A stretch of DNA of 64,000 nucleotides, from NCBI GenBank assembly GCA_051362555.1, contig CM120649.1, positions 7,688,001 to 7,752,000 on the forward strand, read 5' to 3'. The notes under the pieces are model-generated. The model was not told the DNA's origin and did not search any database. It saw only the letters and a list, made by a program, of their open reading frames with translations. Source of the stretch: Lingula anatina. Taxonomy: Eukaryota > Animalia > Brachiopoda. Both the position numbers and the translations under genes were made by a program. How positions within the stretch are numbered: position 1 is the first letter of the stretch; every line of letters begins with the position of its first letter. Shown here piece after piece: positions 1-64,000 of the stretch.

Positions 1-179
1 CTTTTGATTATATTTCTATAGATGTAGATTAAGTCGAATAATTATTTATAAAATGCAAATTAACATGCTCGTTTCCTTAAAATTCGTACACTACTGCGTA
101 TGATGAGATTGACGAACGCGGTAGGTCTATGCTGCAGTACATCTTTTACGAAAATGACACCAGCTTTTTTCATTTTCAG

Positions 180-1034
180 TACTTTTCGTGGGCGGAAGTG
201 CCCCTCAGTTGGCAAAATATCATGAAAGCAAGGAGAAAAATTCTACAAGACGCATGTCCAAAAAATACCAAAAAAGCACTTGCCACAAACGGAAGCAGCA
301 TTCTGGCTGGTCGTCCATTTCTGTGGGTAGACGACAGACACAGTCTGATTTACTGTGAAATACCAAAAGTGGGCTGTACGAACTTTAAACGTTTGATGTA
401 TGGGCTCACGGCAAACGCAGATATTACAGAATACAAAGACATTGGGGCGTATGAAGTGCACTATAAATATCAGAAGTTTTTGGTGCCCCTGTCTGACTTT
501 TCCGAATTTGGGATCAAGTTCCGTCTTGCAAACTATCTGAAAGTTGTTCTTGTGAGGCATCCATTTGAAAGACTAGTGTCTGCTTACAGGAACAAATTAG
601 AGAAACTCAGCGCTTTTTCACGTCAAATTGGGGCCTATATCAAACCGTTCATGAGATCCCCGGGGATGAAGAGCGCGCCGCAAGAAGGGGACGGAATTTC
701 ATTTGCTGCGTTCGTCAAATACATTAATGTCTATTCTCAGCTTTCTACTAAACCGTTCAACCCGCACTGGAGAACTTACAACGCGTTGTGTAACCCATGT
801 GACGTCAAATATGACGTCATTGTGCGATACGAAACTATCCAACGTGACATTAACATGTTGCTTAAACTGTTGCGCGTGGCTGAGAAGTTCAAGTACCCGG
901 ATGGTGACATGTCATCTGTGTCGTCTGCAGGAGTTTGGAGGTCCTATTTCGCCAACGTGTCCTCTTCAGATCTCAACGAACTGAAGGGAATTTACAAACT
1001 AGACGCTAAATTGTTCAACTACACTTTCAATTAA
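180..1034 (+). CDS. Terminal exon of a carbohydrate sulfotransferase (Sulfotransfer_2, CHST11/CHST9-like)
   Basis: 5'-PSB motif CEIPKVGCTNFK, 3'-PB motif RHPFERLVSAY, NPHW, CNPCDVKYD and C-terminal YKLDAKLFNY. Polypyrimidine acceptor ttttcattttcag at 167-179 suggests the true exon starts at 180 and the N-terminal/TM exons lie upstream of the window. Confidence 0.9.
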   Translation, partial: YFSWAEVPLSWQNIMKARRKILQDACPKNTKKALATNGSSILAGRPFLWVDDRHSLIYCEIPKVGCTNFKRLMYGLTANADITEYKDIGAYEVHYKYQKFLVPLSDFSEFGIKFRLANYLKVVLVRHPFERLVSAYRNKLEKLSAFSRQIGAYIKPFMRSPGMKSAPQEGDGISFAAFVKYINVYSQLSTKPFNPHWRTYNALCNPCDVKYDVIVRYETIQRDINMLLKLLRVAEKFKYPDGDMSSVSSAGVWRSYFANVSSSDLNELKGIYKLDAKLFNYTFN

Positions 1035-2514
1035 AATCTAATGCAGCTTACAAATTTAAAAAAGAAGAGAGTTTTAAAAAAAGAAGAGAGATCGATCTTT
1101 TTACTAGGCCTACTACATAGAGCTTTTTCACCGCATTCAAACCTATACATTATTTATGTCTCCTCATTAACCCGACTGCCAGTTTTACACGTCCCTTCAA
1201 ACTGTTAAAAAGTGCTTACGTTTCCTGTAAGCGTTAACCATAATGTAAAACCTTTTGTGATGTTATGCCGAAATGACATGAGGGAAGTTCAAATATCCAG
1301 AACATCTGTCTGGTAGGCCTATGGGTATAAAAATCGCATCGTATCGTACGTTGTTTAACCTTAGGGATTAAAATCCTGCGGGTGTGCGCAGGAGAATGCA
1401 TCCGCCTTCGTCTCTATTTAGATTCTCTGACCTTTTTCATCCTAGAATACCTGGTGACCAATATTTGCACCCTCATCATCTAGAAAACAACCGCGTGGGG
1501 GTCAGTGTGTCATCAAGCACCGCCAACACAATATGACACCAGGCGAGGAGTGAGGTAGACAAATGTTAAGTTTTCAAACAATCTATTCTTCTAATAGATG
1601 TTCTTTCTGTTTTTTTGTTATTTATGGCACGTTTAAAGTGAAATAGGACTTTAAAGCTATCCTCAGATTGTTTACAATGAAGATTTTTTTATCCTTCTCT
1701 GTATTTTATTTTCTAATCTCTCTAAAGCAGCTAACGGAAAAGAATGCACGGGAAAGCTCGTTTGAAAGGTAGGGCAATGATTTTATTGCAAAATACGAGG
1801 TCAAAAGAAGTCGACAACTTCATTGATGAAGAGTTTTTGTCCTCACTGATGAAGTATCTTTGTCTATCCTTTGCCTTTCAAAACATCACGCTACAATTTG
1901 TCTATGATTTCGTTTCAAATTTTGTTTGTTCTTTAAAATGGCCATGATGTTGTTTTACCTTTCGAGTCCCCCGGTTTGTTCTCAAATAAAGTATATTTTA
2001 CAACTTATGCACCAGCATAAGCAAAACACCTGTTGTCAATCAATGAAAAAAATCATTTTCATACAATGCATTTTTTATTATCATATTTTACAATTTATAT
2101 CACCTTGTACACAATGGCAAAATATACCATTTAGTAGTAATACAAGATGATTTGCACCAAGGCATTGTACGTATAATGTCACAGATGTATTTTAAATGCT
2201 AAATATTACTAATAACTAGTCACTTACTGCATTAAATAAGACAATCACATTTACTGAACATGACGACAACACATATTCGTAAAGGTAAATTACAAACGTC
2301 AGAAACGTTATATAGTATTAATAAAATACAGTCTTCAAAAATCCAGGTTCTCATAACAGCCTCCGCAACAAGCAACGATACATGTTCTTTAGGTAAAATA
2401 CAATAGTACTAGTGGGAAACCTTATTTCCCATCAGGTATGGTAAAACACGTCATGATATACTGGCTTCTGATAATCACGACATCTATTGTACAAGTTATT
2501 ACATGGCTTTGACT

Positions 2515-2740
2515 AGGTTCCCATAACCCCATCGTACTAGCAGTTTCGATCTAATTCAGAAGAGATTCTCGCTAAATTGCACTCAGTTTAAGCGGCTTAA
2601 ATGTCTGGCTACTGAAGCTGCTAGGAGGTAATTAACTTTTGTGCATGTTTTACCTCATATATAAAATGCAATTTAGCAAGAATCCCCTCGGAAACAGAAT
2701 AAGTCTGCTAGTACGACAGGGTTATTGGAATGGGCCCTTA
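2515..2740. mobile_element. MITE (Harbinger-like), same family as 17784-18001
   Basis: Inverted ends ttcccataacccc.tcgtactagcag / ctgctagtacgacagggttattggaa; internal cggcttaaatg, gtaatta and tgcaatttagc shared with the 17.8-kb copy. Confidence 0.6.
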
Positions 2741-3626
2741 GACCCCAGTAGACCATTACTTTAAATAAAAGAAACCTTGATATCTACACTAGTATAAAAT
2801 AGTTAATAAAGCAATACAAACGATGCATTATTTACTGGCTCCACACTAAGTATGCTGGCTACACCTAAAACAATTTTCATTTGGATGATATAGGAATGTA
2901 TAAGGGACACTTGTTATGATTTTATACAGATATCTCATCTAGAATACGAGGAAAGGTTTATCACAATTCATGCGATACATTTGTTTCTGCACTCAGCTAT
3001 TCCCTATGAAATGAAATGTAACAAATATATTTCAAAAATTTTGCTCAAAGTTAACACATAAAATATTTGCAATGGATACACTTGGATTTTGGTAAACAAT
3101 GCACGTTTATACCGCAACATAAAACTAAGACAGCGCCAAGTCATCTCGACTTACAAGACATATGGATTAACTAAACAGCCAAACTTCAACAATGGAGTAC
3201 GGTTTTAAATAGTCTATCAAATTAAACTTTACTTTTTATCTGTTATATTTTAAATTGCGCTTGCAAAATGCTATCTGTACACAGATTACAAATGAAGCAG
3301 TTTCAATGCGATAACATGCAATGTACATAAAGTACTATAGGCCTACATGTTCTTGTAGAATTAAGATACTTTGTCAGACATTTCTCCTATAGCATGCTAA
3401 CTATTTATCATAAATGATATATTTGCCCCTTACGCGGTATATTTGCCCCTTTCTAGAGAACACAAACAGCCGAAAACCTATAAAGAACGGTGATAAACAC
3501 CCATGGATGCGTTGGGAAAATGGTTGTGACCAATATTCTCATATGAACTTGACGTTTGAGAAACATAAATGAAGCACACAGTCTATGAATAACTCGGCTT
3601 AAACCCCCTTGCATTAAATATAAGCT

Positions 3627-3683
<57 letters not shown>

Positions 3684-3789
3684 TGTACAGACATGTTGAA
3701 TGTAGATTTTGCAATATAGAATATTTTACTCGCAAAAGAGAAGATTAAAAATGATACATTATTACAGAAAAGAAAAGGAAAAGTGTGGC

Positions 3790-5130
3790 GCAAAAGTGAC
3801 GCATGCGTCCCATTCTCTTCAAAAGTATGAGTGCGTTCCACGCACCCTGGATGCAAGACAAACTAAAGAAATAAGTACAATTACCATGGCAATGGCATCC
3901 CTGCATGAAAGGATATCGCACTGCCCCCCTGCTACTCGCAAGGCAGACCCTTGCAGCCTTTGCTCTACCTCTACGACACCGATGGCCTCCACTGCACCCA
4001 AAATGTGTAGGGGACGTACGATCCTAAAATTCGTACTTCCGATTGTGATCGAGGTTATATGGGAACTCTACTTAGATAATAGTGTGACATGTGTTTGACT
4101 AGTTGAGGTAAATTTTGTCGTTGTTAAGCCTTGGACCCAACTAAAAGCACGATTTTCAGGACGTACGTTTTTTAGGTTCCTCGCGTCTGGCTGGGCCGTA
4201 GCGAGATCGCAGGGGGGGGAATCAAGTAATTGGGGATTGCAAGGAGTTCGCAAGAAGAAAGTGGGTGGAAAGTACGTGAGAAGCACAGCCTCCGCACGTT
4301 AGAAGTACCTGCTGCGCCTGACGGCATTTCGCACGTGTCCCGTGCGCCCCGTGCATGCTAAGTAGGGGCCTACAAGTTTCGTGCACTACGTACGTTATCC
4401 GTACTAGGAGTACGGGCAACGCAAGGGGAACGCAAGTAGACGTATGTTAACAGACGTAGGGCAGTCTTGTTGACTTCGTACGGTTGTTTTTCGCCTTGCA
4501 CGAGAGTCTTGTGTGTTGAGATGTTTTTTGGGAGGGTATAAAAACTGTGAATGTTTGACGAGATCATTATATCCGCAGCAGTGTTCAAAGATGGTGAGCC
4601 CAATCATGCCTCGCTTGTCCCCGGTCCCCCTCTCCCCACCCTGCTCTTTGTTGTCTTTTTAGGCATAAAAACTAGAAATTCAAGGCATCAATGATTCTTT
4701 TTCGTGCATGCTCCTCCTTGTTAACTCACGATCCGTGCTCACGGAGTGTCAACTACTTACTCAACATGTACGGAGCCCTGGAGATCCACACAATGGGCGC
4801 GTTGCAGTGCGAAGTGGGCACGAAGCAAGAAATAAGTACTTTAACCGTGCTTCTTAACCACGTGCATCCCCCTCACCAATCGCAGTGGAAAAGAATTTCC
4901 TCACGTCACCTGTACTACAGGCGCACAACAGGCAAACGTGTTCCATTTTTTTTTATATTTAGTTGACCGCGCGCAGCGGCTGTTGAACATTTCGAAAAAG
5001 ATCTGCGTGCTGTCTGCGCCCTCCAAAAGGATGGACGTGCTCCTCACGCACGAAATCCTACGTTTTCCCCAATTTTTTGGCCGTAGATCAGATGTTGCAG
5101 CTTGTACGTTGGGTTAGGACACAGGCTAAA
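3790..5130. mobile_element. GC-rich dispersed repeat(s), probably non-autonomous DNA transposon(s), related to 27270-27970
   Basis: 3935-4056 (ctcgcaaggcaga..ctacctctacgac..cacccaaaat..ggggacgtac..atcct.aaattcgt..gaggtt) matches 27848-27966; absent at the paralogous position in unit B. Confidence 0.5.
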
Positions 5131-5330
5131 ATTGCCTTTATATCGTTGTCTCATACAGAAATAAAAATAGAACGGTTTTAGAAATGGTGTCATAAAAAGT
5201 GGATTACCGTTTAAGACACTTTGAAGTATTTGTTAAATGGTGAAATCAGTATACGTCCTGATAATCTCAAGATATGCTACGGAAAAAGGGAAAATCAGAT
5301 TATTGAGCAGAACTGTCTTCTTCTTTTGCT

Positions 5331-8300
5331 CTAATGACACTTTTTGGCTAAATCTTCCATAATATTGACTGTCCTTATGGTAGCGGGGTCTTTGGGACTA
5401 AGTATCTCCTCTCTCAGTGCAAGACATTTTTTGTGATAATCAAGTGACTCTTTATACTCGCCCATGTCATGCAGTGTGTTCCCGATGTTGTAGTAGGAGC
5501 CGGCAGTATCGGGGTGTTTGGGACCAAGTGTCTCCTCTCTCAGTGCAAGACATTTTTTGTGATAATCAAGTGACTCTTTATACTCGCCCATGGCATGCAG
5601 TGTGATACCGATGTTGTTGTAGGAGCTGGCGGTATCGGGGTGTTTGGGACCAAGTGTCTCCTCTCTCAGTGCAAGACATTTTTTGTGATAATCAAGTGAC
5701 TCTTTATACTCGCCCATGGCATGCAGTGTGATACCGATGTTGTTGTAGGAGCTGGCGGTATCGGGGTGTTTGGGACCAAGTATCTCCTCTCTCAGTGCAA
5801 GACATTTTTTGCAATAATCAAGTGACTCTTTATACTCGCCCATGGCATGCAGTGTGATACCGATGTTGATGTAGGAGCTGGCAGTATCAGGGTGTTTGGG
5901 ACCAAGTGTCTCCTCTCTCAGTGCAAGACATTTTTTGTGATAATCAAGTGACTCTTTACACTCACCCATTTTCTGCAGTGTGTTCCCGATGTTGGTGTAG
6001 GAGCTGGCGGTATCGGGGTGTTTGGGACCAAGTGTCTCCTCTTTCAGTGCAAGACATTTTTTGTGATAATCAAGTGACTCTTTATACTCGCCCATGGCAT
6101 GCAGTGTGATACCGATGTTGGTGTAGGAGCTGGCGGTATCGGGGTGTTTGGGACCAAGTGTCTCCTCTCTCAGTGCAAGACATTTTTTGTGATAATCAAG
6201 TGACTTTTTAAACTCACCCATGGCCTGCAGTACATTACCGATGTTGTTGTAGGAGTTGGCGGTATCAGGGTGCTCGAGACCAAGTATCTCCTCTGTCAAT
6301 GCAAGACATTTTTTGTGATAATAAAGTGACTTTTTTAACTCACCCATGGCCTGCAGAACAGTACCGATATTGTTATAGGAGGCGGTGGTATCTGGATGCT
6401 TGAGACCAAGTATCTCCTCTCTCAGTGCAAGACATTTTTTGTGATAATCAAGTGACTTTTTAAACTCACCCATGGCCTGCAGTACAGCACCGACATTGTT
6501 GTAGGAGCTGGCGGTACCGGGGTGCTTGGGACCAAGTATCTCATCTTTCAATGCAAGACATTTTTTGTGATAATCAAGTGACTCTTTAAACTCACCCATG
6601 GCCAGCAGTACATTACCGATATTGTTGTAGGAGCTGGAGGTATCAGGGTGTTTAGGTCCACGTATCTCCTTTTTCAATGCAAGACTTTTTTTGTGATAGT
6701 CAAGTGACTTTCTATACTCACCCATGGCCCGCAGTACAATACCGATATTGTTGTAGGATGTGGCGGTATCAGGGTGCTTGAGACCAAGTATCTCCTCTCT
6801 CAATGCAAGACATTTTTTGAGATAATCAAGTGACTGTTTATACTCACCCATGGCCCACAATACAGTACCGATATTATCGTAGGAGGTGGCGGTATCAGGG
6901 TGCTTGAGACCAAGTATCTCCTCTCTCAATGCAAGACATTTTTTGTAATAATCAAGTGACTCTCTATACTCACCCATGGCCTGCAGTACATTACCGATAT
7001 TGTTGTAGGATGTGGCGGTATCGGGGTGCTTGGGACCAACTATTTTCTCTCTCAATGCAAGACATTTTTTGAGATAATCAAGTGACTGTTTATACTCACC
7101 CATGGCCTGCAGTACAGTACCGATATTGTTGTAGGAGGCGGCGGTATCGGGGTGCTTGGGACCAACTATTTTCTCTCTCAATGCAAGACATTTTTTGAGA
7201 TAATCAAGTGACTGTTTATACTCACCCATGGCCCGCAATACAGTACCGATATTGTCGTAGGAGGCGGCGGTATTGGGGTGCTTGGGACCAAGTATCTCCT
7301 CTCTCAATGCAAGACATTTTTTGTGATAATCAAGTGACTCTTTATACTGACCCATGGCCTGCAGTATATTACCCATATTGTTGTAGGAGGTTGCAGTATC
7401 GGGGTGCTTGGGACCAACTATTTCCTCTTTCAATGCAAGACTTTTTTTGTGATAATCAAGTGTCTCTTTATACTGACCCATGACCTGCAGTACAGCACCG
7501 ATATTGTTGTAGGAGTTGGCGATATCGGGGTGCTTGGGACCAAGTATCTCCTCTCTCAATGAAAGACATTTTTTGTGATAATCAAGTGACTCATTATACT
7601 TACCCATGGCCTGCAGTACATTACCGATATTGTCGTAGGAGTTGGCGGTATCGGGGTGCTTGGGATCAAGTATCTCCTCTTTCAATGCAAGACATTTTTT
7701 GTGATAATCAAGTGACTTTTTAAACTCACCCATGGCCTGCAGTACATTACCGATATTGTCGTAGAGGCCGGCGGTATCGGGGTGTTTGGGGCCAAGTATC
7801 TCCTCTTTCAGTGCAAGACTTTTTATGAGATAATCAAGTGACTCGTTAAACTCACCTATTTCGTGCAGTAAAATACCGATATTGTTGTAGGAACTGGCGA
7901 CATCGGGGTGTTTGGGACCTAGAATTTTAACCTTTTCATGTGACACCGATTTGTAAATATGTAAAGCATCCTTGTAGAGACAAATGCGACAAAAAGTCTC
8001 TGCAATCATTGCTAATTTATCTACACTTTCCAATCTTTCAGATGCATCTTGAGCTTCTATACTTTTAGTTAATAAAGCAGCAGTTTGTTTGATATGTGGT
8101 AACATCAAGGATAAATGATTTGCATCGGTGGCATTAAAATACTCCATTTTAAACCCTTTGAGAGTTTCTATATAATGACTGCAAAAAGCATTTTGGATAT
8201 CAAAAATATAATCGCCATATTCCTGGGCATTGTATTCTGCATATTCCCTTAGTAAAGGGTGGACATCATAGATGTTACTATCTGTACTAATGAGCGATTT

Positions 8301-9472
8301 ATTGACAAGAAGGTCTAGGATATGTTCACAATGATTTTGATCTAACCCTAAAATAACAGAGACTTCTTCCAGGTTAAAAGCAACAGGGAATATATGTAGT
8401 GCAACAAACACCTTTCTCGCCTCCGTTTCTAATGTTTTATAAGAAATATCAAAGCAAGTTTTGATTTCTTCTGGCATGCTGGGAATGGAAAGAGTGGGTA
8501 GCATCTTCTGAGTTTTAAATGTCTCTAATACTGCTTCTGTTTCTTTTTTGTCAAGCAGTGCAGCTAGCAATTTTAATGCAAGGGGGTTATAGCCGCACAT
8601 TTCTGCCATTTCATCTAAGTTCGCTAACTCGCTGTCGGTGGGACTGGTTGATTTTCGTTCCCATAGGACGTCACGCGAGGAGCTTTTATCAAGTTTATCA
8701 ATGTCTAACACAACTATGTTATGTGTTGTGAAATCAAACCTTTCACGACTGGCGCATAACAAACTGATATGTTTTGTTGAATCCATTACATCCTTCAAAA
8801 AATCACTAAACTCCTTCCTATTTGAACTTAAAAAAGACTCATTATTATCTAGGATAAATAGGGTATCAGTAGTCAAACTAGACAAAGTCTGTTTGAATAT
8901 GTTTTGGTAATCAGAGTATAAGTCTTTCAAATGACGTGTTGGGTGATAATGTTGGACAAGCGATAACTTGACAGAATTAAGATCTGTCACTTGTCTCATA
9001 TCAATGTACAGCACGTTTTGCATGCTTTGTCCGACCTTAACTGCTATGCTGGTCTTACCGATACCCCCCATCCCGGTCAGGAGAATGAGTGGAGCTTTAT
9101 CCCTGATATGTTGCTGTATCGTGGTAATGATGTCATCACGACCCTTCAGATCTGTGTTTATTCTTGGTAATGTCGTGGACAGCAGCTGGCAAGGGGTTTC
9201 TGAAAAGATTGCTGAACAATTTAATTTCTAAAAATAAGAAATTGTGAATGCATTTTAATATTGGGCCACCATATTTTTGAACACTATATTTTTGAACACT
9301 ATGTCTGAAAATATACAGCTGGATTGTCAGTGACATGTTAACAATAGTGTTATTAGAATATGAAATTAGTATCACTGCAATTGGTTTTGTCTGTGCTTTT
9401 ATACATGTGACTCAACGCTTTTATATTTATATTTATATCCTCTGTTTTTGTTTTTGTGTACCTTCGCCTGTA

Positions 9473-9512
<40 letters not shown>

Positions 9513-10154
9513 AACGCACACTTGCATTCATATTTTAATCAGTTCTGGTTGTAAAGATGTGAAATATTAAATATTGTGCGGAAATCTACCAGAAGCATCC
9601 AGTGGCTGGATCAGCACCTTGTCGTAGTCATCGCTAGTGTATAATGTTGACAGAGACAGCAGAATAGTTTTCAGATCAGCGAACTGGGTCTTGAAGTCTG
9701 CATCTGAGAGACCTCCTTTATTGTGAGCGAGTTCATTGCGGTATCCCTTCACCCTGCCGATGTTGGCCTCAGTTGAATTGTCCGTGGCAGGAGGTTTGTT
9801 CCATTTTGCATGAGGATTCAAGTTTGTGATATTTCTCAATAAGATTACAGCCAGGGTTATATCCAAGTCCTGCAATGTCACAGGAGGGGCGGGGCTCCCA
9901 GGGGGATATAGAATATCTATTTGGCTGGGGTTCAAAATGTTCCTTCTTTTTAGTCTGAGTAATGAGTGTTTGACTGTTTGGTCATTTAGGACATCAGATA
10001 TCACGCCATTATTTGATGGTCCATACAGCCCTGGATATTGTACTTGTAACTGGTTACTGAGAACATCTTGAAGTACTAGGTTTCCATGATCCAGTAATAG
10101 GTCCATGCGGAAACGGTTTTCTTTCTTCTTTCGTGCAATATTAACGCTGGTCAT
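5331..10154 (-). CDS. NLR-like gene copy 1: HEPN (DZIP3-type) + NB-ARC/STAND NTPase + 20 TPR repeats; two coding exons (10154-9590, 9199-5331), about 1477 aa
   Basis: Phase-1 GT-AG intron 9589-9200 joins ...LDAS to ETPCQLLSTTLPRINTDLKGRD in frame; spliced length 4434 nt is divisible by 3. HEPN signature LYPP..DLDITL..LLRNI..W..P..YRNELAH; Walker A GMGGIGKT; Walker B LFILDN; sensor CASRE; CGYNPLAL (GxP); YDVHPLLREYA (MHD-like); 42-aa KHPDTAxSYxNIGxxL repeats. Confidence 0.9.
5394..7913 (-). repeat. Coding tandem array of 20 x 126-bp TPR (42-aa, TPR_12/nephrocystin-3-like) units
   Basis: 20 consecutive [K/E]HP units counted in the translation; 20 x 126 nt = 2520 nt matches the coordinates exactly. 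Confidence 0.95.
9590..10154 (-). CDS. HEPN_DZIP3-like RNase effector exon of NLR-like copy 1
   Basis: RNELAH (Rx4H) at 9740-9723; donor G|GTAGAT at 9590/9589; acceptor tttcag just before AAATG. Confidence 0.85.
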
Positions 10155-10376
10155 TTCTGAAAGCTACAAAAATCACAAGATGGTTTATAAGGTTTATCAG
10201 GACATTTTCATTTCTCAGAATCGTTTGTTTAACTAAGATTAAAACAAATAGGTCTTGGTGTCAGTTTTAGCTGGTTGCAAGTGCGTTTGGTTGATAAATG
10301 CTGGTCTACAAATGCTTTTCCTCTTTATCCTGGAAATAGAAATAAGTACATGTAGAATTTGAAAGACAAGGACTAC

Positions 10377-10447
10377 TACCAAGCAGGCAAACGACATTGA
10401 TTCTACGTTGATTCAACGGTGAATCAACGTCCTTTGTCTGCTGGGTA
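10377..10447. mobile_element. Mini-MITE / hairpin
   Basis: tacc.agcag.caaa.gac.ttgattc ... gaatcaacgtcctttgtctgctgggta imperfect inverted repeat. Confidence 0.5.
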
Positions 10448-11370
10448 GAAGAACCATCTATGCTGATAAAATGAGATATCTGCTAGAAAGAGTTTCCGAG
10501 GAGTGGAGGAGGACTCTTCAAATAATTGCTCAGATGAGCTTCAAGGCCTTTATACGGTAACAGACAGATATTCTACGTGCATTATATTCCATTTTATTTA
10601 TACAATATAGCGCTGTGTCTAACTGAATTTCTGAATGCCATTAATGTTCTCAAGGATGAAATAAAAAGTGATAAAATGCTAAGTGGAAATAGTACTGCAC
10701 GGGTTAGAACACATACCTATGAATCTGGTCTCATTTTCAGAATAATACATATGCTTTTATTAAGAAAAAAATGCTCTCTTTTTGATCAATTTTACATTTT
10801 ATAAATATTGCACGCGGCGTGTTGTAATGGCGGGAGCCAAAAGCAACAAACCCCTACGCCTATATGTCCCACCAATAAACAAAATACTATTTTTTTAGAA
10901 AGGATAATTTGTAGCTTGCGTGAAAGGCGAATAATAAGGATACTAGGCCCACCTTTACTTGCGCCTGTTCAGTAAGTTTTGGGGTCCTGTGACCTTCGTG
11001 GTATTTTAGTCTAACTTTGACCAAGTAAAATATTTTTCTTGCAAGAATTATTGAATATTAAGTGTGGGCAAGAAATGCTTTGTGCCGCTTCACACTGTGT
11101 AAATATTGCATTATAATACAAACGCTGCAATACAAAGGTGTGACCTTGACCTAAACGTTGTTTGTCTGTGCACTCTAGCAACAGGGCGCAGTGTTTATGA
11201 AAATGAAAAAAGAAGTGCACTTTGGACAAGAAATATGTGTACTGTAAAAATCTAGCAAAAACAACCCTTTATTGCATAACTAAAATTACATGTATATTTA
11301 AGTCGTTAAATGTGAAAATATATAAATTATAAGCACACATAGCATATGTTAATCCAATAAGTAAACTTAC

Positions 11371-11640
11371 CATAAATTAACTTTACACCAACAGACGTGT
11401 GTCGAGCCACTCGCTTCTTCTTTTTCTTTAGAACAATTTTCCAGGTTATGAGCTGAACTTTGGATGTGTATTTGAATATCTAAATTTGTTCAAATAATGC
11501 AACGCTTGAGTTTAATATCTAGCTCTGTTTTTCGGTAGCATACCTGTATGTGTATATTCTGACCTTTTTTCTGACAGTCTGTATCGAACAACGACAGAAA
11601 AGGGTCACGTGACGAAAATCGTCTGGGAATTTTTAGAAGG
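11371..11640 (-). promoter_or_regulatory. Putative non-coding first exon and promoter of NLR-like copy 1
   Basis: Donor G|GTAAGT at 11371/11370 is conserved in the paralogous position (28586/28585). GTCACGTGAC at 11604-11613 and GGGAATTTTT at 11625-11634 lie nearby. Confidence 0.45.
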
Positions 11641-12193
11641 ATTTTTTTTCAGCAGCTTAAAGAGAAGTGTAATTTGATCAATGTTTTCAGTATAGAATTG
11701 AGAAAATGGATTTGGAAATTTAAACAGAATAATTAAAAGAGGACTAATTTTTACCTCCTTTTTACTTGAATAAATATGTTGTTTGTCACATACAATCGCC
11801 TAACTATGGTTTGACCTTAATAAGGCCACTGTGTGTTCAAGGCCATCGTATTCTCGCGAACAAAATGCCATCTCTTTTCAGTGTATAAGGGACGTACCCT
11901 TTATATTTCAATTAGTATCAAAATGTCAAATGACTCATTCCGGACCTTACATTACCCCTATCTTCTATGTTGCTTTGCTTTGGACTGCAGAAGGTAACTC
12001 AAACATGACATAAATCAAGAAGAAATGTAATCGTCAATCGACTGCCATTTGTTTACGTTACATCAGCGTATATACGACTTGCATTATTCGAAAGGTGCGA
12101 TGTGCGCATGACCGGAATTGTGCACTGCAGGGGTCAAAATAGTACCGGAAGCGTTGTTGACAGCGATAGGAACACATGATGGAAGCATAAGAC

Positions 12194-12310
12194 ATGCCGG
12201 GGGCGATATTAAACAAGCCATTTGAGGCGACAACGGTGCCGGAGTTGAAAAGTTGGTTAAAATGTAGGAATGCCCGCACATCAGGCAAAAAAGAAGAGCC
12301 ATTAAAAAGG
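12194..12310 (+). pseudogene. SAP-like exon of the transposon's second gene
   Basis: TVPELKSWLKCRNARTSGKKEEPLKR resembles a SAP motif and is followed by donor AG|GTATGT; a decayed next exon near 12723 encodes ..KILDPDG.. Confidence 0.55.
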
Positions 12311-13125
12311 TATGTTACACGATATTATTTTAAATACAAGACCAAATACAAAACCCTAGTGTGGTCATTATGTAATTATGTTCACCTGAGTCATTTATTG
12401 GGGAGATAAATTTGTCACCTGGTTCAAGCAGTTATCTGATACAATCTCTGAGGTGGGCTAGTGCACTGTACAGGTAGGCCTTATTACATGTAGTACAAGC
12501 TCACTGTCAATATCAGTGCATCTATCATTTGTTTCTTCTTCATTATCTTTCTGTTGTGTATCCAGGTAGATTTCGGTTACAAAAATAAGACTAGTCATGT
12601 CAATTTTCTGTTTTGTCATCAGTCTAATATGTATGTATGTAAATAAATCACTGTTATAGATGTGTTGATGATGACTTTAATAATTATTTTCATGACTATT
12701 AAATGTTTTACTTGTTTTATAGGTGAAAACTGTACAGTGAGGCTAGAGAGAGAAACAAAATATTGGATCCAGACGGCAGAGAAAATTAGAAGTAGACCTA
12801 CCAGATTGAAGTTTGAATCTAGACCGTGGAGAATGGACCAAGTCCTTGAAGGGAATGCCCAAACCGTTTTTTTTTTAATATTTGCCTATTAATAAATACA
12901 ATTCAATATTTCGTTTCACATTTTTATTTTGCATAATAAAACCAATGATGTTGCCTTGGAAATATCTTTCCAAGGTACCTTACGATATTTCTGATTCGTT
13001 TTAAAATGCAATGTTTTAAACATTTTCTAGATATGTTCAAGTGCATTGTGATAATAAAAATGAGATATTTGGTAAAAGTGTTCTCTTTTTTGTTATTTGC
13101 ATAAGTAATATACCATTCAATACTC

Positions 13126-13237
13126 CTTCACAGTCAGGTTTAAACCTGGTTTTAGTTTTACTCAGGTCTAAGTAATGTCGATAACAATACTCTAAAACCA
13201 AAGTAAAACTAAAACCAGCTTTAACCTTGCTGCGAAA
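13126..13237. mobile_element. Palindromic MITE nested in the THAP element
   Basis: ggtttaaacctggttttagttttact ... agtaaaactaaaaccagctttaacc inverted arms. Confidence 0.55.
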
Positions 13238-13781
13238 TCAAACCAAAGTTTCACATGACAGTTTTCATGCCATTTTTTATACTGAGGTAATGTCAGGGTA
13301 TAAAAAGTCATGAAAATTTTTAATTCCTCGTAGGTTTCAAGACCGATGTAAAATTAAACTATTTCAGGTTTGTTGTGCATAGACTTTATGCTGAAAGTGT
13401 GTTTGTCAACTTCCTCATGTGCTTTGGACAGTTGTTCCAGCATTTTATGTCCTTTTTCTCTGTCACACTATTTCTTTATGCATCTTTTTTTTTTTTTTTT
13501 TTTTTTTTTGCTCGTTGTAATTCCACTCTTGTTTCCGAAAGTTCAATTTCTAAAGATCAGATTTTCTGTCTGTTCCATACTGAAAATAATATGTTGTTTT
13601 TCCTTAACTGTCGTTAAAAGCGCATCTGAGCCTGCATCTGATAGAATGCTGTAGGCATCGTGGTCTGTATTTGAGAAGCCATTTTCGTCCTCGCTGTTCA
13701 ACATCTCACTTGCCGCCAGGTTCACTAAAATTTGTCTCAGAGTTTTCAACAGTTAAATGTCTAATCATTTTTTCGGGGCTT

Positions 13782-14051
13782 TCAAATCTTCGATTTCTTG
13801 AGTGAAAATATAGTTGGTCTCCCACCCAAATACGATTTATTCCCTCCTTCAAAATGAGCACTACACACACGGTGATGCTTGGCGGGCTCGAACTTACTAA
13901 ATTTGCCTTCATTTCCCGCTCGTCCAATATTGTCAATCCATATACCTCTCTTTTTTGGGTCCTTGGGGAAAGCATTAAATGAAAAATTTCGATCTCGCTC
14001 CGTATTGTTGAAACAAACAGGCACAAAACACATAGAACCGCCGAGAGGCAT
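13782..14051 (-). pseudogene. THAP zinc-finger domain of a broken transposase
   Basis: C-x4-C ... FP ... W ... C-x2-HF ... PTIF (CFVPVC, FPKD, IWI, VCSAHF, RPTIF); the reading frame breaks shortly after. Confidence 0.85.
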
Positions 14052-17000
14052 TTTATTTCTGTGTACAGAAATGGCGGCAACGCAAGATGGGTCCAACTTT
14101 ACCCACAATGCATTGCGCTCAATATCGAAAACGAGACGAATAATGCAAGTCGTATATGGCGTGCGTTGTGAACTCGCATCTTAGGGACACCTGACGTATC
14201 TCACACAGCGAGAATGCCTGGGAATAAAGGCCTCAGTTGCTGAATATGTCTCAGTAGCTGCATGTATGTGTGTAACTTTCATTAAATAATAAAGGATGAT
14301 ATTTGTATATTATATATATAAGATAGGGTGTTATTTCCACCAAGTAATGAGACTTGGGGGGGGGGGGGGGGTCGACGATGGAATATAGTGTGCTGATAAA
14401 TATAAATGCATAACCTACATACGCCTTACAATACTGGAAGGTGGGGGAATGAGAGACGTGCGTGTGCTAGCGTACGCTGGGTGATTCTGAAATATGGTTT
14501 TTATGTAAGAAAGAGTGCGAATTATCGCAACTACGTACGTAGGGGAGACCGGGGCTAGTTTGACCCCAGGGTAAGTTAGCCCCCAGTCAATTTATGAAAA
14601 AGTAACTACGAGGTAAATAAATTGGCCACATAGGTCTATTCTTGTAAAGTGACCGTAGCCTACATGTACAATGCTAAGGAAGTGTCGGACGTTAAAAAGT
14701 TTTACTTAAGTGATGAGTCCAAATAAACGATTTATATACCTAAAAGTAAATTTGCTTAAGAGATTTAAAAATCTATTTTCATAGGCTTTTTATCGAATAT
14801 AATATTTGTATAGGGCATCAAACTGAAGCTCATTGTTTCAAGTTTCACAGCGATGTATCATCGTTGTTCATTCTAGCACTATAAATGGCTGTCATCTTTT
14901 AAAATAAAAATTGTACACCCGGAGCTAGTTAGCCCCCTTGACTCGGGCAAGTTGGGCCTATCATATTACCCACAATCCTTTGCGCACAACAGAGCTAGAG
15001 ACCATGCATTGTTGAAACAAACTCAATGGTTTAAAACTGAATTCGTTACTTTCTTTTAAAACGAAAATTTATTATTCGTTTTCATTCATTAAGAACCTGC
15101 TTATTACCATTATTAATTTACTTTTAATTAAAATAAAACAAATTGATAGATATTTTGGTCCTTGTCCCCCTACAACGAGACGTACGGAAACCTCAATTAA
15201 TCTGACTCATTTGAACTATTTATTCATCAAGGACTCTCTAAAATCAATTTGATAAATCAGAATCGTTCCATAGAGCAGAGGTCGTTGCTCCAGAGGATTG
15301 TTTCTTATGGTACGAATCCGATCTTATGTCTGAGTGGGTCGGGAATCCGGAATGCTGGCCCGGACCTGCATGCACCGGCAGGACTGGTTGATACACTGAG
15401 ATTTTTAGTAAACAGCCCCAGCTATCAGAACAGACTCTCAAAAGAATATATGTTGGCGGGACTGCTCTTAAAATCGTTTTAATCACTGCTTTTATTGTAT
15501 TATTTTACACATATATTTATTTTTTACTCATCTTTTAAGGTTGTTTTAGTAATAAATAAATATATTTTGAGACTCCTTTTTATCAATCAATTTTTCTAGG
15601 AAACTGCTCTTAAATGTAACATCCATCTGCTTGAATTTCCCCCAAACCTTGAATTTGCTCAAATTATCTTGTACCAGGAAGGATATTTAATATTGCTTTA
15701 TTTATCCTGCATAACTTTTCTCGAACACGGTTCATTTACACCACTTTTGGATACTGAAAGAGTGAAATGGTAGCGACTTCTTTATTTCCCCAGGCTGTAA
15801 AAACGTTCACAATGTAGATCGACTCTTCTCGTAAAGATATCGTTTTAGATTCGAGATATGATCCACTCAGTCACAGCGTCCTCGTTTCCTGTAACTTAAC
15901 CATAGTATAAAACTTAAATAACTTTTCGTGATCTCACACCGTCACCATCACACAGCCGTATTGAAGTTAAAATATGTCCGAAAATATACCTCGCACCGTA
16001 TTGCAAAACAGCTGGTATATGAATAAAAACGGCATAGTCTCTTAAGTTGTTCAACCTTGCATATTAAAATCACTTAAGCCACAAACTTATTACAAACGTT
16101 TAAATCACGCCAAACGTTTGGACGTGCCATAAGCCACTTTCCTCAGTCTCAGAGTGACACAGGTAGCATTGTGTCATTAGCCGAGGGTACTTGGAGCTAT
16201 CCCCCCCCCCCCCCCCCTTAGAACTGCGGCTACTGTGGTTAGGGGTTATAATACAGGTGTGCGGGAGAATGTATCTGCTTTCGTCTCTATTTAGATTGTT
16301 TAAACCTTTTCACCCTAGAATACCTGACAATCAATACTGCCCGCCGCCGTCTAGAGCGCAAGGACGGCATTGTGCCATCTAGCACCTCTAACACAATCAG
16401 CCTGGGAGAAGTATAGTGGATGGCACGTGCTGTGTGAAATAGGACCTCCAGGCTTACAATTACAATTAATCTGTTTACAATGAAGATTTTTTTAAAATCT
16501 GCAATTAATTTTTAATATTTCTATTACCCATTTGTATCAATCTATTTATTCGTTCATCCTTCTGTCCATTAACATTAAAGATAGTGTCAGTCAATTTAGT
16601 GCCAAAAAATGTAAAAAGAATTTGACTGCGTCATTTTTGAAGTGATTTATCAAATGCCAAAATAAATTCGCCATTGTCCCCATTACTTTGATTTAAAGTT
16701 CGATCGGTCTATAAAATAGCCTCTATGATGTGTTACTTTTCCGAGCCTCCCGGTTTCTTTTCAAATACACATTTTTACAACTTATTCACCAGCAAGACAT
16801 CTAGTGTCAATCAGTGAAAACGTTCCTTTTGATACAATAAATTTGAAACCTTTTGTTTAAAATAATTTGATGATAATTACAAACTGTTCGTTACTGACAG
16901 ATAGTCACCATCAGTTTGGCAATGAACTTGAACGATACATAAAAATATATTTTTATTTTCATATTTGACAACTTAAAAAAACACCTATTCCACAGTCACA

Positions 17001-17208
17001 GCGGCAGTGGAAAAATTTACCATTAAGATAATTAATTTACCATTAAGATAATTAATCTGCACAGAAGTATGATACACATACTATCACAGCTGTATTTTAT
17101 ACATGATATATATGATATATTAATCATACATGTAACTAGTTATATACTCTAGGAAATCAAAATCATGCTTTAGGAAAATGAAGACAACGCCTAATTTTCA
17201 AGGTAAAT

Positions 17209-17260
<52 letters not shown>

Positions 17261-17783
17261 AATGACACATCATTACATTTAGTCCCCCAACATACTAGTA
17301 TATATTATAACCTTTTTAAGACACGTCATCTATATAATAAAAACACATGTCATAATGAACTGACTTTAGATAATCAAGACATCTACTAGTGAAAACGCAA
17401 CAAAGCTAAGACACCACTACGCCATGACTTTAAATCAATACTTTAGAAGAACTACAGTATAGCCTTACTGTACTACAAATGTAGTAGTATGAAAATCGTT
17501 TATAAAAAAGACTATGACCATTCAACCGACTGATCATTAACTTGATCTAGACAATAAGACATAGCCATACTTTAGGAAAATGAAGACAACACATAATCAT
17601 CGGTACGATATCACACAAAAAATTGAAATATTATGTTACGAATGTATAGTATATCCAAATCTTCCTTGAAATTAACACGTTAAATATTTGCAATGGACAA
17701 CAACACTCACACTCCATAACGTCAAATATATAAACATAATATACTGAATTGTGATACCTAATACACATTTATAACAAAGCTAA

Positions 17784-18001
17784 GGGCGCATTCCCATAGA
17801 TTTAGACCTATCCCCGTGGGGAGTCTCACTAGATTACTGTCAGATAATCCGGCTTAAATGCACCGTCCCGCCAACAACATGCACAAGCTGTAACGGGGTA
17901 ATTAGCTTCCGTGCGCAATCAGCTGACTGCAATTTAGCGTGAACCCCCCCGGGAGTTAGGTCGATCTAGTAAGATCGATCTAAATCTCTGGGAATGTCCT
18001 C
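17784..18001. mobile_element. MITE with TAA target-site duplication (PIF/Harbinger-like)
   Basis: taa|gggcgcattcccatagatttaga ... tctaaatctctgggaatgtcctc|taa. Confidence 0.7.
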
Positions 18002-19365
18002 TAAGACACCTGCAAGACATATTCTTAACTTAGAAAAGCCTAGAAGCAGTACAATACAGTCTTACTACAACAAAGGGGTTTTAAATCGTTCATTAATAGA
18101 AATGTTAGGCCTACATGAACTTGTTACGTTATAAACAGTCTCTGCCAAGTGACTGGAGATAAAACACTATTGAGATGAGATGACATGGAATGCAAACTGC
18201 AACATATAACAATACTTGCAGATTTAATGCTTTGTCCGATATATGCCCAAAGGCCTATTTATCGTAATTCACGTAATACACGTTAATTTTGTCGCTAAGT
18301 GAATCTCATACAGTCGTTTACTAGCAAAACCTCTAAAGAACTGTGAAAAAACTTCATGGATTCTTTGTCAAAATGATTGTGACCATTATACTCATATTTA
18401 ATTGACTTTTGATAAATATTAAAGAAATTTGTAATACAAGAATCACTCGGCTTTAACCCACATGCATTAATATAAGTGTGTGTGTGTGTGTGTTTGTGTG
18501 TGTACGCATGCGGATGTGTCTGTATCTAGACGTGGCCTTTTTGCATGTACATTTTGTCATACACGAACACATTTTAGAATACTTTACAGCCATATCTTAG
18601 AAAAGAAAAGAGGGGTAAGTTATTTCATAAGATTAACAGGGAAAGTAAATAATACATAATATATCACTGGATACACAGTATATTCCTGTAAATAGCGGAT
18701 ATACAGTACCCTGGGAAAGGTGGATGCTTGTATTGGATTATGAAATTCCAGATGAAGTTAAACAAATATAAACATACATAGGACAATGAGTGCCTGAATA
18801 TGGCTTTAAAAAGAATACGTAAAGAGTATAATGAAGTCTGAATGAAATGTACTTTTAATCCTACAAGAGGGAACTATGAATGTCTGGATAAACGGTGCGG
18901 TAGAGAATGACGACTTAAATACAAATTTATAGATCTACGACTGCTTGGAGAAGACATATTTTTCTACATTGCACTGATTTTATTTTGGACTCCTTACAAT
19001 GTCTACGATAATGAATTTGTCAACAAAATTGCCCAGAAATATGGAGTAGAACGTGGTAATGATTGGAGACGAGTAAAAGTACACTAAATGCTATGTGCTG
19101 CGTAGCGTTCATACAGTACTTTTACTACAGTATTTTACAACATGGACAAACTTATAACCTTGCCTGCAACACTATGGGAACCCCACTACAGAATAGTCTG
19201 CCTGAATAGATAGCACACAAGATACCGCCTGTATCACATGAAAAAAATCATGAAAGGAATTCTAGAAAGCAGAACACCCTTTGAGGCTAATAATGAGACA
19301 TTTGATTCTAAGGGTTCCAGAACCGAAAATGGAAAGTATCCCGAGTCAAGTGAAGGCCAAGTTGA

Positions 19366-22340
19366 CTAAACAATTGAACAAAATGGTACACGATCTCTAT
19401 GATAATATTTTACCAAAAATTCAATAACACTGATTGTTCTGACAGTATCATGGTGTTTGGGACCAAGGACCTCCTCTGTCACTGCAAGGCATTTATTGTA
19501 ATAATCAAGTGCCTCTTTATATTTACCCATATACTATACAGTGCATGGCCAATGTTGTTGTAGGAGTCTGCTGTATTAGGGTGTTTATGACCGAGTATCA
19601 CCTTTCTTAATGCAAGACTTTTATTGTGATAAACAAGTGACTCTTTATACTCACCCATGTCTTGCAGCACAAGACCTATATTATTGTAAGAACTGGCGGT
19701 ATCGGGGTGTTTGGGACCAAGTATCTCCTCTCTCAATGCAAGACATTTTTTGTGATAATCAAGTGCCTTTTTATAATAGCCCAAGGCCCGCAGAACATTA
19801 CCGATATTATTGTAAGAGCTGGCGGTATCGGGGTGTTTGGGACCAAGTATCTCCTCTCTCAATGCAAGACATTTTTTGTGATAATCAAGTGCCTTTTTAT
19901 AATAGCCCAAGGCCTGCAGTACAATTCCGATATTGTTGTAGGAGCTGGCGGTATCGGGGTGTTTGGGACCAAGTATCTCCTCTCTCAATGCAAGGCATTT
20001 TTTGCAATAATCAAGTGACTCTTTATACTCACCCATGGCCAGCAGTACACTACCGATATTGTTGTAGAAGGCAGCGGTATCAGGGTGCTTGAGACCAAGT
20101 ATCTCCTCTCTCAATGCAAGACATTTTTTGTGATAATCAAGTGACTTTTCTAACTCACCCATGGCCTGCAGTACATTACCGATATTGTCGTAGGAGACGG
20201 CGGTATCGGGGTGTTTGGGGCCAAGTATCTCCTCTCTCCATGCAAGGCATTTTTTGTAATAATCAAGTGACTCTTTATACTTACCCATGGCCTGAAGTAT
20301 ATTACCCATATTGTTGTAGGAGGTTGCAGTATCGGGGTGCTTGGGACCAAGTATCTCCTCTGTCAATGCAAGACATTTTTTGTGATAATCAAGTGACTCT
20401 TTATACTGACCCATGGCCTGCAGTATATTACCCATATTGTTGTAGGAGGTTGCAGTATCGGGGTGCTTGGGACCAACTGTTTCCTCTTTCAATGCAAGAC
20501 TTTTTTTGTGATAATCAAGTGACTCATTATACTTACCCATGGCCTGCAGCACATTACCGATATTGTTGCAGGAGTTGGCGATATCGGGGTGCTTGGGATC
20601 AAGAATCTCCTCTTTCAATGCAAGACATTTTTTGTGATAATCAAGTGACTTTTTAAACTCACCCATGGCCTGCAGTACATTACCGATATTGTCGTAGGAG
20701 CCGGCGGTATCGGGGTGTTTGGGGCCAAGTATCTCCTCTCTCAATGCAAGACTTTTTATGAGATAATCAAGTGACTCGTTAAACTCACCTATTTCGTGCA
20801 GAAAAATACCGATATTGTTGTAGGAACTGGCGACATCGGGGTGTTTGGTACCTAGAATTTTAACCTGTTCATGTGACACCGATTTGTAAATATGTAAAGC
20901 ATCCTTGTAGAGACAAATGCCATAAAAAGTCTCTGCAATCATTGCTAATTTATCTACACTTTCCAATCTTTCAGATGCATCTTGAGCTTCTATACTTTTA
21001 GTTAATAAAGCAGCAGTTTGTTTGATATGTGGTAACATCACGGATAAATGATTTGCATCGGTAGCATTAAAATACTCCATTTTAAAGCCTTTGAGAGTTT
21101 CTATATAATGACTGCAAAAAGCATTTTGGATATCAAAAATATAATTGTCATATTCCTGGGCATTGTATTCTGCATATTCCCTTAGTAAGGGGTGGACATC
21201 ATAGATGTTACTATCTGTACTAATGAGCGATTTATTGACAAGGTCTAGGATATGTTCACAATGATTTTGATCTAACCCTAAAATAACAGAGACTTCTTCC
21301 AGGTTAAAAGCAACAGGGAATATATGTAGTGCAACAAACACCTTTCTCGCCTCCGTTTTTAATGTTTTATAAGAAATTTCAAAGCAAGTTTTGATTTCTT
21401 CTGGCATGCTGGGAATGGAAAGAGTGGGTAGCATCTTCTGAGTTTTAAATGTCTCTAATACTGCTTCTGTTTGTTTTTTGTCAAGCAGTGCAGCTAGCAA
21501 TTTTAATGCAAGGGGGTTATAGCCGCACATTTCTGCCATTTCATCTAAGTTCGCTAACTCGCTGTCGGTGGGACTGGTTGATTTTCGTTCCCATAGGACG
21601 TCACGCGAGGAGCTTTTATCAAGTTTATCAATGTCTAACACAACTATGTTATGTGTTGTGAAATCAAACCTTTCACGACTGGCGCATAACAAACTGATAT
21701 GTTTTGTTGAATCCATTACATCCTTCAAAAAATCACTAAACTCCTTCCTATTTGAACTTAAAAAAGACTCGTTATTATCTAGGATAAATAGGGTATCAGT
21801 AGTCAAACTAGACAAAGTCTGTTTGAATATGTTTTGGTAATCAGAGTATAAGTCTTTCAAATGACGTGTTGGGTGATAATGGTGGACAAGCGATAACTTG
21901 ACAGAATTAAGATCTGTCACTTGTTTCATATCAATGTACAGCACGTTTTGCATGCTTTGTCCGACCTTAACTGCTATACTGGTCTTACCGATACCCCCCA
22001 TCCCGGTCAGGAGAATGAGGGGAACTTTATCTCTGATATGTTGGAGTATTGTGGTAATGATGCCATCACGACCCTTCAGATCTGTGTTTGTTCTAGGTAA
22101 CATCGTGGAGAGCAGCTGACAAGGGGTTTCTGAAAAGGTTTCTGAACATAAAAATCTAAAAACAGGAAACTGTTAACACATTTTTCACCTTGTGGTGGCC
22201 ATATTTAACACTTTTATATATGAAAATATACAGCTGGAGTGTCAGAATCTTTTAACATTAGAATGTTATAAGAATATGGAATCATTATCTCTGCCATTGT
22301 TTTTGCCTGTGCTTTTATAAATGTGACTCAACGGTGTGTG

Positions 22341-22373
<33 letters not shown>

Positions 22374-23021
22374 TTGTGTGTGTGTTTTTATTAGCTCTGG
22401 TTGTATTGATGTGAAATATTGAATATTTTGCAGAAATCTACCTGAAGCGTCCAACGGCTGAATCAGCAAATTGTCGTAGTCGTCACTAGTATTCGATGTC
22501 GACAGAGACCGCAGAATAGCTTTCAGATCATCGAACTGGGTCTTGAAGTCTGCGTCTGAGAGACCTCCTGTTCCGTGAGCGTGCTTATTGCGGTATCCCT
22601 TCACCCTGCCGATTTTGGCCTCTGTAGAAGTGTCCGTGTCTGGAGCATTGTCCCATTTTGCATGAGGATTCAAGTTTGTGATATTTCTTAATAAGATTAC
22701 AGTCAGGGTTATATCCAAGTCGTGCAATGTCACAGGAGGGGCAGGGTTCCCAGGGGGATAGAGGATATCCATTTGACTTCGATTCAGAATGTTTCTTCTC
22801 TTCACTCCCCTCGTCTTTAAACTGAGTAATGTATGTTTCACATTTTTGTCATTTAGGACATCAGATATCACGTCATTACTTGATGGCCCATACAGCCCTG
22901 GATATTGTGCTTGTAACTGGTTACTGAGAACACCCCGAAGTACTAGGGTAGCACGTTCCAGTAGCAGGTCCATGCGGAAACGGTTTTCCTTCTCTTTTCT
23001 AGGAATTTCCCCAGTGGCCAT
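19366..23021 (-). CDS. NLR-like gene copy 2: HEPN + NB-ARC + 10 TPR repeats plus a frameshifted 11th; exons 23021-22442 and 22129-19479, about 1076 aa as sequenced (ancestral stop at 19366)
   Basis: Same phase-1 intron (22441-22130); RNKHAH at 22592-22575; NTPase nearly identical to copy 1; an extra 2 nt near 19531 shifts repeat 11 out of frame. Confidence 0.88.
19459..20846 (-). repeat. Coding tandem array of about 11 x 126-bp TPR units (copy 2)
   Basis: 10 full units at 20846-19587 plus an 11th interrupted by a +2 frameshift. Confidence 0.93.
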
Positions 23022-23181
23022 TTCTGGTCAAGATTACTGCAAAGAGTCAAGAGAGGAGTTATAGGGTTCGTCAACATATTTCCATTATCTCGTAATTACT
23101 TACGATAAGACAAATGCGATAGAGGTAATACAATTGTCATCATTGCAAAGATATTTGTTTTTCATCTACATATGACTGTAG

Positions 23182-23726
23182 TGTAACACTTTATATCATA
23201 AAGAGTCCTCGGTGTATGGTGTAGTGTTCACAAATATAACGTGTAGTGTTCACAAATATAATTCCCAGACATGTAAATTAATTTGATTAGAGTCGATTGC
23301 TTGTGCACTCGACTCGTTTTATGGCCTTACCTGAAGTCATGTAACTTAAGTGGACGTGTGCAATTTGAATAATTAAAATTAGTATGTACCGCCAAATACT
23401 GCAGCACAGAATCCACCTAAAGATAAGAAATAAGTATAAAAGACGTATAGAATTAATATCGGGGGACAGACTGAAGAATACTCGAAGGAGACCGCTCGAC
23501 GGAGCTATGGGAGACGGCCTAGAGCTTGGAGGCTTCACGTATAGAACATGTAGTTAGAGATCGTCAACCAATAAACCATTAAACTGGTCATTATGTGGAC
23601 TTGAGTTTTCTTTGCGCGACCTCACGTAAATCTGACACGAACCGTGGAATTTTGAATTGCGTTATCCACTGAGTAAGTCTAAAACGTAATGTCCTATTTC
23701 GAGCCCACGCTTGAATTAAGCGTACA
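23182..23726 (+). mobile_element. Possible solo LTR in the 5' intron of NLR-like copy 2
   Basis: TGTAAC...GTACA ends with internal TATAAAA, AATAAA and GTAAGT; no TSD confirmed. Confidence 0.3.
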
Positions 23727-24296
23727 AAAATTATATAAGTTTAGGACATTCATCTCATATGTATATGTCAAGGTACATAACAATGGCATATATGTTTAAT
23801 GTGTCAGCGTGTACTGTGGGCGATAAAGGTTTATAATTTTCCTGTTTTAAAAGTCTTATACTCTATTTGATAAATATAAGAAGGGATTAATACAAAAAAA
23901 GCATTCACCTCTATGGGTATTCTAGCACAATTGTTTTTATATGATCTTATTTCCGCATATTTGTTCCATTATCATATTGCCAACATTTGCGTTTCAAATA
24001 TACTATACAAATACCGGCTTAGCAGGCTCGTGAAAGTTAATGATCCATGCAAATTCACTGCTTTTAAGTAAGTGAAGAAAAATCAGTCATGGAGCAAACA
24101 ACACTTGCTGGCTTCAGCAGGGAAAGTTGATTCTATCCAAAGAGAAAATGATGGAGCAATGTATGCAGAGCATAAGCGTAATAAGTAGAAAACATTGAAA
24201 AACAAACATTGCTTGATGAGTTTTCTAGAATTTAACAAGGCAGCAAAGCTGTCAAATGTACAGACAAAAAAAAAAAACAGAAAATAAAGATGCAAA

Positions 24297-24985
24297 TAAG
24301 TGAAAAATTAAATTTTCACAAAAAACTGTTAAATTGCCAGAAAAATTTACCAAACAGACTGCATTGCCTATTGAAGCTGTATGTTAGACCCATGTTTCTT
24401 TCCTGTAAGTTTGAGAACAGTAAGTGACATGATTTCCCTTAAATGGTCATCATAGGAGCAGTGCCCAAAATAGGGGTTTCTTCAAATTTTGATGCAACAT
24501 TACATAATGTTGAACAGCATGATGACAATCAAATGTTATTAATAAAATATTAGTAACATGGACATTCAGAAAATGTGACAAGCAAAAGTCTTCAGGATCA
24601 TGGAACTTAAAAGTCACACCTTGTACATGCCAATATGTGAAAAATTAAATTTTCACAAAAAACTGTTAAACTGCCAAAAAAAAGAAAAAAAAAAAAAAAA
24701 CCAAACAGACTGCATTGCCTACTGAAGCTGTATTTTAGTTCCAGGTTTCTTTCCTGTAAGTTTGAGAACAGTAAGTGACATGATTTTCCTTAAATGGTCA
24801 TCATGGAAGCAGTGCCCAAAAAAGGGGTTTCTTCAAATTTTGATGCAATATTACATAATGTTTAACAGCTTAATGACCATCAATTTTTAATTATAAAATA
24901 TTTGTATCACAGATATTCAGAAAATGTGACTAGCAAAGGTCTTCAGGCCCATGGAACTTCAAAGTCACACCTTGAAAATGCCAAA
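24297..24985. repeat. About 340-bp direct duplication inside the Helentron
   Basis: gtgaaaaattaaattttcacaaaaaactgttaaa at about 24300 and about 24637, collinear thereafter. Confidence 0.85.
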
Positions 24986-25399
24986 ATGTAAACAAGACAG
25001 CACTGTTCTGAAATGGGTTTCTTTCCATTTTTAACACTTTTTTAACATAAAACAAAATAAACATTTTACTGCCATTTTTATATGACCAACTAAGAAAATT
25101 GATGAGATGGGAAAACTATCAATAGAACAGTGTTAAATGTCCAATTTCCTCCATTCTGAGATTCTGAACATAGTGGATGATTGAATCTGACAAACTGCAA
25201 TGATATGAGTTTATTTCCATTTTTGACACTTTATTACACAATACATGATAACAAGTTTACCATGTTTTTTACATAATCAACTAACAATGTTGTAAAGATG
25301 CAGGAAATATCAAACAAACACTTTTAGGCATCTTATTAGTTAAATAATGAGACTGTTAACATGCCTAATAATTGAATCTGAAGACATGTGAAAAAACAG

Positions 25400-26170
25400 T
25401 ATAACTTCTAAAATAATGGCCCGATTATGCTGATTTTCGAACTCATCCTGCGTTTTAGTAAGATTGACCACTCCTGTGAGTATAATTACAATTGGCCAAT
25501 CTGTTTTTCTTATATTGTGTTATCAGTGTTGCATTTATATTGAAAATAGTGAAAAAACAGCATAAATTCCCTAAAAATGGCCCAATCATGCTGATTTTCA
25601 AACTTGACCTGCGTATTATGAATATTCATCAGTTCTGTAAGTTTCAAGTCAAAAGGTAAAATGGTTTTCTACTTATCGTGTTATCGGTGCTGCATATATG
25701 CTGAAAAAAGTGAAAAAACAGCATAAATTCCCTTAAAGTGACCCAATCATGCTGATTTTCGAACTCGACCTGCGTATTATGAATATTCATCAGTTCTGTA
25801 AGTTTCAAGTCAAAAGGTAAAATGGTTTTCCACTTATCGTGTTATCGGTGCTGCATATATGCTGAAAAAAGTGAAAAAACAGCATAAATTCCCTTAAAGT
25901 GACCCAATAATGCTGATTTTCGAACTTGACCTGCGTATTATGAATATTCATCAGTTCTGTAAGTTTCAAGTCAAAAGGTAAAATGGTTTTCCACTTATCG
26001 TGTTATCGGTGCTGCATATATGCTGAAAAAAGTGAAAAAACAGCATAAATTCCCTAAAAGTGACCCGATCATGCTGATTTTCGAACTTGACCTGCGTATT
26101 ATGAATATTCATCAGTTCTGCAAGTTTCAAGTCAAAAGGTAAAATGGTTTTCCACTTATCGTGTTATCGG
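25400..26170. repeat. 161-bp satellite, about 4.8 units, inside the Helentron
   Basis: cataaatt recurs at 25561, 25722, 25883 and 26044 (period 161). Confidence 0.9.
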
Positions 26171-26410
26171 TAAAAGTGCACGGCGACGACGGCGACGACG
26201 GCGCCGACGGCGACGACGGCGACGACAGACGCAGATGATGGCTATATGTACAGACACATCTGTGTCTGTACATAAAAAGTTGAAATCCAAAACCTACTAC
26301 TCCACCATTTAAACAGAAGTGTTCTCTCTATTCAGATCAATGCAATTCAATAGCGTGTGTGTCATACATGTACAACTGGTATCAATTTGATTGTGAATAA
26401 TTTCAATTGG

Positions 26411-26415
<5 letters not shown>

Positions 26416-26477
<62 letters not shown>
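26416..26477. repeat. (AT)n microsatellite
   Basis: Direct reading; similar tracts at 29847-29895, (GA)n at 17211-17255 and (GT)n/(GA)n at 3626-3680. Confidence 0.95.
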
Positions 26478-26480
<3 letters not shown>

Positions 26481-28585
26481 TCTTCCTATTTTTTGCATTA
26501 AAAGACGTGATATTTTGTTTGAACAAATTCCCAGAAAATTTAACGACGGAGTTTATACATGGTCAAGACTGTGTTTGATTGGATAAGCAGCGGTCGCTCT
26601 AAAATATATAACCAAACTACGTTTTTCTGTGGGTGGCGTTCATGTATTCCAGTTCACGTAGAGAGAAGCAAGAACTACTTGTACTTGTCCTGTTGATATC
26701 AACGAGTTACTTGCTGGAAAAAATTCCACGAAGCTTGAAGTTGCAAAATCGTGCACGTGCTTATTTTCAGTCACCTTGTTTTCTAACAACTTTCTGCATC
26801 GACCGACAGCGCGACCAAGTACGACACAGGAGAAAAATAATGCCAATCCTTAAAACGTTGTCATAATTATTCGATTTTTGCATGAATGCAGTCTGTTATG
26901 CCCATATTTAATTATTGTTTGGTGTTTCATGGTAAGTGCTGCAATTAAAACAATGTTTTAGGGTCCCTAAAAGACCTTTAAAAACTTTGCATATGTGTGT
27001 GTGTGCTTGTGTGTGTCTTTGTGTGTGTGTCTCTCTCTCTGTGCTTTTAATTAAGTTTTATGATTGGACAGTGCGTCTTTAACACAGTCATTTTCCCCGT
27101 ACGCATTTTAGTCCTGCATAACGTAGTGTGGCTGTTTGAAATTGACTGCCAGTTTCTTCTGACAATTGTGGAAGAATTGAATTGTGGAAGAAATTCTCTC
27201 ACGCCGGAGACAAAATCCTTTTATTTTCATTATTTTAGTTGCATCACAAGATTAATATGGGCGGCCCACAGGGCAAAAATTCATGACGATGTTGGACATG
27301 TCCAAAAGATTCTACGAATAGCCTGCGAACAGCAAGGCCTCAAGCGTAACTTGCTCCCCTCGCAAGGAGTTAGCAAGAGAGACGCGCGTTGTGCAAGACG
27401 CACGTCGCAAGCAATGAAGAAGCAAGTGCTCTCACAACTAACGAACAAAGTCGAGAGCACACCGGGAATGCGTCGCACGTGCGTCATCCCCCGGCTGGTG
27501 TATAAAAGGCGTGCTGAGGACGCACGCTCATATCTTTACAAAGAACATCGACTGTGTAACGTGTACAACAATTTTCAAAATTTTCTAATTTTTGCTCAAT
27601 TTAGTATCTAATATGCCTCCAAGGGGCAAAAGAAAGAACCTTACATAGTAGAAAAAGGGAGGAGGAAGAAGAAAGAAAAGGAGAACAGGAAGCAAAACTG
27701 ACGCACGCCGTCAGTACGTCACCACGTCAACGTGCCAGGAAAGTGTGAAGCAAAACTGACGCAAAAGGGCACTACTTTCGCCGTGCGGTCATCGCTCCTT
27801 GCAATTAGCGCCCGTGCTTGAAAGGACATCTCATGTGGCCCTTGCGACTCGCAAGGCAGATTTTCTTCTACCTCTACGACCTCCTCGGCCTCCGCAACAC
27901 CCAAAATTCGCAGGGGACGTACATGTAAGATCCTGAAATTCGTGCGTCCGGTTGTGACCGAGGTTTACAGGATCGACGAAAATAGACGATTGACGAGAAT
28001 AGTTAGACGATCGACGAAAATAGCGAGAGAATTGGTTTTGGTACACCGTAGATGAGAAATGTTTGACAATTGAAATGACAAGAATAGATGTTGAATTTAT
28101 GATAGGTTAAGATAGGTTTAAACTTGAAACTGAATCGATGGGAAGGCAGTGAATCGACGAAACATAACTGAATCGACGTCATAAATTTTGCCCTTTTGGC
28201 CGCCCATAGATTCACATGCCATATTTATAATATTCCCCACGTCTCAGATCATTTTTGGTACTAAATTAAACACCTATTACATGTTTTCTCTATGAGAATT
28301 AGTGTGTTTTAGTTGCCCTAACGCTGTGCTGTAAATACTGTGTCAATACACAAACACGACAATACCTGCACGCGAACTTATTGATCTTATAGTTGTTTGT
28401 CAGTGCGCTTAGATACACGTATCAGCGCCTAAATAATAGTGAAAGAAGGAAGTATACATTTTAAGCAAGGAGCCTGATTACAAATCTAGAAAAAATCTAC
28501 ACTGCATCTTCAAGTGTCTTTAACCCTTTTAATGTGATAATAGCTAGACTATATCATGAACATATAGCATGTATATTGAACTTAC

Positions 28586-28900
28586 CGTAAGTTGAATTAG
28601 ATCGAAATACATGTATACTTGTGCCGAGCGGCTTAGGCCTACTTCTTGACCTAATGGCGTTTTCTCGCAAAGAGTTGTACTTCTGTCTGTGTACTTCTAT
28701 ATCTCTAAAATCTAGTTGAACTAAGAATATAAACAGTGTTTGACATAGATGAATTGTTCAGCACTGTTAATCAGCAGCAGTAAGCGTATTTATGTGCACT
28801 CTGTCTGATATCCACACGAAGTATGAAAGGGAGGATGACGTCATCTGGGAATTTTTGAAGGGAAACTTTTTCAGTAACTTGAAAGGAAAAACTCTCGAAA
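28586..28900 (-). promoter_or_regulatory. Putative non-coding first exon and promoter of NLR-like copy 2
   Basis: Donor G|GTAAGT at 28586/28585; ATGACGTCAT at 28835-28844; GGGAATTTTT at 28847-28856 followed by GGGAAACTTT. Confidence 0.45.
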
Positions 28901-29301
28901 TTTGGAAACAAACTGCAATTGTCAACCCTTTTGAATGGATATGGTTGTTTCAAGAGGACTAAGTGACCTCTTTTTTTATATGATAACCAAAATAAACGTT
29001 GTTTGCAATACACAATATCCTAAATATAACTTGACCTCAATAAGGTCATGGTGTGTTCAAGGTCATCGTATTCTCGTCAACAAAATGACATCCCTTCTCA
29101 TATCAGCACAGCACAGCGTTTCTCCTACATTGTCGTTAAGTATAATGTCACAGGACATTCGGACCTGTTATCCCTTTCTTTTTTGCTCTGTGCTGGACTG
29201 TAGTAGCTAACAGAAACCTGACATAAATCAAGGAGAAGTTATTGTCAATGGACTGCCATTTGTTTACTATTACGGTCCAACAGCATATGACGTGCGTTGT
29301 A

Positions 29302-29679
29302 AACCCCCCGTTACACTTATTCAGAATCAGCAGGAATCAAGCAGAATGAGCCTAAATGAAAAATTTCCAAAATTCGCACCAGATGTTTTGCTCTTTCCAC
29401 TGGAATGGTAACTGATCAGAATGTTTTGAATGTTGCCAGAATGCCGTGAGGATATTTAAAGTGCAGTCATAGATAACATGCTATTCAAATGCCATTCAAT
29501 AATTTTCCACTTGGAATGCACTTCGAAAGATTTTAACTTTCGGGCCGACCACAAGAATGGGTAAAAATATTTGGAATGCGCTCTGAATTTTTATAATGCT
29601 CTTCGAATATCCAGGGACGCACAAAGAATTGTCTTTCCGACGCCATTCTTGCTCATTCCGCCTCTAGTGTGACGGGAGT
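29302..29679. mobile_element. MITE (Harbinger-like)
   Basis: accccccgttacact ... agtgtgacgggagt inverted termini with internal gaatg/cattc sub-repeats. Confidence 0.6.
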
Positions 29680-29844
29680 ACATGTATAAACGAACGGCAC
29701 ACATACCCGGTACATCAAGTGACCAAAGTAACAAGTCTTACCAGTCACCCGAACGACAGTTTCAGGCTTTGCGTTTCTTTTTTCGATGTGATACGTATCA
29801 TTAACTTAAAATGTTTCGTGAATATCTAGCTTGTTCGGTTAGGA

Positions 29845-29897
<53 letters not shown>

Positions 29898-31700
29898 CCC
29901 CACCCCACCCCCGGGCCCATACTTATTTAATCCCAAGGTTGGAAAGTACTGTAGGTAGTCTGGCTCGGGAGAAATGCCACTATCTCCACATCTGGTTTCT
30001 ATCAGTTTTCTTCAGAGTTTGGGACAAATATATAAAGCTCCTCAGGTTGGGAAATCAGGAGGGGGTGGGGGTGGGGTAAAAAATTGTTGACAGGCGTGTC
30101 TTCTCAATATGGAAACTTCTAATTTTGGTAATTTCATTTTAAACATTTACAAACATAATGAATTCTCTTTTTCGTTTTAATGTAATTTTTCACACATTTC
30201 TGTAATTATCGCCTGAATTTAAATACTAATGCGAAATGCCACACTTTGATTTCCTAGAATAACGAGAGAAAGAGAGAGACGAAGAGAGAGATAGAGAGCC
30301 GAAGAGAGAGAGAGCGAGAGAGGGGAGTTTAAGGGCCTTTTAAATTGTACATGATCCTGCGCCCCCTCTCCCTTTGTTGGGAAAATTACGGCTTCTCAGA
30401 CCAGGGAATCTTTTGCTTTCCTCCTTTTTTTTCGTTTAACTTTTACATATTAAAGTGAAAACGTTTCCTTTTCATATAAATGTAATTCTTCACACATTTC
30501 TTTCAATGGCCCGAACTAGAGGGGCTTGTTATATATTCGGACTACACTCACGTCGGGCTCTCAGAAGTGTCCATGGACGTCCGTAGAAAATTTTTCAGGG
30601 GGGGGGGGTCAAAGTCACTATTCTATATCCCCTTACCCTGTGATGGTCCCCATGAAGGAATAGTTTTTCAAATAAATAGATTTTTCATCATTTTCGCCAC
30701 ATCAAGATCATAAGCGACATAAAAGATTCCACTGTTGTCGGATTTCTGCAGCTGCTGGTATTTTATCTTTTATGTCAAACAAAGTACTAGAACCATATGG
30801 CACCTTGCATGTGCAGGTTATATATAAACACAAATGTACACGAAGATACGGCCAATAGGATATGCAAGAACAATTTGGCGAGAGTTTGCACAGAGAAATG
30901 TCCTAACTCTGATATTGTCAGAGAGGGCTCCGTCAGTTAAAATCTTTTAAGAGATTTTAACAAAAAATCAAGCTCTTAGGGAAAAAAAAACCTAGACTAA
31001 CTTTGAAATATATATAATATTATTATGATAACAGAGAAAAGAAATGCGTGTGCAAGGTAATGTAAAAAGCAACGCTGTCAAATATTGGATAAAACTAAAG
31101 ATAAGTTTATTATACATCTCTTGGACTGTCATTGGCTATGTGTACATTTCTCCAAGTGAATATTTTCATATCGATATACATATTAATTGTATAAATTTTA
31201 CGTATTATTCTCAGCATCTTTAATAATGTTAATGTAATACACACACTGTTACCATGGATCCCAAATGGATGCTGTAAATCAACCAATGAGATATGTAGTC
31301 ACATCTGAATTTTCCCAATATGCAACACTAATTGCCCTGGAAGTTAGTAACACTTCCACTAATTGGTTGAGCTACTGCATTAACAACTAATCAAATAAGC
31401 AAGCACTTGAACACTTAAGACAACCGTTTTCCCCAACTTTCATCTGGAAATAAAGCTACGGCACATGTTCTGATTATGCTAGATAACTTTTACGACAAAC
31501 AAGTAACATTTACATGGTTTTCTTTAAGAAAACTTTTCAATCACCAGAACAGAAATGTCAAAATTTCATCGAAATTAACAATAGAGAAGAATAATCCAAA
31601 GCCTTATTTTCTATTACCTACAGTTTTCCCATTAGTTGTCCAATTCCCACAATACCGGTAGAATAATATCTAACTGGCTGTTATTTTACTGAAGTAATTC

Positions 31701-32044
31701 TGTGACGATGTAGTGTGTTAGATGAGATCATTTTATATTGCTACCGGTAGATGTCTCTGTAAGTAAAGTGTTGTCCGGTGTGCAAGTTTGAATCTCTCCC
31801 GTGATTGGTAACCTAAAGGTAAAACTGTTCACTGTATAGTTGGTTCTGATTGGTAAACGTGTACTATCTGAACTTGTATATAAGGTGTAACGTGAAATAA
31901 ATCGCCCTCTTTGGCCTCTTTGCTCTTAGCGGCTGTCTTTTGCTCTTCTCTTGAAGCTTTTTGGCTTTGTGTTTAACTCTGAGATACCAGTAAGTACATT
32001 GTTATTTGTACCTTCATAAGGCACTCGGCCGCGAAGGCGTAACA
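31701..32044 (+). repeat. 5' LTR
   Basis: TGTGACG...CGTAACA; ATTGG boxes, TATATAA at 31877, AATAAA at 31896, GTAAGT at 31990. Confidence 0.97.
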
Positions 32045-32046
32045 AT

Positions 32047-32064
32047 TGGCGCAGTCGACAGGAT
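32047..32064 (+). promoter_or_regulatory. Primer-binding site, complementary to a tRNA-Ser 3' end
   Basis: TGGCGCAGTCGACAGGAT; the reverse complement ATCCTGTCGACTGCGCCA resembles eukaryotic tRNA-Ser 3' ends. Confidence 0.8.
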
Positions 32065-32981
32065 AGAGTTTGTGTAGCTTACGACAGGATAGAGTTTGTG
32101 TTGCTTATTAATTGAAAGGATACAATTTGTGTAGCATATGTTGTTAAATTGACAGAATTCAATTTGTGTAGCTAACGTTGTCAGTTTACGGGATAGAATT
32201 TGTGTAGCTTATGTAGTTAGCAGATATAATTAGTAGTTATTAGTGATATTGGAATTTTTGAAAAGCTTTGTGTATGGCTGAGTGAGAGTTGGAAAGATAG
32301 TGACACGTGTTAGTCGGGACTTGTTGCAAGACGCGAACTAGTCGGAACATATTGCAGTGATATTTCATTTTTATTGTTGTTTGATACTCGCGGCAATTTA
32401 GTAAATATTGTCAAAGTAGCATTCATTTTAGTACTTTAGAGATATTTTGTATTAATTTTCTGTTGTGATACTACAATTGCAGAGACATTGTGAACCACGT
32501 GTAGTGAGTAGTAGTCGGACAGACCACGTGTAATTACAGGCCCGTGCGCACAGAGCCTTATGTTGTAATTAGAATACAGAACATAATTTAGTGAGTTTAT
32601 TTACAAAGAAAAGCATTTATTTAAAATAAAGGTTTCAAATTTGTGTTTTTCACTGACTTGCTGAATGAAGGAGTGAGTGTGAATTGTTTATTGTATATTT
32701 TTATCAATATTGCAATAGCATATATTGATAGAGTACTATTCTACCTTGTTCGTCTGTGTTGAAAGTGTTTCATCATAGGTGTACATGTGAGTAGGTTGAA
32801 TAGTGTGAGAAATTTGTTTGTATTTACTGTGAAGTTTAGTAGTGGCTTTTTTGCTGAAACTTTCTTCAAACAGTAAAGTGTGGTAGTGGTGAAAGTATTT
32901 TATTGTGTAGTTTTTGTGGCACAGCTGCATTGCTATTATCAATAAAATTGTGTAATAGGTTGTGGGAAACTAGAAGTGAAA

Positions 32982-34946
32982 ATGGCGTCGGGTAGTGTAG
33001 AAAGTAGTGTTGTGTTGAATGTGCAGACAGCGTCTGAGACAGAATTGAAAAATTTGAAAGGAATTGGTCCAGTGAAAGCTCATAGATTGGTGTCTTTGAG
33101 AAATCAAAAAGGAAAATTGCTGTTGAGTGATTTGGAAGAAATTACTGGTATTAGTGTAGCAGAATGGCAGAAATGGGAAAAGAAGGGTAATGTGATTCTG
33201 GGTGTAATGGAAGAAAAAGATGAAGGTTCAAAAGTTGGAGATGAGAAAAAGGAAGAGAGTGTGAATTGGGAAGAAAAGTATAGAAAGTTGATGGAGCGAG
33301 TGAAGGTACAAAATGAAATGATATCAAATCTTCGAGATGAGGTTGAAGAAGCGGGAGAAAAGATGGAATTTTTATCAAGTGAATTGGAAATAAATGATGC
33401 TAAAGTGAAAAAGTTGGAAAATGAAAAGAGTGAATGGGAAAAAGAGAAATATGCTTTGGAAAATGAAAAGTATAGTTTGGAAAATGAGAAGTGTGATTTG
33501 AAAAATGAAAATGATATGTTGAAAGAAAGAAATGTGAAAATTCAGAGTGAGTTGGGAAAAACTAAACAAGTGTTGATGAAAAAAGAAATGGAAATGGAAG
33601 AAGAGTGTAGAGAGTATTCCACAAAAGAAATGATGTTACATGCTCAGGTTGAAACACAGAATGAATTGTTGAGAAAACGAGTAGAAAGTTTGCAGAAGTG
33701 TGAAATTGAAAAAATGGATTTGAAATTGCAATTGGATGAAATGACAGCACGTCATAATCATTTGCAAACTCAGTATGAAAGAATGCATTTACAGCATGAT
33801 TTAGAAAAAATCCCAAGACCAACTCCTAGAGATATTAAAAGTAGTAGACCCACACCTGCACCTAGAAGTAGTAAAAAGAAAAGTTTGGAAACCCCTGTGA
33901 AAAAACCAATACTGAAACTAGCAGAGAGTGAAAGTGATAGCGAAAGTGAAAGTGAATCTGAATGTGAACAGAAAAGAGTTCCTTTAGTTGAAAGAGAAAA
34001 AGGACCTGTTCATAAAATGCCTAGTTTTAGTGGGAATGGAAGAGAAAACTGGGAAGCTTTTGTATTTAAGTTTGAAGGAATGGCAGAAAGATATGGATGG
34101 AATGATAAAAGGAAAACTAGCAGAATGATTGAATGTTTGGAAGATAGAGCTCTTGAGTATGCGGTGGAGTTTGGAAATTGCAAATATAAACGTTTGAAAG
34201 AAGTGATGTCAAAACGTTTTAGTATGAAAGAGTCTGCTTCATCTGCACGCAGAGCACTTCAATCAATGAGGCAGGGTGAAAGTGAATCTTTGCAAGATTT
34301 TGCTCATCGTGTGTTCATGGCATCTAGAGAGGGATATACAGAAGGTGGTGAAGGAATAGCTGTGGATTCATTTTTAAGAGGGTGTCGTGACAAAGAATCT
34401 GCAAAATTGGCTATGGATAAAGAGCCTAAAGATTTATTTGAAGCGTTAGAGTTTGTGAAAGTTGCAAACAATAACTTCAAAGCAGTGTATGGTACAGGTG
34501 GAAGAAATGTGCATATTAGACAAGTTGGAATGTCTGATCAGAGTGTGGAGAATGGAAGTGGAAATCAATTACTCTACAACATGCAAAGAACCATGTCTGC
34601 AATGTGTGATCAGATGAAAAGAATGAATGACGCATGGGTGTCACCGTCGAATTCTCAGAGAAATTCTGGTAGAATGGTAAAGTCGCCCCAGAATGGAAAC
34701 ATAAATCAAAGTAGAGGGGGTCCACCACAATGTTTTAAATGTGGAGAAAGAGGTCATGTTCAAAGGGATTGTAAGAATGAAAATGTAGAACATCCACCTA
34801 ATCCCAATGTTAGTAAAAATGCCAGCCCAAGTTCTATTTTGATTTGTAATAAATGTGGACAAAGAGGTCACATTCAAACAAATTGCCCTCAAAATAGAGA
34901 AATGCCAAAGAATCCTCCTCCCGGTGCAAGAAATTCGGTAAACTAG
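32982..34946 (+). CDS. gag: Gag with N-terminal helix-hairpin-helix, coiled coil, capsid-like region and two CCHC knuckles
   Basis: LNVQTASETELKNLKGIGPVKA (HhH); FSGNGRENWEAF..F...W; RQGESESLQDFAHRV; CFKCGERGHVQRDC and CNKCGQRGHIQTNC. Confidence 0.92.
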   Translation: MASGSVESSVVLNVQTASETELKNLKGIGPVKAHRLVSLRNQKGKLLLSDLEEITGISVAEWQKWEKKGNVILGVMEEKDEGSKVGDEKKEESVNWEEKYRKLMERVKVQNEMISNLRDEVEEAGEKMEFLSSELEINDAKVKKLENEKSEWEKEKYALENEKYSLENEKCDLKNENDMLKERNVKIQSELGKTKQVLMKKEMEMEEECREYSTKEMMLHAQVETQNELLRKRVESLQKCEIEKMDLKLQLDEMTARHNHLQTQYERMHLQHDLEKIPRPTPRDIKSSRPTPAPRSSKKKSLETPVKKPILKLAESESDSESESESECEQKRVPLVEREKGPVHKMPSFSGNGRENWEAFVFKFEGMAERYGWNDKRKTSRMIECLEDRALEYAVEFGNCKYKRLKEVMSKRFSMKESASSARRALQSMRQGESESLQDFAHRVFMASREGYTEGGEGIAVDSFLRGCRDKESAKLAMDKEPKDLFEALEFVKVANNNFKAVYGTGGRNVHIRQVGMSDQSVENGSGNQLLYNMQRTMSAMCDQMKRMNDAWVSPSNSQRNSGRMVKSPQNGNINQSRGGPPQCFKCGERGHVQRDCKNENVEHPPNPNVSKNASPSSILICNKCGQRGHIQTNCPQNREMPKNPPPGARNSVN

Positions 34947-34957
34947 AACGGGACGAA

Positions 34958-37900
34958 TTGACCGACCGGATTTCGGATCCCTTACTTCATGTTGAAGGTC
35001 GGATTATGGATAGTGGAAATGTGAAAATGATGAATGTTGGAGAGTTAGTAGGAGAAAATTTTGTGATTCCTGTTAGTGTAGGTGGTGTGAAAACATTAGC
35101 AGTTGTGGATACGGCAGCTCAATTTACTATCGTAAATAAAAGATTTTATAGTAAATTGCAGGGTGTGCCTGAGTTTTGTGAGACTCTGAAATTAATGCTT
35201 GCTGGAAAAAATGCATTTATGATGGGTCATAGAGTAGAAAATTTGAGTATTGAGATAGATGGGATAGAATATAAGGAAAATGTGTATGTTGCAGATTTGC
35301 AAGAAGGAATTGATATGTTGTTGGGATTGAAGTTTTTGAAGGAGAGAAATTGTGTGGTGAATTTAGTTGATCAAACATTGATCATTGGAGAAAAATGTGT
35401 GCAGGGAAGCATAGAAGTTGAAGGTGACTCTGATTTGAGTAAAGTGAATGGTGAGACAGAAGCTAAAAGTGATGAGAAATGTATTGATGAAATGGAGAGA
35501 GAAGTTGAACATTGTGAAAATATGGTGAGAACGAAAAAGAGAATAGTAGTTCCTCCATTGACGGTGATGAAAATTTCTGTTTGTGCAGATTATGAGTTAG
35601 AGAAAAAGAAAGAGTATGTGATAGAACCTTGTGTTGATAGACAAGTGTTGGTATCTTGTGCATTAGTTAAAGGTGATGATGTTGTTCCTATAGAGATAGT
35701 GAATGATGGAGAAAGAAATGCTGTTTTGAAAGCAGGTAGTGTGTTAGGTGTTATTAAGGAAGTTGAGACAGTTGATTCTGAAGTGAGATGTGAAGATGTA
35801 GATGGAAAAGCTAGGGTGTCTGCTGTGAATAAAGTTGAAATGAAGTTGAATATAGATGAAAATGTGGATAAAGAAGTGATGAGAAGTTTGAAAAGAGATT
35901 TGCCTGAACATTTGCAAGATTTATTTGAAAGATCAAGTGAGGAGCTTGATTCAAATGAAATGGTTGCATTGTGTGAAACTTTGAGAGATTATGAAGATGT
36001 ATTTGCAAAGCATGATCTTGATTTAGGGTGCATGAAAGGTGTTAAACATACTATTAACACTGGTAGTGCAGCTCCTGTGAAACAGAAATTGCGTAGAACT
36101 CCATTGGGAATGGAAGGAGAAGAGAGAAAGATGCTTGAAAAGTTGTTAGCTTCTGATGTTATTCAGCCATCAAATTCTGAATGGGCATCCCCACCAGTAT
36201 TGATAAGAAAGAAAGATGGAAGTGTTAGATGGTGTGTGGATTACAGGGAATTAAATAAGAAAACTATCAAAGATTCTTATCCTATTCCAAACATTGGTGA
36301 TTGTTTAGATTGTCTGGCTGGAAATCAGTTTTTGAGTTTGATTGATATGGCTCAAGGATATTTTCAAATTGAAATTGATGAGAAAGACAGAAATAAAACT
36401 GCTTTTATCACCAGGTATGGTCTGTATGAGCATAAGAGAATGGCTATGGGACTTACCAATTCTCCTGCAAGTTTTTCAAGAGCAATGCAGTTAGTATTGA
36501 GAGGTTTGACTTGGGAGAAAGTGTTAGTGTATCTGGATGATATCACAGTGTTGGGAAAGAATTTTGAAGATCATCTTAAGAATTTGAAAGAGGTTTTGGA
36601 GAGATTGCGTTCTTACAACTTGAAGTTAAAGCCTAAGAAATGTTTTCTTTTCCAAACAAAGTGTGAATTCTTAGGAAAGTCGATTAGTAGAGAAGGTGTT
36701 GGTATAACTGAGAGTAAGATTGATTGTGTTAGAAAGTGGCCAGTACCTACAAACAAAAAGGAAGTTGAAACATTCCTTGGTTTCATCAATTATCATAGAG
36801 ATCATATTCCTCAATTTGCTGAGAAAACTGCTTGTTTGTATGAGTTGACAGGGAATAAAAGTGTTTTCAATTGGTCAGATGAACATCAAATAGCATTTGA
36901 AAGTTTAAAACAAGAGTTAACAACTGCCCCTTGTTTAGCCTTTCCTTTGTCTGAAGGTGAATTTATACTTGATACAGATGCATCATATTCATGTATAGGA
37001 GCAGAACTTTCACAGATACAACATGGTGAAGAGAAGGTTATTGCTTATGGAAGTAAAATTATGTCACCTATACAGCGGCGTTATTGTACAACTAGAAAAG
37101 AGCTCTTGGCTGTTGTAAACTTCTGTAGACAATATAGACATTATTTGTTGGGAAGAAAGTTCAGAATCCGAACAGATCATCATAGTTTAGTGTGGTTGTT
37201 AGGATTTAAAAACCCAGATGGTCAGTTAGCAAGATGGTTAGAAGAATTATCTCAGTATAATTTTACCATTGAACATAGACCAGGAAAGAAGCATGGAAAT
37301 GCAGATGCATTATCAAGAATACCTTTAGTTATGAAAGTGTGTGATTGTTATAAAGTTGGAGTGAAATTGAGTGACTTACCCTGTGGAGGATGTCATTATT
37401 GTCAGAGAGTACATAAAAATTGGTCAAGGTTTGAGACTGATGTGAATGATGTAATTCCTCTGGGAAATAAGAAATCAGATGACAATGTAGTTGAATCGAA
37501 TGCAGTTGGTGATATGAAGAATGAAACAAATTGTGAGAAATTGAGTTCAGTTTTGATGTGTCAGAGGGCTGATACAAATGATAAAACTGACAAGAATGAA
37601 AGAGATGAATTATGCAATTGGTTGAAAGGATATGACTTGAAAAAATTGCAGAGAAAAGATGCAGATTTGAAAATAATCATAGGTTGGTTAGAGAATGGTG
37701 AACCTAAAGAATCAGAGTTGTATTTGTGTAGTATGGCAGTAAAAGGATTGTGGAATTGCAAAGAGCAATTGATTCTTTTGAATGATGTGTTATATTACAA
37801 ATGGGAAAAGAGAGAGGATAGAAATTTGTGTTTAATAGTACCAAAAGATTTGGTCAACGAAGTTTTATTTTTCTGTCATGATTCAAAAACAGCTGGTCAT

Positions 37901-38911
37901 TTTGCTTATGAGAAAACTTTGCAAAAACTCAAACAATCATTCAAGTGGCATGGAATGAATAGAGATTGTAAATTGTATGTAAGTTCATGTGAACTTTGCA
38001 ATAAAAACAAGCATAGTACTGTTCGACCAAAAGCCAAAATGAAATTACATCATGCAGGATTTCCTATGGAAAAGGTTCATTTAGATATACTTGGACCATT
38101 TACACAAAGTGAATTTGGAAATTCTTATATTTTGGTTATGATAGATCAGTTTACTAAGTGGATAGAATGTGTGGCATTGCCAAATCAGACAGCTGAATTA
38201 GTAGCAAAAGCATTTTTTGAAAAATTCATAGTTACTTTTGGTTGTCCACAAGAGATATATACAGATCAAGGTTCAAATTTTCAAAGTAGTCTATTTAGAA
38301 ATTTGTGTAGACTATTAGAAATCAAACAACTTAGAACAACTGGTTTTAGAGCAAGTGCTAATGGACAAGTTGAAAGATGTATGGGTATTATTACACAGAT
38401 GATTAGATGTAATGTAGAAGGGAATGTGAGATATTGGGATAGAGATTTACCTCAATTAGTTATGGCATTACATTCAACTGTGAATGCATCAACTGGATTT
38501 ACTCCTAACATGATGATGTTAGGGAGAGAAGTTTTTATGCCATTACACTTACTAACAGGTTGTGTGAATGAAAATTTGATACCATGTGATACTCATGAAT
38601 GGTTAAAAAACTTGAGTGAAAGCCTAAATAGATCGCATGAAATGGCTAGAGAAAAATTGAAATGTGTGCAGAAACGTCAAAAACAATTGTACGATGCAAA
38701 GTTGAGAGAGAATGAATATACTTGTGGTCAGAAAGTATATTTGAAGGATGAAAGTCATAAAAAGGGAGAAAGTAAGAAACTTAGACCCTTATATAGAGGA
38801 CCATATGAGGTTATCAAAGCATCCCCACCTCTCTATACAATAAAAGATAAAAAAGGAAAAATCCAAGTGGTACATCATGATAGATTGAGAAAATTTGTTG
38901 AAAGAGAGTGA
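34958..38911 (+). CDS. pol: Pol polyprotein (protease, RT, RNase H, integrase), -1 frame relative to gag
   Basis: AVVDTAAQ protease; WASPPVLIRKKDG and YLDD in RT; LDTDAS and TDHHSL in RNase H; HHCC (HDSKTAGH..CELC); DDE (HLDILG, TDQGSNF, NGQVER); YRGPYEV. Confidence 0.97.
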   Translation: MTDRISDPLLHVEGRIMDSGNVKMMNVGELVGENFVIPVSVGGVKTLAVVDTAAQFTIVNKRFYSKLQGVPEFCETLKLMLAGKNAFMMGHRVENLSIEIDGIEYKENVYVADLQEGIDMLLGLKFLKERNCVVNLVDQTLIIGEKCVQGSIEVEGDSDLSKVNGETEAKSDEKCIDEMEREVEHCENMVRTKKRIVVPPLTVMKISVCADYELEKKKEYVIEPCVDRQVLVSCALVKGDDVVPIEIVNDGERNAVLKAGSVLGVIKEVETVDSEVRCEDVDGKARVSAVNKVEMKLNIDENVDKEVMRSLKRDLPEHLQDLFERSSEELDSNEMVALCETLRDYEDVFAKHDLDLGCMKGVKHTINTGSAAPVKQKLRRTPLGMEGEERKMLEKLLASDVIQPSNSEWASPPVLIRKKDGSVRWCVDYRELNKKTIKDSYPIPNIGDCLDCLAGNQFLSLIDMAQGYFQIEIDEKDRNKTAFITRYGLYEHKRMAMGLTNSPASFSRAMQLVLRGLTWEKVLVYLDDITVLGKNFEDHLKNLKEVLERLRSYNLKLKPKKCFLFQTKCEFLGKSISREGVGITESKIDCVRKWPVPTNKKEVETFLGFINYHRDHIPQFAEKTACLYELTGNKSVFNWSDEHQIAFESLKQELTTAPCLAFPLSEGEFILDTDASYSCIGAELSQIQHGEEKVIAYGSKIMSPIQRRYCTTRKELLAVVNFCRQYRHYLLGRKFRIRTDHHSLVWLLGFKNPDGQLARWLEELSQYNFTIEHRPGKKHGNADALSRIPLVMKVCDCYKVGVKLSDLPCGGCHYCQRVHKNWSRFETDVNDVIPLGNKKSDDNVVESNAVGDMKNETNCEKLSSVLMCQRADTNDKTDKNERDELCNWLKGYDLKKLQRKDADLKIIIGWLENGEPKESELYLCSMAVKGLWNCKEQLILLNDVLYYKWEKREDRNLCLIVPKDLVNEVLFFCHDSKTAGHFAYEKTLQKLKQSFKWHGMNRDCKLYVSSCELCNKNKHSTVRPKAKMKLHHAGFPMEKVHLDILGPFTQSEFGNSYILVMIDQFTKWIECVALPNQTAELVAKAFFEKFIVTFGCPQEIYTDQGSNFQSSLFRNLCRLLEIKQLRTTGFRASANGQVERCMGIITQMIRCNVEGNVRYWDRDLPQLVMALHSTVNASTGFTPNMMMLGREVFMPLHLLTGCVNENLIPCDTHEWLKNLSESLNRSHEMAREKLKCVQKRQKQLYDAKLRENEYTCGQKVYLKDESHKKGESKKLRPLYRGPYEVIKASPPLYTIKDKKGKIQVVHHDRLRKFVERE

Positions 38912-39157
38912 TTTTCAATTGAATGAACCACAATTGGTGGAACCAATTGTAAAAAGATCAAGATTAGGTAGACAAATTAAAATGCCATCTCATTTAAGAG
39001 ATTTTGCGTTAGAATGATCATATTGATGTATATTTAGTTTATTAGTCAAGGTATAGTTGTATATAAATACTTCCTTAATTTTCGGCAGTGCTGAAATAAA
39101 AGGAATTTAATTTAATTTATTTATTTGTATTTTTTTTTTTTTTTTTTTATTTAGAAC

Positions 39158-39448
39158 ATGGATGAATCAAACATTATGCACATCTGGGAAGAAGAGTTTC
39201 AATGGTGCACAGATTGGGTTGAATCTCCAGAACGTTTATATATACTCTCAATCAGAAACATTGAAATAAAAAGTTCAAAACAAGCCAAAATAATCATCCA
39301 TTTAGGAAAAATATGGAGAGAGAGATGTTTGTTAGAGACGGGTTATGATTGGTTCATGGACCACGAGAAAGAAATAAACAAAGAGTTATCTAAAGAAGAT
39401 TGTATTGATATTATTTGTTATCTCAGAGACAAACTCTATCAGTATTAA
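39158..39448 (+). CDS. Accessory ORF3 of the Gypsy element (96 aa, unknown function)
   Basis: Intact ORF between pol and the 3' LTR, with ATG 3 nt after a strong polypyrimidine/AG acceptor (39154). Confidence 0.5.
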   Translation: MDESNIMHIWEEEFQWCTDWVESPERLYILSIRNIEIKSSKQAKIIIHLGKIWRERCLLETGYDWFMDHEKEINKELSKEDCIDIICYLRDKLYQY

Positions 39449-39662
39449 AATATTAGAAAAAATAAACAAGATAATAAAGATATATTTGATGAAGTATATT
39501 ATAGTTTGTACTTCCTATTATATTTCAGGTAATTTGATCAAAACAACAGTCCAAGTTGGTATAGGTTTTCTAAATATTTGTTTGAATTTTATTGTTGAGC
39601 ATGTTGCATTGAGCACTGCATGAATAGATTGATAGCTACTTTTGTGTTTTTTGGATTATGGT

Positions 39663-39696
<34 letters not shown>

Positions 39697-40045
39697 ACCT
39701 AACACGGTTACACTGTTCAAACTAATATGTTGCAGTTTAGCATGTGTTTTGCATGTAATCGGATTGGAGGTTGTCAAGGTAATAATTATTTTCTTTTTGC
39801 ACATTTTGATGATGGTATTTTACTTGGGGATTTGGTATAAAAGTAATATTTGTACATAGTTAATGCGGCAATGCTGTGTTACTATATTAGTAATGTAATA
39901 CTATGTTAGTAATTAATGAAATACTGTTTATGCTGTAATACTATGTTAATAATGTAAAATTATGTTAATATTCATTTGAAAGAAAAGATCATTATCATGT
40001 ATGTTCATTCAAGAAAATAAACCATTGTATAAGTTTATTTCAGAT

Positions 40046-40714
40046 ATGGATGATCTAGACATGCTAGATGAAGCTTGTTTTGTCCCGGATTATAATGACA
40101 CTGATTTGGTGGAAGATCCTACTGTCCTAATTGGTGAAGAGGGGGAGGAAGTTACCCACTCAAAGTGCAGAGGGGAGAAACGGAGGAGAGAAGTCCAGTG
40201 TGGTTTGTGTCTGGTGTCCAGTGCTGACCTAAGTAGACATCTTGGACGTCATGTGAAATCTGTTCATTTGCCATGGTATATGACTCCAGGATTGGTGTGC
40301 TGGTATTGCAGATCGATGGAGAAGGACAATTCGCTTTTACGTAAATGTCATGGTGATGTTCATTCGTGTGGAACTGGTGAATTCGAGGAAAAACTGTGGA
40401 TCCAATTGGTGAATGGATTTTTACATTTCCTCATCTTAACATTAAATATGAGAAATATATGGGAGCTGATGGACTATGTGAAAAGTGAAGGACTAATAAT
40501 GTTGCCAGATAACTGTTCCAATGAGGACATTAACTTTGTGAAAATATACATTCATGGAAATGGTATAGAGCATAAGACTGAGATTCTAAATTCTTGGTTG
40601 ACTTTGTTTCACTGGAGAACTTTGTATCATCTGTTACAAAAACTTTCATCGGAGGATCGTGAACTCAGTAGTCATTGGTATCGGAGGATGGAATTTACTT
40701 TGCTACATGGATGA
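40046..40714 (+). CDS. Accessory ORF4 of the Gypsy element (Cys/His-rich, putative zinc-binding)
   Basis: CGLC..RHVKSVHLPWY..P..VCWYC..CH..H; ATG at 40046 lies 2 nt after acceptor tttatttcag (40043). Confidence 0.6.
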   Translation: MDDLDMLDEACFVPDYNDTDLVEDPTVLIGEEGEEVTHSKCRGEKRRREVQCGLCLVSSADLSRHLGRHVKSVHLPWYMTPGLVCWYCRSMEKDNSLLRKCHGDVHSCGTGEFEEKLWIQLVNGFLHFLILTLNMRNIWELMDYVKSEGLIMLPDNCSNEDINFVKIYIHGNGIEHKTEILNSWLTLFHWRTLYHLLQKLSSEDRELSSHWYRRMEFTLLHG

Positions 40715-41092
40715 AAAATGAACTATAATATGATTTAACATTTCACATTGACATTGTTATCATTACTAATGTTGTTTTGAGCAACTTTGAGTTAAAATCA
40801 CTTTGTTTGCTTTTAAAGTTGATTTAAAGTGATAATGGATTTAAAACTTTGTTTTGCATTCCTAAGGATGAACATTTATGCTGAGAGATGGACTTAATTG
40901 ACTTTGCTTGTGTTAAAGTTAAATGTTGAATCTTGGTATAACAAGAATGAACTTAATTGCATTATTTGCTTATTTTAAATGTAAAGTAAGATTTCAGTTG
41001 TTGAATTATAGTAATTGTTAGTTTAACAATTTAAAGTAATGGTTTATATTGTAATAATAGGGGGGAGTTTTGTTCGTCAAAAGGGGGGAGAG

Positions 41093-41436
41093 TGTGACGA
41101 TGTAGTGTGTTAGATGAGATCATTTTATATTGCTACCGGTAGATGTCTCTGTAAGTAAAGTGTTGTCCGGTGTGCAAGTTTGAATCTCTCCCGTGATTGG
41201 TAACCTAAAGGTAAAACTGTTCACTGTATAGTTGGTTCTGATTGGTAAACGTGTACTATCTGAACTTGTATATAAGGTGTAACGTGAAATAAATCGCCCT
41301 CTTTGGCCTCTTTGCTCTTAGCGGCTGTCTTTTGCTCTTCTCTTGAAGCTTTTTGGCTTTGTGTTTAACTCTGAGATACCAGTAAGTACATTGTTATTTG
41401 TACCTTCATAAGGCACTCGGCCGCGAAGGCGTAACA
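41093..41436 (+). repeat. 3' LTR
   Basis: Same sequence as the 5' LTR, preceded by the PPT and followed by TSD ATTC. Confidence 0.97.
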
Positions 41437-42863
41437 ATTCAAGTGTGTTGTCAAGGTCAAAAATACATTCTAGCAAGGTTTCCATGGCATGACTGGACCT
41501 TTCACATTGCAATACATTCTTAGTACAGCAGCATTTATTTAGTCAAAACAATAGCTTTCACCTTGTGACTAACACATATCCGGCACATCAAACATTACCT
41601 CTATATTGGCAAACTAGCATAAGAGCTGGCACGTGTAATGAGCAGTGCCACAATGAAATAAGAGTCCAACTGGTATTCAAAATGGCAGCAGTACTGGTTT
41701 ACCTTGAACACATTTCATCAAACAGAATCCATCTACATCAAATATTAAATTGAAAATATGAATCAATGGGGTACTTGAAGTGTGTACGACAATCTTATAT
41801 TCATTAATTCACCTTCTTCTCTCAAGCTATGAGGGAAATGAATCTTCACGAACAGGTTTCTTTACCAGGTGACACAACACAATGTTGACAAGACGGGAAC
41901 TGTTCATTGTCACAGCTCACACACAAAACAGCAACTTTCACAAATCACTTGAAGGAAATAATAAGTAAACATTGGTGTGCTATTCATTAAAAAGGCAAAA
42001 AAAATGAATAAGCAAATACAAAATAAAAAAGACTTAGTTCCTCTTAACATTAATTCTTACAGAAATACTTCAAAAACCTTACTCCGAAGCCTACCATAAC
42101 TTATCTTGTTTACATCTACCAGACTACTTTCTTTTTCCTTGAGATGAACCTTTTAACACCACGTAAAACTGCCTAGCAACTGTACAGTAGTTTCTATGGC
42201 GATTCATCCAGTAGCTATGGAAATTCAATTCAATCTCCTATGTACATTTTCTTTCATCAGTTATTTATAAGATACAAGACTATGTTCTCTATCAAATCTA
42301 TATTCCCTGCCCCACGTAAAGCAAGCTATCTAATTCACCTTTCTCTCTCCTTACTTGTGGAATCATATAACACAGAAAACTTTACAATTGGGTCTACAAG
42401 AGCCATAAGATTAGTTAACTTGATACTTAATACAGTTATGATAAAACTGTACACTTCATATTACCATACACATAACTGTTTAGTTTTAAATTATTGGGAA
42501 GAATAAGCTATCACTTTTCATCCTGGAAGAAATTATTTCTGTGCCCTCTTCTGCTATTGGTCCATACATGTAGCTTGTCCTCTACCTCTGCCACTACAAT
42601 TGTATGTTCTACCGAGCGCAGCTAATCACCACAATTTCCTCTTCCCATGATTCCACAGTACGCAAATTATCATGTCCACCCTGATTGGCCATAAAATATT
42701 CATTAATTTCTTTACACCTTTACACCCCTTCTCAAGCATGCTCTTTATTTATCACTGTCCAGTGCTTCTCAATCTGTCCTTTCTTCCCTTCATCCTTCCC
42801 TCCATCCTGATGACTACATAATGGCTTTAAAAGTGTCTAATGCATCGCACTCCAATCTCCGCA

Positions 42864-45800
42864 TCATAACTTCTCTTTTGAAGGCACCCAAATCATGGGG
42901 CCCGACTGGTCGCGAATGACCTCCTTGACCTTTGCATAGATGTCATCTGGCGTGTCCCCGCTGACCACAGCTGAAAACAACATGGGGGAGATTCAAGTGA
43001 AACTTAACATCAATATTCTAAAGAAGCATGGGTATACCAGCACCATCAGACAATACCTTTTTTTGCTTTGGCTGGGACATTTTCTTGGACACGCATATTC
43101 ATCTTAAGGATAATGCCAAAGTTAGTGTGAAAATTACTTCAAGATTAAAACTATTCCTACAATGCTCCGATACAAAACAACATAATCAATTAAAAAATCT
43201 GAGGTTTGACAATCATTCCCAGTTTTTTCAATTCCATTAATGTAATGAACATTTCTTTGATTACTTCATTTTGTTTTAAATCTACCTGTGATTTTTTCCA
43301 CCAAACTCTTGCTCTAAACTCAACTTACCTGTGAAATACTCTCCAAACTCTTGCTCTAATCTCAATGCTTTTTCAAAACTTTTCTTGGCCTGCTCTTCTG
43401 TCATTCTCTTGTTCCACTCCCTGCAAAAAATTAATCATTATCTCACAAATGTGATTACTTCTACATTCTAACAACCACACAAACACTCCCATTCATAGTC
43501 AACGATGCCAGTATTTATATTACAGATTTTGCATTACTTGGTATAGTAAACAATAGAATAAAACTACTTCCATTATTTACATTATACATTGTTCAGTTTT
43601 TGGTTTTTAATTAATAAAGATGGCTATTGGGTAGAGTAGATCTACTGTCAGTACTTACATTATAGATTCTGCACTTCTTGGTTTAATAAAGATGGCTATA
43701 GGGTAGAGTTGAGCAACCTGCAGTCTCTTAATAGCATTTCCACTGACATCTAATATACAATGCTTGCCCTGAAATCAGGAATTAATTTGGTTACTTCAGT
43801 CTGGATACTATGACAGATGTCATATTTCTCCTCTTTCAACCCCCCCCCCCAAAAAAAAAATACACACACATACTAACACACCATCACCAGTATACACACT
43901 AAAAAGACAATGAAAACTGAAAAGCATGTTTCTAGTTCTACCTACACAGTATAAGCACCACAAATGGTACAACAAAGAAATATTTTTAATGGATCTAAAA
44001 TCATGACTCTGAAACAAAAGTAATTTTTCCCACTGAAAAGATTGCTTCATTATTCTAATTCATTATGGGCAATAACTACCTTTTCTGCGACCTCCCTGAC
44101 TGAGGCAACACTTGTGCCGTACAGATGCTCGTTGTACTGCCCCGCTTCGATGAACAGGTGGTCCTGAATGTCCTTCTCCATCTGCTCTCGAGAGTCCACG
44201 AAGTGGTAGTCACGCCCGTCCACCTCGTAGTCTCTGCGGGGACGTGTCGTGTCTGCAAACGATGACAGTCATCAGTAGCTGTTAAACAGTTGGCTGCATC
44301 TTTGATTTTGCTGTTTTGCTACACGTTTTATTTTGTTGTATTATGTTGTATTAAGTAGTATTGTGATGATGTATTTGTTTGTGTATAATTTGCTTGTGTT
44401 TGTCTTTTGTAATACAATGTTGCTTCATAATGCAGTAGTATAATGGCAAATGTTGCATGATGTTAAAAGCTATGTTGTATTAGTTGCACATTAATTAAAC
44501 TATGCCGTCTTACCTTCAATCAAATATTGTAGGGCACTGATTTTTTTTCACTATGTTGTTTTTCTCTGTATGAAGTTGTCTACTCTTATATTCTGAACAA
44601 TGTTGAAAATGTTGCACCTTCTATTATATTGTACTCCGTTGTATAATGTAGTACGTGTTGATTGCTGTATATACTATGGTATTCTGATGTATGTTTTAAA
44701 CTACTGAGTGTTATATATGCTATAGTATTCCACTGACAGTTGACTTACGAGGTACACAGCTGCCAAACTTGTCCGGGTATTCTGATATCAGGTCGTCATT
44801 AATTCTGTCCTTCAGCGGGCCCAGCAAAATGATAGGGCGCGTCACCTTTACTGGAAGACGGAATTCACACAGACATTATTCAGTTCTAAGTATATTATGC
44901 TAGCAATCTTTACAGTACAATGTGCCTGCTTGAGCATATCATTTCTTAAAGCCATATAATTTTTACACCAACTAAACCAAGCATTTGTTGCAAAAAAAAA
45001 AAAAATAAATAAATAAATAAATATCTAACATTTACTTAAGACAACTCACTTTCTTGCTGCAATACTGGTTTATACAATGTGTTAGGTGTGACAGTGTCTG
45101 TAAGAATGTGTTAGGTGTGACAGTGTCTGTAAGAATGTGTTAGGTGTGACAGTATTTGTAAGAATGTGTTAGGTGTGGCAGTATTTGTAAGAATGTGTTA
45201 GGTGTGGCAGTATTTGTAAGAATGTGTTGGGTGTGACAGGGTTGTAGTGGACCAGCTATTTACTCACATTCTTGCTGTATCACTGGTTCATAGGTGAGCA
45301 CTGGTTCATCCCCTCCTGTAACAACAGAAATGGCGATATTACTTCATTGTCAACTTTCTCTGACAAAGAACAAAAGAGGTTAATAGGTGAAATGATCAAA
45401 AAAAATTGAAACTGATAATGCCAAAAATTCCTCATGTTTTATAAACAGTGAAACAGTTTAATACATGTTATGAAATTAAGAACATTTTTTTCTTGACAAT
45501 GAAGTTGATTACACTTAGTGTATTCATCTCATAAGTAAATGCTAAGAATAAATACATGTTTACTGCAATCCTCATAGTGCCTTTCCTCAAATCAAATTAT
45601 TTCTTTGAACAAAAAAATCAATTTTATAATCACATATTGTTTTAACATATCATATCAGCTCTTATTACAATCAGTGCACTCTATTGCTGTCATATATCAT
45701 TTAGGAAAAAAAAAAAAAAAAACAGGAGAAAGGTATCACAGCCAGTTTGTCCAGCTCTCATCTTTTACACAATTCATAAGGTACTGAGAAAGAAAAAAGA

Positions 45801-48800
45801 AAAAAAAAAACTATTTACAAAATCTTAATCTGAAACTTTCAGGGCCTGAAAAGCCGAGCTGAGCAGTATGGAGTTGACAGGGTGGAATGCAAGTTATAAG
45901 TACCACTTAGGAGATTTTTGTCAAATGAAAACAAGATGGTCTAAAAATCTATACATCCTGCATAATTCTGTTTGGAAATCGCCTGAATAGGAGTATCATA
46001 AATTGAATGTGAGGAAATATAAATTTGTATTCCTAAACTTTTCTCTTTTCTTTATATGAAACCACAGAATGCCCCTTAAAGCCCAAAATGTTGTTACAAC
46101 AGGCCATGTGACTAGTTTATGGAAAATGATTCCCTCAACCATGTGACACTCGTCTTTGTAACATGCAAATATGATTGCAATTTCAATTTCACTTACTGAA
46201 AATCCTGAATAATATAAAAAATATGCTATTTCAGATGTGTTTAAAATATGATGCTTAGTCCCCAAACCCATGATGCAGATGTTAATACTGAAGCTAGACT
46301 ACAGTATTTATTCTACACTGAACAGTTAATCCATGCTACAGTAATTGATATTTTATATGGGCAGAGTTTGTGTAATACAGATCTAGGTCAAAACAAATAC
46401 TGGAAACGTCTATTTGAAAACAGCTATGTAAAATAAAAGTCAAGACACTACACATTTCATGCTTCACCTCTAATAACCTTTGATAAGTCTGGCCAGAATA
46501 AATGTTGGAGAAAAGACAGTATAACCCTGCTAGTTTAATATCTAATTATATTTTCTACAGCCCCCCCCCCCCAAAAAAAAAATAAATAAAGAAATAATTA
46601 AATAAATAAATAAATAATTTCTCCATCAAGTATTAACAAAAGAATAACCCCAGGCAGGTTGTGTATATACCAGTTGTAAATGTATATAATTTATGCCCAG
46701 ATTAACACCCAGCTATACATATACAGTATATAATATTTAGCCAGATCAACACCCAGCTATACATATACAGTATATAATATTTAGCCAGATCAACACCCAG
46801 CTATACTTATATAGAGAACTGAAATGACAGAGAATTTACTTTTAGTGCCCATGAAATTACAAAGAAAGAATCTTGTTCTTTGTGTGCATATGTGCTACAT
46901 ATCTGTCAGCACCCACATACACCTTTGTCTATGATTGCATATGTGGTACTTAACTAACTTGTATTTGTGTATTAGGCTTATTGGTGTTCATTCATTTGTA
47001 TGGTATCATCATTTCCTTAAAGGGCATAAAAGCCAGTCCCTGTCATTTTCAGCTTCCTATACCACTTGCCATCCCCTCATCCACTGAAGCAGCCACTGGG
47101 AGCCATTGCTTAAGGAAATACTTATCTAACAACTTGGTGGAAATAAAACACAAATTTTGCACTGCTCTATGTCCAATATTATAATTCAAAGCTAATTTTA
47201 TCTGTATAATGGACATAAACATTATAGCAGTAAATTTTACAATGTCTATATTTCACAAAATGAGTTATTTCCACCATGTTGAAGATGGTGTTGAGAGCGA
47301 GAGGAATAGCCTATAGGTGAGATATTGGTCAGCATAAAACCCAATTTCCTTCCAGATTGATCAGTTTGTGTGGACAAATATTTCCCTAAATGTTGACTAA
47401 AATATTTTCAAATTAATTTTGGGAAAAAAAATTCAAGATAGCTTCTTGTAAATCAGTGCCACCTATGGATAAACTGAAGTTTGGGTGTATGCTGCCCTCT
47501 AGAGTGCATTTAGGGGACTAATTCTACATGTTCTATAGGTTTACTTACTGTTGGAATCATTATCACCCTCCGTTTCTACAGAAACAAATTCAAACATGGT
47601 CACGTTAAACTGTACTGACATATAGGGTATGTGGCAAACAAATGACACACAGCAACAGTGACAATATCATCCACAAGGACAACATTGGTACAAACTAAGA
47701 AAATCTTTGGTTTTCCTTGTCATCCTTATTTTTGAAACACTCTCGTGTCATTTGGATATAAATTTTATACCAATCTTCAAAGCATTTAAATGTTGCATAT
47801 TGAAAGAAGCAACCTTTTTGAATACAACATTTCATTCAAAACTGATCTCTTGACAAATACATTCAGCACAGTACAGGAGCTCTGTCTGTGTAAATCAACC
47901 AAGGAGCACAGAGTGAAATATTGGAACAATACCAGTGCCAAATTTGAAATAGAATATCAGAAAATTTCATATCATTTCAAACATAATTTACTCCAATATC
48001 TAACTATCTTGAGACTAATTTTTTTAGAAATCTATTCTTCTTTACTTTTTATACATTTTTAGATATCATAAAGAGATAATTGTTTTGGCAATTAAAATAT
48101 CCAATTTTGTTTCAATTTGATGAACTCAGATCATGCCATAACCACAGTGGAAATGTCTACCTTGACAAGAGCCCTTGCTACTGTGCAGAGTGTTGGATTA
48201 ACATGCGATAAACGGGCAACATCGTTGCTCCACGTCACATGCTTTCTACAACACCAAGTTGGTTCATGCGTTGATCAAGATGTTAAGACGAGACTACAGT
48301 AACTGCTAACTGAGCCAGCTAGGCCACATGCATTCTGACTGATATAGCAGCTCAGGGGGGGTTAATAATAATGATAACAACCTCTTAATGTATTTTGAAT
48401 CGGAATTTCCGCTTCTGCATGTGGCCCATATAAATGTGAAGGTCATGAGGTGAAGGTCATTTAAGGTCAAGAATATATGAAATTAAAAAAAAATAAATCT
48501 TAATCAGAGAAAGAGAACCAAGTCTGTTTCCTAGTGCTCGAGCAATCCCTATACACAACAAAATTATAAGTACATTTTTCAAAGAATAAAAAGACAAAAA
48601 CAATACATATCAAACCTTCCAAATTTAACACAAAGATAAATGGTGCTCAACATAAATTAAACAAAAAGTATTAACAAAAGGATAAAATAAGCTCATAGCT
48701 CTGCTCTATAATATAAAGAAGCAAAATATGAAAAAGGCTTCTCATGTTGTAGCAATATGAATGGACATGTCAGGTCTTTTGCCAGTACAAGTTACAAATG

Positions 48801-50572
48801 AAATCTAAACAGCAGCCAATGACAAACGTGCTTTCAAACTGAATCAAGACACACTGTGCCAAAGCGCCAAGATCTATAAAAGCCGACTTCCTCAAATGGT
48901 CTTATCTTGAAGTATAACGCCCTCTATAGGAGGAAAAAACTTACGTTCATCCACAGTGACATCTTCCATGCTTGTGCCACTCTTGTCTTTGCTCTTCATG
49001 AATGGGAACTTCTTGGTGAAGGAGAAATTCTTCTTCTTCTGTTTGTCTGCTGCTGTGCCACCAACAGCCTAGTAGGACAGAGGGAAAGTTATTTTGAACT
49101 GTGAAACTAGATGGCAAACCTGACAAATATACAGACATCACCTGCTGGGATGGAGGGAAAGTTATTTTGAACTGTGAATCTCACTAGTGGGCCAGATTAA
49201 GTCTTAAAGTGCAAATTCAAACCAGTACTGATCTGACGTGGTCTTAAAGATTAACCAAACAGCCTTAAACCGCACTGGCTCAGGTTTTAAGATAAAAACT
49301 GATATAAATCACAGTGAGTAAAAAAAAAAACCTATAATTGATTATCAAATTGGTACTGACAAAGATGTGATGTGCACCAGTTCATAATCACCTGTCTCTG
49401 TCTACGCGGTCATCTTACCTTGGAGTCAACTCCCTTTCCTTTGAAGTCCACCCTCTTCACCTTGGCTCTCTCTTTCCTCTCAACTCTGGAAACATAGTCA
49501 AACCATTTATCACTGACAAAACTGTCTGGTCAGTTATTTCAGATACCAATGCTACACCCAACAAGTTTTTTTAATGTGAATAAAATAATGGATGTTTCTT
49601 TACAACAATAATAATGTTATATGGTCAGATCATATTCAGAATCTGGACCAACTGATAAAACATTTTTTACATATTAGGCCACACTTTTTTATTTTTATGG
49701 ATGACATCCTCTGGGTACCCCAAAATCGGTGCGAGAGGGCGAAAAAAAAAAAAAAAAACAGTCCAAAAAAAAAAAAAAAAACTGCTTAAGTAAAGGAATG
49801 CTGTCAGTACACAGCTGGAAACACAAATTTAACCACAGAAACACGTATCAAACTAACAATATGTCTTTATCCATGCTCTCAAAATATTAAAGCATTGTGA
49901 ATACTTCGTAGAAATGTAAAAAAAGTCATGAATTGATATACTTCATATTACCAAATCTATTTAAGGTTATTTCATGCATTCATTTGGTATAGCAATCAAT
50001 GAAACAAATATCAATCAAACAGTGTGTCTTTATTTGTATTCTCAGAATATTAAAACATTTTGAACACTTCACAGAAATGTTTAAAAAATGATGCAAAGAT
50101 ATGCTTAATACTACCAAATCTATTAAAGGTCATTTCAGACGATGCCATTTTGTCAACTTCAACTCACACAAAGCAGCTAAACTGTCAGGTGGCCTGTCCG
50201 ACCTTCAGCCCACCAAATACCTCGACGCCCTTGTCGACCCTTTTTTCGCTACAGAAAACCTGGTATTAGTGTGCTGCTTTATACAGAATGTCACAGAAAT
50301 GTTTCGGCCGCCGCCAGCCTTTCGCACAATTGTAAAAAGGTGATATCTCCATGCCCAATATCAATGGCATACCAATCCAAAACGATGGCTCCCATTCTCT
50401 TTATGACTTTTATTGTTGTGTAATTTGAAAGTAATCCTAGACGGCTAGAGATGAATTTGACAGCAAAGTGGCCGCATTTCCACGTGGCGAAAATACGCAT
50501 GCGCAGAAAGCTCATTTCCTTGCAAATTCAATAACAACGTTTGCGACAACCGACTTCGTTGGGGGCTGGGGG

Positions 50573-50603
<31 letters not shown>

Positions 50604-51408
50604 GGAGAACGGGCGAAAATCCATGCGCGCGCAGGATGTCATCCATAAAATTAAAAAAGTGTGGCCTTACCTGACATATCTACAGACCTAGAAGGATAAA
50701 GCCCCTTGAAAATATTATGCCCAGTCCCTCCCTACCTCCTCCTGCTGGGTATGATGCCCAGTCCCTCCCGACCTCCTCCTCCTGCTGGATATGATGTCCA
50801 GTCCCTCCCTACCTCCTCCTCCTGCTGGGTATGATGCCCAGTCCCTCCCTACCTTCTCCTGCTGGGTATGATGCCCAGTCCCTCCCGACCTCCTCCTCCT
50901 GCTGGATATGATGCCCAGTCCCTCCCCACCTCCTCCTGCTGGGTATGATGCCCAGTCCCTCCCTACCTCCTCCTGCTGGATATGATGTCCAGTCCCTCCC
51001 TACCTCCTCCTCCTGCTGGGTATGATGCCCAGTCCCTCCCTACCTCCTCCTGCTGGATATGATGCCCAGTCCCTCCCTACCTTCTCCTGCTGGGTATGAT
51101 GCCCAGTCCCGCCCTACCTCCTCCTGCTGGGTATGATGCCCAGTCCCTCCCTACCTCCTCCTCCTGCTGGGTATGATGCCCAGTCCCTCCCTACCTCCTC
51201 CTGCTGGGTATGATGCCCAGTCCCTTCCTACCTTCTCCTGCTGGGTATGATGCCCAGGCCCTCCTCCTTCCCGTCTGGCAGGATCCTCTTGGCCTGCCAC
51301 CACTCATCATCGCTGGCATTGGTGACGTGGAGAATGTCTCCATACCTGAACTCCAGACCCTCCCGCGGCAGACCACTGTCCTTAGAAGGGTCATAATCAA
51401 AGAGGGCC
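42864..51408 (-). CDS. dlg1: Discs large 1 (MAGUK), 3' exons encoding SH3-HOOK-GK
   Basis: GT-AG exons 51408-51232 ([24 protein letters not shown]), 49485-49419 (VERKERAK), 49068-48945 ([14 protein letters not shown]3-like), 47575-47549, 45315-45268 (VLTYEPV), 44850-44749 ([17 protein letters not shown]), 44252-44080 ([17 protein letters not shown]), 43768-43659 ([16 protein letters not shown]), 43420-43329, 42970-42864 (..IWVPSKEKL*). Confidence 0.95.
45075..45240. repeat. 29-bp minisatellite, about 6 units, in a dlg1 intron
   Basis: aatgtgttaggtgtgacagtgtctgtaag units. Confidence 0.85.
49677..50666. mobile_element. Non-autonomous PIF/Harbinger-like element in a dlg1 intron
   Basis: About 35-bp TIR GGCCACACTTTTTTA.TTTTATGGATGACATCCT and its reverse complement; TTA TSD at 49674-49676 and 50667-50669. 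Confidence 0.88.
50712..51231. repeat. 37/40-bp minisatellite derived from the dlg1 SH3 exon end and donor (about 13-14 units)
   Basis: Unit atgatgcccagtccctccctacctcctcctgctgggt matches the exon sequence encoding [10 protein letters not shown] plus GTAG. Confidence 0.9.
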
Positions 51409-51715
51409 CTAGATGAAAGAATTAAGATCAAATCATTAATACTGCATATTTCCAAAGCTGCATGTGTGAAAACAACCCTTTTCCAGCTATCAATCATAAA
51501 TGTGCTGCTCACAGTCGGACACAGTAAGGAAAAGGGTCCAAGGAGGAAGTTATCCAAAATAACTAGGATACCAATGACTGCTCTTATATTTAAGGTGGAA
51601 AATTTTATTTGCTGTAATGCTAAGCAGATCTCAGAAGTCTCCTTGAGTAAAGACATTGTACATGCAGTGAAGTGTGTGTGTGTGTGTGTGTGTGTGTTTG
51701 TGCACAAACTTGTAT

Positions 51716-51883
51716 CAGGGGCGGATTTAGGCCGTCTTCTGGGTCTTTCGGAAGACGGTCAGATTTTTAAGTTTACATTGACGGGTATCTAAGTTTTTCT
51801 GTCGGAAGACGGTCAAAAATGGAGGATGGATTAACAAAGATAATTTGGAAGACTGTCAGAAAATATCTCTGGATCCGCCCCTG
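51716..51883. mobile_element. MITE with CAGGGGCGGAT termini and 5-bp TSD
   Basis: tgtat|caggggcggatt ... gatccgcccctg|tgtat. Confidence 0.8.
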
Positions 51884-52223
51884 TGTATGCATAGGCATAT
51901 TTGCCTGTGTGTGTTGTTTTTACTGCTGAAAGTGTGTGTGGAGAGAGAAAGTACTTCTAAATGATTAAATTTTAATGTTCTTGGTATGATTTGAATGAAT
52001 TGTAATTAAAGGTATGTCTTCTTTGATTTATAAGCTCTTTAAGATTAGAAACATTTGTATTTAATAATTTGATAAATATAAAACTTTGTGTTTGAAAGCT
52101 TACTGCTGTGAATTAAAGCTAGAAGATAATACTTTATCATCCTTAACAGCTAAAGGCTTAGATTTGCTTGGTATAAATCTGAAAAGTTTATGAGCAGGGG
52201 GGAAACGTGTTGAACACGTCATT

Positions 52224-52380
52224 GTGTCTAGCCCCTCCCTCCAGCTGTCACTATTTGCCTAACCCCTCCTTCCAGCTATCACTCTGTGCCTAGCCCCTCC
52301 CTCCAGCTGTCACTATTGGCCTAGCCCCTCCCTACAGCTGTCACTATTTGCCTAGCCCCTTCCTCCAGCTTTCACTTTGT
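52224..52380. repeat. About 31-bp minisatellite upstream of the first visible VWA8 exon
   Basis: ctagcccctccctccagctgtcactatt units. Confidence 0.75.
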
Positions 52381-52388
52381 GATTTCAG

Positions 52389-55300
52389 AGGTTCAATATA
52401 CCGCTGCGCCAGAGTGATGTCAACCATGTCAGCAAGGTGACCCTCCATAACAACAACGCAGAGGCCCAGATCAGTGCAGGGGGTGTCAAATATAACGTAC
52501 AGGTAAGCAGGGGTTTCCAAAAATTTGGGGTACAGGGAGTCCAAATTACTGATCTGTAATTAGGTCGCCCATTTACAGGGAGCCCAACCAAGTCCCAACA
52601 GTAGACTGTGATTGGGAGTTGGGGGGGGGGGGGGGGGGGGGTAAGTTAATATGTCACCTAGGACAGACAGGTAAGCATATCACCTGTAATGTAATTCATT
52701 TATGTAGTTATAAGTTATAAGTTGTCATGTAAAATTTACATGGAAATGAGTGTGTCACATGGAAAATGAAAAATCCACAAATTGCAGAATGTGCAAAGTA
52801 TAATTTAGGTATTTGAGTATAACAGAAGCATTTTAAGGTATATTTACAGAAATACACTGTGACTTCTTGTTTTACTTCTCTTTTAGGTTCCCAAGGGTTA
52901 CAAGACAGAGCAGCATGTCAGTGATCACTTCATCCAGACCCCATACCATGACTCTCTGCTGGCAGACATGCTACAGTCTCACATGGTGAAGGACTTTTGT
53001 GTCATAGGACCTAAGGTGAGAAAGATGGAAACATCCCATTGTACCATGTAATATAAATCACCATGATAAGCTTAAGACAATTAAGGTGAGATCGTTTCTG
53101 AGAGCAGTTTGATGTCATGCCTGTAATCAGGCCCACCCAACTACCAGACTGGGCACATAAGGATCCTGATTTAACAGGTATATCAGACCACACTACCCAT
53201 TTTCAAGGTGTGTGTCAGATCGCATTTCGGAATATCAGTCAGAACACCGACAGGATGAGCCCGCGGTCATCCTTCAAAAATTGTTCTGGAGTCTGGTAGT
53301 TGGGTAGGCCTGGTAATACTACTACTGTGATGTCATCCCTGTAATACTACTACTACTATCTATTAATAACTGCTATATGTCAACATCTGCATCACATTAG
53401 ATGGGATGTCTATAAATCGTGAAGTTTTTCTCATATTTCAGGGGTGTGGAAAGAGTGCGCTGGTCAAGCAGTTTGGAGATCTCCTAGGTTACCATGTAGA
53501 ACCCATCATGTTATATCAGGTATTTTATCCGACAGATACTTAATGTTATTTTGTAAAATTTAGGATATTAGCTTTAGGCTGGATTATGATGATAACAGTG
53601 AAAATGAAAATAGTAATTATTATTGATAATGTAAGTGCTTTTATTTATTAATGTCATGATATAGTTATTTATTTCTTACAACTCAAAGCAGTTAGATATT
53701 ACAGTACAGTTTCTGTTAAAGACAACAATTGACACAATGAGAGATGTTTGTCAATTGTTCAGCTCTTCCAATTTCTGTTACTTTCACACAGGATATGACC
53801 TCACGTGACCTACTTCAGCAGAGGACCACATTGACCAATGGGGACACAGTATGGCGACCTTCACCTCTGGTGGAGGCGGCACTGGGTGGGCAGCTGGCGG
53901 TACTGGACGGGGTTCACAGAATTAATCCAGGGACGTTTGCTGTATTACATAGGTAAGTACAGGGTGGAATAATGTTGTGATTTTACGAGTTTCTCATTTT
54001 GCATCATGAGAGATACTTGAAAATTTCATCACTTAAAAATTATTTATTATGTGAAAATGCCTGAATCTGACATGGCCATATATTAGGTGAAGATCTTTTC
54101 AAAATTATCCAGAGGCCCATTTTCGAGTTTAACAAAATTTTCTAAGTGAAAAAAATTTTCTCAGCAGAGAATCGTTTTCTGAAAAAAATTTTTACTGATA
54201 TCAAAGGGCAGTATATAATGCCCATTTTAAAAATGCTGTTGGTGCTCACACTGTAATGTAATATAATAGGATGGATCTCTGCACTTGACCACTTGACCGG
54301 CTGATAGGTAAGGACTCAGTATATGGAAGTAGATATATCAGTGTGTCAGGTTTCTATAATGGTTACTACAAAATATACAACTACTGGTCAAATAGTGTTT
54401 ATAAAGCACATTAGTCAGTTATTACTTCCACAGTTTTTTTATTTTTTATTTATTTTTTTTTGAAGATTGGTCCATGACAGAGAGCTGAGCCTGTTCGATG
54501 GCACCAGACTCCTGCGTCAGGACAGGTATGACCAGGTCAAGAAGACCACGGGGATGACCGATGACCAGATGGCAGAGAAGTAAGTGGATATCAGATTAGG
54601 GATGATATTTTTACTGACTATTGGTAGATAAAATATCATTGGCACAGGTGGGCCCCAGGACCCCACATCATATTAAAAAAGGCAATCTCATCGCTGTCAG
54701 AGTAATAGTTATATATGTATGGTAATAAGAGACCATTATGCATATATTAAGATTCTGATTTTGTCATGTGTTTCTGTAATATTCATTTATTGGAGTTTAA
54801 CTGTGTGTAATATCTTACATTTATTCTTGTTGCCTGCTTTGTCCACAAGAATTATAATGTAATTATTGGTGAATAAATGAGGCTTTTCTACTCCTATTTT
54901 GACTGGTTAATAATTTGTTTGTCTTTTCTATTGCATTGTTTCTGTTGCATTTGTAACGTAATTGTCAAACAGTTAATGTCTCCTTTTGCCTTTTTCAAGG
55001 CCATCTTTCCCATCCACCCAGCCTTCAGGATAGCCGCCCTGGCTGAGCCTCCTCCAGTGGGCAGTTCAACTGGTCAGTGGCTGGGGTCCGAGTTACTGAC
55101 CATGTTCCTATACCACCACATGAGGGCGCTGACTGCTGCAGAGGAGACCCTGCTTATTAAGAAGATAGTAAGTCACAGTTTGTTTTCAGTGCTCTACTGT
55201 GACCTGTGATGTATATTTGGTAACATTTTGTGTATGTTTGTGTTTCTTCCTTTCATGCTGGCTGTTTAAGTCTTGTTGCAAAAAGAATTCAAACTTTTCT

Positions 55301-58300
55301 AGAGTGCTACTTAAAATTTGACTCCATTTAACATTTCAGACTTTTTATATGAATTTGCTTGAAGTTCAATATTGAGCAGGTTGCACAATATTGAGCAGGT
55401 TGCAGGTTGTAACTTGCAGGTTTTACAGGCTTAAAATAATCTTAAGGTCAAATGTAGTGAAATAATAAACTCATATTATAAATATTTTATTATGAAAAAA
55501 CATTAAAGGCATTTTTGAACAAGAACACTACCTTTATTTATCACAAGGAGTATCCTGTAGAGATACAGAGTGCCAAACATTTATTTACTTGGCCAAATTT
55601 TGATCCCAATTATCTTATTTCTATTTATAACAGAATTTTATTTTGTGTCCTGTTCACCTGTAGGTGCCCCATGCTCCAGATATGACACCTCTGCTCAACC
55701 AGGGTCGTAGCCTGAGCAAAATGCCAGGGGGGACAGTAAGCGGACACGAGGGGGTAAAGCCCCCGAGGGGGGAGGGTGTGGGAGGTCCCCCTCCCACGGT
55801 GTGGAAATTTTTTTAAAACTATATGTAGGCCCCTATAATACTGCATTCTGGTGCATTTTAACTGTTATTTATTGCTCAATTAGAAGTCAGAAATTGCGAT
55901 TATTTTTTTGCACCTCAAATCCCAGGGGGGGCAGCTGCCCCCCCTGCCCCCCCCGGAGGCTACGGCCCTGTCAACCTTACACACCACCTCAGGAGCAGCA
56001 CAGACGCCACAGTAAGTAACAGGAACATAGAGGGTGCTTGAAACCAAGAGATAATTTTTGTACTTCTGTTGCACGTATTTAAGATCTTTCACAAACTTAA
56101 TTGTCAGTAATGTTCCACAGCCTTTGCCAAGCTCAACTCATCAATATACCTGACTGTCAGACAAGATTGCCTGCAAGATTGAAATATTGAAATATTAAAT
56201 GAATCATTCAAGAGTTAACTTTTAAAAAATCTTTCTAATTTATGTGACATTTCCTCCTCAGATGCAGTCTCTGTCCTCCTCCCTGTCCACACGACAGTTG
56301 TTGAGGATAGCGCGGAGACAGGCACAGTTCCCCACTGGCTGTTTATATGATGCTGTACAGAAGGCCTGTCTAGCAAGGTCAGTGAATGCAAGATAGTTTG
56401 TAGACTCATACTCGTATTTTTAAATTTATTGCAATTTAATTTCCATACATTTATTAAATATCTGCAGTAACTGAAAGATGTACATAGTTTTTTTATGTCT
56501 TACTTAAAATCCTTCAAAAAAAATTATAGAAGTTGCCAGATTAAGTCACAATTTACAATTATGAAGTATTTGTCAGAAACTTCCAGAAGAGATCTCTTAA
56601 ATAATATCTTTTGCCACTCTGTTCTATATATGTGTTTAGTAGTCACTTGCGTTATTTATAACTAGGTTTCTTCCACGGCTGGCAAAGAACGCACTAGAGC
56701 AGGCTTTAGAGCAGTTTGGCATTGTTCCCATGGAAACCAGTCATAGCGTAGACAGCATTGAGAGGGCTGTCACATGTAAGTTGATGCTATCATGAATGTG
56801 TGACCATGAGTACCATCAACACAAGAATGCATGAAAACGTGTGCCTTTAGTTGAAAATACCTCACAGGATATAAATCTGTCACATTTCTGTACACCAAGC
56901 ACACACACACATTTAAATATCTACATACTTCACTTGCAGGTGAAATAAAGGAGGGAATGTTGAGGATAGGAGAGACGGAGGCAGAAGTGTTCAATCCAGA
57001 GAATAAGATGAAGGTGCCAGATGTGCTGTTCTATGAGAATGCTCAGGTAAAGGAAGCTTTGGCACACCTAACACATTCAGAACATTCTCAACCAACACAT
57101 TCAGAATATTCTCAGCTAACACATTCAGAAAAATTATCAACTAACACATTCAGAAAAATTCTCAGCTAACACAGTCAGCACATTTACTTTTGAATACTTT
57201 TGAAGTGTCAAAGGTTATGATTTTAGAACTTCCCTTTATAAATGCTTTTATGGCATTAAGGTTCTGATTTTATCTAAGGTGCCGTCAATACATGACAATT
57301 TTATGTCTGTCATGAAAACCATGTTATAAGACTATATGTTATCGGTAATATATGGTGATGTTGTGTCTGCAGCACCTGTCAATCATGGAAGCCATGTTAC
57401 AAGACTATCTATTAGGAGAGCACCTGTTGCTGGTGGGGAACCAAGGCGTGGGGAAGAATAAGATAGTGGACAGGTTCCTCCATCTTCTGAACAAACCCAG
57501 GGAATACCTCCAGTTACATAGGTATGGGTCAAACTGTAAAAATGATTGTTTGGCATCGAGTGAACTGTTTGGTGTATTTGCTTTGAACTTGGACCCAGCT
57601 AAAAAATACAGTTACTTAGGAAATGATGCCGCAGATTGCTTATTACTATAAGAAGTGATCAACAAATACTATCTAATTGTAAGAAATGATAATGAGTAAT
57701 GTGAGCATGTATCATATGGTTGAGTGTGGTCCAAAGTGAACTGTTTGTTGTATAAACATTTGGGAAGGTCTGATTACAGAACAAATGTAGTAGTGAATTG
57801 TTTCTAATTACTTTATTACTTTTCAAAATGATCAAAATGTCAAATATTCAAAAAGAAAAGTGAGACTTAAGAGCATGTAACATGATATATGAGTAAATAC
57901 AATATATACTAACTAAATCTTCGAAAATAAATGGTCACTGAATCATTTAAAATGGATAAAGAAATTCGACTGCTGAAAATGTTGGTCTCATTATGGCTGT
58001 ATTGTGTGTTGCCAGGGACACCACTGTCCAGACACTGACCCTCCAGCCCACGGTCCGAGATGGGGTCATCATCTACGAGGACTCTCCATTGGTCAGAGCA
58101 GCCAAACATGGTCACATTCTGGTGGTGGACGAGGCAGACAAGGCGCCCACACATGTGACCTGTATACTGAAGACACTGGTGGAGTCTGGGGAGATGCATC
58201 TTGCTGATGGGAGGAGAATTGTCAGCGGTAATTGGCTTACTTTTCCTAATATTTTATGCTTTTAATTGCTTCTTTATTCTTACTGTAGCAGTTAGCCATA

Positions 58301-61300
58301 AGAATCCCGCTCAATTCAACTATTGGGGACTGTTCAGAAGGAATTATGTTGACTTAGCTAAAGCACTAACTCCATGGGGACTCTTGCTGAATGCAATCAA
58401 ATGAACAACACACTTGGTGTTAAGTAGAATACAGAAAAGCTGGTGATTTCATATGTACATTGGAAACGAGGAGGCATGTTAGCCTGTTAATCTGATTGCA
58501 TTTAACGAGAGCGTCTGCAGAATTCATTTTCAACAGCCCCTGAGTCACATGCAATTATATGTGTGGTGTGTATATAATGTTAATATGTTATTGAATAGAC
58601 ACATTGTTCCTATTTTTATTTCATTTTATGGGTTGAAGTTTTCTCTATTATACAGCTGACTCAGGGCTCCCACCATCAGACAACTTGATAGTCATCCATC
58701 CAAACTTTAGGATGATGGTACTTGCCAATAGACCAGGCTTTCCTTTCCTGGGAAATGATTTCTTTGGTGCTATGGGTGAGTAGATGTGTATTTGGTGCTA
58801 TGTAGGAATAGCTGTTCGATTTTCGTTTATTTTAAGGTATCTGTCCTCTCATTTCTGTTACTTAAATATATCATCATCTTCTTCATCTTCAGGGCCAACA
58901 AGTTTTACTGTAAGACAAAGGCATCGGAATGCTTTTTCCAGTGTATTCCGTCTATGACTTCCAGTTTTTTTTTCTTTACTCGTCTAACTCATTCTTCCAC
59001 CTCTTACAAGGCTTTCTTTGTTTTCTGTGTTCCTATGCTTGGTGACCATTCTGTCAGGTCAATTGTCCATGTGTCACAAAGCATTTCTTAAAATGTTTGA
59101 TAACTATTTATTAGCGTACCAGCTGACATGCAGAAGGGCTAATGTAGGACATATGCTATTTCAGGTGATATATTCAGTTGCCATGGAGTCCACAATCCTG
59201 ACATGGAGTCGGAGATGTCCATGTTGCGTCAGTACGGGCCAGCGGTGCCTGACACCATTTTGAAGAAACTGGTCTTAGCGTTTGGTGAACTGCGAAGTCA
59301 GGCGGACCAGGGCCTAATAGCTTACCCATACTCTACTAGAGAAGTGGTGAACATTGTTAAACATCTACAGGTGAGACATAGCTTATCTTTACTCCACCAG
59401 ACAGGTGGTGACATCTACAGGTGAGACTTTGTCATACTTAGCTTACCTACCTTAACTCCACCAGACAGGTGGTGACATCTATTAGGTGAGACTTTTTCAG
59501 ACGTAGCTTACCTTAACTCTAACACAGAAGTGGTGACATCTGTAGATGAGACACAGAAAAAGTATTTATAATATAATTTACCCTGCATTGATATTATGTT
59601 TGATTTGTTTTATTCTGTTCTCTTTTAACAGAAAAAAATTAATTCTGTTGGAAAATAGGTTTTATAGATAAATTGTAAGAATATGGCATTCTTATCTAGT
59701 TAAATTTGCTAATATGACAACTTGAAGAAAAAGACAAAAAAACTTAATTTTACCTGTTTTCTGTATTTTGTCAGACCAAAGTGTGGCAAACTTTGGCAAA
59801 AATCAAAGATATAGAGTGCATTTGCCATTCTTTCTTCTTACTATGTAAAGAATACCAGTTCTTATATTGTGTTAAAGATGTGCACAGGAATTAATAATTG
59901 TAAAACATCATCTTCCAGAAATTCCCAGATGAGGGTGTAGCCAGCGTGGTGAGGAACGTGTTTGACTTTGACTCCTATAACCCGGAGATGAAGGAGACCA
60001 TTGTGGAGACGCTGCACAAACATGGCATCCCAGTGGGGGCGCGGCCGGGAAACGTCAACCTGGCCAAAGAGTAAGAACTCTATGAAATGTGCCACATTTT
60101 GACTGTTTGTTTAGGGTCCAAATGGCGGACAAGACAGTATCACTTCACCAGGGATGTAGATCTTTGATATGTAATGGAGGCCTCAGGGTCCTCAGGGTCT
60201 TGGCCAGCAGTTGCAAAAAAAGGGGACGGGGTCTTTTTCTGAAAAAGTGGACCTTTGATCAATCACATGAAACGTTTGTGTTACCTAGAACAAATTTTAC
60301 CCAGAACTTAATGCACAAAAAGGGCAGTTGTTTCCAACCTCTAACTGGCTACATGCCTGACCCGTGTGTCATCACACATCTTTATCTTTGGTGATTTGAC
60401 AGAAGTCATCTAGAAACAGAGATGATTGACTTTTGATACACAGACACTGTATTAACAAACCTGGGAAATTGAGGACCAACTTTGTCCAAGACCTCAATCT
60501 TCTATTGTAACTGTTCAAGTAAATACGGTAACCATAAATTCTGGATGAAAGACTCACACACAATACTACACACTATATGAGCTCTTATTTTAATGGAAAT
60601 GATAAGTTTTTATTAAGTAAAACTTATTAATTGACTATTATAAAACTAAAGCTTGTCTGGGTCCAGGAACTGTACATTGAAAATACATAAGTTGTTTTTA
60701 GCAAATGGACAGTAATACTTTTTTTATCAGAAAATGCTTTTTTAAGTCCATCAATTTTCCTGTTACACACAGTGAAATAAGTGAAATAGAGTAAGTAGTG
60801 CATGATATATAACTGAAGGTCTTCCTCTACAGTGTAACAAGGGTTAGAATAGTCAGCAGTAATATTTATAATGTGTGAATATTTTAAAATTAAAATGTCA
60901 AAGTACTGTGAGACTGTCTGTGTGAAACCAGTGTACTCTTGGTGCACGGATTTTGTATAGATGAATTATTTATTGATATCAATAAAGCCTTATCTCAAAG
61001 TAAAACAAGTGTTCTGTTTTTCTTATAGTTTCCCTCTGCCGCAGTTTGAGCTGGCGGCCAGCTGGAAGGTTGCATTCAAGGGGACCAGGAAGGGAAGTGG
61101 TCTGATTAGTTTACCCGTCAGTGCTAAACCTCTCTCTGTTAAGGTAAGATTACCCCCCCCTCCCCCCCCCCGAGCCTCCTTGTGGCTGGCTTTTTACATG
61201 TGAAGAAGAGATGTGCATTCAAGGTGTAAAAATCATAAGTAATGAAAATATATTTAGGCATTACTAAAATCTGAATCTATCCCATTTCCCATGGCACTCC

Positions 61301-61948
61301 AGTTTATATCCAGGCATTTGTCTTTTGAAGGCCTTTTTGGGAAATTAAATGGCATTAAGATAAATCCTCCATGAAGCAAACTTTTGTCCATTTTTGATAC
61401 TTTTCATTTCTTGGACATTGATTTGTTTTTTAATTCACATTACAATAGCCCATTGCATTTTGCAGACCAGTTTTGAAATTTTGGTCAAATTCATTTTTGT
61501 TTCTTACAACCATAAGCATGGACTTAAATTTTAAAGTTTTTGTTTTTGCTTGATATAAAGATAATATATAGACATTTTTTTTTTTATGACAGAATGATTA
61601 TCAGTCCGACAAGTAGTTGTCATGTATATCTTTGATATTTAAACAGTGCATGTATGATAATCTTCAAACAGTTTCTGTATTTTATTCTCTTGTAGAAGAA
61701 AATGTTATAGAATTTTTATTTCCTGTAAGTAAAAGACCAAATAAAGAATAAAAAACTACTTCTGGTCTTATAAACAGAAGTCAGATCAAAGTTGTTATCA
61801 CATTACAGGGTCCTGTAAGGTTCAACATACAGTCCCACCTCCTAGATAAAGTAGAGACTCGGTCCAGTCATTTCAGTGAGCAGTCGGTTTACTGGCAGCT
61901 ACCTCTACAGGACGCTAACATCGTGGCAGATGTTGCAGTTACAAAAGG
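52389..61948 (+). CDS. VWA8: von Willebrand factor A domain-containing protein 8 (AAA+ region), internal exons; 5' part absent, apparent lesions
   Basis: Exons 52389-52502, 52887-53015 (MLQSHMVKDFCVIGPK), 53442-53519 (GCGKS..EPIMLYQ), 53792-53952 (DMTSRDLLQQR), 54466-54579, about 54999-55167 (IHPAFRIAALAEPP), 55664-56011 (interrupted), 56262-56377 (SLSTRQLLRI), 56666-56775, 56940-57046, 57373-57521 (GNQGVGKNKIVDRFL), 58016-58227 (VDEADKAP), 58656-58775 (LANRPGFPFLGNDFF), 59165-59370 (YPYSTREVVNIVKHLQ), 59919-60070, 61029-61143, 61809-61948. Confidence 0.92.
55700..55970. mobile_element. 271-bp MITE inserted inside a VWA8 coding exon
   Basis: TIR CAGGGTCGTAGCC / GGCTACGGCCCTG; 5-bp TSD TCAAC at 55695-55699 and 55971-55975. 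Confidence 0.92.
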
Positions 61949-62303
61949 TAAAAATTAATTCAAGGTTGGCTGTTTATGTGTAATCCAACTACTATGTAAG
62001 TGACATCCTTCTGCCATCCTTTGTTCTTGTTTTTTTTTTCAGTGGGATAGTTTTCTAGTAGAAAGTCATGCTCTTGTGGTATCTGGAGTTTTTTGGTCAA
62101 ACTACCTATATTTTGTATTATTTTCTAATACCGGGCTAGACGGGCTGCAAACACATGCTTTTCATCTGATGTAAAGATATCTATATGTGTGCAGAGAACG
62201 TTCAAAACCTTTTTTTTGACACCATAGATGTGTCACTTTATTATTTTAAGATATTACATTTCAAGTTAAAACATGCAAAAACATCTAACGAAGATAATCA
62301 ATA

Positions 62304-62305
<2 letters not shown>

Positions 62306-62356
<51 letters not shown>

Positions 62357-64000
62357 TCAGTAGCAAATAAATATATAATCTTACATTTTTACATTTTTTG
62401 ACTTATGAATCGCACACAAACACCCACACACACACACACACACACACATTTACATACTTTCTCTCTCAGTAAAAAAAAAAAGGTTGTACAGTTACAGTAT
62501 TGCATAAACGGGTAGAGATTGACAGTTCATGTTGTTAACATTACAATTGAATTCTAAGAGATATATATCATCAGCTGGTTGCTTGTCAATTAAGTTGTAA
62601 TATGCGATCAATATTTTCCCATTTTCTTTTAACATGTTGTTGTTTTTGGTCGGTATACATATATAAAGAATATAAACAAATATTTCTGTAATAATTAACG
62701 TATTGTCTGGTTCCTTCCCATGTTGGGATTTCTGTTTTCGTTCTACATAAACTAATATATTTTTTAATTATTAAGATAAGTAGATAAAAACCTTTTATGT
62801 CATATGATTGCACAAGCCCGAGTATAAAAATCTCGGGAGATCTATCAATTACAATGCCTAAATTTTCTTTTACGGAACAAATGACACACGTCCAAACATT
62901 CTGTACATGAGGGCAATCCCAGAACGCGTGAAGAATAGTTTCTCTGGCAGCATTACAAAATTCACACTGTTCTGATTCTTTTTTAGAAATTTTCATAAGA
63001 TAAACATTTGTACTAAATATTCTGTGATTTATTCTAAATTGAAGTGTCTGCAGTTTCGTGTCATCTGTTTCTTGGAAGGGGGATCTAAATATTAGTTGCC
63101 AATCGTCATTATTTAAGGATTTTTTAATATTTTCGTGCCATTTACTTTTACTTTTGTTGGGTGATATAGTGTGGCCTTGGAGGAATTTTCTATAGAAGTA
63201 TCTGGATGGTTTGGTAACTTTTTTAATCGAGTCAATTATTTCGTGGAACACGGTTTGTAATTTTCTTCCATTAGTGGAGATAGTTTTACGCCATTCAGCT
63301 GGTATGCTCTTTTGAATACTCAAGTATTCCAGAAAGTTTGCGTTTAGGTTGAATTTTTCGTTGAGTTCCTCTAGAGAGAGGAAATTTCCAACATTATTTA
63401 TAATATCATTAATGTAGAAAATACCATTTTTGCACCATCTTTTATGGAAGATAGTTTTTTCATTTGTTTTAATTTTTGAGTTTTTCCATAGTGGTTGTGA
63501 TAAGATTTCTTCTGGGGTTATACTGGGGTTTTCCTGAATTTCACTCAAAGAATCAATAACATTTTGCCAAAAGGGGTTATTCGTTGCTTGTAGCGTTTTT
63601 AATCCACCTTTGGTCAAGGTCCATATTTTATTACCCCCGATTTCAGACAGTTCACTGAGAAAGAGCGCTTTCCACTTGCTTTTGTTTTCTTCGTCCAAAA
63701 GTCTTTTTAGCCATGAAAGTTTTAGTGCCTTAGTAAAAAGTTTTATTTGTGGTACCTTAAGCCCTCCATTTTCGTAATCAGACACCATTGTTGCTCGTTT
63801 TATTTTGTCTCTTTTCCCATTCCAGACAAAGTTAAATATGATTGTATCTATAGTTTTAAAGATATGGTCTGAGGGGTTTGGCAGGGCAGTTAGTATATGC
63901 ACCAAGATAGGAAATATCAAAGTTTTAACCACTGTTACCTTTCCTATTATTGAAAGATTTCTCAAGGACCAAACTTCAACGATATTTTTTATTTTTTCAA
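62306..64000 (-). mobile_element. 3' end of an L1/Tx1-like non-LTR retrotransposon in a VWA8 intron
   Basis: ORF2 C-terminus (LSIIGKVTVVKTL, NFVWNGK, GGLKVP, CEFC..ETILHAFWDC zinc finger) open to the window end, stop at 62586; 3' UTR and a poly-A tail of about 49 nt (poly-T on + at 62306-62354). Confidence 0.92.

What the first reader, a model, noticed from the sequence alone, without database searches (positions are those of the whole stretch)
5331..23021. Tandem pair of HEPN-RNase / NB-ARC / TPR NLR-like receptors that the ORF track splits in two
Seen: the short ORFs at 9567-10154 and 22266-23021 are not separate genes. Each splices through a conserved phase-1 GT-AG intron, in frame, to the NTPase-TPR ORF, giving effector-NTPase-sensor proteins of about 1477 and 1076 aa. 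The HEPN Rx4H motif is intact in both (RNELAH, RNKHAH). Established: HEPN domains are RNases activated by dimerisation (RNase L/Ire1 KEN, Csm6, Cas13); STAND NTPases oligomerise on ligand binding; bacterial Avs and fungal NB-ARC-TPR proteins use this layout for non-self recognition and cell death. DZIP3-type HEPN-STAND fusions are known computationally in invertebrates, but I know of no functional characterisation. Inference: this is an animal ligand-gated RNase immune receptor family.
Basis: partly seen in the sequence, partly recalled or inferred. Interest (0 to 1): 0.92.

Follow-up and report, generated by a model that had tools for sequence, protein, structure and literature searches.

The report
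Spliced RNase-headed immune receptor pair
Two neighbouring genes of a marine invertebrate (closest relatives: the brachiopod Lingula) each join a predicted RNA-cutting head to a switch ATPase and a long repeat sensor, a layout already catalogued in corals that likely works as an intracellular immune receptor but, as far as my searches reach, has not been tested.

Summary
Both short ORFs are DZIP3-type HEPN exons (Pfam 120/108 bits, Rx4H intact). Each joins an NB-ARC-class STAND-TPR exon through a phase-1 GT-AG intron, giving 1477 and 1076 aa. Gene A's junction is seen in RNA (4 reads, 1 of 4 runs); gene B's rests on homology.

The layout is not new. RefSeq Lingula models already fuse these domains, a coral paper's supplement lists DZIP3-HEPN/NB-ARC/TPR genes, and this scan noted it twice on other DNA. 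My literature searches found no functional test.

Added here:
- Gene A's TPR groove positions evolve under diversifying selection (omega 2.9); gene B alone is not significant.
- The NTPase regions of A and B are nearly identical (dS 0.02) while their HEPN exons are not (dS 0.39), pointing to gene conversion.
- A CaaX-type tail (CSI[IV]-stop) ends a RefSeq paralog, but lies beyond a stop in A and a frameshift in B.

Best reading (about 0.6): a ligand-gated RNase immune receptor family under birth-and-death evolution. RNase activity, oligomerisation, ligand and cell death are inferred, not shown.

The parts
9590..10154 (-). Gene A coding exon 1: DZIP3-type HEPN domain, motif RNELAH (R139, H144)
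   Evidence: PF18738 120 bits; model pLDDT 95; dN/dS 0.28 against gene B exon 1
9200..9589 (-). Gene A phase-1 GT-AG intron, 390 nt
   Evidence: sequence; 4 junction reads with 4 starts in run X4
7920..9199 (-). Gene A exon 2, 5' part: AP-ATPase/NB-ARC STAND module (Walker A GMGGIGKT, Walker B FILDNNE, CASRE, GYNPLAL, winged helix YDVHPL)
   Evidence: fold of paralog P0002 matches PH0952 (6mfv) and Apaf-1
5379..7919 (-). Gene A TPR sensor: 20 units of 126 bp / 42 aa, about 90% alike, variable at groove positions
   Evidence: TRF 20.2 copies; units; selection tests
5295..5333 (-). Gene A stop (5333-5331) followed in frame by a basic stretch and CSII-stop: CaaX-type tail not encoded as assembled
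   Evidence: RefSeq paralog P0002 ends in CSIV
22442..23021 (-). Gene B coding exon 1: DZIP3-type HEPN domain, motif RNKHAH
   Evidence: PF18738 108 bits
22130..22441 (-). Gene B phase-1 GT-AG intron, 312 nt (predicted; no junction reads displayed)
   Evidence: best of 15 open in-frame joins by similarity to P0002
20853..22129 (-). Gene B STAND module, 96% identical to gene A's
19445..20852 (-). Gene B TPR sensor, about 11 units; the reading frame slips near 19540-19528 and stops at 19479
19366..19444 (-). Out-of-frame remainder of gene B: capping helix and CSIV-stop

Best explanation
Two tandem paralogous genes each encode a spliced HEPN-STAND-TPR protein that likely works as an intracellular non-self receptor whose output is predicted to be RNA cleavage. 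Shown: the exon join (by reads for A, by homology for B), the three domains, intact Rx4H and P-loop motifs, purifying selection on the HEPN exon, and diversifying selection on gene A's TPR groove positions. Inferred from STAND and HEPN biology: the TPR solenoid holds the ATPase in a resting state. A foreign or altered-self ligand binding the groove would trigger nucleotide exchange and oligomerisation. HEPN heads, only about 18 residues from the NTPase, would then pair to form the composite Rx4H site and cut RNA, stopping translation or killing the cell. The family turns over by duplication, repeat shuffling and gene conversion, and these two copies may be partly degraded at their 3' ends.
For: Domains and motifs. 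Junction reads. Eleven RefSeq Lingula HEPN+TPR models, of which 10 of 11 keep Rx4H. R-x4-6-H in 155 of 176 covered HEPN domains among fetched homologs. NTPase closest to AfsR (E 8e-6) and Roq1 by sequence. Paralog model matches the STAND-TPR PH0952, Apaf-1, Avs3, CED-4 and NRC resistosomes. HEPN exon dN/dS 0.28. Published TPR groove set (positions 2, 5, 9, 12, 13, 33, 34; PMC1261162): omega 2.87 against 0.79 elsewhere in gene A (2dL 17.7) and 1.95 against 0.60 in A+B (p 0.0015); 0 of 62 recombining null simulations reached 1.95. The same signature is reported for fungal NLR TPRs (PMC4986451). The same HEPN is fused to other immune platforms: NACHT/NPHP3-type in 22 of 36 chosen proteins, and also Roc-COR, IIGP GTPase, caspase and CARD.
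Against: No biochemical or infection data exist here. The structural match of the HEPN model to Csm6 and AbiF is weak (Z 7.4 and 7.1, tied with unrelated helical bundles) and Foldseek gave nothing under E 0.001. Expression is low: mean depth at most 2.5 in coding bins, with 6-25% of each run read. Groove selection is not significant in gene B alone (omega 1.05). The selection test is my own codon-model code, and repeats recombine. Gene B is frameshifted in its last repeat and gene A ends before the tail of paralog P0002. The NB-ARC Pfam scores are only just above the cut-off.
Confidence: 0.6

Rival explanations
1. The proteins are immune receptors, but the HEPN head is a narrow-specificity RNase or a non-catalytic RNA-binding/signalling module (for example against viral or transposon RNA), not a cell-killing effector.
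For: 21 of 176 covered homologous domains have lost the motif, including the close paralog P0003. PMC9646362 proposes degradation of viral and TE RNA rather than death. No DZIP3-type HEPN structure was found in the PDB by profile search.
Against: The motif and the neighbouring R134/N140 are conserved in most homologs. The N-terminal slot of STAND proteins usually holds a proximity-activated effector (10.64898/2026.09.21.753143, passages).
Confidence: 0.2
2. These two copies are decaying members of a birth-and-death family; the family may be functional but A and/or B no longer are.
For: Frameshift in gene B's last repeat; stop before the CSII tail in gene A; low read depth, and the junction seen in only 1 of 4 runs.
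Against: Open frames of 3.9 and 2.7 kb; all catalytic motifs intact; HEPN dN/dS 0.28; spliced RNA for A. Both lesions touch only the last 12-45 residues and could be alleles or assembly errors.
Confidence: 0.12
3. A non-immune role: self/non-self tissue recognition between individuals, or a housekeeping nephrocystin-3- or kinesin-light-chain-like TPR scaffold.
For: The 42-aa TPR type matches KLC structures and TPR_NPHP3; one paralog is named nephrocystin-3-like; fungal NB-ARC-TPR proteins act in allorecognition (PMC4986451).
Against: Lineage-specific expansion, tandem duplication, conversion and groove-directed selection are not expected of a housekeeping scaffold. Brachiopods are solitary animals with no known fusion behaviour (own knowledge).
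Confidence: 0.08

Closest known systems
Coral DZIP3-like HEPN / NB-ARC / TPR genes (orthogroup OG0000193, Acropora digitifera; PMC10236652 Additional file 17)
   Same: Identical three-domain layout, listed in 4 rows of the first of 14 parts read
   Different: Orthology of the NTPase is not shown: my NB-domain search returned only Lingula hits, then unnamed or bacterial hits at 21-30% identity. Computational only.
RefSeq Lingula anatina LOC106178291, LOC106179188 and paralogs (P0001-P0004, P0006, P0008-P0011, P0019, P0020)
   Same: Same family; HEPN 89% and NTPase 85% identical to gene A for P0001; same junction sequence PLDAS|ETPCQL
   Different: None is identical to either window gene; they are named only 'uncharacterized' or 'nephrocystin-3-like'; P0002 keeps the CSIV tail.
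Bivalve, cnidarian and amphioxus HEPN_DZIP3-NACHT NLR-like proteins (PMC9646362, PMC8260672, 10.1101/2025.07.21.665930)
   Same: Same HEPN effector with Rx4-6H at the N-terminus of a STAND protein; the RNase-immune role is already hypothesised
   Different: NACHT rather than AP-ATPase/NB-ARC, with mostly LRR or WD40 sensors
Fungal NB-ARC-TPR NLR-like proteins (e.g. Podospora Pa_2_10340; PMC4986451)
   Same: KLC-type TPRs with high internal identity and positive selection on the concave face
   Different: Effectors are sesB, PNP_UDP, HET and others; not HEPN in the passages read
Bacterial Avs3/Avs4 and archaeal PH0952 STAND-TPR
   Same: STAND-TPR switch (structural hits 8dgc and 6mfv); in Avs, ligand-induced oligomers activate a nuclease (recalled)
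   Different: DNase (Cap4/Mrr) effectors, prokaryotic, no introns
RNase L / Ire1 KEN, Csm6, AbiF HEPN RNases
   Same: HEPN superfamily with Rx4-6H, activated by pairing (PMC3710099 and recalled)
   Different: Gated by 2-5A, a kinase, cOA or ncRNA, not by a STAND ATPase; structural similarity here is only Z about 7

Membership tests
DZIP3/hRUL138-like HEPN (PF18738) | Profile score above gathering threshold | tested here: met
   120 and 108 bits against cut-off 27
DZIP3/hRUL138-like HEPN (PF18738) | Rx4-6H motif | tested here: met
   RNELAH and RNKHAH align with the conserved R139/N140/H144 columns
HEPN RNases | HEPN fold | tested here: inconclusive
   Best VIA hits Csm6 (Z 7.4, rmsd 3.6, 116 aligned) and AbiF (Z 7.1, rmsd 5.1, 157 aligned), tied with unrelated bundles; Foldseek best E 0.67, Csm6
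HEPN RNases | Dimer with composite active site | not tested
HEPN RNases | R/H-dependent RNA cleavage | not testable with these tools
   needs an assay
STAND NTPase, AP-ATPase/NB-ARC class | Walker A, Walker B, sensor Arg, GxP and winged-helix motifs | tested here: met
   GMGGIGKT, FILDNNE, CASRE, GYNPLAL and YDVHPL in both genes; the matching columns are invariant or nearly so across 25 sequences including distant homologs
STAND NTPase, AP-ATPase/NB-ARC class | Profile and fold match to NB-ARC rather than NACHT | tested here: met
   PF00931 27.8/28.4 bits against 23.5, NACHT not among the 25 families shown per gene; AfsR and Roq1 by sequence; 6mfv and Apaf-1 by fold of paralog P0002
STAND NTPase, AP-ATPase/NB-ARC class | Ligand-induced oligomerisation | not testable with these tools
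   needs biochemistry or cryo-EM
NLR in the strict sense (NBD + LRR) | C-terminal leucine-rich repeats | tested here: not met
   The sensor is TPR throughout
NLR-like receptors with concertedly evolving repeats (fungal type) | Repeats with >85% internal DNA-level similarity and variable copy number | tested here: met
   20.2 copies at 90% and 11.2 copies at 85% DNA matches; the published criterion is on amino acids, so this is an approximate match
NLR-like receptors with concertedly evolving repeats (fungal type) | Positive selection on the concave TPR face | tested here: met
   Gene A omega 2.87 and A+B 1.95; gene B alone not significant
Coral HEPN/NB-ARC/TPR orthogroup OG0000193 | Common descent of the NTPase domain | tested here: inconclusive
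   No named coral protein among 27 hits of a word-limited search that scored only 7996 candidates
CaaX-prenylated proteins | C-a-a-X at the true C-terminus | tested here: not met
   Not encoded by A or B as assembled; present in paralog P0002 only, 1 of 12 Lingula STAND-TPR models inspected, several of which look incomplete

The most novel reading that the evidence does not exclude
This Lingula subfamily is a membrane-anchored RNase resistosome. A CaaX-prenylated, rapidly diversifying TPR sensor surveys endomembranes (as prenylated OAS1 p46 does), and STAND oligomerisation switches on a HEPN RNase, putting sensor and RNase L-like executor in one polypeptide. Loss of the tail in A and B would give cytosolic variants, and conversion of the NTPase core would keep paralogs able to co-assemble while heads and sensors diverge.
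Probability: 0.2. Interest if true: 0.8.

Novelty: new member of a known kind. Interest (0 to 1): 0.47.

Why it matters
DZIP3-type HEPN is the commonest non-LRR partner of NACHT in nine cnidarian species (PMC8260672) and is abundant in bivalves, yet my searches found no demonstration that it cuts RNA. A positive assay would establish a nuclease-effector class of animal STAND receptors, the animal counterpart of bacterial Avs, and suggest an RNase L-like defence in invertebrates. This pair is a compact test case (two coding exons, 188-aa head, short linker) with evolutionary evidence of a diversifying ligand groove. The open question is already posed in print, so the locus makes it no more testable than coral or oyster members do; hence moderate interest.

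Tried and rejected
No RNA holder was listed by the run search; the nine runs were added by species label, so the reads laid may come from alleles or near-identical paralogs. No whole genome is held, so family size and intron phases in paralogs could not be checked on DNA. Read support for gene B's junction and for the two 3' lesions was not obtained: the single lay covered 7950-23900, with near-zero depth at gene B's 3' end. A HEPN homodimer prediction and the protein atlas were not available. The PDB profile search with the HEPN alignment gave only coiled-coil noise, and Foldseek on the HEPN model gave nothing under E 0.001.

Rejected: (a) the short ORFs are separate genes, because of reads, homologs and the lack of a start for the long ORFs; (b) alternative GT-AG joins, because they score lower against P0002; (c) a module swap exactly at the intron as the cause of the A/B mosaic, because identity rises near codon 226-240, inside exon 2; (d) strict NLR status, because there is no LRR.

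Literature searches that found no functional study of a HEPN-STAND or DZIP3-type HEPN. No CaaX-bearing STAND-TPR paper appeared among the 15 listed of 1,229, a weak search. The library lacks most subscription journals; a Lingula immune-gene survey (Gerdol et al. 2018, recalled) was not seen. Supplements of the bioRxiv preprints and files 13-17 of PMC10236652 were not searched.
Full report
Observation. The window has no N and no whole genome is held. Four minus-strand open frames carry the finding. Joining 10154-9590 to 9199-5331 and 23021-22442 to 22129-19479 gives uninterrupted products of 1477 and 1076 aa across GT..AG introns of 390 and 312 nt, both phase 1. The small exons match HEPN_DZIP3 at 120 and 108 bits; the large ones match NB-ARC (27.8 and 28.4 bits, cut-off 23.5) and TPR families. 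TRF finds 20.2 and 11.2 copies of a 126-bp unit.

Splicing. Laying four RNA runs on 7950-23900 gave the joint 9199/9590 with CT..AC ends in 4 reads with 4 starts in run X4, and none in X1, X5 or X7. The first mates lie on +, as expected for a minus-strand RNA in a usual stranded library. The runs were chosen by species label and laid at 93% likeness, so an allele or near-identical paralog could be the source. Depth over coding bins was at most 2.5. Gene B's joint is not among the 15 joints displayed (4 hidden). It rests on homology: it ranks first of 15 open in-frame joins against RefSeq paralog P0002, as A's ranks first of 7.

Family. The HEPN search among longer proteins gave 17 hits. Eleven are Lingula anatina RefSeq models: nine HEPN+TPR, one HEPN-Roc-COR, and one with the HEPN at its C-terminus. 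The NTPase search gave 27 hits: 12 from Lingula, then unnamed or bacterial proteins at 21-30% identity, among only 7996 scored candidates. So the window most likely comes from a Lingula, and the fused form is already annotated there; no returned protein is identical to A or B. The full-library search found 776 HEPN relatives, of which 150 were listed. I scanned 36 chosen proteins, mostly long ones: 22 of 36 carry NACHT or NPHP3_N-type NTPases, and others carry Roc-COR, IIGP GTPase, caspase, CARD, B-box/NHL, ankyrin or TPR. R-x4-6-H is intact in 155 of 176 covered domains (3 not covered) and in 10 of 11 Lingula HEPN+TPR models. The sequence changes partner right after the motif P[LI][DE]A[SK] in P0005, P0007 and P0036, consistent with a mobile exon, though intron phases in those genes could not be checked.

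Structure. The paralog P0002 folds at mean pLDDT 83; its top Foldseek hits are the STAND-TPR PH0952 (E 5e-15), Apaf-1, Avs3, KLC TPRs, CED-4 and NRC resistosomes. By sequence the NTPase is nearest AfsR and Roq1. Walker A/B, sensor, GxP and winged-helix motifs are intact. The HEPN model is confident (pLDDT 95), but its best structural neighbours, Csm6 (Z 7.4, rmsd 3.6, 116 aligned) and AbiF (Z 7.1, rmsd 5.1, 157 aligned), are tied with unrelated bundles, and Foldseek is not significant. No dimer model could be obtained.

Sensor evolution. In 30 repeat units (20 from A, 10 from B; 29 distinct), amino-acid variation peaks at unit positions 7, 10, 14, 15 and 17. Pfam TPR_1 numbering places unit position 6 at TPR 1, so 7, 10, 14, 17 and 18 are TPR 2, 5, 9, 12 and 13, the groove positions named in PMC1261162 (passages). 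My own codon site models favour a class with omega about 2.1 (M1a/M2a p 0.011; M8a/M8 p 0.0015; posterior above 0.9 at 7, 14, 17 and 36 under M2a). With the published seven-position set fixed, omega is 2.87 against 0.79 in gene A, 1.95 against 0.60 in A+B (p 0.0015), and 1.05 (not significant) in B alone. None of 62 null simulations with three differently related segments reached 1.95 (maximum 1.70). I had seen the variability table before running this test, the mapping of positions 33-34 onto 42-residue repeats is uncertain, and more complex recombination could inflate the result. The pattern parallels fungal NB-ARC-TPR receptors (PMC4986451, passages).

Mosaic history. Between A and B, dS is 0.39 over the HEPN exon (dN/dS 0.28), 0.24 over codons 189-240 and 0.02 over codons 241-660. 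The HEPN tree groups A with P0001 (100/99) and the NTPase tree groups A with B (100/99). AU tests reject the swapped groupings (p 0.0013 and 0.0007; groups named after seeing the trees). The simplest reading is recent gene conversion or unequal crossover over the NTPase, starting near Walker A; an assembly artefact is not excluded.

C-termini. P0002 ends in a basic stretch and CSIV. Gene A stops at 5333-5331, but its frame continues through a basic stretch to CSII-stop (5309-5295). Gene B slips frame near 19540-19528, and the frame that continues the repeat ends in CSIV-stop (19380-19366). The codons for the C, S and I differ between A and B only synonymously, which suggests the motif was conserved until recently. 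A CaaX box would direct prenylation (own knowledge), as in OAS1 p46 (PMC8357416, abstract) and ZAP-L (PMC8568172, search listing only). As assembled, neither window gene encodes it, and the other 11 Lingula STAND-TPR models inspected lack it, several looking incomplete.

Mechanism. Shown: gene structure, domains, motifs, selection patterns. Inferred: TPR-groove ligand binding releases the ATPase, oligomers form, HEPN heads pair and cut RNA, and translation stops or the cell dies (0.6). Rivals: a narrow or non-catalytic RNA module (0.2), decaying copies (0.12), a non-immune role (0.08).

Known or new. PMC3710099 (passages) lists DZIP3-HEPN fused to TPR, NACHT and other domains in animals. PMC9646362 (passages) reports more than 50 HEPN-NACHT genes in pearl oyster, the Rx4H motif and the RNase-immune hypothesis. 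PMC8260672 and 10.1101/2025.07.21.665930 (passages) report the same in cnidarians and amphioxus. PMC10236652 (passages, supplement search, and part 1 of 14 of Additional file 17) lists the exact DZIP3-like_HEPN / NB-ARC / TPR layout in Acropora. PMC13581612 and 10.64898/2026.09.21.753143 (passages) describe no animal HEPN-STAND test in the passages read. Searches found no functional study. Two earlier scan notes describe the same layout on other genomes.

Verdict: real, correctly described, a new member of a known but untested kind; interest 0.47.

Noticed in passing
window 31697-41440 (+): Ty3/Gypsy LTR retrotransposon with identical LTRs (about 31701-32044 and 41093-41436), a 4-bp target duplication, gag (32946-34946, with an N-terminal helix-hairpin-helix match) and pol (34898-38911) frames, and an extra 244-aa frame without a Pfam match (39980-40714); a very recent insertion.
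   Followed up: partly
window 10155-10180 and 23022-23045 (-): Both HEPN exons are preceded by a pyrimidine tract and CAG immediately before AAATG, so an upstream exon (untranslated or phase-1 coding) is likely; RefSeq P0001/P0002 start at the same Met.
   Followed up: no
window 11674-13269 (+): Reads with a GT..AG joint 12307/12721 in all 4 runs, on the strand opposite to the receptor genes and with many mismatches: probably a spliced transcript of a repeat copy elsewhere; part of it recurs at 28998-29267.
   Followed up: no
window 81-1034 (+): Sulfotransferase (PF03567, 168 bits) frame next to the pair.
   Followed up: no
proteins P0004/P0005, P0039, P0043, P0052, P0068: The same HEPN head on other platforms: Roc-COR (P0005, whose HEPN is sister to P0004's), IIGP GTPase, caspase and TRIM-like B-box/NHL proteins.
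   Followed up: partly
window 50713-51758: A 37-bp tandem array beside a minus-strand frame with an SH3 match, likely an exon of another gene.
   Followed up: no

Follow-up and report, generated by a model that had tools for sequence, protein, structure and literature searches.

The locus studied here raises a question of function: why does one protein carry 20 TPR units that resemble one another closely and differ chiefly at a few positions? A preliminary description had read the array as a four-position variable code on a near-invariant scaffold, that is, a modular and shuffleable recognition surface loosely analogous to the TALE and PPR codes, for a peptide, glycan, or nucleic acid ligand. 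The window analyzed is a stretch of 64,000 nucleotides of Lingula anatina DNA. Published work is cited here from excerpts of the papers concerned.

Gene architecture and expression

The array belongs to a spliced gene on the minus strand that encodes a HEPN(DZIP3)–NB-ARC–20×TPR protein of 1477 aa without internal stops, and the tripartite layout of effector, NTPase, and repeat sensor is found in a single reading frame. The first coding exon (9590..10154, minus strand; ATG at 10154) encodes a DZIP3/hRUL138-like HEPN domain, a predicted RNase effector (PF18738, E=9e-35). Its Rx4H motif, RNELAH (9723..9740, minus strand), read from the sequence, is intact and putatively forms an RNase active site of the type described in PMC9646362; the exon has both the PF18738 domain and the Rx4-6H motif of DZIP3-like HEPN domains. 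A GT-AG phase-1 intron of 390 nt (9200..9589, minus strand) separates HEPN from NB-ARC. Four RNA reads with four starts (run X14) skipped exactly 9200-9589, and the same junction sequence is present in P0001.

The second part of the protein is an NB-ARC-type STAND ATPase with a winged helix and a helical arm (7914..9199, minus strand; PF00931, E=1.9e-6, 27.8 bits against a cut-off of 23.5). Besides the winged helix, reading of the sequence revealed the motifs of a STAND NTPase: Walker A, GMGGIGKT (9051-9074, minus strand); Walker B, ILDNNE; a GxP-like motif in the GLPL-like YNPLAL; and the MHD-like DVHPL. A structure predicted for NB-ARC plus four repeats (pLDDT 83) had as its best fold match the archaeal STAND-TPR protein 6mfv (E=2.7e-12), followed by KLC and Apaf-1 (E=1.9e-8); NRC was also a fold match. 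The array itself (5394..7913, minus strand) consists of 20 units of the kinesin light chain (KLC) type, each of exactly 126 bp (42 aa), with variable groove sites at 7, 10, 14, 17, and 18 and an invariant Asn11. It is closed by a capping segment with the stop codon (5331..5393, minus strand) that resembles the C-terminus of P0002.

RNA support was low: three runs, examined to 6%, 6%, and 25%, yielded 0, 4, and 77 reads, respectively; no RNA read of run X11 matched. Because 68 of the 77 reads were only 90-95% identical, they probably derive from paralogues.

Several other features were seen in the window. A sulfotransferase ORF (PF03567; 81-1034, plus strand) lies downstream of the receptor gene. 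A Gypsy-type LTR retroelement with two long open frames occupies 32946-38911 (plus strand), within a region of strong G skew (32-42 kb), and in its gag-like ORF the zinc knuckles are preceded by an initial helix-hairpin-helix motif (PF12836). Two ORFs had no Pfam match: 27051-27611 (plus strand, 186 aa) and 39980-40714 (plus strand, 244 aa), the latter just after the retroelement. An SH3-encoding stretch (51228-51758, minus strand), which adjoins a 37-bp tandem array (50713-51264), resembles an exon of a DLG/MAGUK gene.

Variation among the repeat units

All 80 residues that the preliminary description had listed at positions 7, 10, 14, and 17 of the 20 units were correct, as were its additions from the second gene copy described below, where D7, H14, and Y17 belong to a frameshifted 11th unit. 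These are the four columns of highest entropy in copy 1 (2.15 bits at position 7, 1.85 at 14, 1.79 at 17, and 1.67 at 10). The claim stands in this respect, but "four" is too strong, as the fall-off is gradual: columns 15, 24, 22, 29, 36, and 18 follow at 1.40-1.12 bits with no clean gap, and position 15 exceeds position 10 once both copies are pooled. The term near-invariant scaffold was also overstated. Only 12 of the 42 columns are invariant, the four sites hold 29% of the total entropy (71% lies outside them), and mean pairwise identity is 76% in amino acids and 87% in nucleotides. High internal conservation (HIC), defined in PMC4986451 as >85% identity over at least 100 aa, is nevertheless present, with 96% identity in the best 100-aa window inside the repeat domain, even though the whole-array mean is lower. 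Units A18 and A19 are identical, and Asn11 is invariant in the 30 units of both copies (30/30).

The four sites may not assort independently: positions 7 and 14 and positions 14 and 17 are associated (p=0.014 and 0.018, uncorrected). CpG decay seems an unlikely origin for them, as the consensus has its CpGs in codons 3-4, 5-6, and 12-13 (nt 9, 15, and 36). Short-read assemblies do not reliably give the order of units in arrays of this kind (PMC12222747).

Positions 4, 29, and 36 were consistently variable in paralogues and in unrelated arrays. Unit position 4 equals canonical TPR position 33; positions 36 and 29 score as selected in the codon models for this array, and the two may form a second variable surface.

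Relatives and generality of the pattern

Homologues of the ATPase region numbered 74; the best 12 were L. anatina proteins (40-85% identity), and all others had at most 31% identity. A HEPN domain was present in 11 of the 12, and Walker A likewise in 11 of 12. Columns were ranked in the nine of these proteins with at least six units, the three with fewer being omitted; the pool of 101 paralogue units keeps eight units from two of those three. Mean entropy ranks in the nine arrays were 2.4 for position 7, 2.9 for 14, 4.4 for 17, 5.2 for 18, 5.8 for 36, and 8.8 for 10, so that position 18 outranks position 10 in the paralogues. Across these independent arrays, a fraction of only 5.4e-5 of the 111,930 possible four-column sets rank as high as 7/10/14/17.

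The search with the repeat region gave 3649 matches at E<=1e-60 among 7996 scored candidates, and the named matches outside Lingula were mostly bacterial. We compared 115 of the 116 non-Lingula arrays. Position 14 was among the six columns of highest entropy in 100 of them, position 17 in 92, position 7 in 88, and position 18 in 71; position 10, found there in 16, replicates poorly outside copy 1. The column pattern was the same in the 33 arrays whose internal identity is at least 70%, and the same sites vary in arrays joined to CHAT, kinase, and phosphorylase domains. Since the same sites lead the ranking in nine Lingula paralogues and 115 unrelated arrays, variability at 7, 14, 17, and 18 is a generic property of the repeat type. 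Nothing peculiar to this protein is supported, these sites being variable in nearly every 42-aa TPR array examined.

Spirochaetes provided NACHT-TPR proteins with very similar arrays, including P0120 (Leadbettera), P0084 and P0100 (Treponema), and other matches; the units of P0120, which are 85% alike, have their variation at the same positions.

Position of the variable sites on the TPR fold

The preliminary description had placed the sites on one face of helix A, lining the ligand groove. In the array model (pLDDT 91, the best of five, of which three failed), helix A comprises unit residues 3-18 and contains 7, 10, 14, and 17. The fold matches of this model were OGT, consensus TPR, APPBP2, LGN, and KLC. 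KLC is the closest repeat type among solved structures (E=5e-53), and peptide complexes are numerous among the nearest sequences and folds with solved structures (KLC, LGN/Pins, OGT, APPBP2).

When the units were aligned to the consensus TPR, unit position equaled TPR position plus 5. Unit positions 7, 10, 14, 17, and 18 correspond to TPR positions 2, 5, 9, 12, and 13, and the invariant Asn11 to TPR position 6. In TPRs, variability is greatest at positions 2, 5, 9, 12, 13, 33, and 34, all of them peptide-contacting positions of the concave face, and Asn6 contacts the peptide backbone (PMC1261162). The "code" sites are textbook TPR specificity positions because they equal these published hypervariable concave sites. 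By homology through this alignment, the four sites would sit in the ligand groove and the variable sites of the array on the concave face, in support of the proposed variable recognition surface on helix A.

Recombination between and within two tandem genes

A second tandem gene (copy 2) lies 14 kb from copy 1. It has a HEPN exon (22442..23021, minus strand; PF18738, E=4e-31) with an intact RNKHAH motif, an NB-ARC region that differs by 2.3% from that of copy 1 (20847..22129, minus strand), and a TPR array of 10 whole units and a frameshifted 11th (19461..20846, minus strand). The net 2-nt frameshift is near 19535 in the 11th unit, and the copy-2 frame closes at 1076 aa. A THAP-domain ORF (PF05485; 13782-14180, minus strand), probably a piece of a P-element-like transposon, lies between the two receptor genes.

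Divergence between the two copies amounts to 14.9% for the HEPN exon, 18.1% for the intron, and 33% for the 3′ cap. In contrast with these diverged parts, most of NB-ARC (16 nt over about 1120 nt) and units 1-2 are nearly identical, from which we infer a recent gene-conversion tract at 7662..9039 (minus strand), with its partner in copy 2 at about 20595-21969. The unit pairs A1/B1, A2/B2, and A5/B4 differ by 3, 3, and 1 nt, and the other 17 units of copy 1 are 9-18 nt from their best match in copy 2; only 3 of 20 units have a partner within 3 nt, despite the low NB-ARC divergence. The pattern points to older paralogues with a recent conversion tract, their distal repeats turning over independently. 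The mosaic identity of the two genes could also stem from a chimeric assembly.

The units also recombine with one another: 380 of 1485 site pairs were incompatible (PHI-like p=0.0014), and adjacent units were more alike than distant ones (rho 0.48; 0 of 5000 permutations). Repeats are thus shuffled and exchanged within and between genes, and the idea of shuffleable modules was borne out by both the recombination within units and the conversion between the two genes.

Selection on the groove codons

Codon models were fitted to the 29 unique units among the 30, one of the identical pair A18/A19 being dropped and the frameshifted unit of copy 2 omitted. M8 was favored over M8a (p=0.0015, omega 2.1; top sites 14, 17, 7, and 36), and the M1a/M2a comparison gave p=0.011. 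For the five groove sites chosen a priori, omega was 2.6 under a single synonymous rate, 1.8 with separate rates for the halves of the unit (p=0.014), and 2.8 with a separate rate for the groove (p=0.008). All six fixed-class tests favored omega >1, and p in the groove-site tests ranged from 0.014 to 1.6e-5. The other codons of 1-20 had an omega of 0.2-0.3, and the value of about 1.5 for codons 21-42 means that the excess extends beyond the groove.

Standard tests of selection are inflated here because the units recombine. In neutral simulations with six independent recombining segments, the observed statistic was reached in 6 of 149 cases, and omega at the groove was 1.7. Other nulls, in which an M1a/M2a statistic of 9.0 was attained by 1 in a set of 25 and by 2 in a set of 22, were judged by the threshold of a different tree (6.03, with 5.12 observed) and gave shorter trees; the six-segment simulation is the calibration to rely on. 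A tree-free count put nonsynonymous variation at the four codons at 1.8 times the unit-wide synonymous level (p=0.03); within these codons themselves, where numbers are small, there were 2.76 synonymous against 1.98 nonsynonymous alleles per site. Positive selection, which marks HIC receptors, is thus nominally significant, at about p=0.04 against recombination nulls, and the local synonymous count points the opposite way. Omega of about 1.7–2.8 at the groove leans toward an elevated dN/dS at the sites but is marginal once recombination is allowed. Diversifying selection at the groove sites is likely, though weakly shown.

Synonymous diversity was about 2.5 times higher in codons 1-20 (the helix-A half) than in codons 21-42 (the helix-B half). 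It could reflect old groove alleles kept under balancing selection while helix B was homogenized, or a mutation bias on C-ending codons.

Alternative explanations

A code of the TALE or PPR type needs a small set of recurring words. Such a code would have positions 7/10/14/17 of each repeat read one nucleotide or sugar and direct the HEPN RNase to the sequence that the array spells out, and to this we give hardly any credence. The units are exchangeable, the predicted RNase is fused in the same protein, and N, Q, S, and T, the most frequent residues at the four sites (78 of 116), recall those of the PPR code. A small recurring set of words on an otherwise fixed repeat was not what we found, however: there were 21 four-letter words in the 30 units of the window and 96 in the 101 paralogue units, in an open alphabet of 15-17 amino acids per site in paralogues. 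The generic nature of these specificity sites, which vary in the CHAT, kinase, and phosphorylase fusions as well, also speaks against the four-position code that had been proposed, and none of the 24 Pfam matches was to a PPR or TALE family (TPR_12 and TPR_10 were the top ones). A nucleic acid ligand is disfavored by the composition of the groove, where 174 residues include 66 Asn, 10 D/E, and only 4 K/R; this composition is more in keeping with an Asn ladder that holds an extended peptide than with a nucleic acid track, and the residue aligned with Asn11 contacts the peptide backbone in other TPRs (PMC1261162). Fungal WD40 receptors arrive at the same specificity with different combinations of repeats (PMC12222747), which is the opposite of a strict code. 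A broader version, which we regard as very improbable, is a recombination-driven animal receptor library of interchangeable TPR modules, each reading a stretch of peptide (less likely one base), reshuffled between tandem genes and wired to the HEPN RNase. If true, it would imply a learnable and programmable recognition code, possibly with variation among the animal's own cells.

Relaxed constraint, by which the genes would be redundant birth-and-death paralogues whose repeats are kept alike by unequal crossing-over while exposed groove residues drift neutrally, is in our view unlikely. It would account for the modest calibrated omega at the groove and the 6 of 149 nulls that match it, the high synonymous diversity in codons 1-20, the omega of the second half of the unit, the frameshift in copy 2, and the low expression. 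It does not agree with the recurrence of the same top columns in nine Lingula and 115 unrelated arrays, the strong constraint on adjoining helix-A codons, the six fixed-class tests, and the long open frame of copy 1 with its intact motifs. A nonimmune protein comparable to kinesin light chain or nephrocystin-3, acting as a scaffold or cargo adaptor with variation that tunes binding to fixed host partners, would suit the closeness of the repeats to KLC and the automatic names of some relatives (nephrocystin-3-like or TPR28-like). We consider it quite improbable, because the array shares its protein with a STAND ATPase and a HEPN domain, the family numbers at least 12 Lingula proteins with differing arrays, and the quick turnover of repeats would not be favored by a fixed partner.

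Proposed function

The array is probably the C-terminal domain of an NLR-like immune sensor, with groove-variable, recombining repeats, a predicted protein ligand, and a HEPN RNase switch. We regard the gene as an animal member of the high-internal-conservation NB-ARC–TPR receptors known from fungi and brown algae. At rest, the sensor would be autoinhibited, as are STAND-TPR proteins (PMC6468293). A foreign protein, or a polymorphic self or allo protein, would bind in the TPR groove, where the Asn11 ladder may hold an extended peptide and residues 7/10/14/17/18 of several adjacent repeats may jointly set specificity. By analogy with other STANDs, binding would lead to nucleotide exchange and oligomerization; the HEPN domains, brought together, would dimerize and cleave RNA, and the likely result would be cell death or antiviral shutdown. 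Bacterial STAND-TPR sensors recognize phage proteins and switch on nucleases (PMC13581612).

If this reading of the array as an immune sensor holds, the locus is a concrete animal example of the receptor diversification known from fungi, coupled to a predicted RNase. It would also be a compact test system, with a single exon to handle, >100 naturally occurring repeat variants, and nuclease activity as the read-out. The finding overturns nothing established: the variable sites, the repeat type, the HEPN-STAND-TPR architectures of marine invertebrates, and animal HIC receptors are already in print. Our literature searches found no repeat-level analysis for Lingula, and the main paper on Lingula immunity (PMID 29278680) may already cover the family. 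The available text of PMC13449251 mentions neither Lingula nor HEPN; the supplements of PMC4986451 and PMC13449251 may list Lingula proteins.

Comparison with known systems

Likeness to the TALE and PPR codes is limited to similar tandem helical repeats with few variable residues; the array here differs in having no small alphabet, basic groove, family match, or support for one repeat per ligand unit. The published TPR groove positions describe variation between proteins with 34-aa repeats (PMC1261162), and here the variation is among the 42-aa repeats of one protein.

Prokaryotic STAND–TPR proteins (PH0952/MalT, PMC6468293; Avs, PMC13581612) share the best fold match, 6mfv, and in them binding of a foreign protein triggers oligomerization and a nuclease effector; sequence identity to these sensors is only about 25% or less. 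Among animals, corals have many HEPN-led NACHT/NB-ARC proteins, those with NB-ARC typically carrying TPRs (PMC10236652), HEPN-NACHT proteins are expanded in pearl oysters (PMC9646362), and the NB-ARC genes of placozoans, 39 in number, end in WD40 or TPR repeats (PMC6321704). The coral NB-ARC–TPR and pearl oyster NACHT proteins share with the Lingula gene a DZIP3-like HEPN with Rx4-6H on a STAND receptor, as well as TPR sensors and tandem expansion in marine invertebrates. The excerpts of these coral and oyster papers give domain architectures and copy number, to which the Lingula analysis adds repeat-level variation, selection, and conversion.

In the brown alga Ectocarpus, NB-ARC–TPR genes have 42-aa TPR exons under shuffling and selection (PMC3341825). 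The units of 126 nt/42 aa and the shuffling are shared, and diversifying selection is likely, though weakly shown, in Lingula; each algal repeat is its own exon, whereas the Lingula gene has the whole array and NB-ARC in one exon. Closest in regime are the fungal NLRs (Podospora Pa_2_10340 and others; PMC4986451, PMC13449251), as the preliminary description had suggested. The fungal NB-ARC-TPR receptors have internally conserved repeats with three positively selected sites, all variable sites being on the concave face of a KLC-based model (PMC4986451), and TPR repeats are exchanged between genes in such receptors, which are stated to occur in animals (PMC13449251). The effector–NB-ARC–TPR layout, KLC-like and internally conserved repeats, variable concave-face sites, and exchange of repeats between genes are common to both, and selection on the concave face, established at the fungal sites, stands here at the margin given above. 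What sets the Lingula receptor apart from its fungal counterparts is its animal host and its HEPN effector.

Follow-up and report, generated by a model that had tools for sequence, protein, structure and literature searches.

The stretch of Lingula anatina DNA analysed here (the window, 64 kb) contains two related genes on the minus strand, arranged in tandem about 13 kb apart. Both copies have the same architecture, in which a HEPN head encoded by exon 1 precedes an NB-ARC-type STAND ATPase and an array of 42-residue TPRs encoded by exon 2. The exons are joined at GT..AG splice sites (9590/9199 in copy 1, 22442/22129 in copy 2), and the proteins predicted from them are 1477 and 1076 residues long, respectively. 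In each copy the ATPase and the TPR array form one stop-free open frame, in line with an earlier reading of the sequence alone (the sequence-only reading), which had placed each array in a single intron-free exon. The repeat units are designated A1 to A20 in copy 1 and B1 to B11 in copy 2 (Table 1); their number and order come from one assembly.

Table 1. Positions within the window of the features of the two genes, with the evidence for each
Feature	Position	Strand	Evidence or remark
Copy 1 exon 1, DZIP3-like HEPN, R-x4-H motif RNELAH	9590..10154	-	PF18738 120 bits, cut-off 27
Copy 1 exon 2, STAND ATPase	7914..9199	-	near-identical to copy 2 from about codon 60
Copy 1 TPR array, units A1-A20	5394..7913	-	20 exact 126-bp units
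Copy 1 capping helix, TAG at 5331-5333, basic stretch, CaaX-like CSII-stop	5295..5393	-	
Copy 2 exon 1, DZIP3/hRUL138-like HEPN, R-x4-H motif RNKHAH	22442..23021	-	PF18738 108 bits, cut-off 27; GT donor
Copy 2 intron, GT..AG, with a CA microsatellite inside	22130..22441	-	splice context; L. anatina models join the same ends
Copy 2 exon 2, STAND ATPase, winged helix, helical linker	20847..22129	-	NB-ARC profile, motifs, predicted model
Copy 2 TPR array, units B1-B10, 126 bp / 42 aa, in frame	19587..20846	-	
Unit B3, A3/A4 mosaic	20469..20594	-	register shift between unit positions 74 and 93
Units B4 and B5, both A5-related	20217..20468	-	1 and 6 nt differences from A5
Units B8-B9, copy-2-specific pair, ALGYYKKALD	19713..19964	-	6 differences, 4 private bases common to both
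Unit B11, 128 bp, frameshifted	19459..19586	-	2 extra bases near 19536; stop 19479-19481
Copy 2 capping helix and CaaX-like CSIV-stop	19366..19458	-	out of frame in the window allele
Copy 2 downstream flank, patches 73-83% like the copy 1 flank (1361-3650)	16239..18503	.	steady offset of about 14.8 kb

Both heads belong to the DZIP3/hRUL138-like HEPN group, as judged from PF18738 scores above the cut-off and the presence of the R-x4-H motif; the RNase activity of the domain is putative. The P-loop, Walker B and MHD-like motifs of the ATPase are kept in both copies (in copy 2, P-loop GMGGIGKT, Walker B LFILDNNE, and YDVHP), and a GxP motif is seen in YNPL. The NB-ARC profile (PF00931) scored 30.8 bits against a cut-off of 23.5, with a match over a partial stretch of the ATPase. 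A predicted model of the core with four TPR units gave a pLDDT of 84 and a pTM of 0.68. In a fold search, its best match was the STAND-TPR protein 6mfv (E = 3e-15), followed by kinesin-light-chain TPRs, Apaf-1 and Avs3; plant NRC/Roq1 were matched as well, and the model combines an NBD-HD1-winged-helix fold with a repeat sensor. A protein search with the ATPase part returned 47 matches, the 11 best of which were from Lingula anatina (85% and 82% identity at best), while the remaining 36 were weak (E 7e-12 or worse) and carried mostly prokaryotic names. A search for shorter relatives added two further L. anatina proteins and three weak matches.

The prokaryotic STAND-TPR proteins (archaeal 6mfv, antiviral Avs3) match the model in fold at no more than 16-17% identity, and their sensors, unlike those of the window genes, are not arrays of near-identical units. 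The Avs logic is that of a nuclease head, an ATPase and a TPR sensor. An N-terminal HEPN domain with R-x4-H on a STAND ATPase is shared with the DZIP3-like HEPN-NACHT proteins of bivalves and anthozoans (PMC9646362, PMC8260672). HEPN-STAND genes are expanded in pearl oyster and anthozoans, where they are clustered and variable in copy number, some having TPR tails (PMC9646362, PMC8260672), and the RNase activity of HEPN is likewise treated as putative in PMC9646362. The ATPase of those proteins is of the NACHT type, whereas that of the window genes is of the NB-ARC type, and unit-level TPR shuffling is not described in the portions of these two reports drawn on here. NB-ARC-TPR genes also exist in placozoans (PMC6321704).

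Expression of the family was seen in RNA run X17, in which 26 reads fell on the ATPase exon, five at 95-99% identity, 21 at 90-95% and none at ≥99%. Three of these leave at the predicted acceptor (22133) into sequence resembling the end of the HEPN exon. The gene family is therefore transcribed and spliced as predicted, the X17 reads being those of family members, with none at ≥99% to these two loci. Runs X11 and X14 gave no reads on the ATPase exon and are uninformative.

Comparison of the repeat units at the nucleotide level bore out every unit-level statement of the sequence-only reading, with one qualification. The count of 20 versus 11 units holds in DNA, but in protein copy 2 has 10 whole units, B11 being frameshifted; none of the unit statistics includes B11. 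Altogether, 30 of the 31 units keep the frame without a stop. Mean unit identity to the consensus of the same copy was 0.850 in copy 1 and 0.843 in copy 2 (0.857 and 0.854 without unit 1), which reaches, as a borderline case and by a method other than T-REKS, the level used for Podospora-type repeats (repeat identity near 85% across 100 aa or more). Units 1 and 2, which had been said to correspond between the copies, differ at 3 of 126 nt in each pair (A1/B1 and A2/B2), against 9-22 nt differences to the nearest other unit. B4 and B5, described as a duplication of the fifth unit of copy 1, both derive from A5 (Table 1), and the three have 2 private bases in common. The distal blocks are copy-specific as claimed, A15-A20 being marked by 2 private shared bases and B8-B9 by their own, and A15-A20 form a recent block. 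Within it, A18 and A19 (5520-5771), noted earlier as identical in protein, are identical in DNA too.

Unit B3 had been described as a mosaic of A3 and A4, and at the 13 sites at which these two differ it reads 4,4,3,3,3,3,3,3,4,4,4,4,4. It has derived bases in common with both A3 and A4, and 3 bases of its own relative to them; the chance of three or fewer runs is 0.008, calculated for this one triplet. Counted per 42 nt, the mismatches between the copies are 0,1,2,2,0,1,3,1 in register 0 up to mid-B3, and 1,0,0,1 in register +1 past mid-B3, and an exact tract of 116 nt spans the B3/B4 = A4/A5 boundary. This slip in register is the footprint of one whole-unit gain or loss, the crossover having fallen within unit positions 74-93; a loss in copy 2 and a gain in copy 1 fit it equally. 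B3 requires more than one event, since its first two informative sites follow A4.

The recombination analysis of the 126-bp units that the sequence-only reading had called for gave a PHI-type p of 0.001 over the whole array (30 whole units). Copy 1 by itself gave 0.0025, the 27 inner units (from which A1, B1 and B10 are also excluded) gave 0.0005, and copy 2 by itself gave 0.15, which is not significant. Recombination-free simulations on the fitted tree (n = 100) gave none at p ≤ 0.01 and 3 at p ≤ 0.05. Triplet mosaic tests over 24,360 triplets had a best p of about 0.00025, and none survived correction. Within copy 1 (A2-A20), array distance was correlated with sequence distance (Mantel rho 0.50, p = 0.0002), neighbours being more alike. 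Repeat shuffling is thus found within the genes and between them, and the register shift, the exact duplicate, the Mantel correlation and the PHI result bear out the proposal of unequal crossover and conversion among units. The compared sequences make in-register unit exchange and conversion between the paralogues evident.

Exchange reaches past the array into the ATPase core, a point absent from the sequence-only reading. Synonymous divergence between the copies drops along the gene, from 0.297 in the HEPN exon to 0.183 over the initial 60 codons of exon 2 and 0.018 over the 367 codons that follow. There are 39 synonymous differences in the 187-codon HEPN exon versus 4 in the 367 core codons (about 39/131 versus 4/228 synonymous sites, p = 4e-15); over all nucleotides, the HEPN exons differ at 83/561 nt and the core at 16 nt over its 367 codons (1.5%). 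Trees of eight proteins differed accordingly between the domains, with copy 1 joining the L. anatina protein P0001 in the HEPN tree (99/97) and copy 2 in the STAND tree (100/100). The similar patches in the two downstream flanks, lying at a steady offset (Table 1), look like the trace of an old tandem duplication. Divergent HEPN exons and patchy flanks beside a near-identical core show that this duplication was followed by recent conversion of the core together with the first units. The genes thus exchanged the ATPase core and units 1-5 long after they were duplicated, with the consequence that two different HEPN heads now stand on nearly the same core.

An assembly artefact, in which the unit numbers, the A18/A19 pair or the mosaic are mis-joins or two alleles have been assembled in tandem, was weighed against this reading. 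There are exact repeats of 150 nt inside copy 1 and of 116 nt shared by the two copies, short-read assemblies of such arrays are described as unreliable (PMC12222747), and the 1.5% divergence of the core lies within the allelic range of the flank in other runs. The divergence of the HEPN exons and the flanks at 73-83% patchy likeness are, however, too large for alleles. All units except A18/A19 are distinct, and a mis-join would not create the 3 bases that B3 has of its own. Contigs of run X1, which may be the source sample and is not independent, match the copy 2 intron end and 3' flank without difference, and the locus is present in other samples. Contig depth in X1 was 140-181 on the core and 78-104 on copy-2-only stretches, which fits two loci and does not give a copy number. 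A contig from run X2 carries the 2-bp insertion of B11. On balance, we consider an artefact improbable. One X5 contig has, upstream of B11, a standard unit end in place of that of B10, a hint that alleles may differ in repeat number. At 18560-19400, runs X2, X5 and X6 contain a second 3'-flank haplotype, up to about 5% divergent and with indels, indicative of high heterozygosity.

The frameshift in B11 and the loss of the CaaX tail are two further points that the sequence-only reading did not contain. Run X2 has one contig with the window form of B11 and one without the 2 bases, and run X5 has one contig without them, at about half depth. These forms, seen in short contigs, indicate that the frameshift segregates among samples and did not arise as a slip of the assembly. 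Runs X1 (gap at 19540-19600) and X6 had no contig over the indel and are uninformative. Read in unit register, the copy 2 tail ends in CSIV-stop, while copy 1 has a TAG, a basic stretch and then CSII-stop, so that both window copies stop short of the CaaX tail. The CaaX motif is a prenylation signal. An intact tail was present in 1 of the 13 L. anatina proteins examined, P0002, which reads through the stretch equivalent to copy 1 to CSIV; several other L. anatina models end short of the tail. These sequences make it likely that the ancestor of the two proteins carried a prenylated CaaX tail at its end. The anchor has been lost repeatedly, the tail being cut by the TAG in copy 1 (5295-5333) and by the frameshift in copy 2. 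In run X5, a further 1-bp deletion was observed at 19415, in the same copy 2 tail (19366-19415).

Amino-acid variation among the units peaks at unit positions 7, 14, 17 and 10. Aligned to the TPR consensus, without a surface calculation, unit positions 7, 10, 14, 17 and 18 equal TPR positions 2, 5, 9, 12 and 13, which are named as the variable concave ligand face (PMC1261162). Entropy at these five positions exceeded that of the rest in both copies (p = 0.00001 and 0.016), in a test that was not blind, four of the five having first been noticed in the same data. As an independent check, eight L. anatina proteins in which four or more units could be scored were examined, and 7 of 8 had enrichment at the five positions (p ≤ 0.004), the exception being P0006 (p = 0.18); P0002 and P0009 have too few units and were outside this check.

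Distinct replacements seen out of those possible in the 27 units numbered 19/37 at the ligand-face positions and 44/243 elsewhere, and distinct synonymous changes 28/78. The scaffold is under purifying selection (p = 0.001), and the ligand face had more replacements than the outward helix-B positions (19/37 versus 9/49, p = 0.001). Over the 27 units, ligand-face replacements were not in significant excess over all synonymous changes (19/37 versus 28/78, p = 0.085) or over those of helix A (19/37 versus 15/30, p = 0.55). Leaving out CpG changes altered the selection result little. Positive selection at the variable codons, considered as a candidate explanation, was weakened once helix-A synonymous sites served as the control (p = 0.55). 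Positive selection at the ligand face is suggested by the pattern of replacements, and since there is no significant replacement excess over synonymous change, relaxed constraint would fit the variation equally. Helix A itself had more synonymous variation than helix B (15/30 versus 3/27, p = 0.002, a post hoc comparison), and CpG sites offer no explanation. This excess could reflect selection that keeps the binding helix from being homogenised, or just as well a few divergent blocks that were carried along. The sequence-only reading had spoken of new sensor surfaces; the location of the variation at TPR ligand-face positions agrees with this, the replacements are in no significant excess over synonymous change (p = 0.085 and 0.55), and new sensor surfaces are plausible.

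The same observations bear on neutral turnover of tandem repeats, in which head-to-tail units that are 80-100% alike are exchanged, gains and losses of whole units are tolerated, the ligand face varies for want of constraint, and the genes are perhaps decaying members of a birth-and-death family. It is favoured by the lack of a significant replacement excess at the variable positions, by the B11 frameshift and the second, 1-bp tail deletion in run X5, and by the premature stop ahead of the CaaX motif in copy 1. Turnover of the same kind is seen in non-coding arrays of the window, and relaxed purifying selection is described as common among paralogous repeats (PMC5120217). Neutral turnover fits less well with the in-frame, stop-free state of nearly all units, with purifying selection on the scaffold, with the higher variability of the ligand face than of outward helix-B positions, and with the intact HEPN and ATPase motifs. 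We regard it as doubtful, though as the strongest of the alternatives. The frameshift of the last copy 2 unit in the window allele also counts against the favoured reading given next.

Our favoured reading, which we hold with moderate confidence, is that these are tandem NLR-like genes whose arrays are rearranged by recombination between misaligned units, likely in the germ line and likely changing the ligand face of a predicted intracellular sensor. Because all units lie in one intron-free frame, change must come from in-register crossover, and unequal crossover and gene conversion in the germ line are the likely processes. Units that are 80-100% identical would mispair at meiosis, producing whole-unit gains, losses and mosaics in which the frame is kept, and each exchange would reshuffle the five residues that every helix A exposes. 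STAND proteins are opened at the ATPase by ligand binding, whereupon they oligomerise. By analogy with this family, a ligand on the TPR array would lead to ATPase opening or nucleotide exchange and hence to oligomerisation, upon which HEPN domains would pair and RNA would be cut. Ligand sensing and an immune role of the window genes are predictions by the same analogy. The recombination is real and its mechanism ordinary; the locus alone does not show a new mechanism.

That the arrays might also change somatically had been raised as a possibility. Under somatic diversification, arrays would be rearranged in immune cells in the manner of lamprey VLR cassettes, and the genome would hold the germ-line state or one product; somatic recombination has been put forward as a hypothesis for the NB-ARC-TPR genes of Ectocarpus (PMC3341825). 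VLR and V(D)J receptors start from an incomplete germ-line gene accompanied by cassettes or signals, and this arrangement is not found here within 64 kb. Both genes are complete without rearrangement, and all observations fit meiotic exchange. A search for orphan donor units within the 64 kb found none outside the two genes, all 31 of 31 nhmmer matches lying inside the two arrays, and a search for RAG-type recombination signals in the same 64 kb gave 0 matches. These results go against the somatic suggestion, which we rate as very improbable.

A close likeness to the window genes is seen in the NWD/HNWD genes of Podospora anserina and its sesB-like/NB-ARC/TPR gene Pa_2_10340, in which a STAND ATPase is likewise followed by high-identity 42-residue TPRs in an exon-like run. 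In the Podospora NLRs, the arrays of 42-residue TPRs are polymorphic in length and sites on the concave face are under selection (PMC4986451), and repeats are exchanged within and between genes (PMC4986451, PMC13449251). Solved Podospora repeats (4y6w/4y6c) match the window units by sequence and by fold. For Podospora, both positive selection and differences in length between alleles have been demonstrated, whereas the window genes offer variable ligand-face sites from one assembly. They further differ in the animal host, the HEPN head, the lack of RIP and the CaaX-like tail. In Ectocarpus, NB-ARC-TPR genes have 42-residue units, shuffling within and between clustered genes, and birth and death, as here (PMC3341825); each repeat is its own exon there, whereas the window arrays are in one intron-free frame.

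Repeat-shuffled NLR sensors have been studied in depth in fungi and suggested for brown algae, and in animals are treated only in broad surveys, one of which states that such NLRs occur in animals too (PMC13449251). In our literature search we did not find a unit-level account of such shuffling in brachiopods, although the paper on Lingula immune genes (Gerdol et al. 2018) may list the family. Within the literature on TPR repeat exchange, a brachiopod case was likewise not found; the taxon lists in Fig. 8 of PMC13449251 may include brachiopod proteins. The locus provides a clean case from an animal that can be followed unit by unit; its predicted effector is an RNase, and it is short enough to be amplified whole. 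It allows direct tests of polymorphism in repeat number, of selection at the binding face and of somatic diversification in an invertebrate. As a test locus it gains from two extras, conversion of the core under different HEPN heads and a CaaX tail that is lost or polymorphic.

A bolder reading takes these features together as a germ-line system of mix-and-match receptors. HEPN heads, cores and hypervariable TPRs would be exchanged among paralogues on an allelic time scale and selected for new ligands, with the CaaX anchor switched on and off by segregating changes at the array end. We consider this rather unlikely and put it forward tentatively. If it were true, animals would have in this system an equivalent of the hypervariable NLRs of fungi and of the nuclease-STAND defence of bacteria.

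Several other elements are present in the window. A Ty3/gypsy-type LTR retrotransposon occupies 31701-41439; its ends are 100% identical over 347 bp and it has an apparent 4-bp target duplication, which together suggest that it is very young. Its gag (32946-34946) begins with a helix-hairpin-helix domain, and its pol (34898-38911) overlaps gag in another frame. An extra 244-codon Cys/His-rich frame within it (39980-40714, plus strand) had no Pfam match. Just upstream of copy 2 is a 161-bp x 4 tandem array with 96% matches (25513-26171), and a duplicate at 337-bp spacing was found at 24290-24995. An SH3-domain exon (51228-51758, minus strand), which we take to belong to a MAGUK/Dlg-like gene, lies beside a 37-bp x 14.5 tandem array (50713-51264). 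Adjoining copy 1, a coding exon of the Sulfotransferase family (Sulfotransfer_2) was observed at 81-1034 on the plus strand.

What the first reader, a model, noticed from the sequence alone, without database searches (positions are those of the whole stretch)
39120..40714. Two non-env accessory ORFs apparently made from spliced subgenomic RNAs using an LTR donor
Seen: a GTAAGT donor in the LTR (31990) downstream of the TATA box. ORF3 and ORF4 each start within 2-3 nt of a polypyrimidine-AG acceptor ((t)n-atttag|aacATG at 39154; tttatttcag|atATG at 40043). Neither has an obvious signal peptide or env features. ORF4 has an acidic N-terminus and CxxC..RH...HLPWY..CWYC..H motifs. Established: errantivirus and retrovirus env genes are expressed by this kind of splicing. 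Inference: a complex retrotransposon with accessory, possibly anti-silencing or regulatory, proteins. From memory only (unverified), similar HLPW..CWxC segments precede TatD-like domains in mollusc retroelement proteins; no TatD is seen here.
Basis: partly seen in the sequence, partly recalled or inferred. Interest (0 to 1): 0.7.

Follow-up and report, generated by a model that had tools for sequence, protein, structure and literature searches.

The report
Retrotransposon accessory gene without its nuclease
A recently inserted jumping gene, likely in a brachiopod, carries in the slot where a viral coat gene would sit a conserved gene for a predicted zinc-finger protein whose relatives are often fused to a DNA-cutting enzyme but which here stands alone, likely made from its own spliced message and likely acting as a nucleic-acid-binding helper; a second small extra reading frame has no relative found.

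Summary
ORF4 (222 aa) is a real gene: 185 HMMER hits; 69 of 148 scanned carry a C-terminal TatD nuclease, so ORF4 is that family's N-terminal module (acidic F-x-P-D-Y start, two C2H2-like fingers, helical domain) without the nuclease. All 3 of 3 related loci place the gene after a Gypsy pol, behind an acceptor-like site; one also lacks TatD. The family's N-terminus fixes the start 2 nt after the acceptor. Splicing is only partly shown: no LTR-to-ORF3/ORF4 joint was listed in 8 shallowly covered RNA runs, but 3 reads in one run break exactly at the ORF4 acceptor, with an upstream piece unlike this copy's LTR exon. ORF3 (96 aa) is longer than chance gives and has the better acceptor, yet has no relative found and little RNA cover. 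Function is inferred only. This scan had noted TatD-carrying Gypsy elements on other DNA (e1-7881919); my paper searches found none in print. Verdict: new variant of non-env ORF3 retrotransposons.

The parts
31701..32044 (+). 5' LTR (344 bp, TG...CA)
   Evidence: 0 mismatches to the 3' copy over the compared stretch (blastn 100% over 344); 4-bp target duplication at 31697-31700 and 41437-41440
31877..31901 (+). TATA-like box (31877) and AATAAA (31896); implies a short R and puts the donor in U5 (inferred)
31990..31995 (+). Candidate splice donor GTAAGT; no ATG in 31885-31989, six ATGs in the leader behind it
   Evidence: use not shown
32047..32064 (+). Primer-binding site (tRNA-Ser type, label recalled, from no call)
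   Evidence: sequence
32982..34946 (+). gag, 654 aa: N-terminal helix-hairpin-helix, coiled region, two CCHC knuckles
34898..38911 (+). pol (PR-RT-RH-IN), open from 34898 in the -1 frame to gag; looks frameshifted close to its 3' end
   Evidence: an integrase-tail-like stretch lies out of frame up to 39018, like the tail of the L001 pol
39120..39154 (+). T-run and acceptor in front of ORF3
   Evidence: rank 2 of 743; lies in a zone the read tool skips
39158..39448 (+). ORF3, 96 aa, no relative found
39509..39528 (+). Third acceptor-like site, followed 91 nt later by a 79-codon hydrophobic frame (39620-39859) that runs through an A-run; doubtful
   Evidence: rank 4 of 743
40034..40043 (+). Acceptor in front of ORF4
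   Evidence: rank 50 of 743; 3 reads of run X5 stop matching exactly before 40044
40046..40714 (+). ORF4, 222 aa: acidic F-x-P-D-Y start, two C2H2-like fingers (C52 C55 H69 H74; C85 C88 H102), helical domain; TatD-less member of a module+TatD family
41060..41092 (+). Polypurine tract
41093..41436 (+). 3' LTR

Best explanation
This is a recently inserted Gypsy LTR retrotransposon whose env slot holds ORF4, a nuclease-less member of a family of 'acidic motif + predicted twin zinc finger + helical domain (+ TatD)' accessory genes, likely translated from a spliced subgenomic RNA that enters at 40044 and likely acting as a nucleic-acid-binding adaptor for the element. Shown: element anatomy, family membership, start codon, absence of TatD here and in one relative, gene position after pol in 3 of 3 related loci. 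Thinly shown: use of the 40043 acceptor. Inferred: the donor is the U5 GTAAGT at 31990 (it would give an ATG-free first exon of about 80 nt, make the ORF's ATG the first one, and lie behind the poly(A) signal in the 3' LTR); in fused relatives the module aims the TatD nuclease at the element's own nucleic acids (cDNA ends, RNA-DNA hybrids, by-products), while alone it binds the same nucleic acids and docks a host partner through the F-x-P-D-Y motif. ORF3 is most likely a younger, family-specific accessory ORF with its own acceptor (about even odds that it is translated).
For: Family: 185 hits at E<=0.001, best full-length 3e-17; TatD_DNase in 40 of 70 and 29 of 78; ORF4 keeps C52, C55, H69, H74, P76, C85, C88, W118 (each 90% or more in 139 rows). 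Start: 39 of 152 stored relatives have the motif in their first 40 residues, 31 of these at position 6-13; ORF4 has it at 12 from 40046; RefSeq model XP_013408821.1 also begins at this Met. Fold: mean pLDDT 84.5; the family profile hits CTCF fingers over positions 33-99, E 1e-5. Context: 3 of 3 loci have a related pol directly upstream (38-48% identity) and an acceptor-like site within 60 nt of the ATG (ranks 2 of 282, 8 of 144, 4 of 139); L001 has no TatD before a polypurine tract. RNA: in X5 sense depth is 2.6-5.1 over 39865-41092 against 0.6-1.2 over gag and 0-0.3 over ORF3, 5 sense reads cross into the LTR, and 3 reads break exactly at 40044. Third ORFs of LTR elements are typically made from spliced messages (PMC5408684, PMC12992720; passages). 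TatD enzymes are 3'-5' exonucleases and AP endonucleases (PMC10085689 abstract).
Against: No joint from 31989 to either acceptor was listed in 8 of 8 runs laid (2008 reads laid; 6-30% of each run read; listing needs 3 reads). The 14 loose letters of the X5 reads do not resemble this copy's LTR exon end, so their donor is unidentified (host exon, sister LTR, or a rearranged genomic copy). In X1 and X3 most ORF4 cover is antisense, i.e. read-through. Listed ORF4 differences in reads are 9 synonymous of 20 against 34% expected, no clear purifying signal, versus 8 of 11 in gag/pol; a frame-breaking indel at 40276 is in 3 of 5 X3 reads. A short protein can be a broken fused gene: L002 has an in-frame stop just ahead of an intact-looking TatD start. 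L002 and L003 are one family, so context rests on two independent families. Strong acceptor-like sites also occur with no long ORF behind them (L001 3383; window 35588). ORF3 has no hit in L001-L003 and near-zero cover. No binding or activity was tested.
Confidence: 0.6

Rival explanations
1. ORF4 is the left-over half of a module+TatD gene that lost its nuclease and is now drifting; the acceptor is inherited, and the protein does little.
For: 69 of 148 relatives are fused; ORF4 sits on a long branch (1.39-1.51); read differences show no clear purifying signal; a broken fused copy gives a protein of the same size (L002).
Against: All core Cys/His/Trp residues are kept; no TatD remnant in the 378 nt before the LTR; the frame stays open over 222 codons; L001 has the same TatD-less layout; reads reach from ORF4's 3' region into the LTR in sister copies.
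Confidence: 0.2
2. ORF4 is a real gene but is expressed from another donor (end of pol or the leader) or from an internal promoter, not from the U5 donor; ORF3 is a chance or captured frame.
For: The only junction-like reads have an upstream piece unlike this LTR; six further GT(A/G)AG sites lie in the leader; insect env exons are spliced from donors upstream of or within gag (PMC12992720 passages); ORF3 has no relative and little cover.
Against: GTAAGT at 31990 is the only perfect GTAAGT in R/U5/leader and leaves an ATG-free first exon; in X8/X9 a sister LTR diverges after 31911 but matches again from 31993, inside the donor (5 reads); ORF3 length and acceptor are each unlikely by chance.
Confidence: 0.3
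3. ORF4 is a DNA-binding trans-activator of the LTR (acidic activation region plus two C2H2-like fingers), working like a foamy-virus Tas or a Tax-type regulator.
For: Acidic N-terminus (net charge -12), CTCF-like fingers, complex-retrovirus-like layout.
Against: In about half of the family the same module is fused to a nuclease, which fits targeting better than activation; no homology to any viral regulator.
Confidence: 0.15
4. The two ORFs are env-like or cell-fusion proteins (env or sORF2/FAST type).
For: They occupy the env slot.
Against: No hydrophobic segment of transmembrane grade in ORF3 or ORF4; ORF4 belongs to a soluble zinc-finger-type family.
Confidence: 0.03

Closest known systems
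Non-env ORF3s of bdelloid rotifer Juno/Vesta LTR retrotransposons (DEDDy exonuclease, GDSL esterase; PMC5408684, abstract and passages seen)
   Same: Gypsy-type element with a non-env gene after pol; a 3'-5' nuclease as cargo in the family; ORF3s said to be made from spliced messages
   Different: Other nuclease family (TatD, behind an unnamed zinc-finger-type module); this copy has the module without the nuclease, plus a second small ORF
Insect errantivirus env genes (PMC12992720, passages seen)
   Same: Third gene behind an acceptor after pol, translated from a spliced subgenomic RNA
   Different: No signal peptide, fusion peptide or transmembrane segment; the proposed donor is in the LTR and the first exon non-coding, whereas env donors lie upstream of or within gag
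MDG1-group sORF1/sORF2 of Drosophila (10.1101/2025.03.14.642691, passages seen)
   Same: Two small non-env accessory ORFs in one Gypsy element, one nuclear-type
   Different: sORFs lie upstream of gag and are expressed without splicing; sORF2 is a membrane protein; no sequence relation tested or seen
TatD-carrying sea-urchin Gypsy clade noted earlier by this scan (e1-7881919; AI note, only its summary seen)
   Same: Third gene of a Gypsy element encoding TatD; L002/L003 show this layout here
   Different: ORF4 lacks TatD; whether that note's protein carries the same N-terminal module could not be checked
Cellular TatD nucleases (YcfH, TATDN1/3; PMC10085689 abstract)
   Same: C-terminal half of the fused relatives (E 3e-45 to YcfH)
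   Different: Absent from this element; cellular enzymes in the PDB list match only the TatD half of the profile

Membership tests
Ty3/Gypsy (Metaviridae) LTR retrotransposon | Two LTRs with TG...CA ends, target duplication, PBS and PPT | tested here: met
Ty3/Gypsy (Metaviridae) LTR retrotransposon | gag, then pol in the order PR-RT-RH-IN | tested here: met
Ty3/Gypsy (Metaviridae) LTR retrotransposon | Placement in a named clade by RT phylogeny | not tested
   no named reference RT sequences were fetched
Errantivirus / env-carrying Gypsy | Third ORF with signal peptide, furin site and transmembrane anchor | tested here: not met
   best 19-residue hydropathy 0.42 and 1.46; no env family in Pfam
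Errantivirus / env-carrying Gypsy | Third ORF made from a spliced subgenomic RNA | tested here: inconclusive
   no LTR joint listed; 3 reads break at 40044
Module+TatD Gypsy accessory family (unnamed) | F-x-P-D-Y start and CxxC..H..HLPW..CWxC..H core | tested here: met
   (profile without ORF4 scores it at E 8e-46)
Module+TatD Gypsy accessory family (unnamed) | Gene lies after a Gypsy pol | tested here: met
   window and 3 of 3 loci
Module+TatD Gypsy accessory family (unnamed) | C-terminal TatD domain | tested here: not met
   no TatD signal in six frames of the window; so ORF4 is a relative without the nuclease, not a TatD
C2H2 zinc-finger proteins | CxxC...H...H ligand spacing above a curated cut-off | tested here: inconclusive
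   ligands conserved; Pfam zf-C2H2_11 only E 0.14, under cut-off; profile hits CTCF at E 1e-5; zinc binding untested
MDG1 sORF2 / FAST fusogens | Small protein upstream of gag with transmembrane and polybasic segments | tested here: not met
   ORF3 and ORF4 lie after pol and lack a transmembrane segment
Complex retrovirus-like expression (one donor, several acceptors) | Two or more accessory mRNAs from one 5' donor | tested here: inconclusive
   the ORF3 acceptor lies in a zone the tool skips

The most novel reading that the evidence does not exclude
An invertebrate Gypsy clade has evolved a complex-retrovirus-like programme: one U5 donor feeds two or three acceptors after pol, giving separate accessory proteins, among them a zinc-finger-type module of no matched fold that works without its TatD nuclease as a regulator or anti-silencing factor, and that hosts have also captured in tandem arrays behind B-box or ankyrin domains.
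Probability: 0.25. Interest if true: 0.75.

Novelty: new variant of a known kind. Interest (0 to 1): 0.52.

Why it matters
Accessory genes of animal Gypsy elements other than env are little studied. This one belongs to a large, unnamed family (185 clusters at 50% identity) that comes with or without a TatD nuclease, so the nuclease-less form isolates what the module itself does for the element. If both acceptors are fed from the LTR donor, multi-gene splicing of the complex-retrovirus type would have arisen in an invertebrate retrotransposon. Tandem copies of the module in long B-box and ankyrin proteins hint that hosts reuse it.

Tried and rejected
No whole genome is held, so sister copies could not be aligned and dN/dS was not computed. 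Word-index searches: none at near length, one Lingula model at longer length, none with the alignment because only 1310-3740-residue proteins were searched; ORF3 was therefore never run against the two large protein collections. Atlas: nothing usable for either ORF. Fold searches of the ORF4 model: no Foldseek match at E<=0.001 in PDB or viral library, best VIA Z 3.5; this shows neither a new nor a known fold. ORF3 model pLDDT 55.5, too poor to search; ORF3 has no Pfam or PDB sequence hit and one 15-residue PHROG hit at E 0.03. Locus scans: none with ORF4 alone in metagenomes, none with A3 in viral or prokaryote genomes. Independent losses of TatD: short forms scatter on a quick tree (13 changes, 3 forced; 66 fused and 18 short rows kept of 139), but the label includes broken copies and the test does not reject one clade for ORF4 plus the L001 group (p-AU 0.55, 28 rows); direction (loss or later gain of TatD) is open. 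ATG 40001 rejected as the start. Paper searches for TatD in LTR elements or for this layout found nothing relevant in their listings; Repbase notes, subscription journals and supplements were not seen.

Full report
Setting. The finding lies in the 3' part of a Gypsy LTR retrotransposon at 31701-41436: 344-bp LTRs without a mismatch, a 4-bp target duplication, primer-binding site and polypurine tract, gag with two CCHC knuckles and pol in the order PR-RT-RH-IN. RNA reads of the same species label join the two flanks without the element, so the insertion is recent and polymorphic. No genome is held. The host is likely the brachiopod Lingula or a relative: the only named hit of ORF4 is a Lingula anatina gene model that starts with ORF4 residues 1-51 at 84% identity; this is inference.

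Observation. The donor (31990), the two acceptors (39154, 40043) and the ATGs 3 and 2 nt behind them are as described. ORFs of these lengths are rare in shuffles of this AT-rich region (0.6% and 0 of 2000; 0.35% for 96 aa). On a crude score of my own the ORF3 acceptor ranks 2 and the ORF4 acceptor 50 of 743 AGs; high-ranking sites also occur inside pol and, in a relative, with no long ORF behind. Neither protein has a transmembrane-grade segment.

What ORF4 is. HMMER over 1.84 billion representatives gave 185 hits, 150 listed. I scanned 148 of the 150 with Pfam (P0003 and P0120 left out): 69 carry TatD_DNase C-terminal to the part that matches ORF4 (40 of 70; 29 of 78); most others are short and have no Pfam family, some certainly fragments; one is an ordinary C2H2 array. 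In an alignment of 139 rows C52, C55, H69, H74, P76, C85, C88 and W118 are 90% or more conserved and ORF4 has them all. The family starts with an acidic stretch and F-x-P-D-Y, at position 6-13 in 31 of the 39 stored relatives that show it (152 examined, three of them near-copies of one), and at 12 in ORF4 counted from 40046, so the true start is the ATG 2 nt behind the acceptor, not 40001. AlphaFold gives a confident model (pLDDT 84.5; loose N-terminus, small metal-site region, eight helices). The family profile matches CTCF fingers over positions 33-99 (E 1e-5) and TatD enzymes over 215-469; fold searches gave no clear match. A TatD profile finds nothing in six frames of the window.

Context of relatives. 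A metagenome scan returned three loci; in all three the gene follows a related Gypsy pol and has an acceptor-like site within 60 nt of its ATG. L002 and L003 (one family) continue into TatD; L001 ends after the module and reaches a polypurine tract and a TG about 490 nt later with no TatD signal, the same layout as the window. None has a match to ORF3. Trees could not settle whether TatD was lost once or often, or gained later (p-AU 0.55).

Splicing. Eight of nine offered RNA runs were laid, 6-30% of each read, 2008 reads in all. No joint from 31989 to 39155 or 40044 was listed. Depth is low, listing needs three reads, the ORF3 acceptor lies in a skipped zone (0 joints dropped in either call, 2 loose ends), and 28 loose-end rows were not shown. 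In favour: three X5 reads stop matching exactly before 40044; with nine listed loose-end rows in 38900-41092, a hit on that base by chance is about 0.4% (my arithmetic). In that run sense depth is 2.6-5.1 from ORF4 to the LTR against 0.6-1.2 over gag and 0-0.3 over ORF3, as a subgenomic ORF4 message would give. A sister LTR that diverges after 31911 matches again from 31993, within the donor, which hints that the donor is kept. The design fits: no ATG in 31885-31989, six in the leader that splicing would skip, and the donor's copy in the 3' LTR lies behind AATAAA. I put use of the ORF4 acceptor at about 0.75, the LTR as its donor at about 0.55, a translated ORF3 at about 0.5.

Selection. Read differences listed in ORF4 are 9 synonymous of 20 (34% expected for transitions), against 8 of 11 in gag/pol; the tables are cut to the 40 best rows, mix copies, and include decayed ones (an indel at 40276 in 3 of 5 X3 reads). 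This is no support for purifying selection at short range; the deep conservation of the core residues is the evidence for function.

ORF3. No Pfam, Atlas or PDB hit, one trivial PHROG hit, a low-confidence helical model, and the lowest RNA cover of the element (0-1.5 in the bins inside it, partly because reads are cut at the flanking T- and A-runs). It was not run against the two large protein collections, whose caps went to ORF4. It may be a young accessory gene or a captured frame.

Mechanism. Shown: a non-env gene family in the env slot of a Gypsy clade, with and without TatD. Inferred: spliced expression; the twin fingers bind nucleic acid and the acidic motif docks a partner; in fused forms this would aim a 3'-5' exonuclease/AP endonuclease (PMC10085689, abstract) at the element's cDNA ends, hybrids or by-products; alone it would act as adaptor, regulator or decoy. 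The anti-silencing role is a possibility without evidence here.

Known systems. Rotifer Juno/Vesta elements carry DEDDy or GDSL third ORFs, said to be expressed from spliced messages (PMC5408684, abstract and passages); insect env is spliced from donors upstream of or within gag (PMC12992720, passages); MDG1 elements have two small accessory ORFs upstream of gag, unspliced (10.1101/2025.03.14.642691, passages); the metazoan errantivirus survey gave no passage on such ORFs for the terms tried (PMC13524379, passages). Seven searches (listings only) showed no paper on TatD-carrying or module-only Gypsy elements; supplements and Repbase were not seen. This scan had noted TatD-carrying Gypsy elements in a sea urchin and J-domain/TatD-like ones in a flatworm; these were leads, and the TatD link was tested here independently.

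Verdict. Observation confirmed; interpretation partly supported. A new variant of the non-env third-ORF kind, interest 0.52; the multi-acceptor, complex-retrovirus-like reading remains open at about 0.25.

Noticed in passing
window 33006-33160 (gag residues 9-59): Gag begins with a helix-hairpin-helix motif (Pfam HHH_3, E 1.3e-6, above cut-off), followed by a long acidic coiled region: an unusual Gag start.
   Followed up: no
window 38900-39018: This copy's pol stops at 38911 while an integrase-tail-like stretch lies out of frame behind it, so the copy looks broken near the end of pol despite identical LTRs.
   Followed up: partly
window 39528 and 39620-39859: A third strong acceptor-like site, kept in diverged sister reads (X8), precedes a 79-codon hydrophobic frame with a lysine run from an A-run (chance about 1%); a one-base gap at 39804 in 5 of 9 X3 reads argues against coding.
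   Followed up: partly
window 31700/41437: The insertion is polymorphic: 31-60 reads in X1, X2 and X4 and 15 in X7 join the two flanks without the element, mostly on the opposite strand, so it sits in a host transcript.
   Followed up: partly
proteins P0005, P0010, P0015, P0016, P0023, P0051: Long proteins hold 2-6 tandem copies of the ORF4 module, two behind a B-box and two among ankyrin repeats; P0041 joins NADAR, the module and a partial TatD. Possible host reuse; context unknown.
   Followed up: partly
P0003 (XP_013408821.1) versus P0153 (XP_013422149.1): A Lingula anatina VWD-protein model starts with ORF4 residues 1-51 in place of the signal-peptide-like start of its near-identical partner model: a sister element seems to supply or be mis-modelled as its first exon.
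   Followed up: partly
L002 1459-1461: An in-frame stop separates the module from an intact-looking TatD start; L003 of the same family has no stop there.
   Followed up: partly
window 5250-8050 and 19420-20980: Two arrays of a 126-bp tandem repeat, about 85% alike.
   Followed up: no
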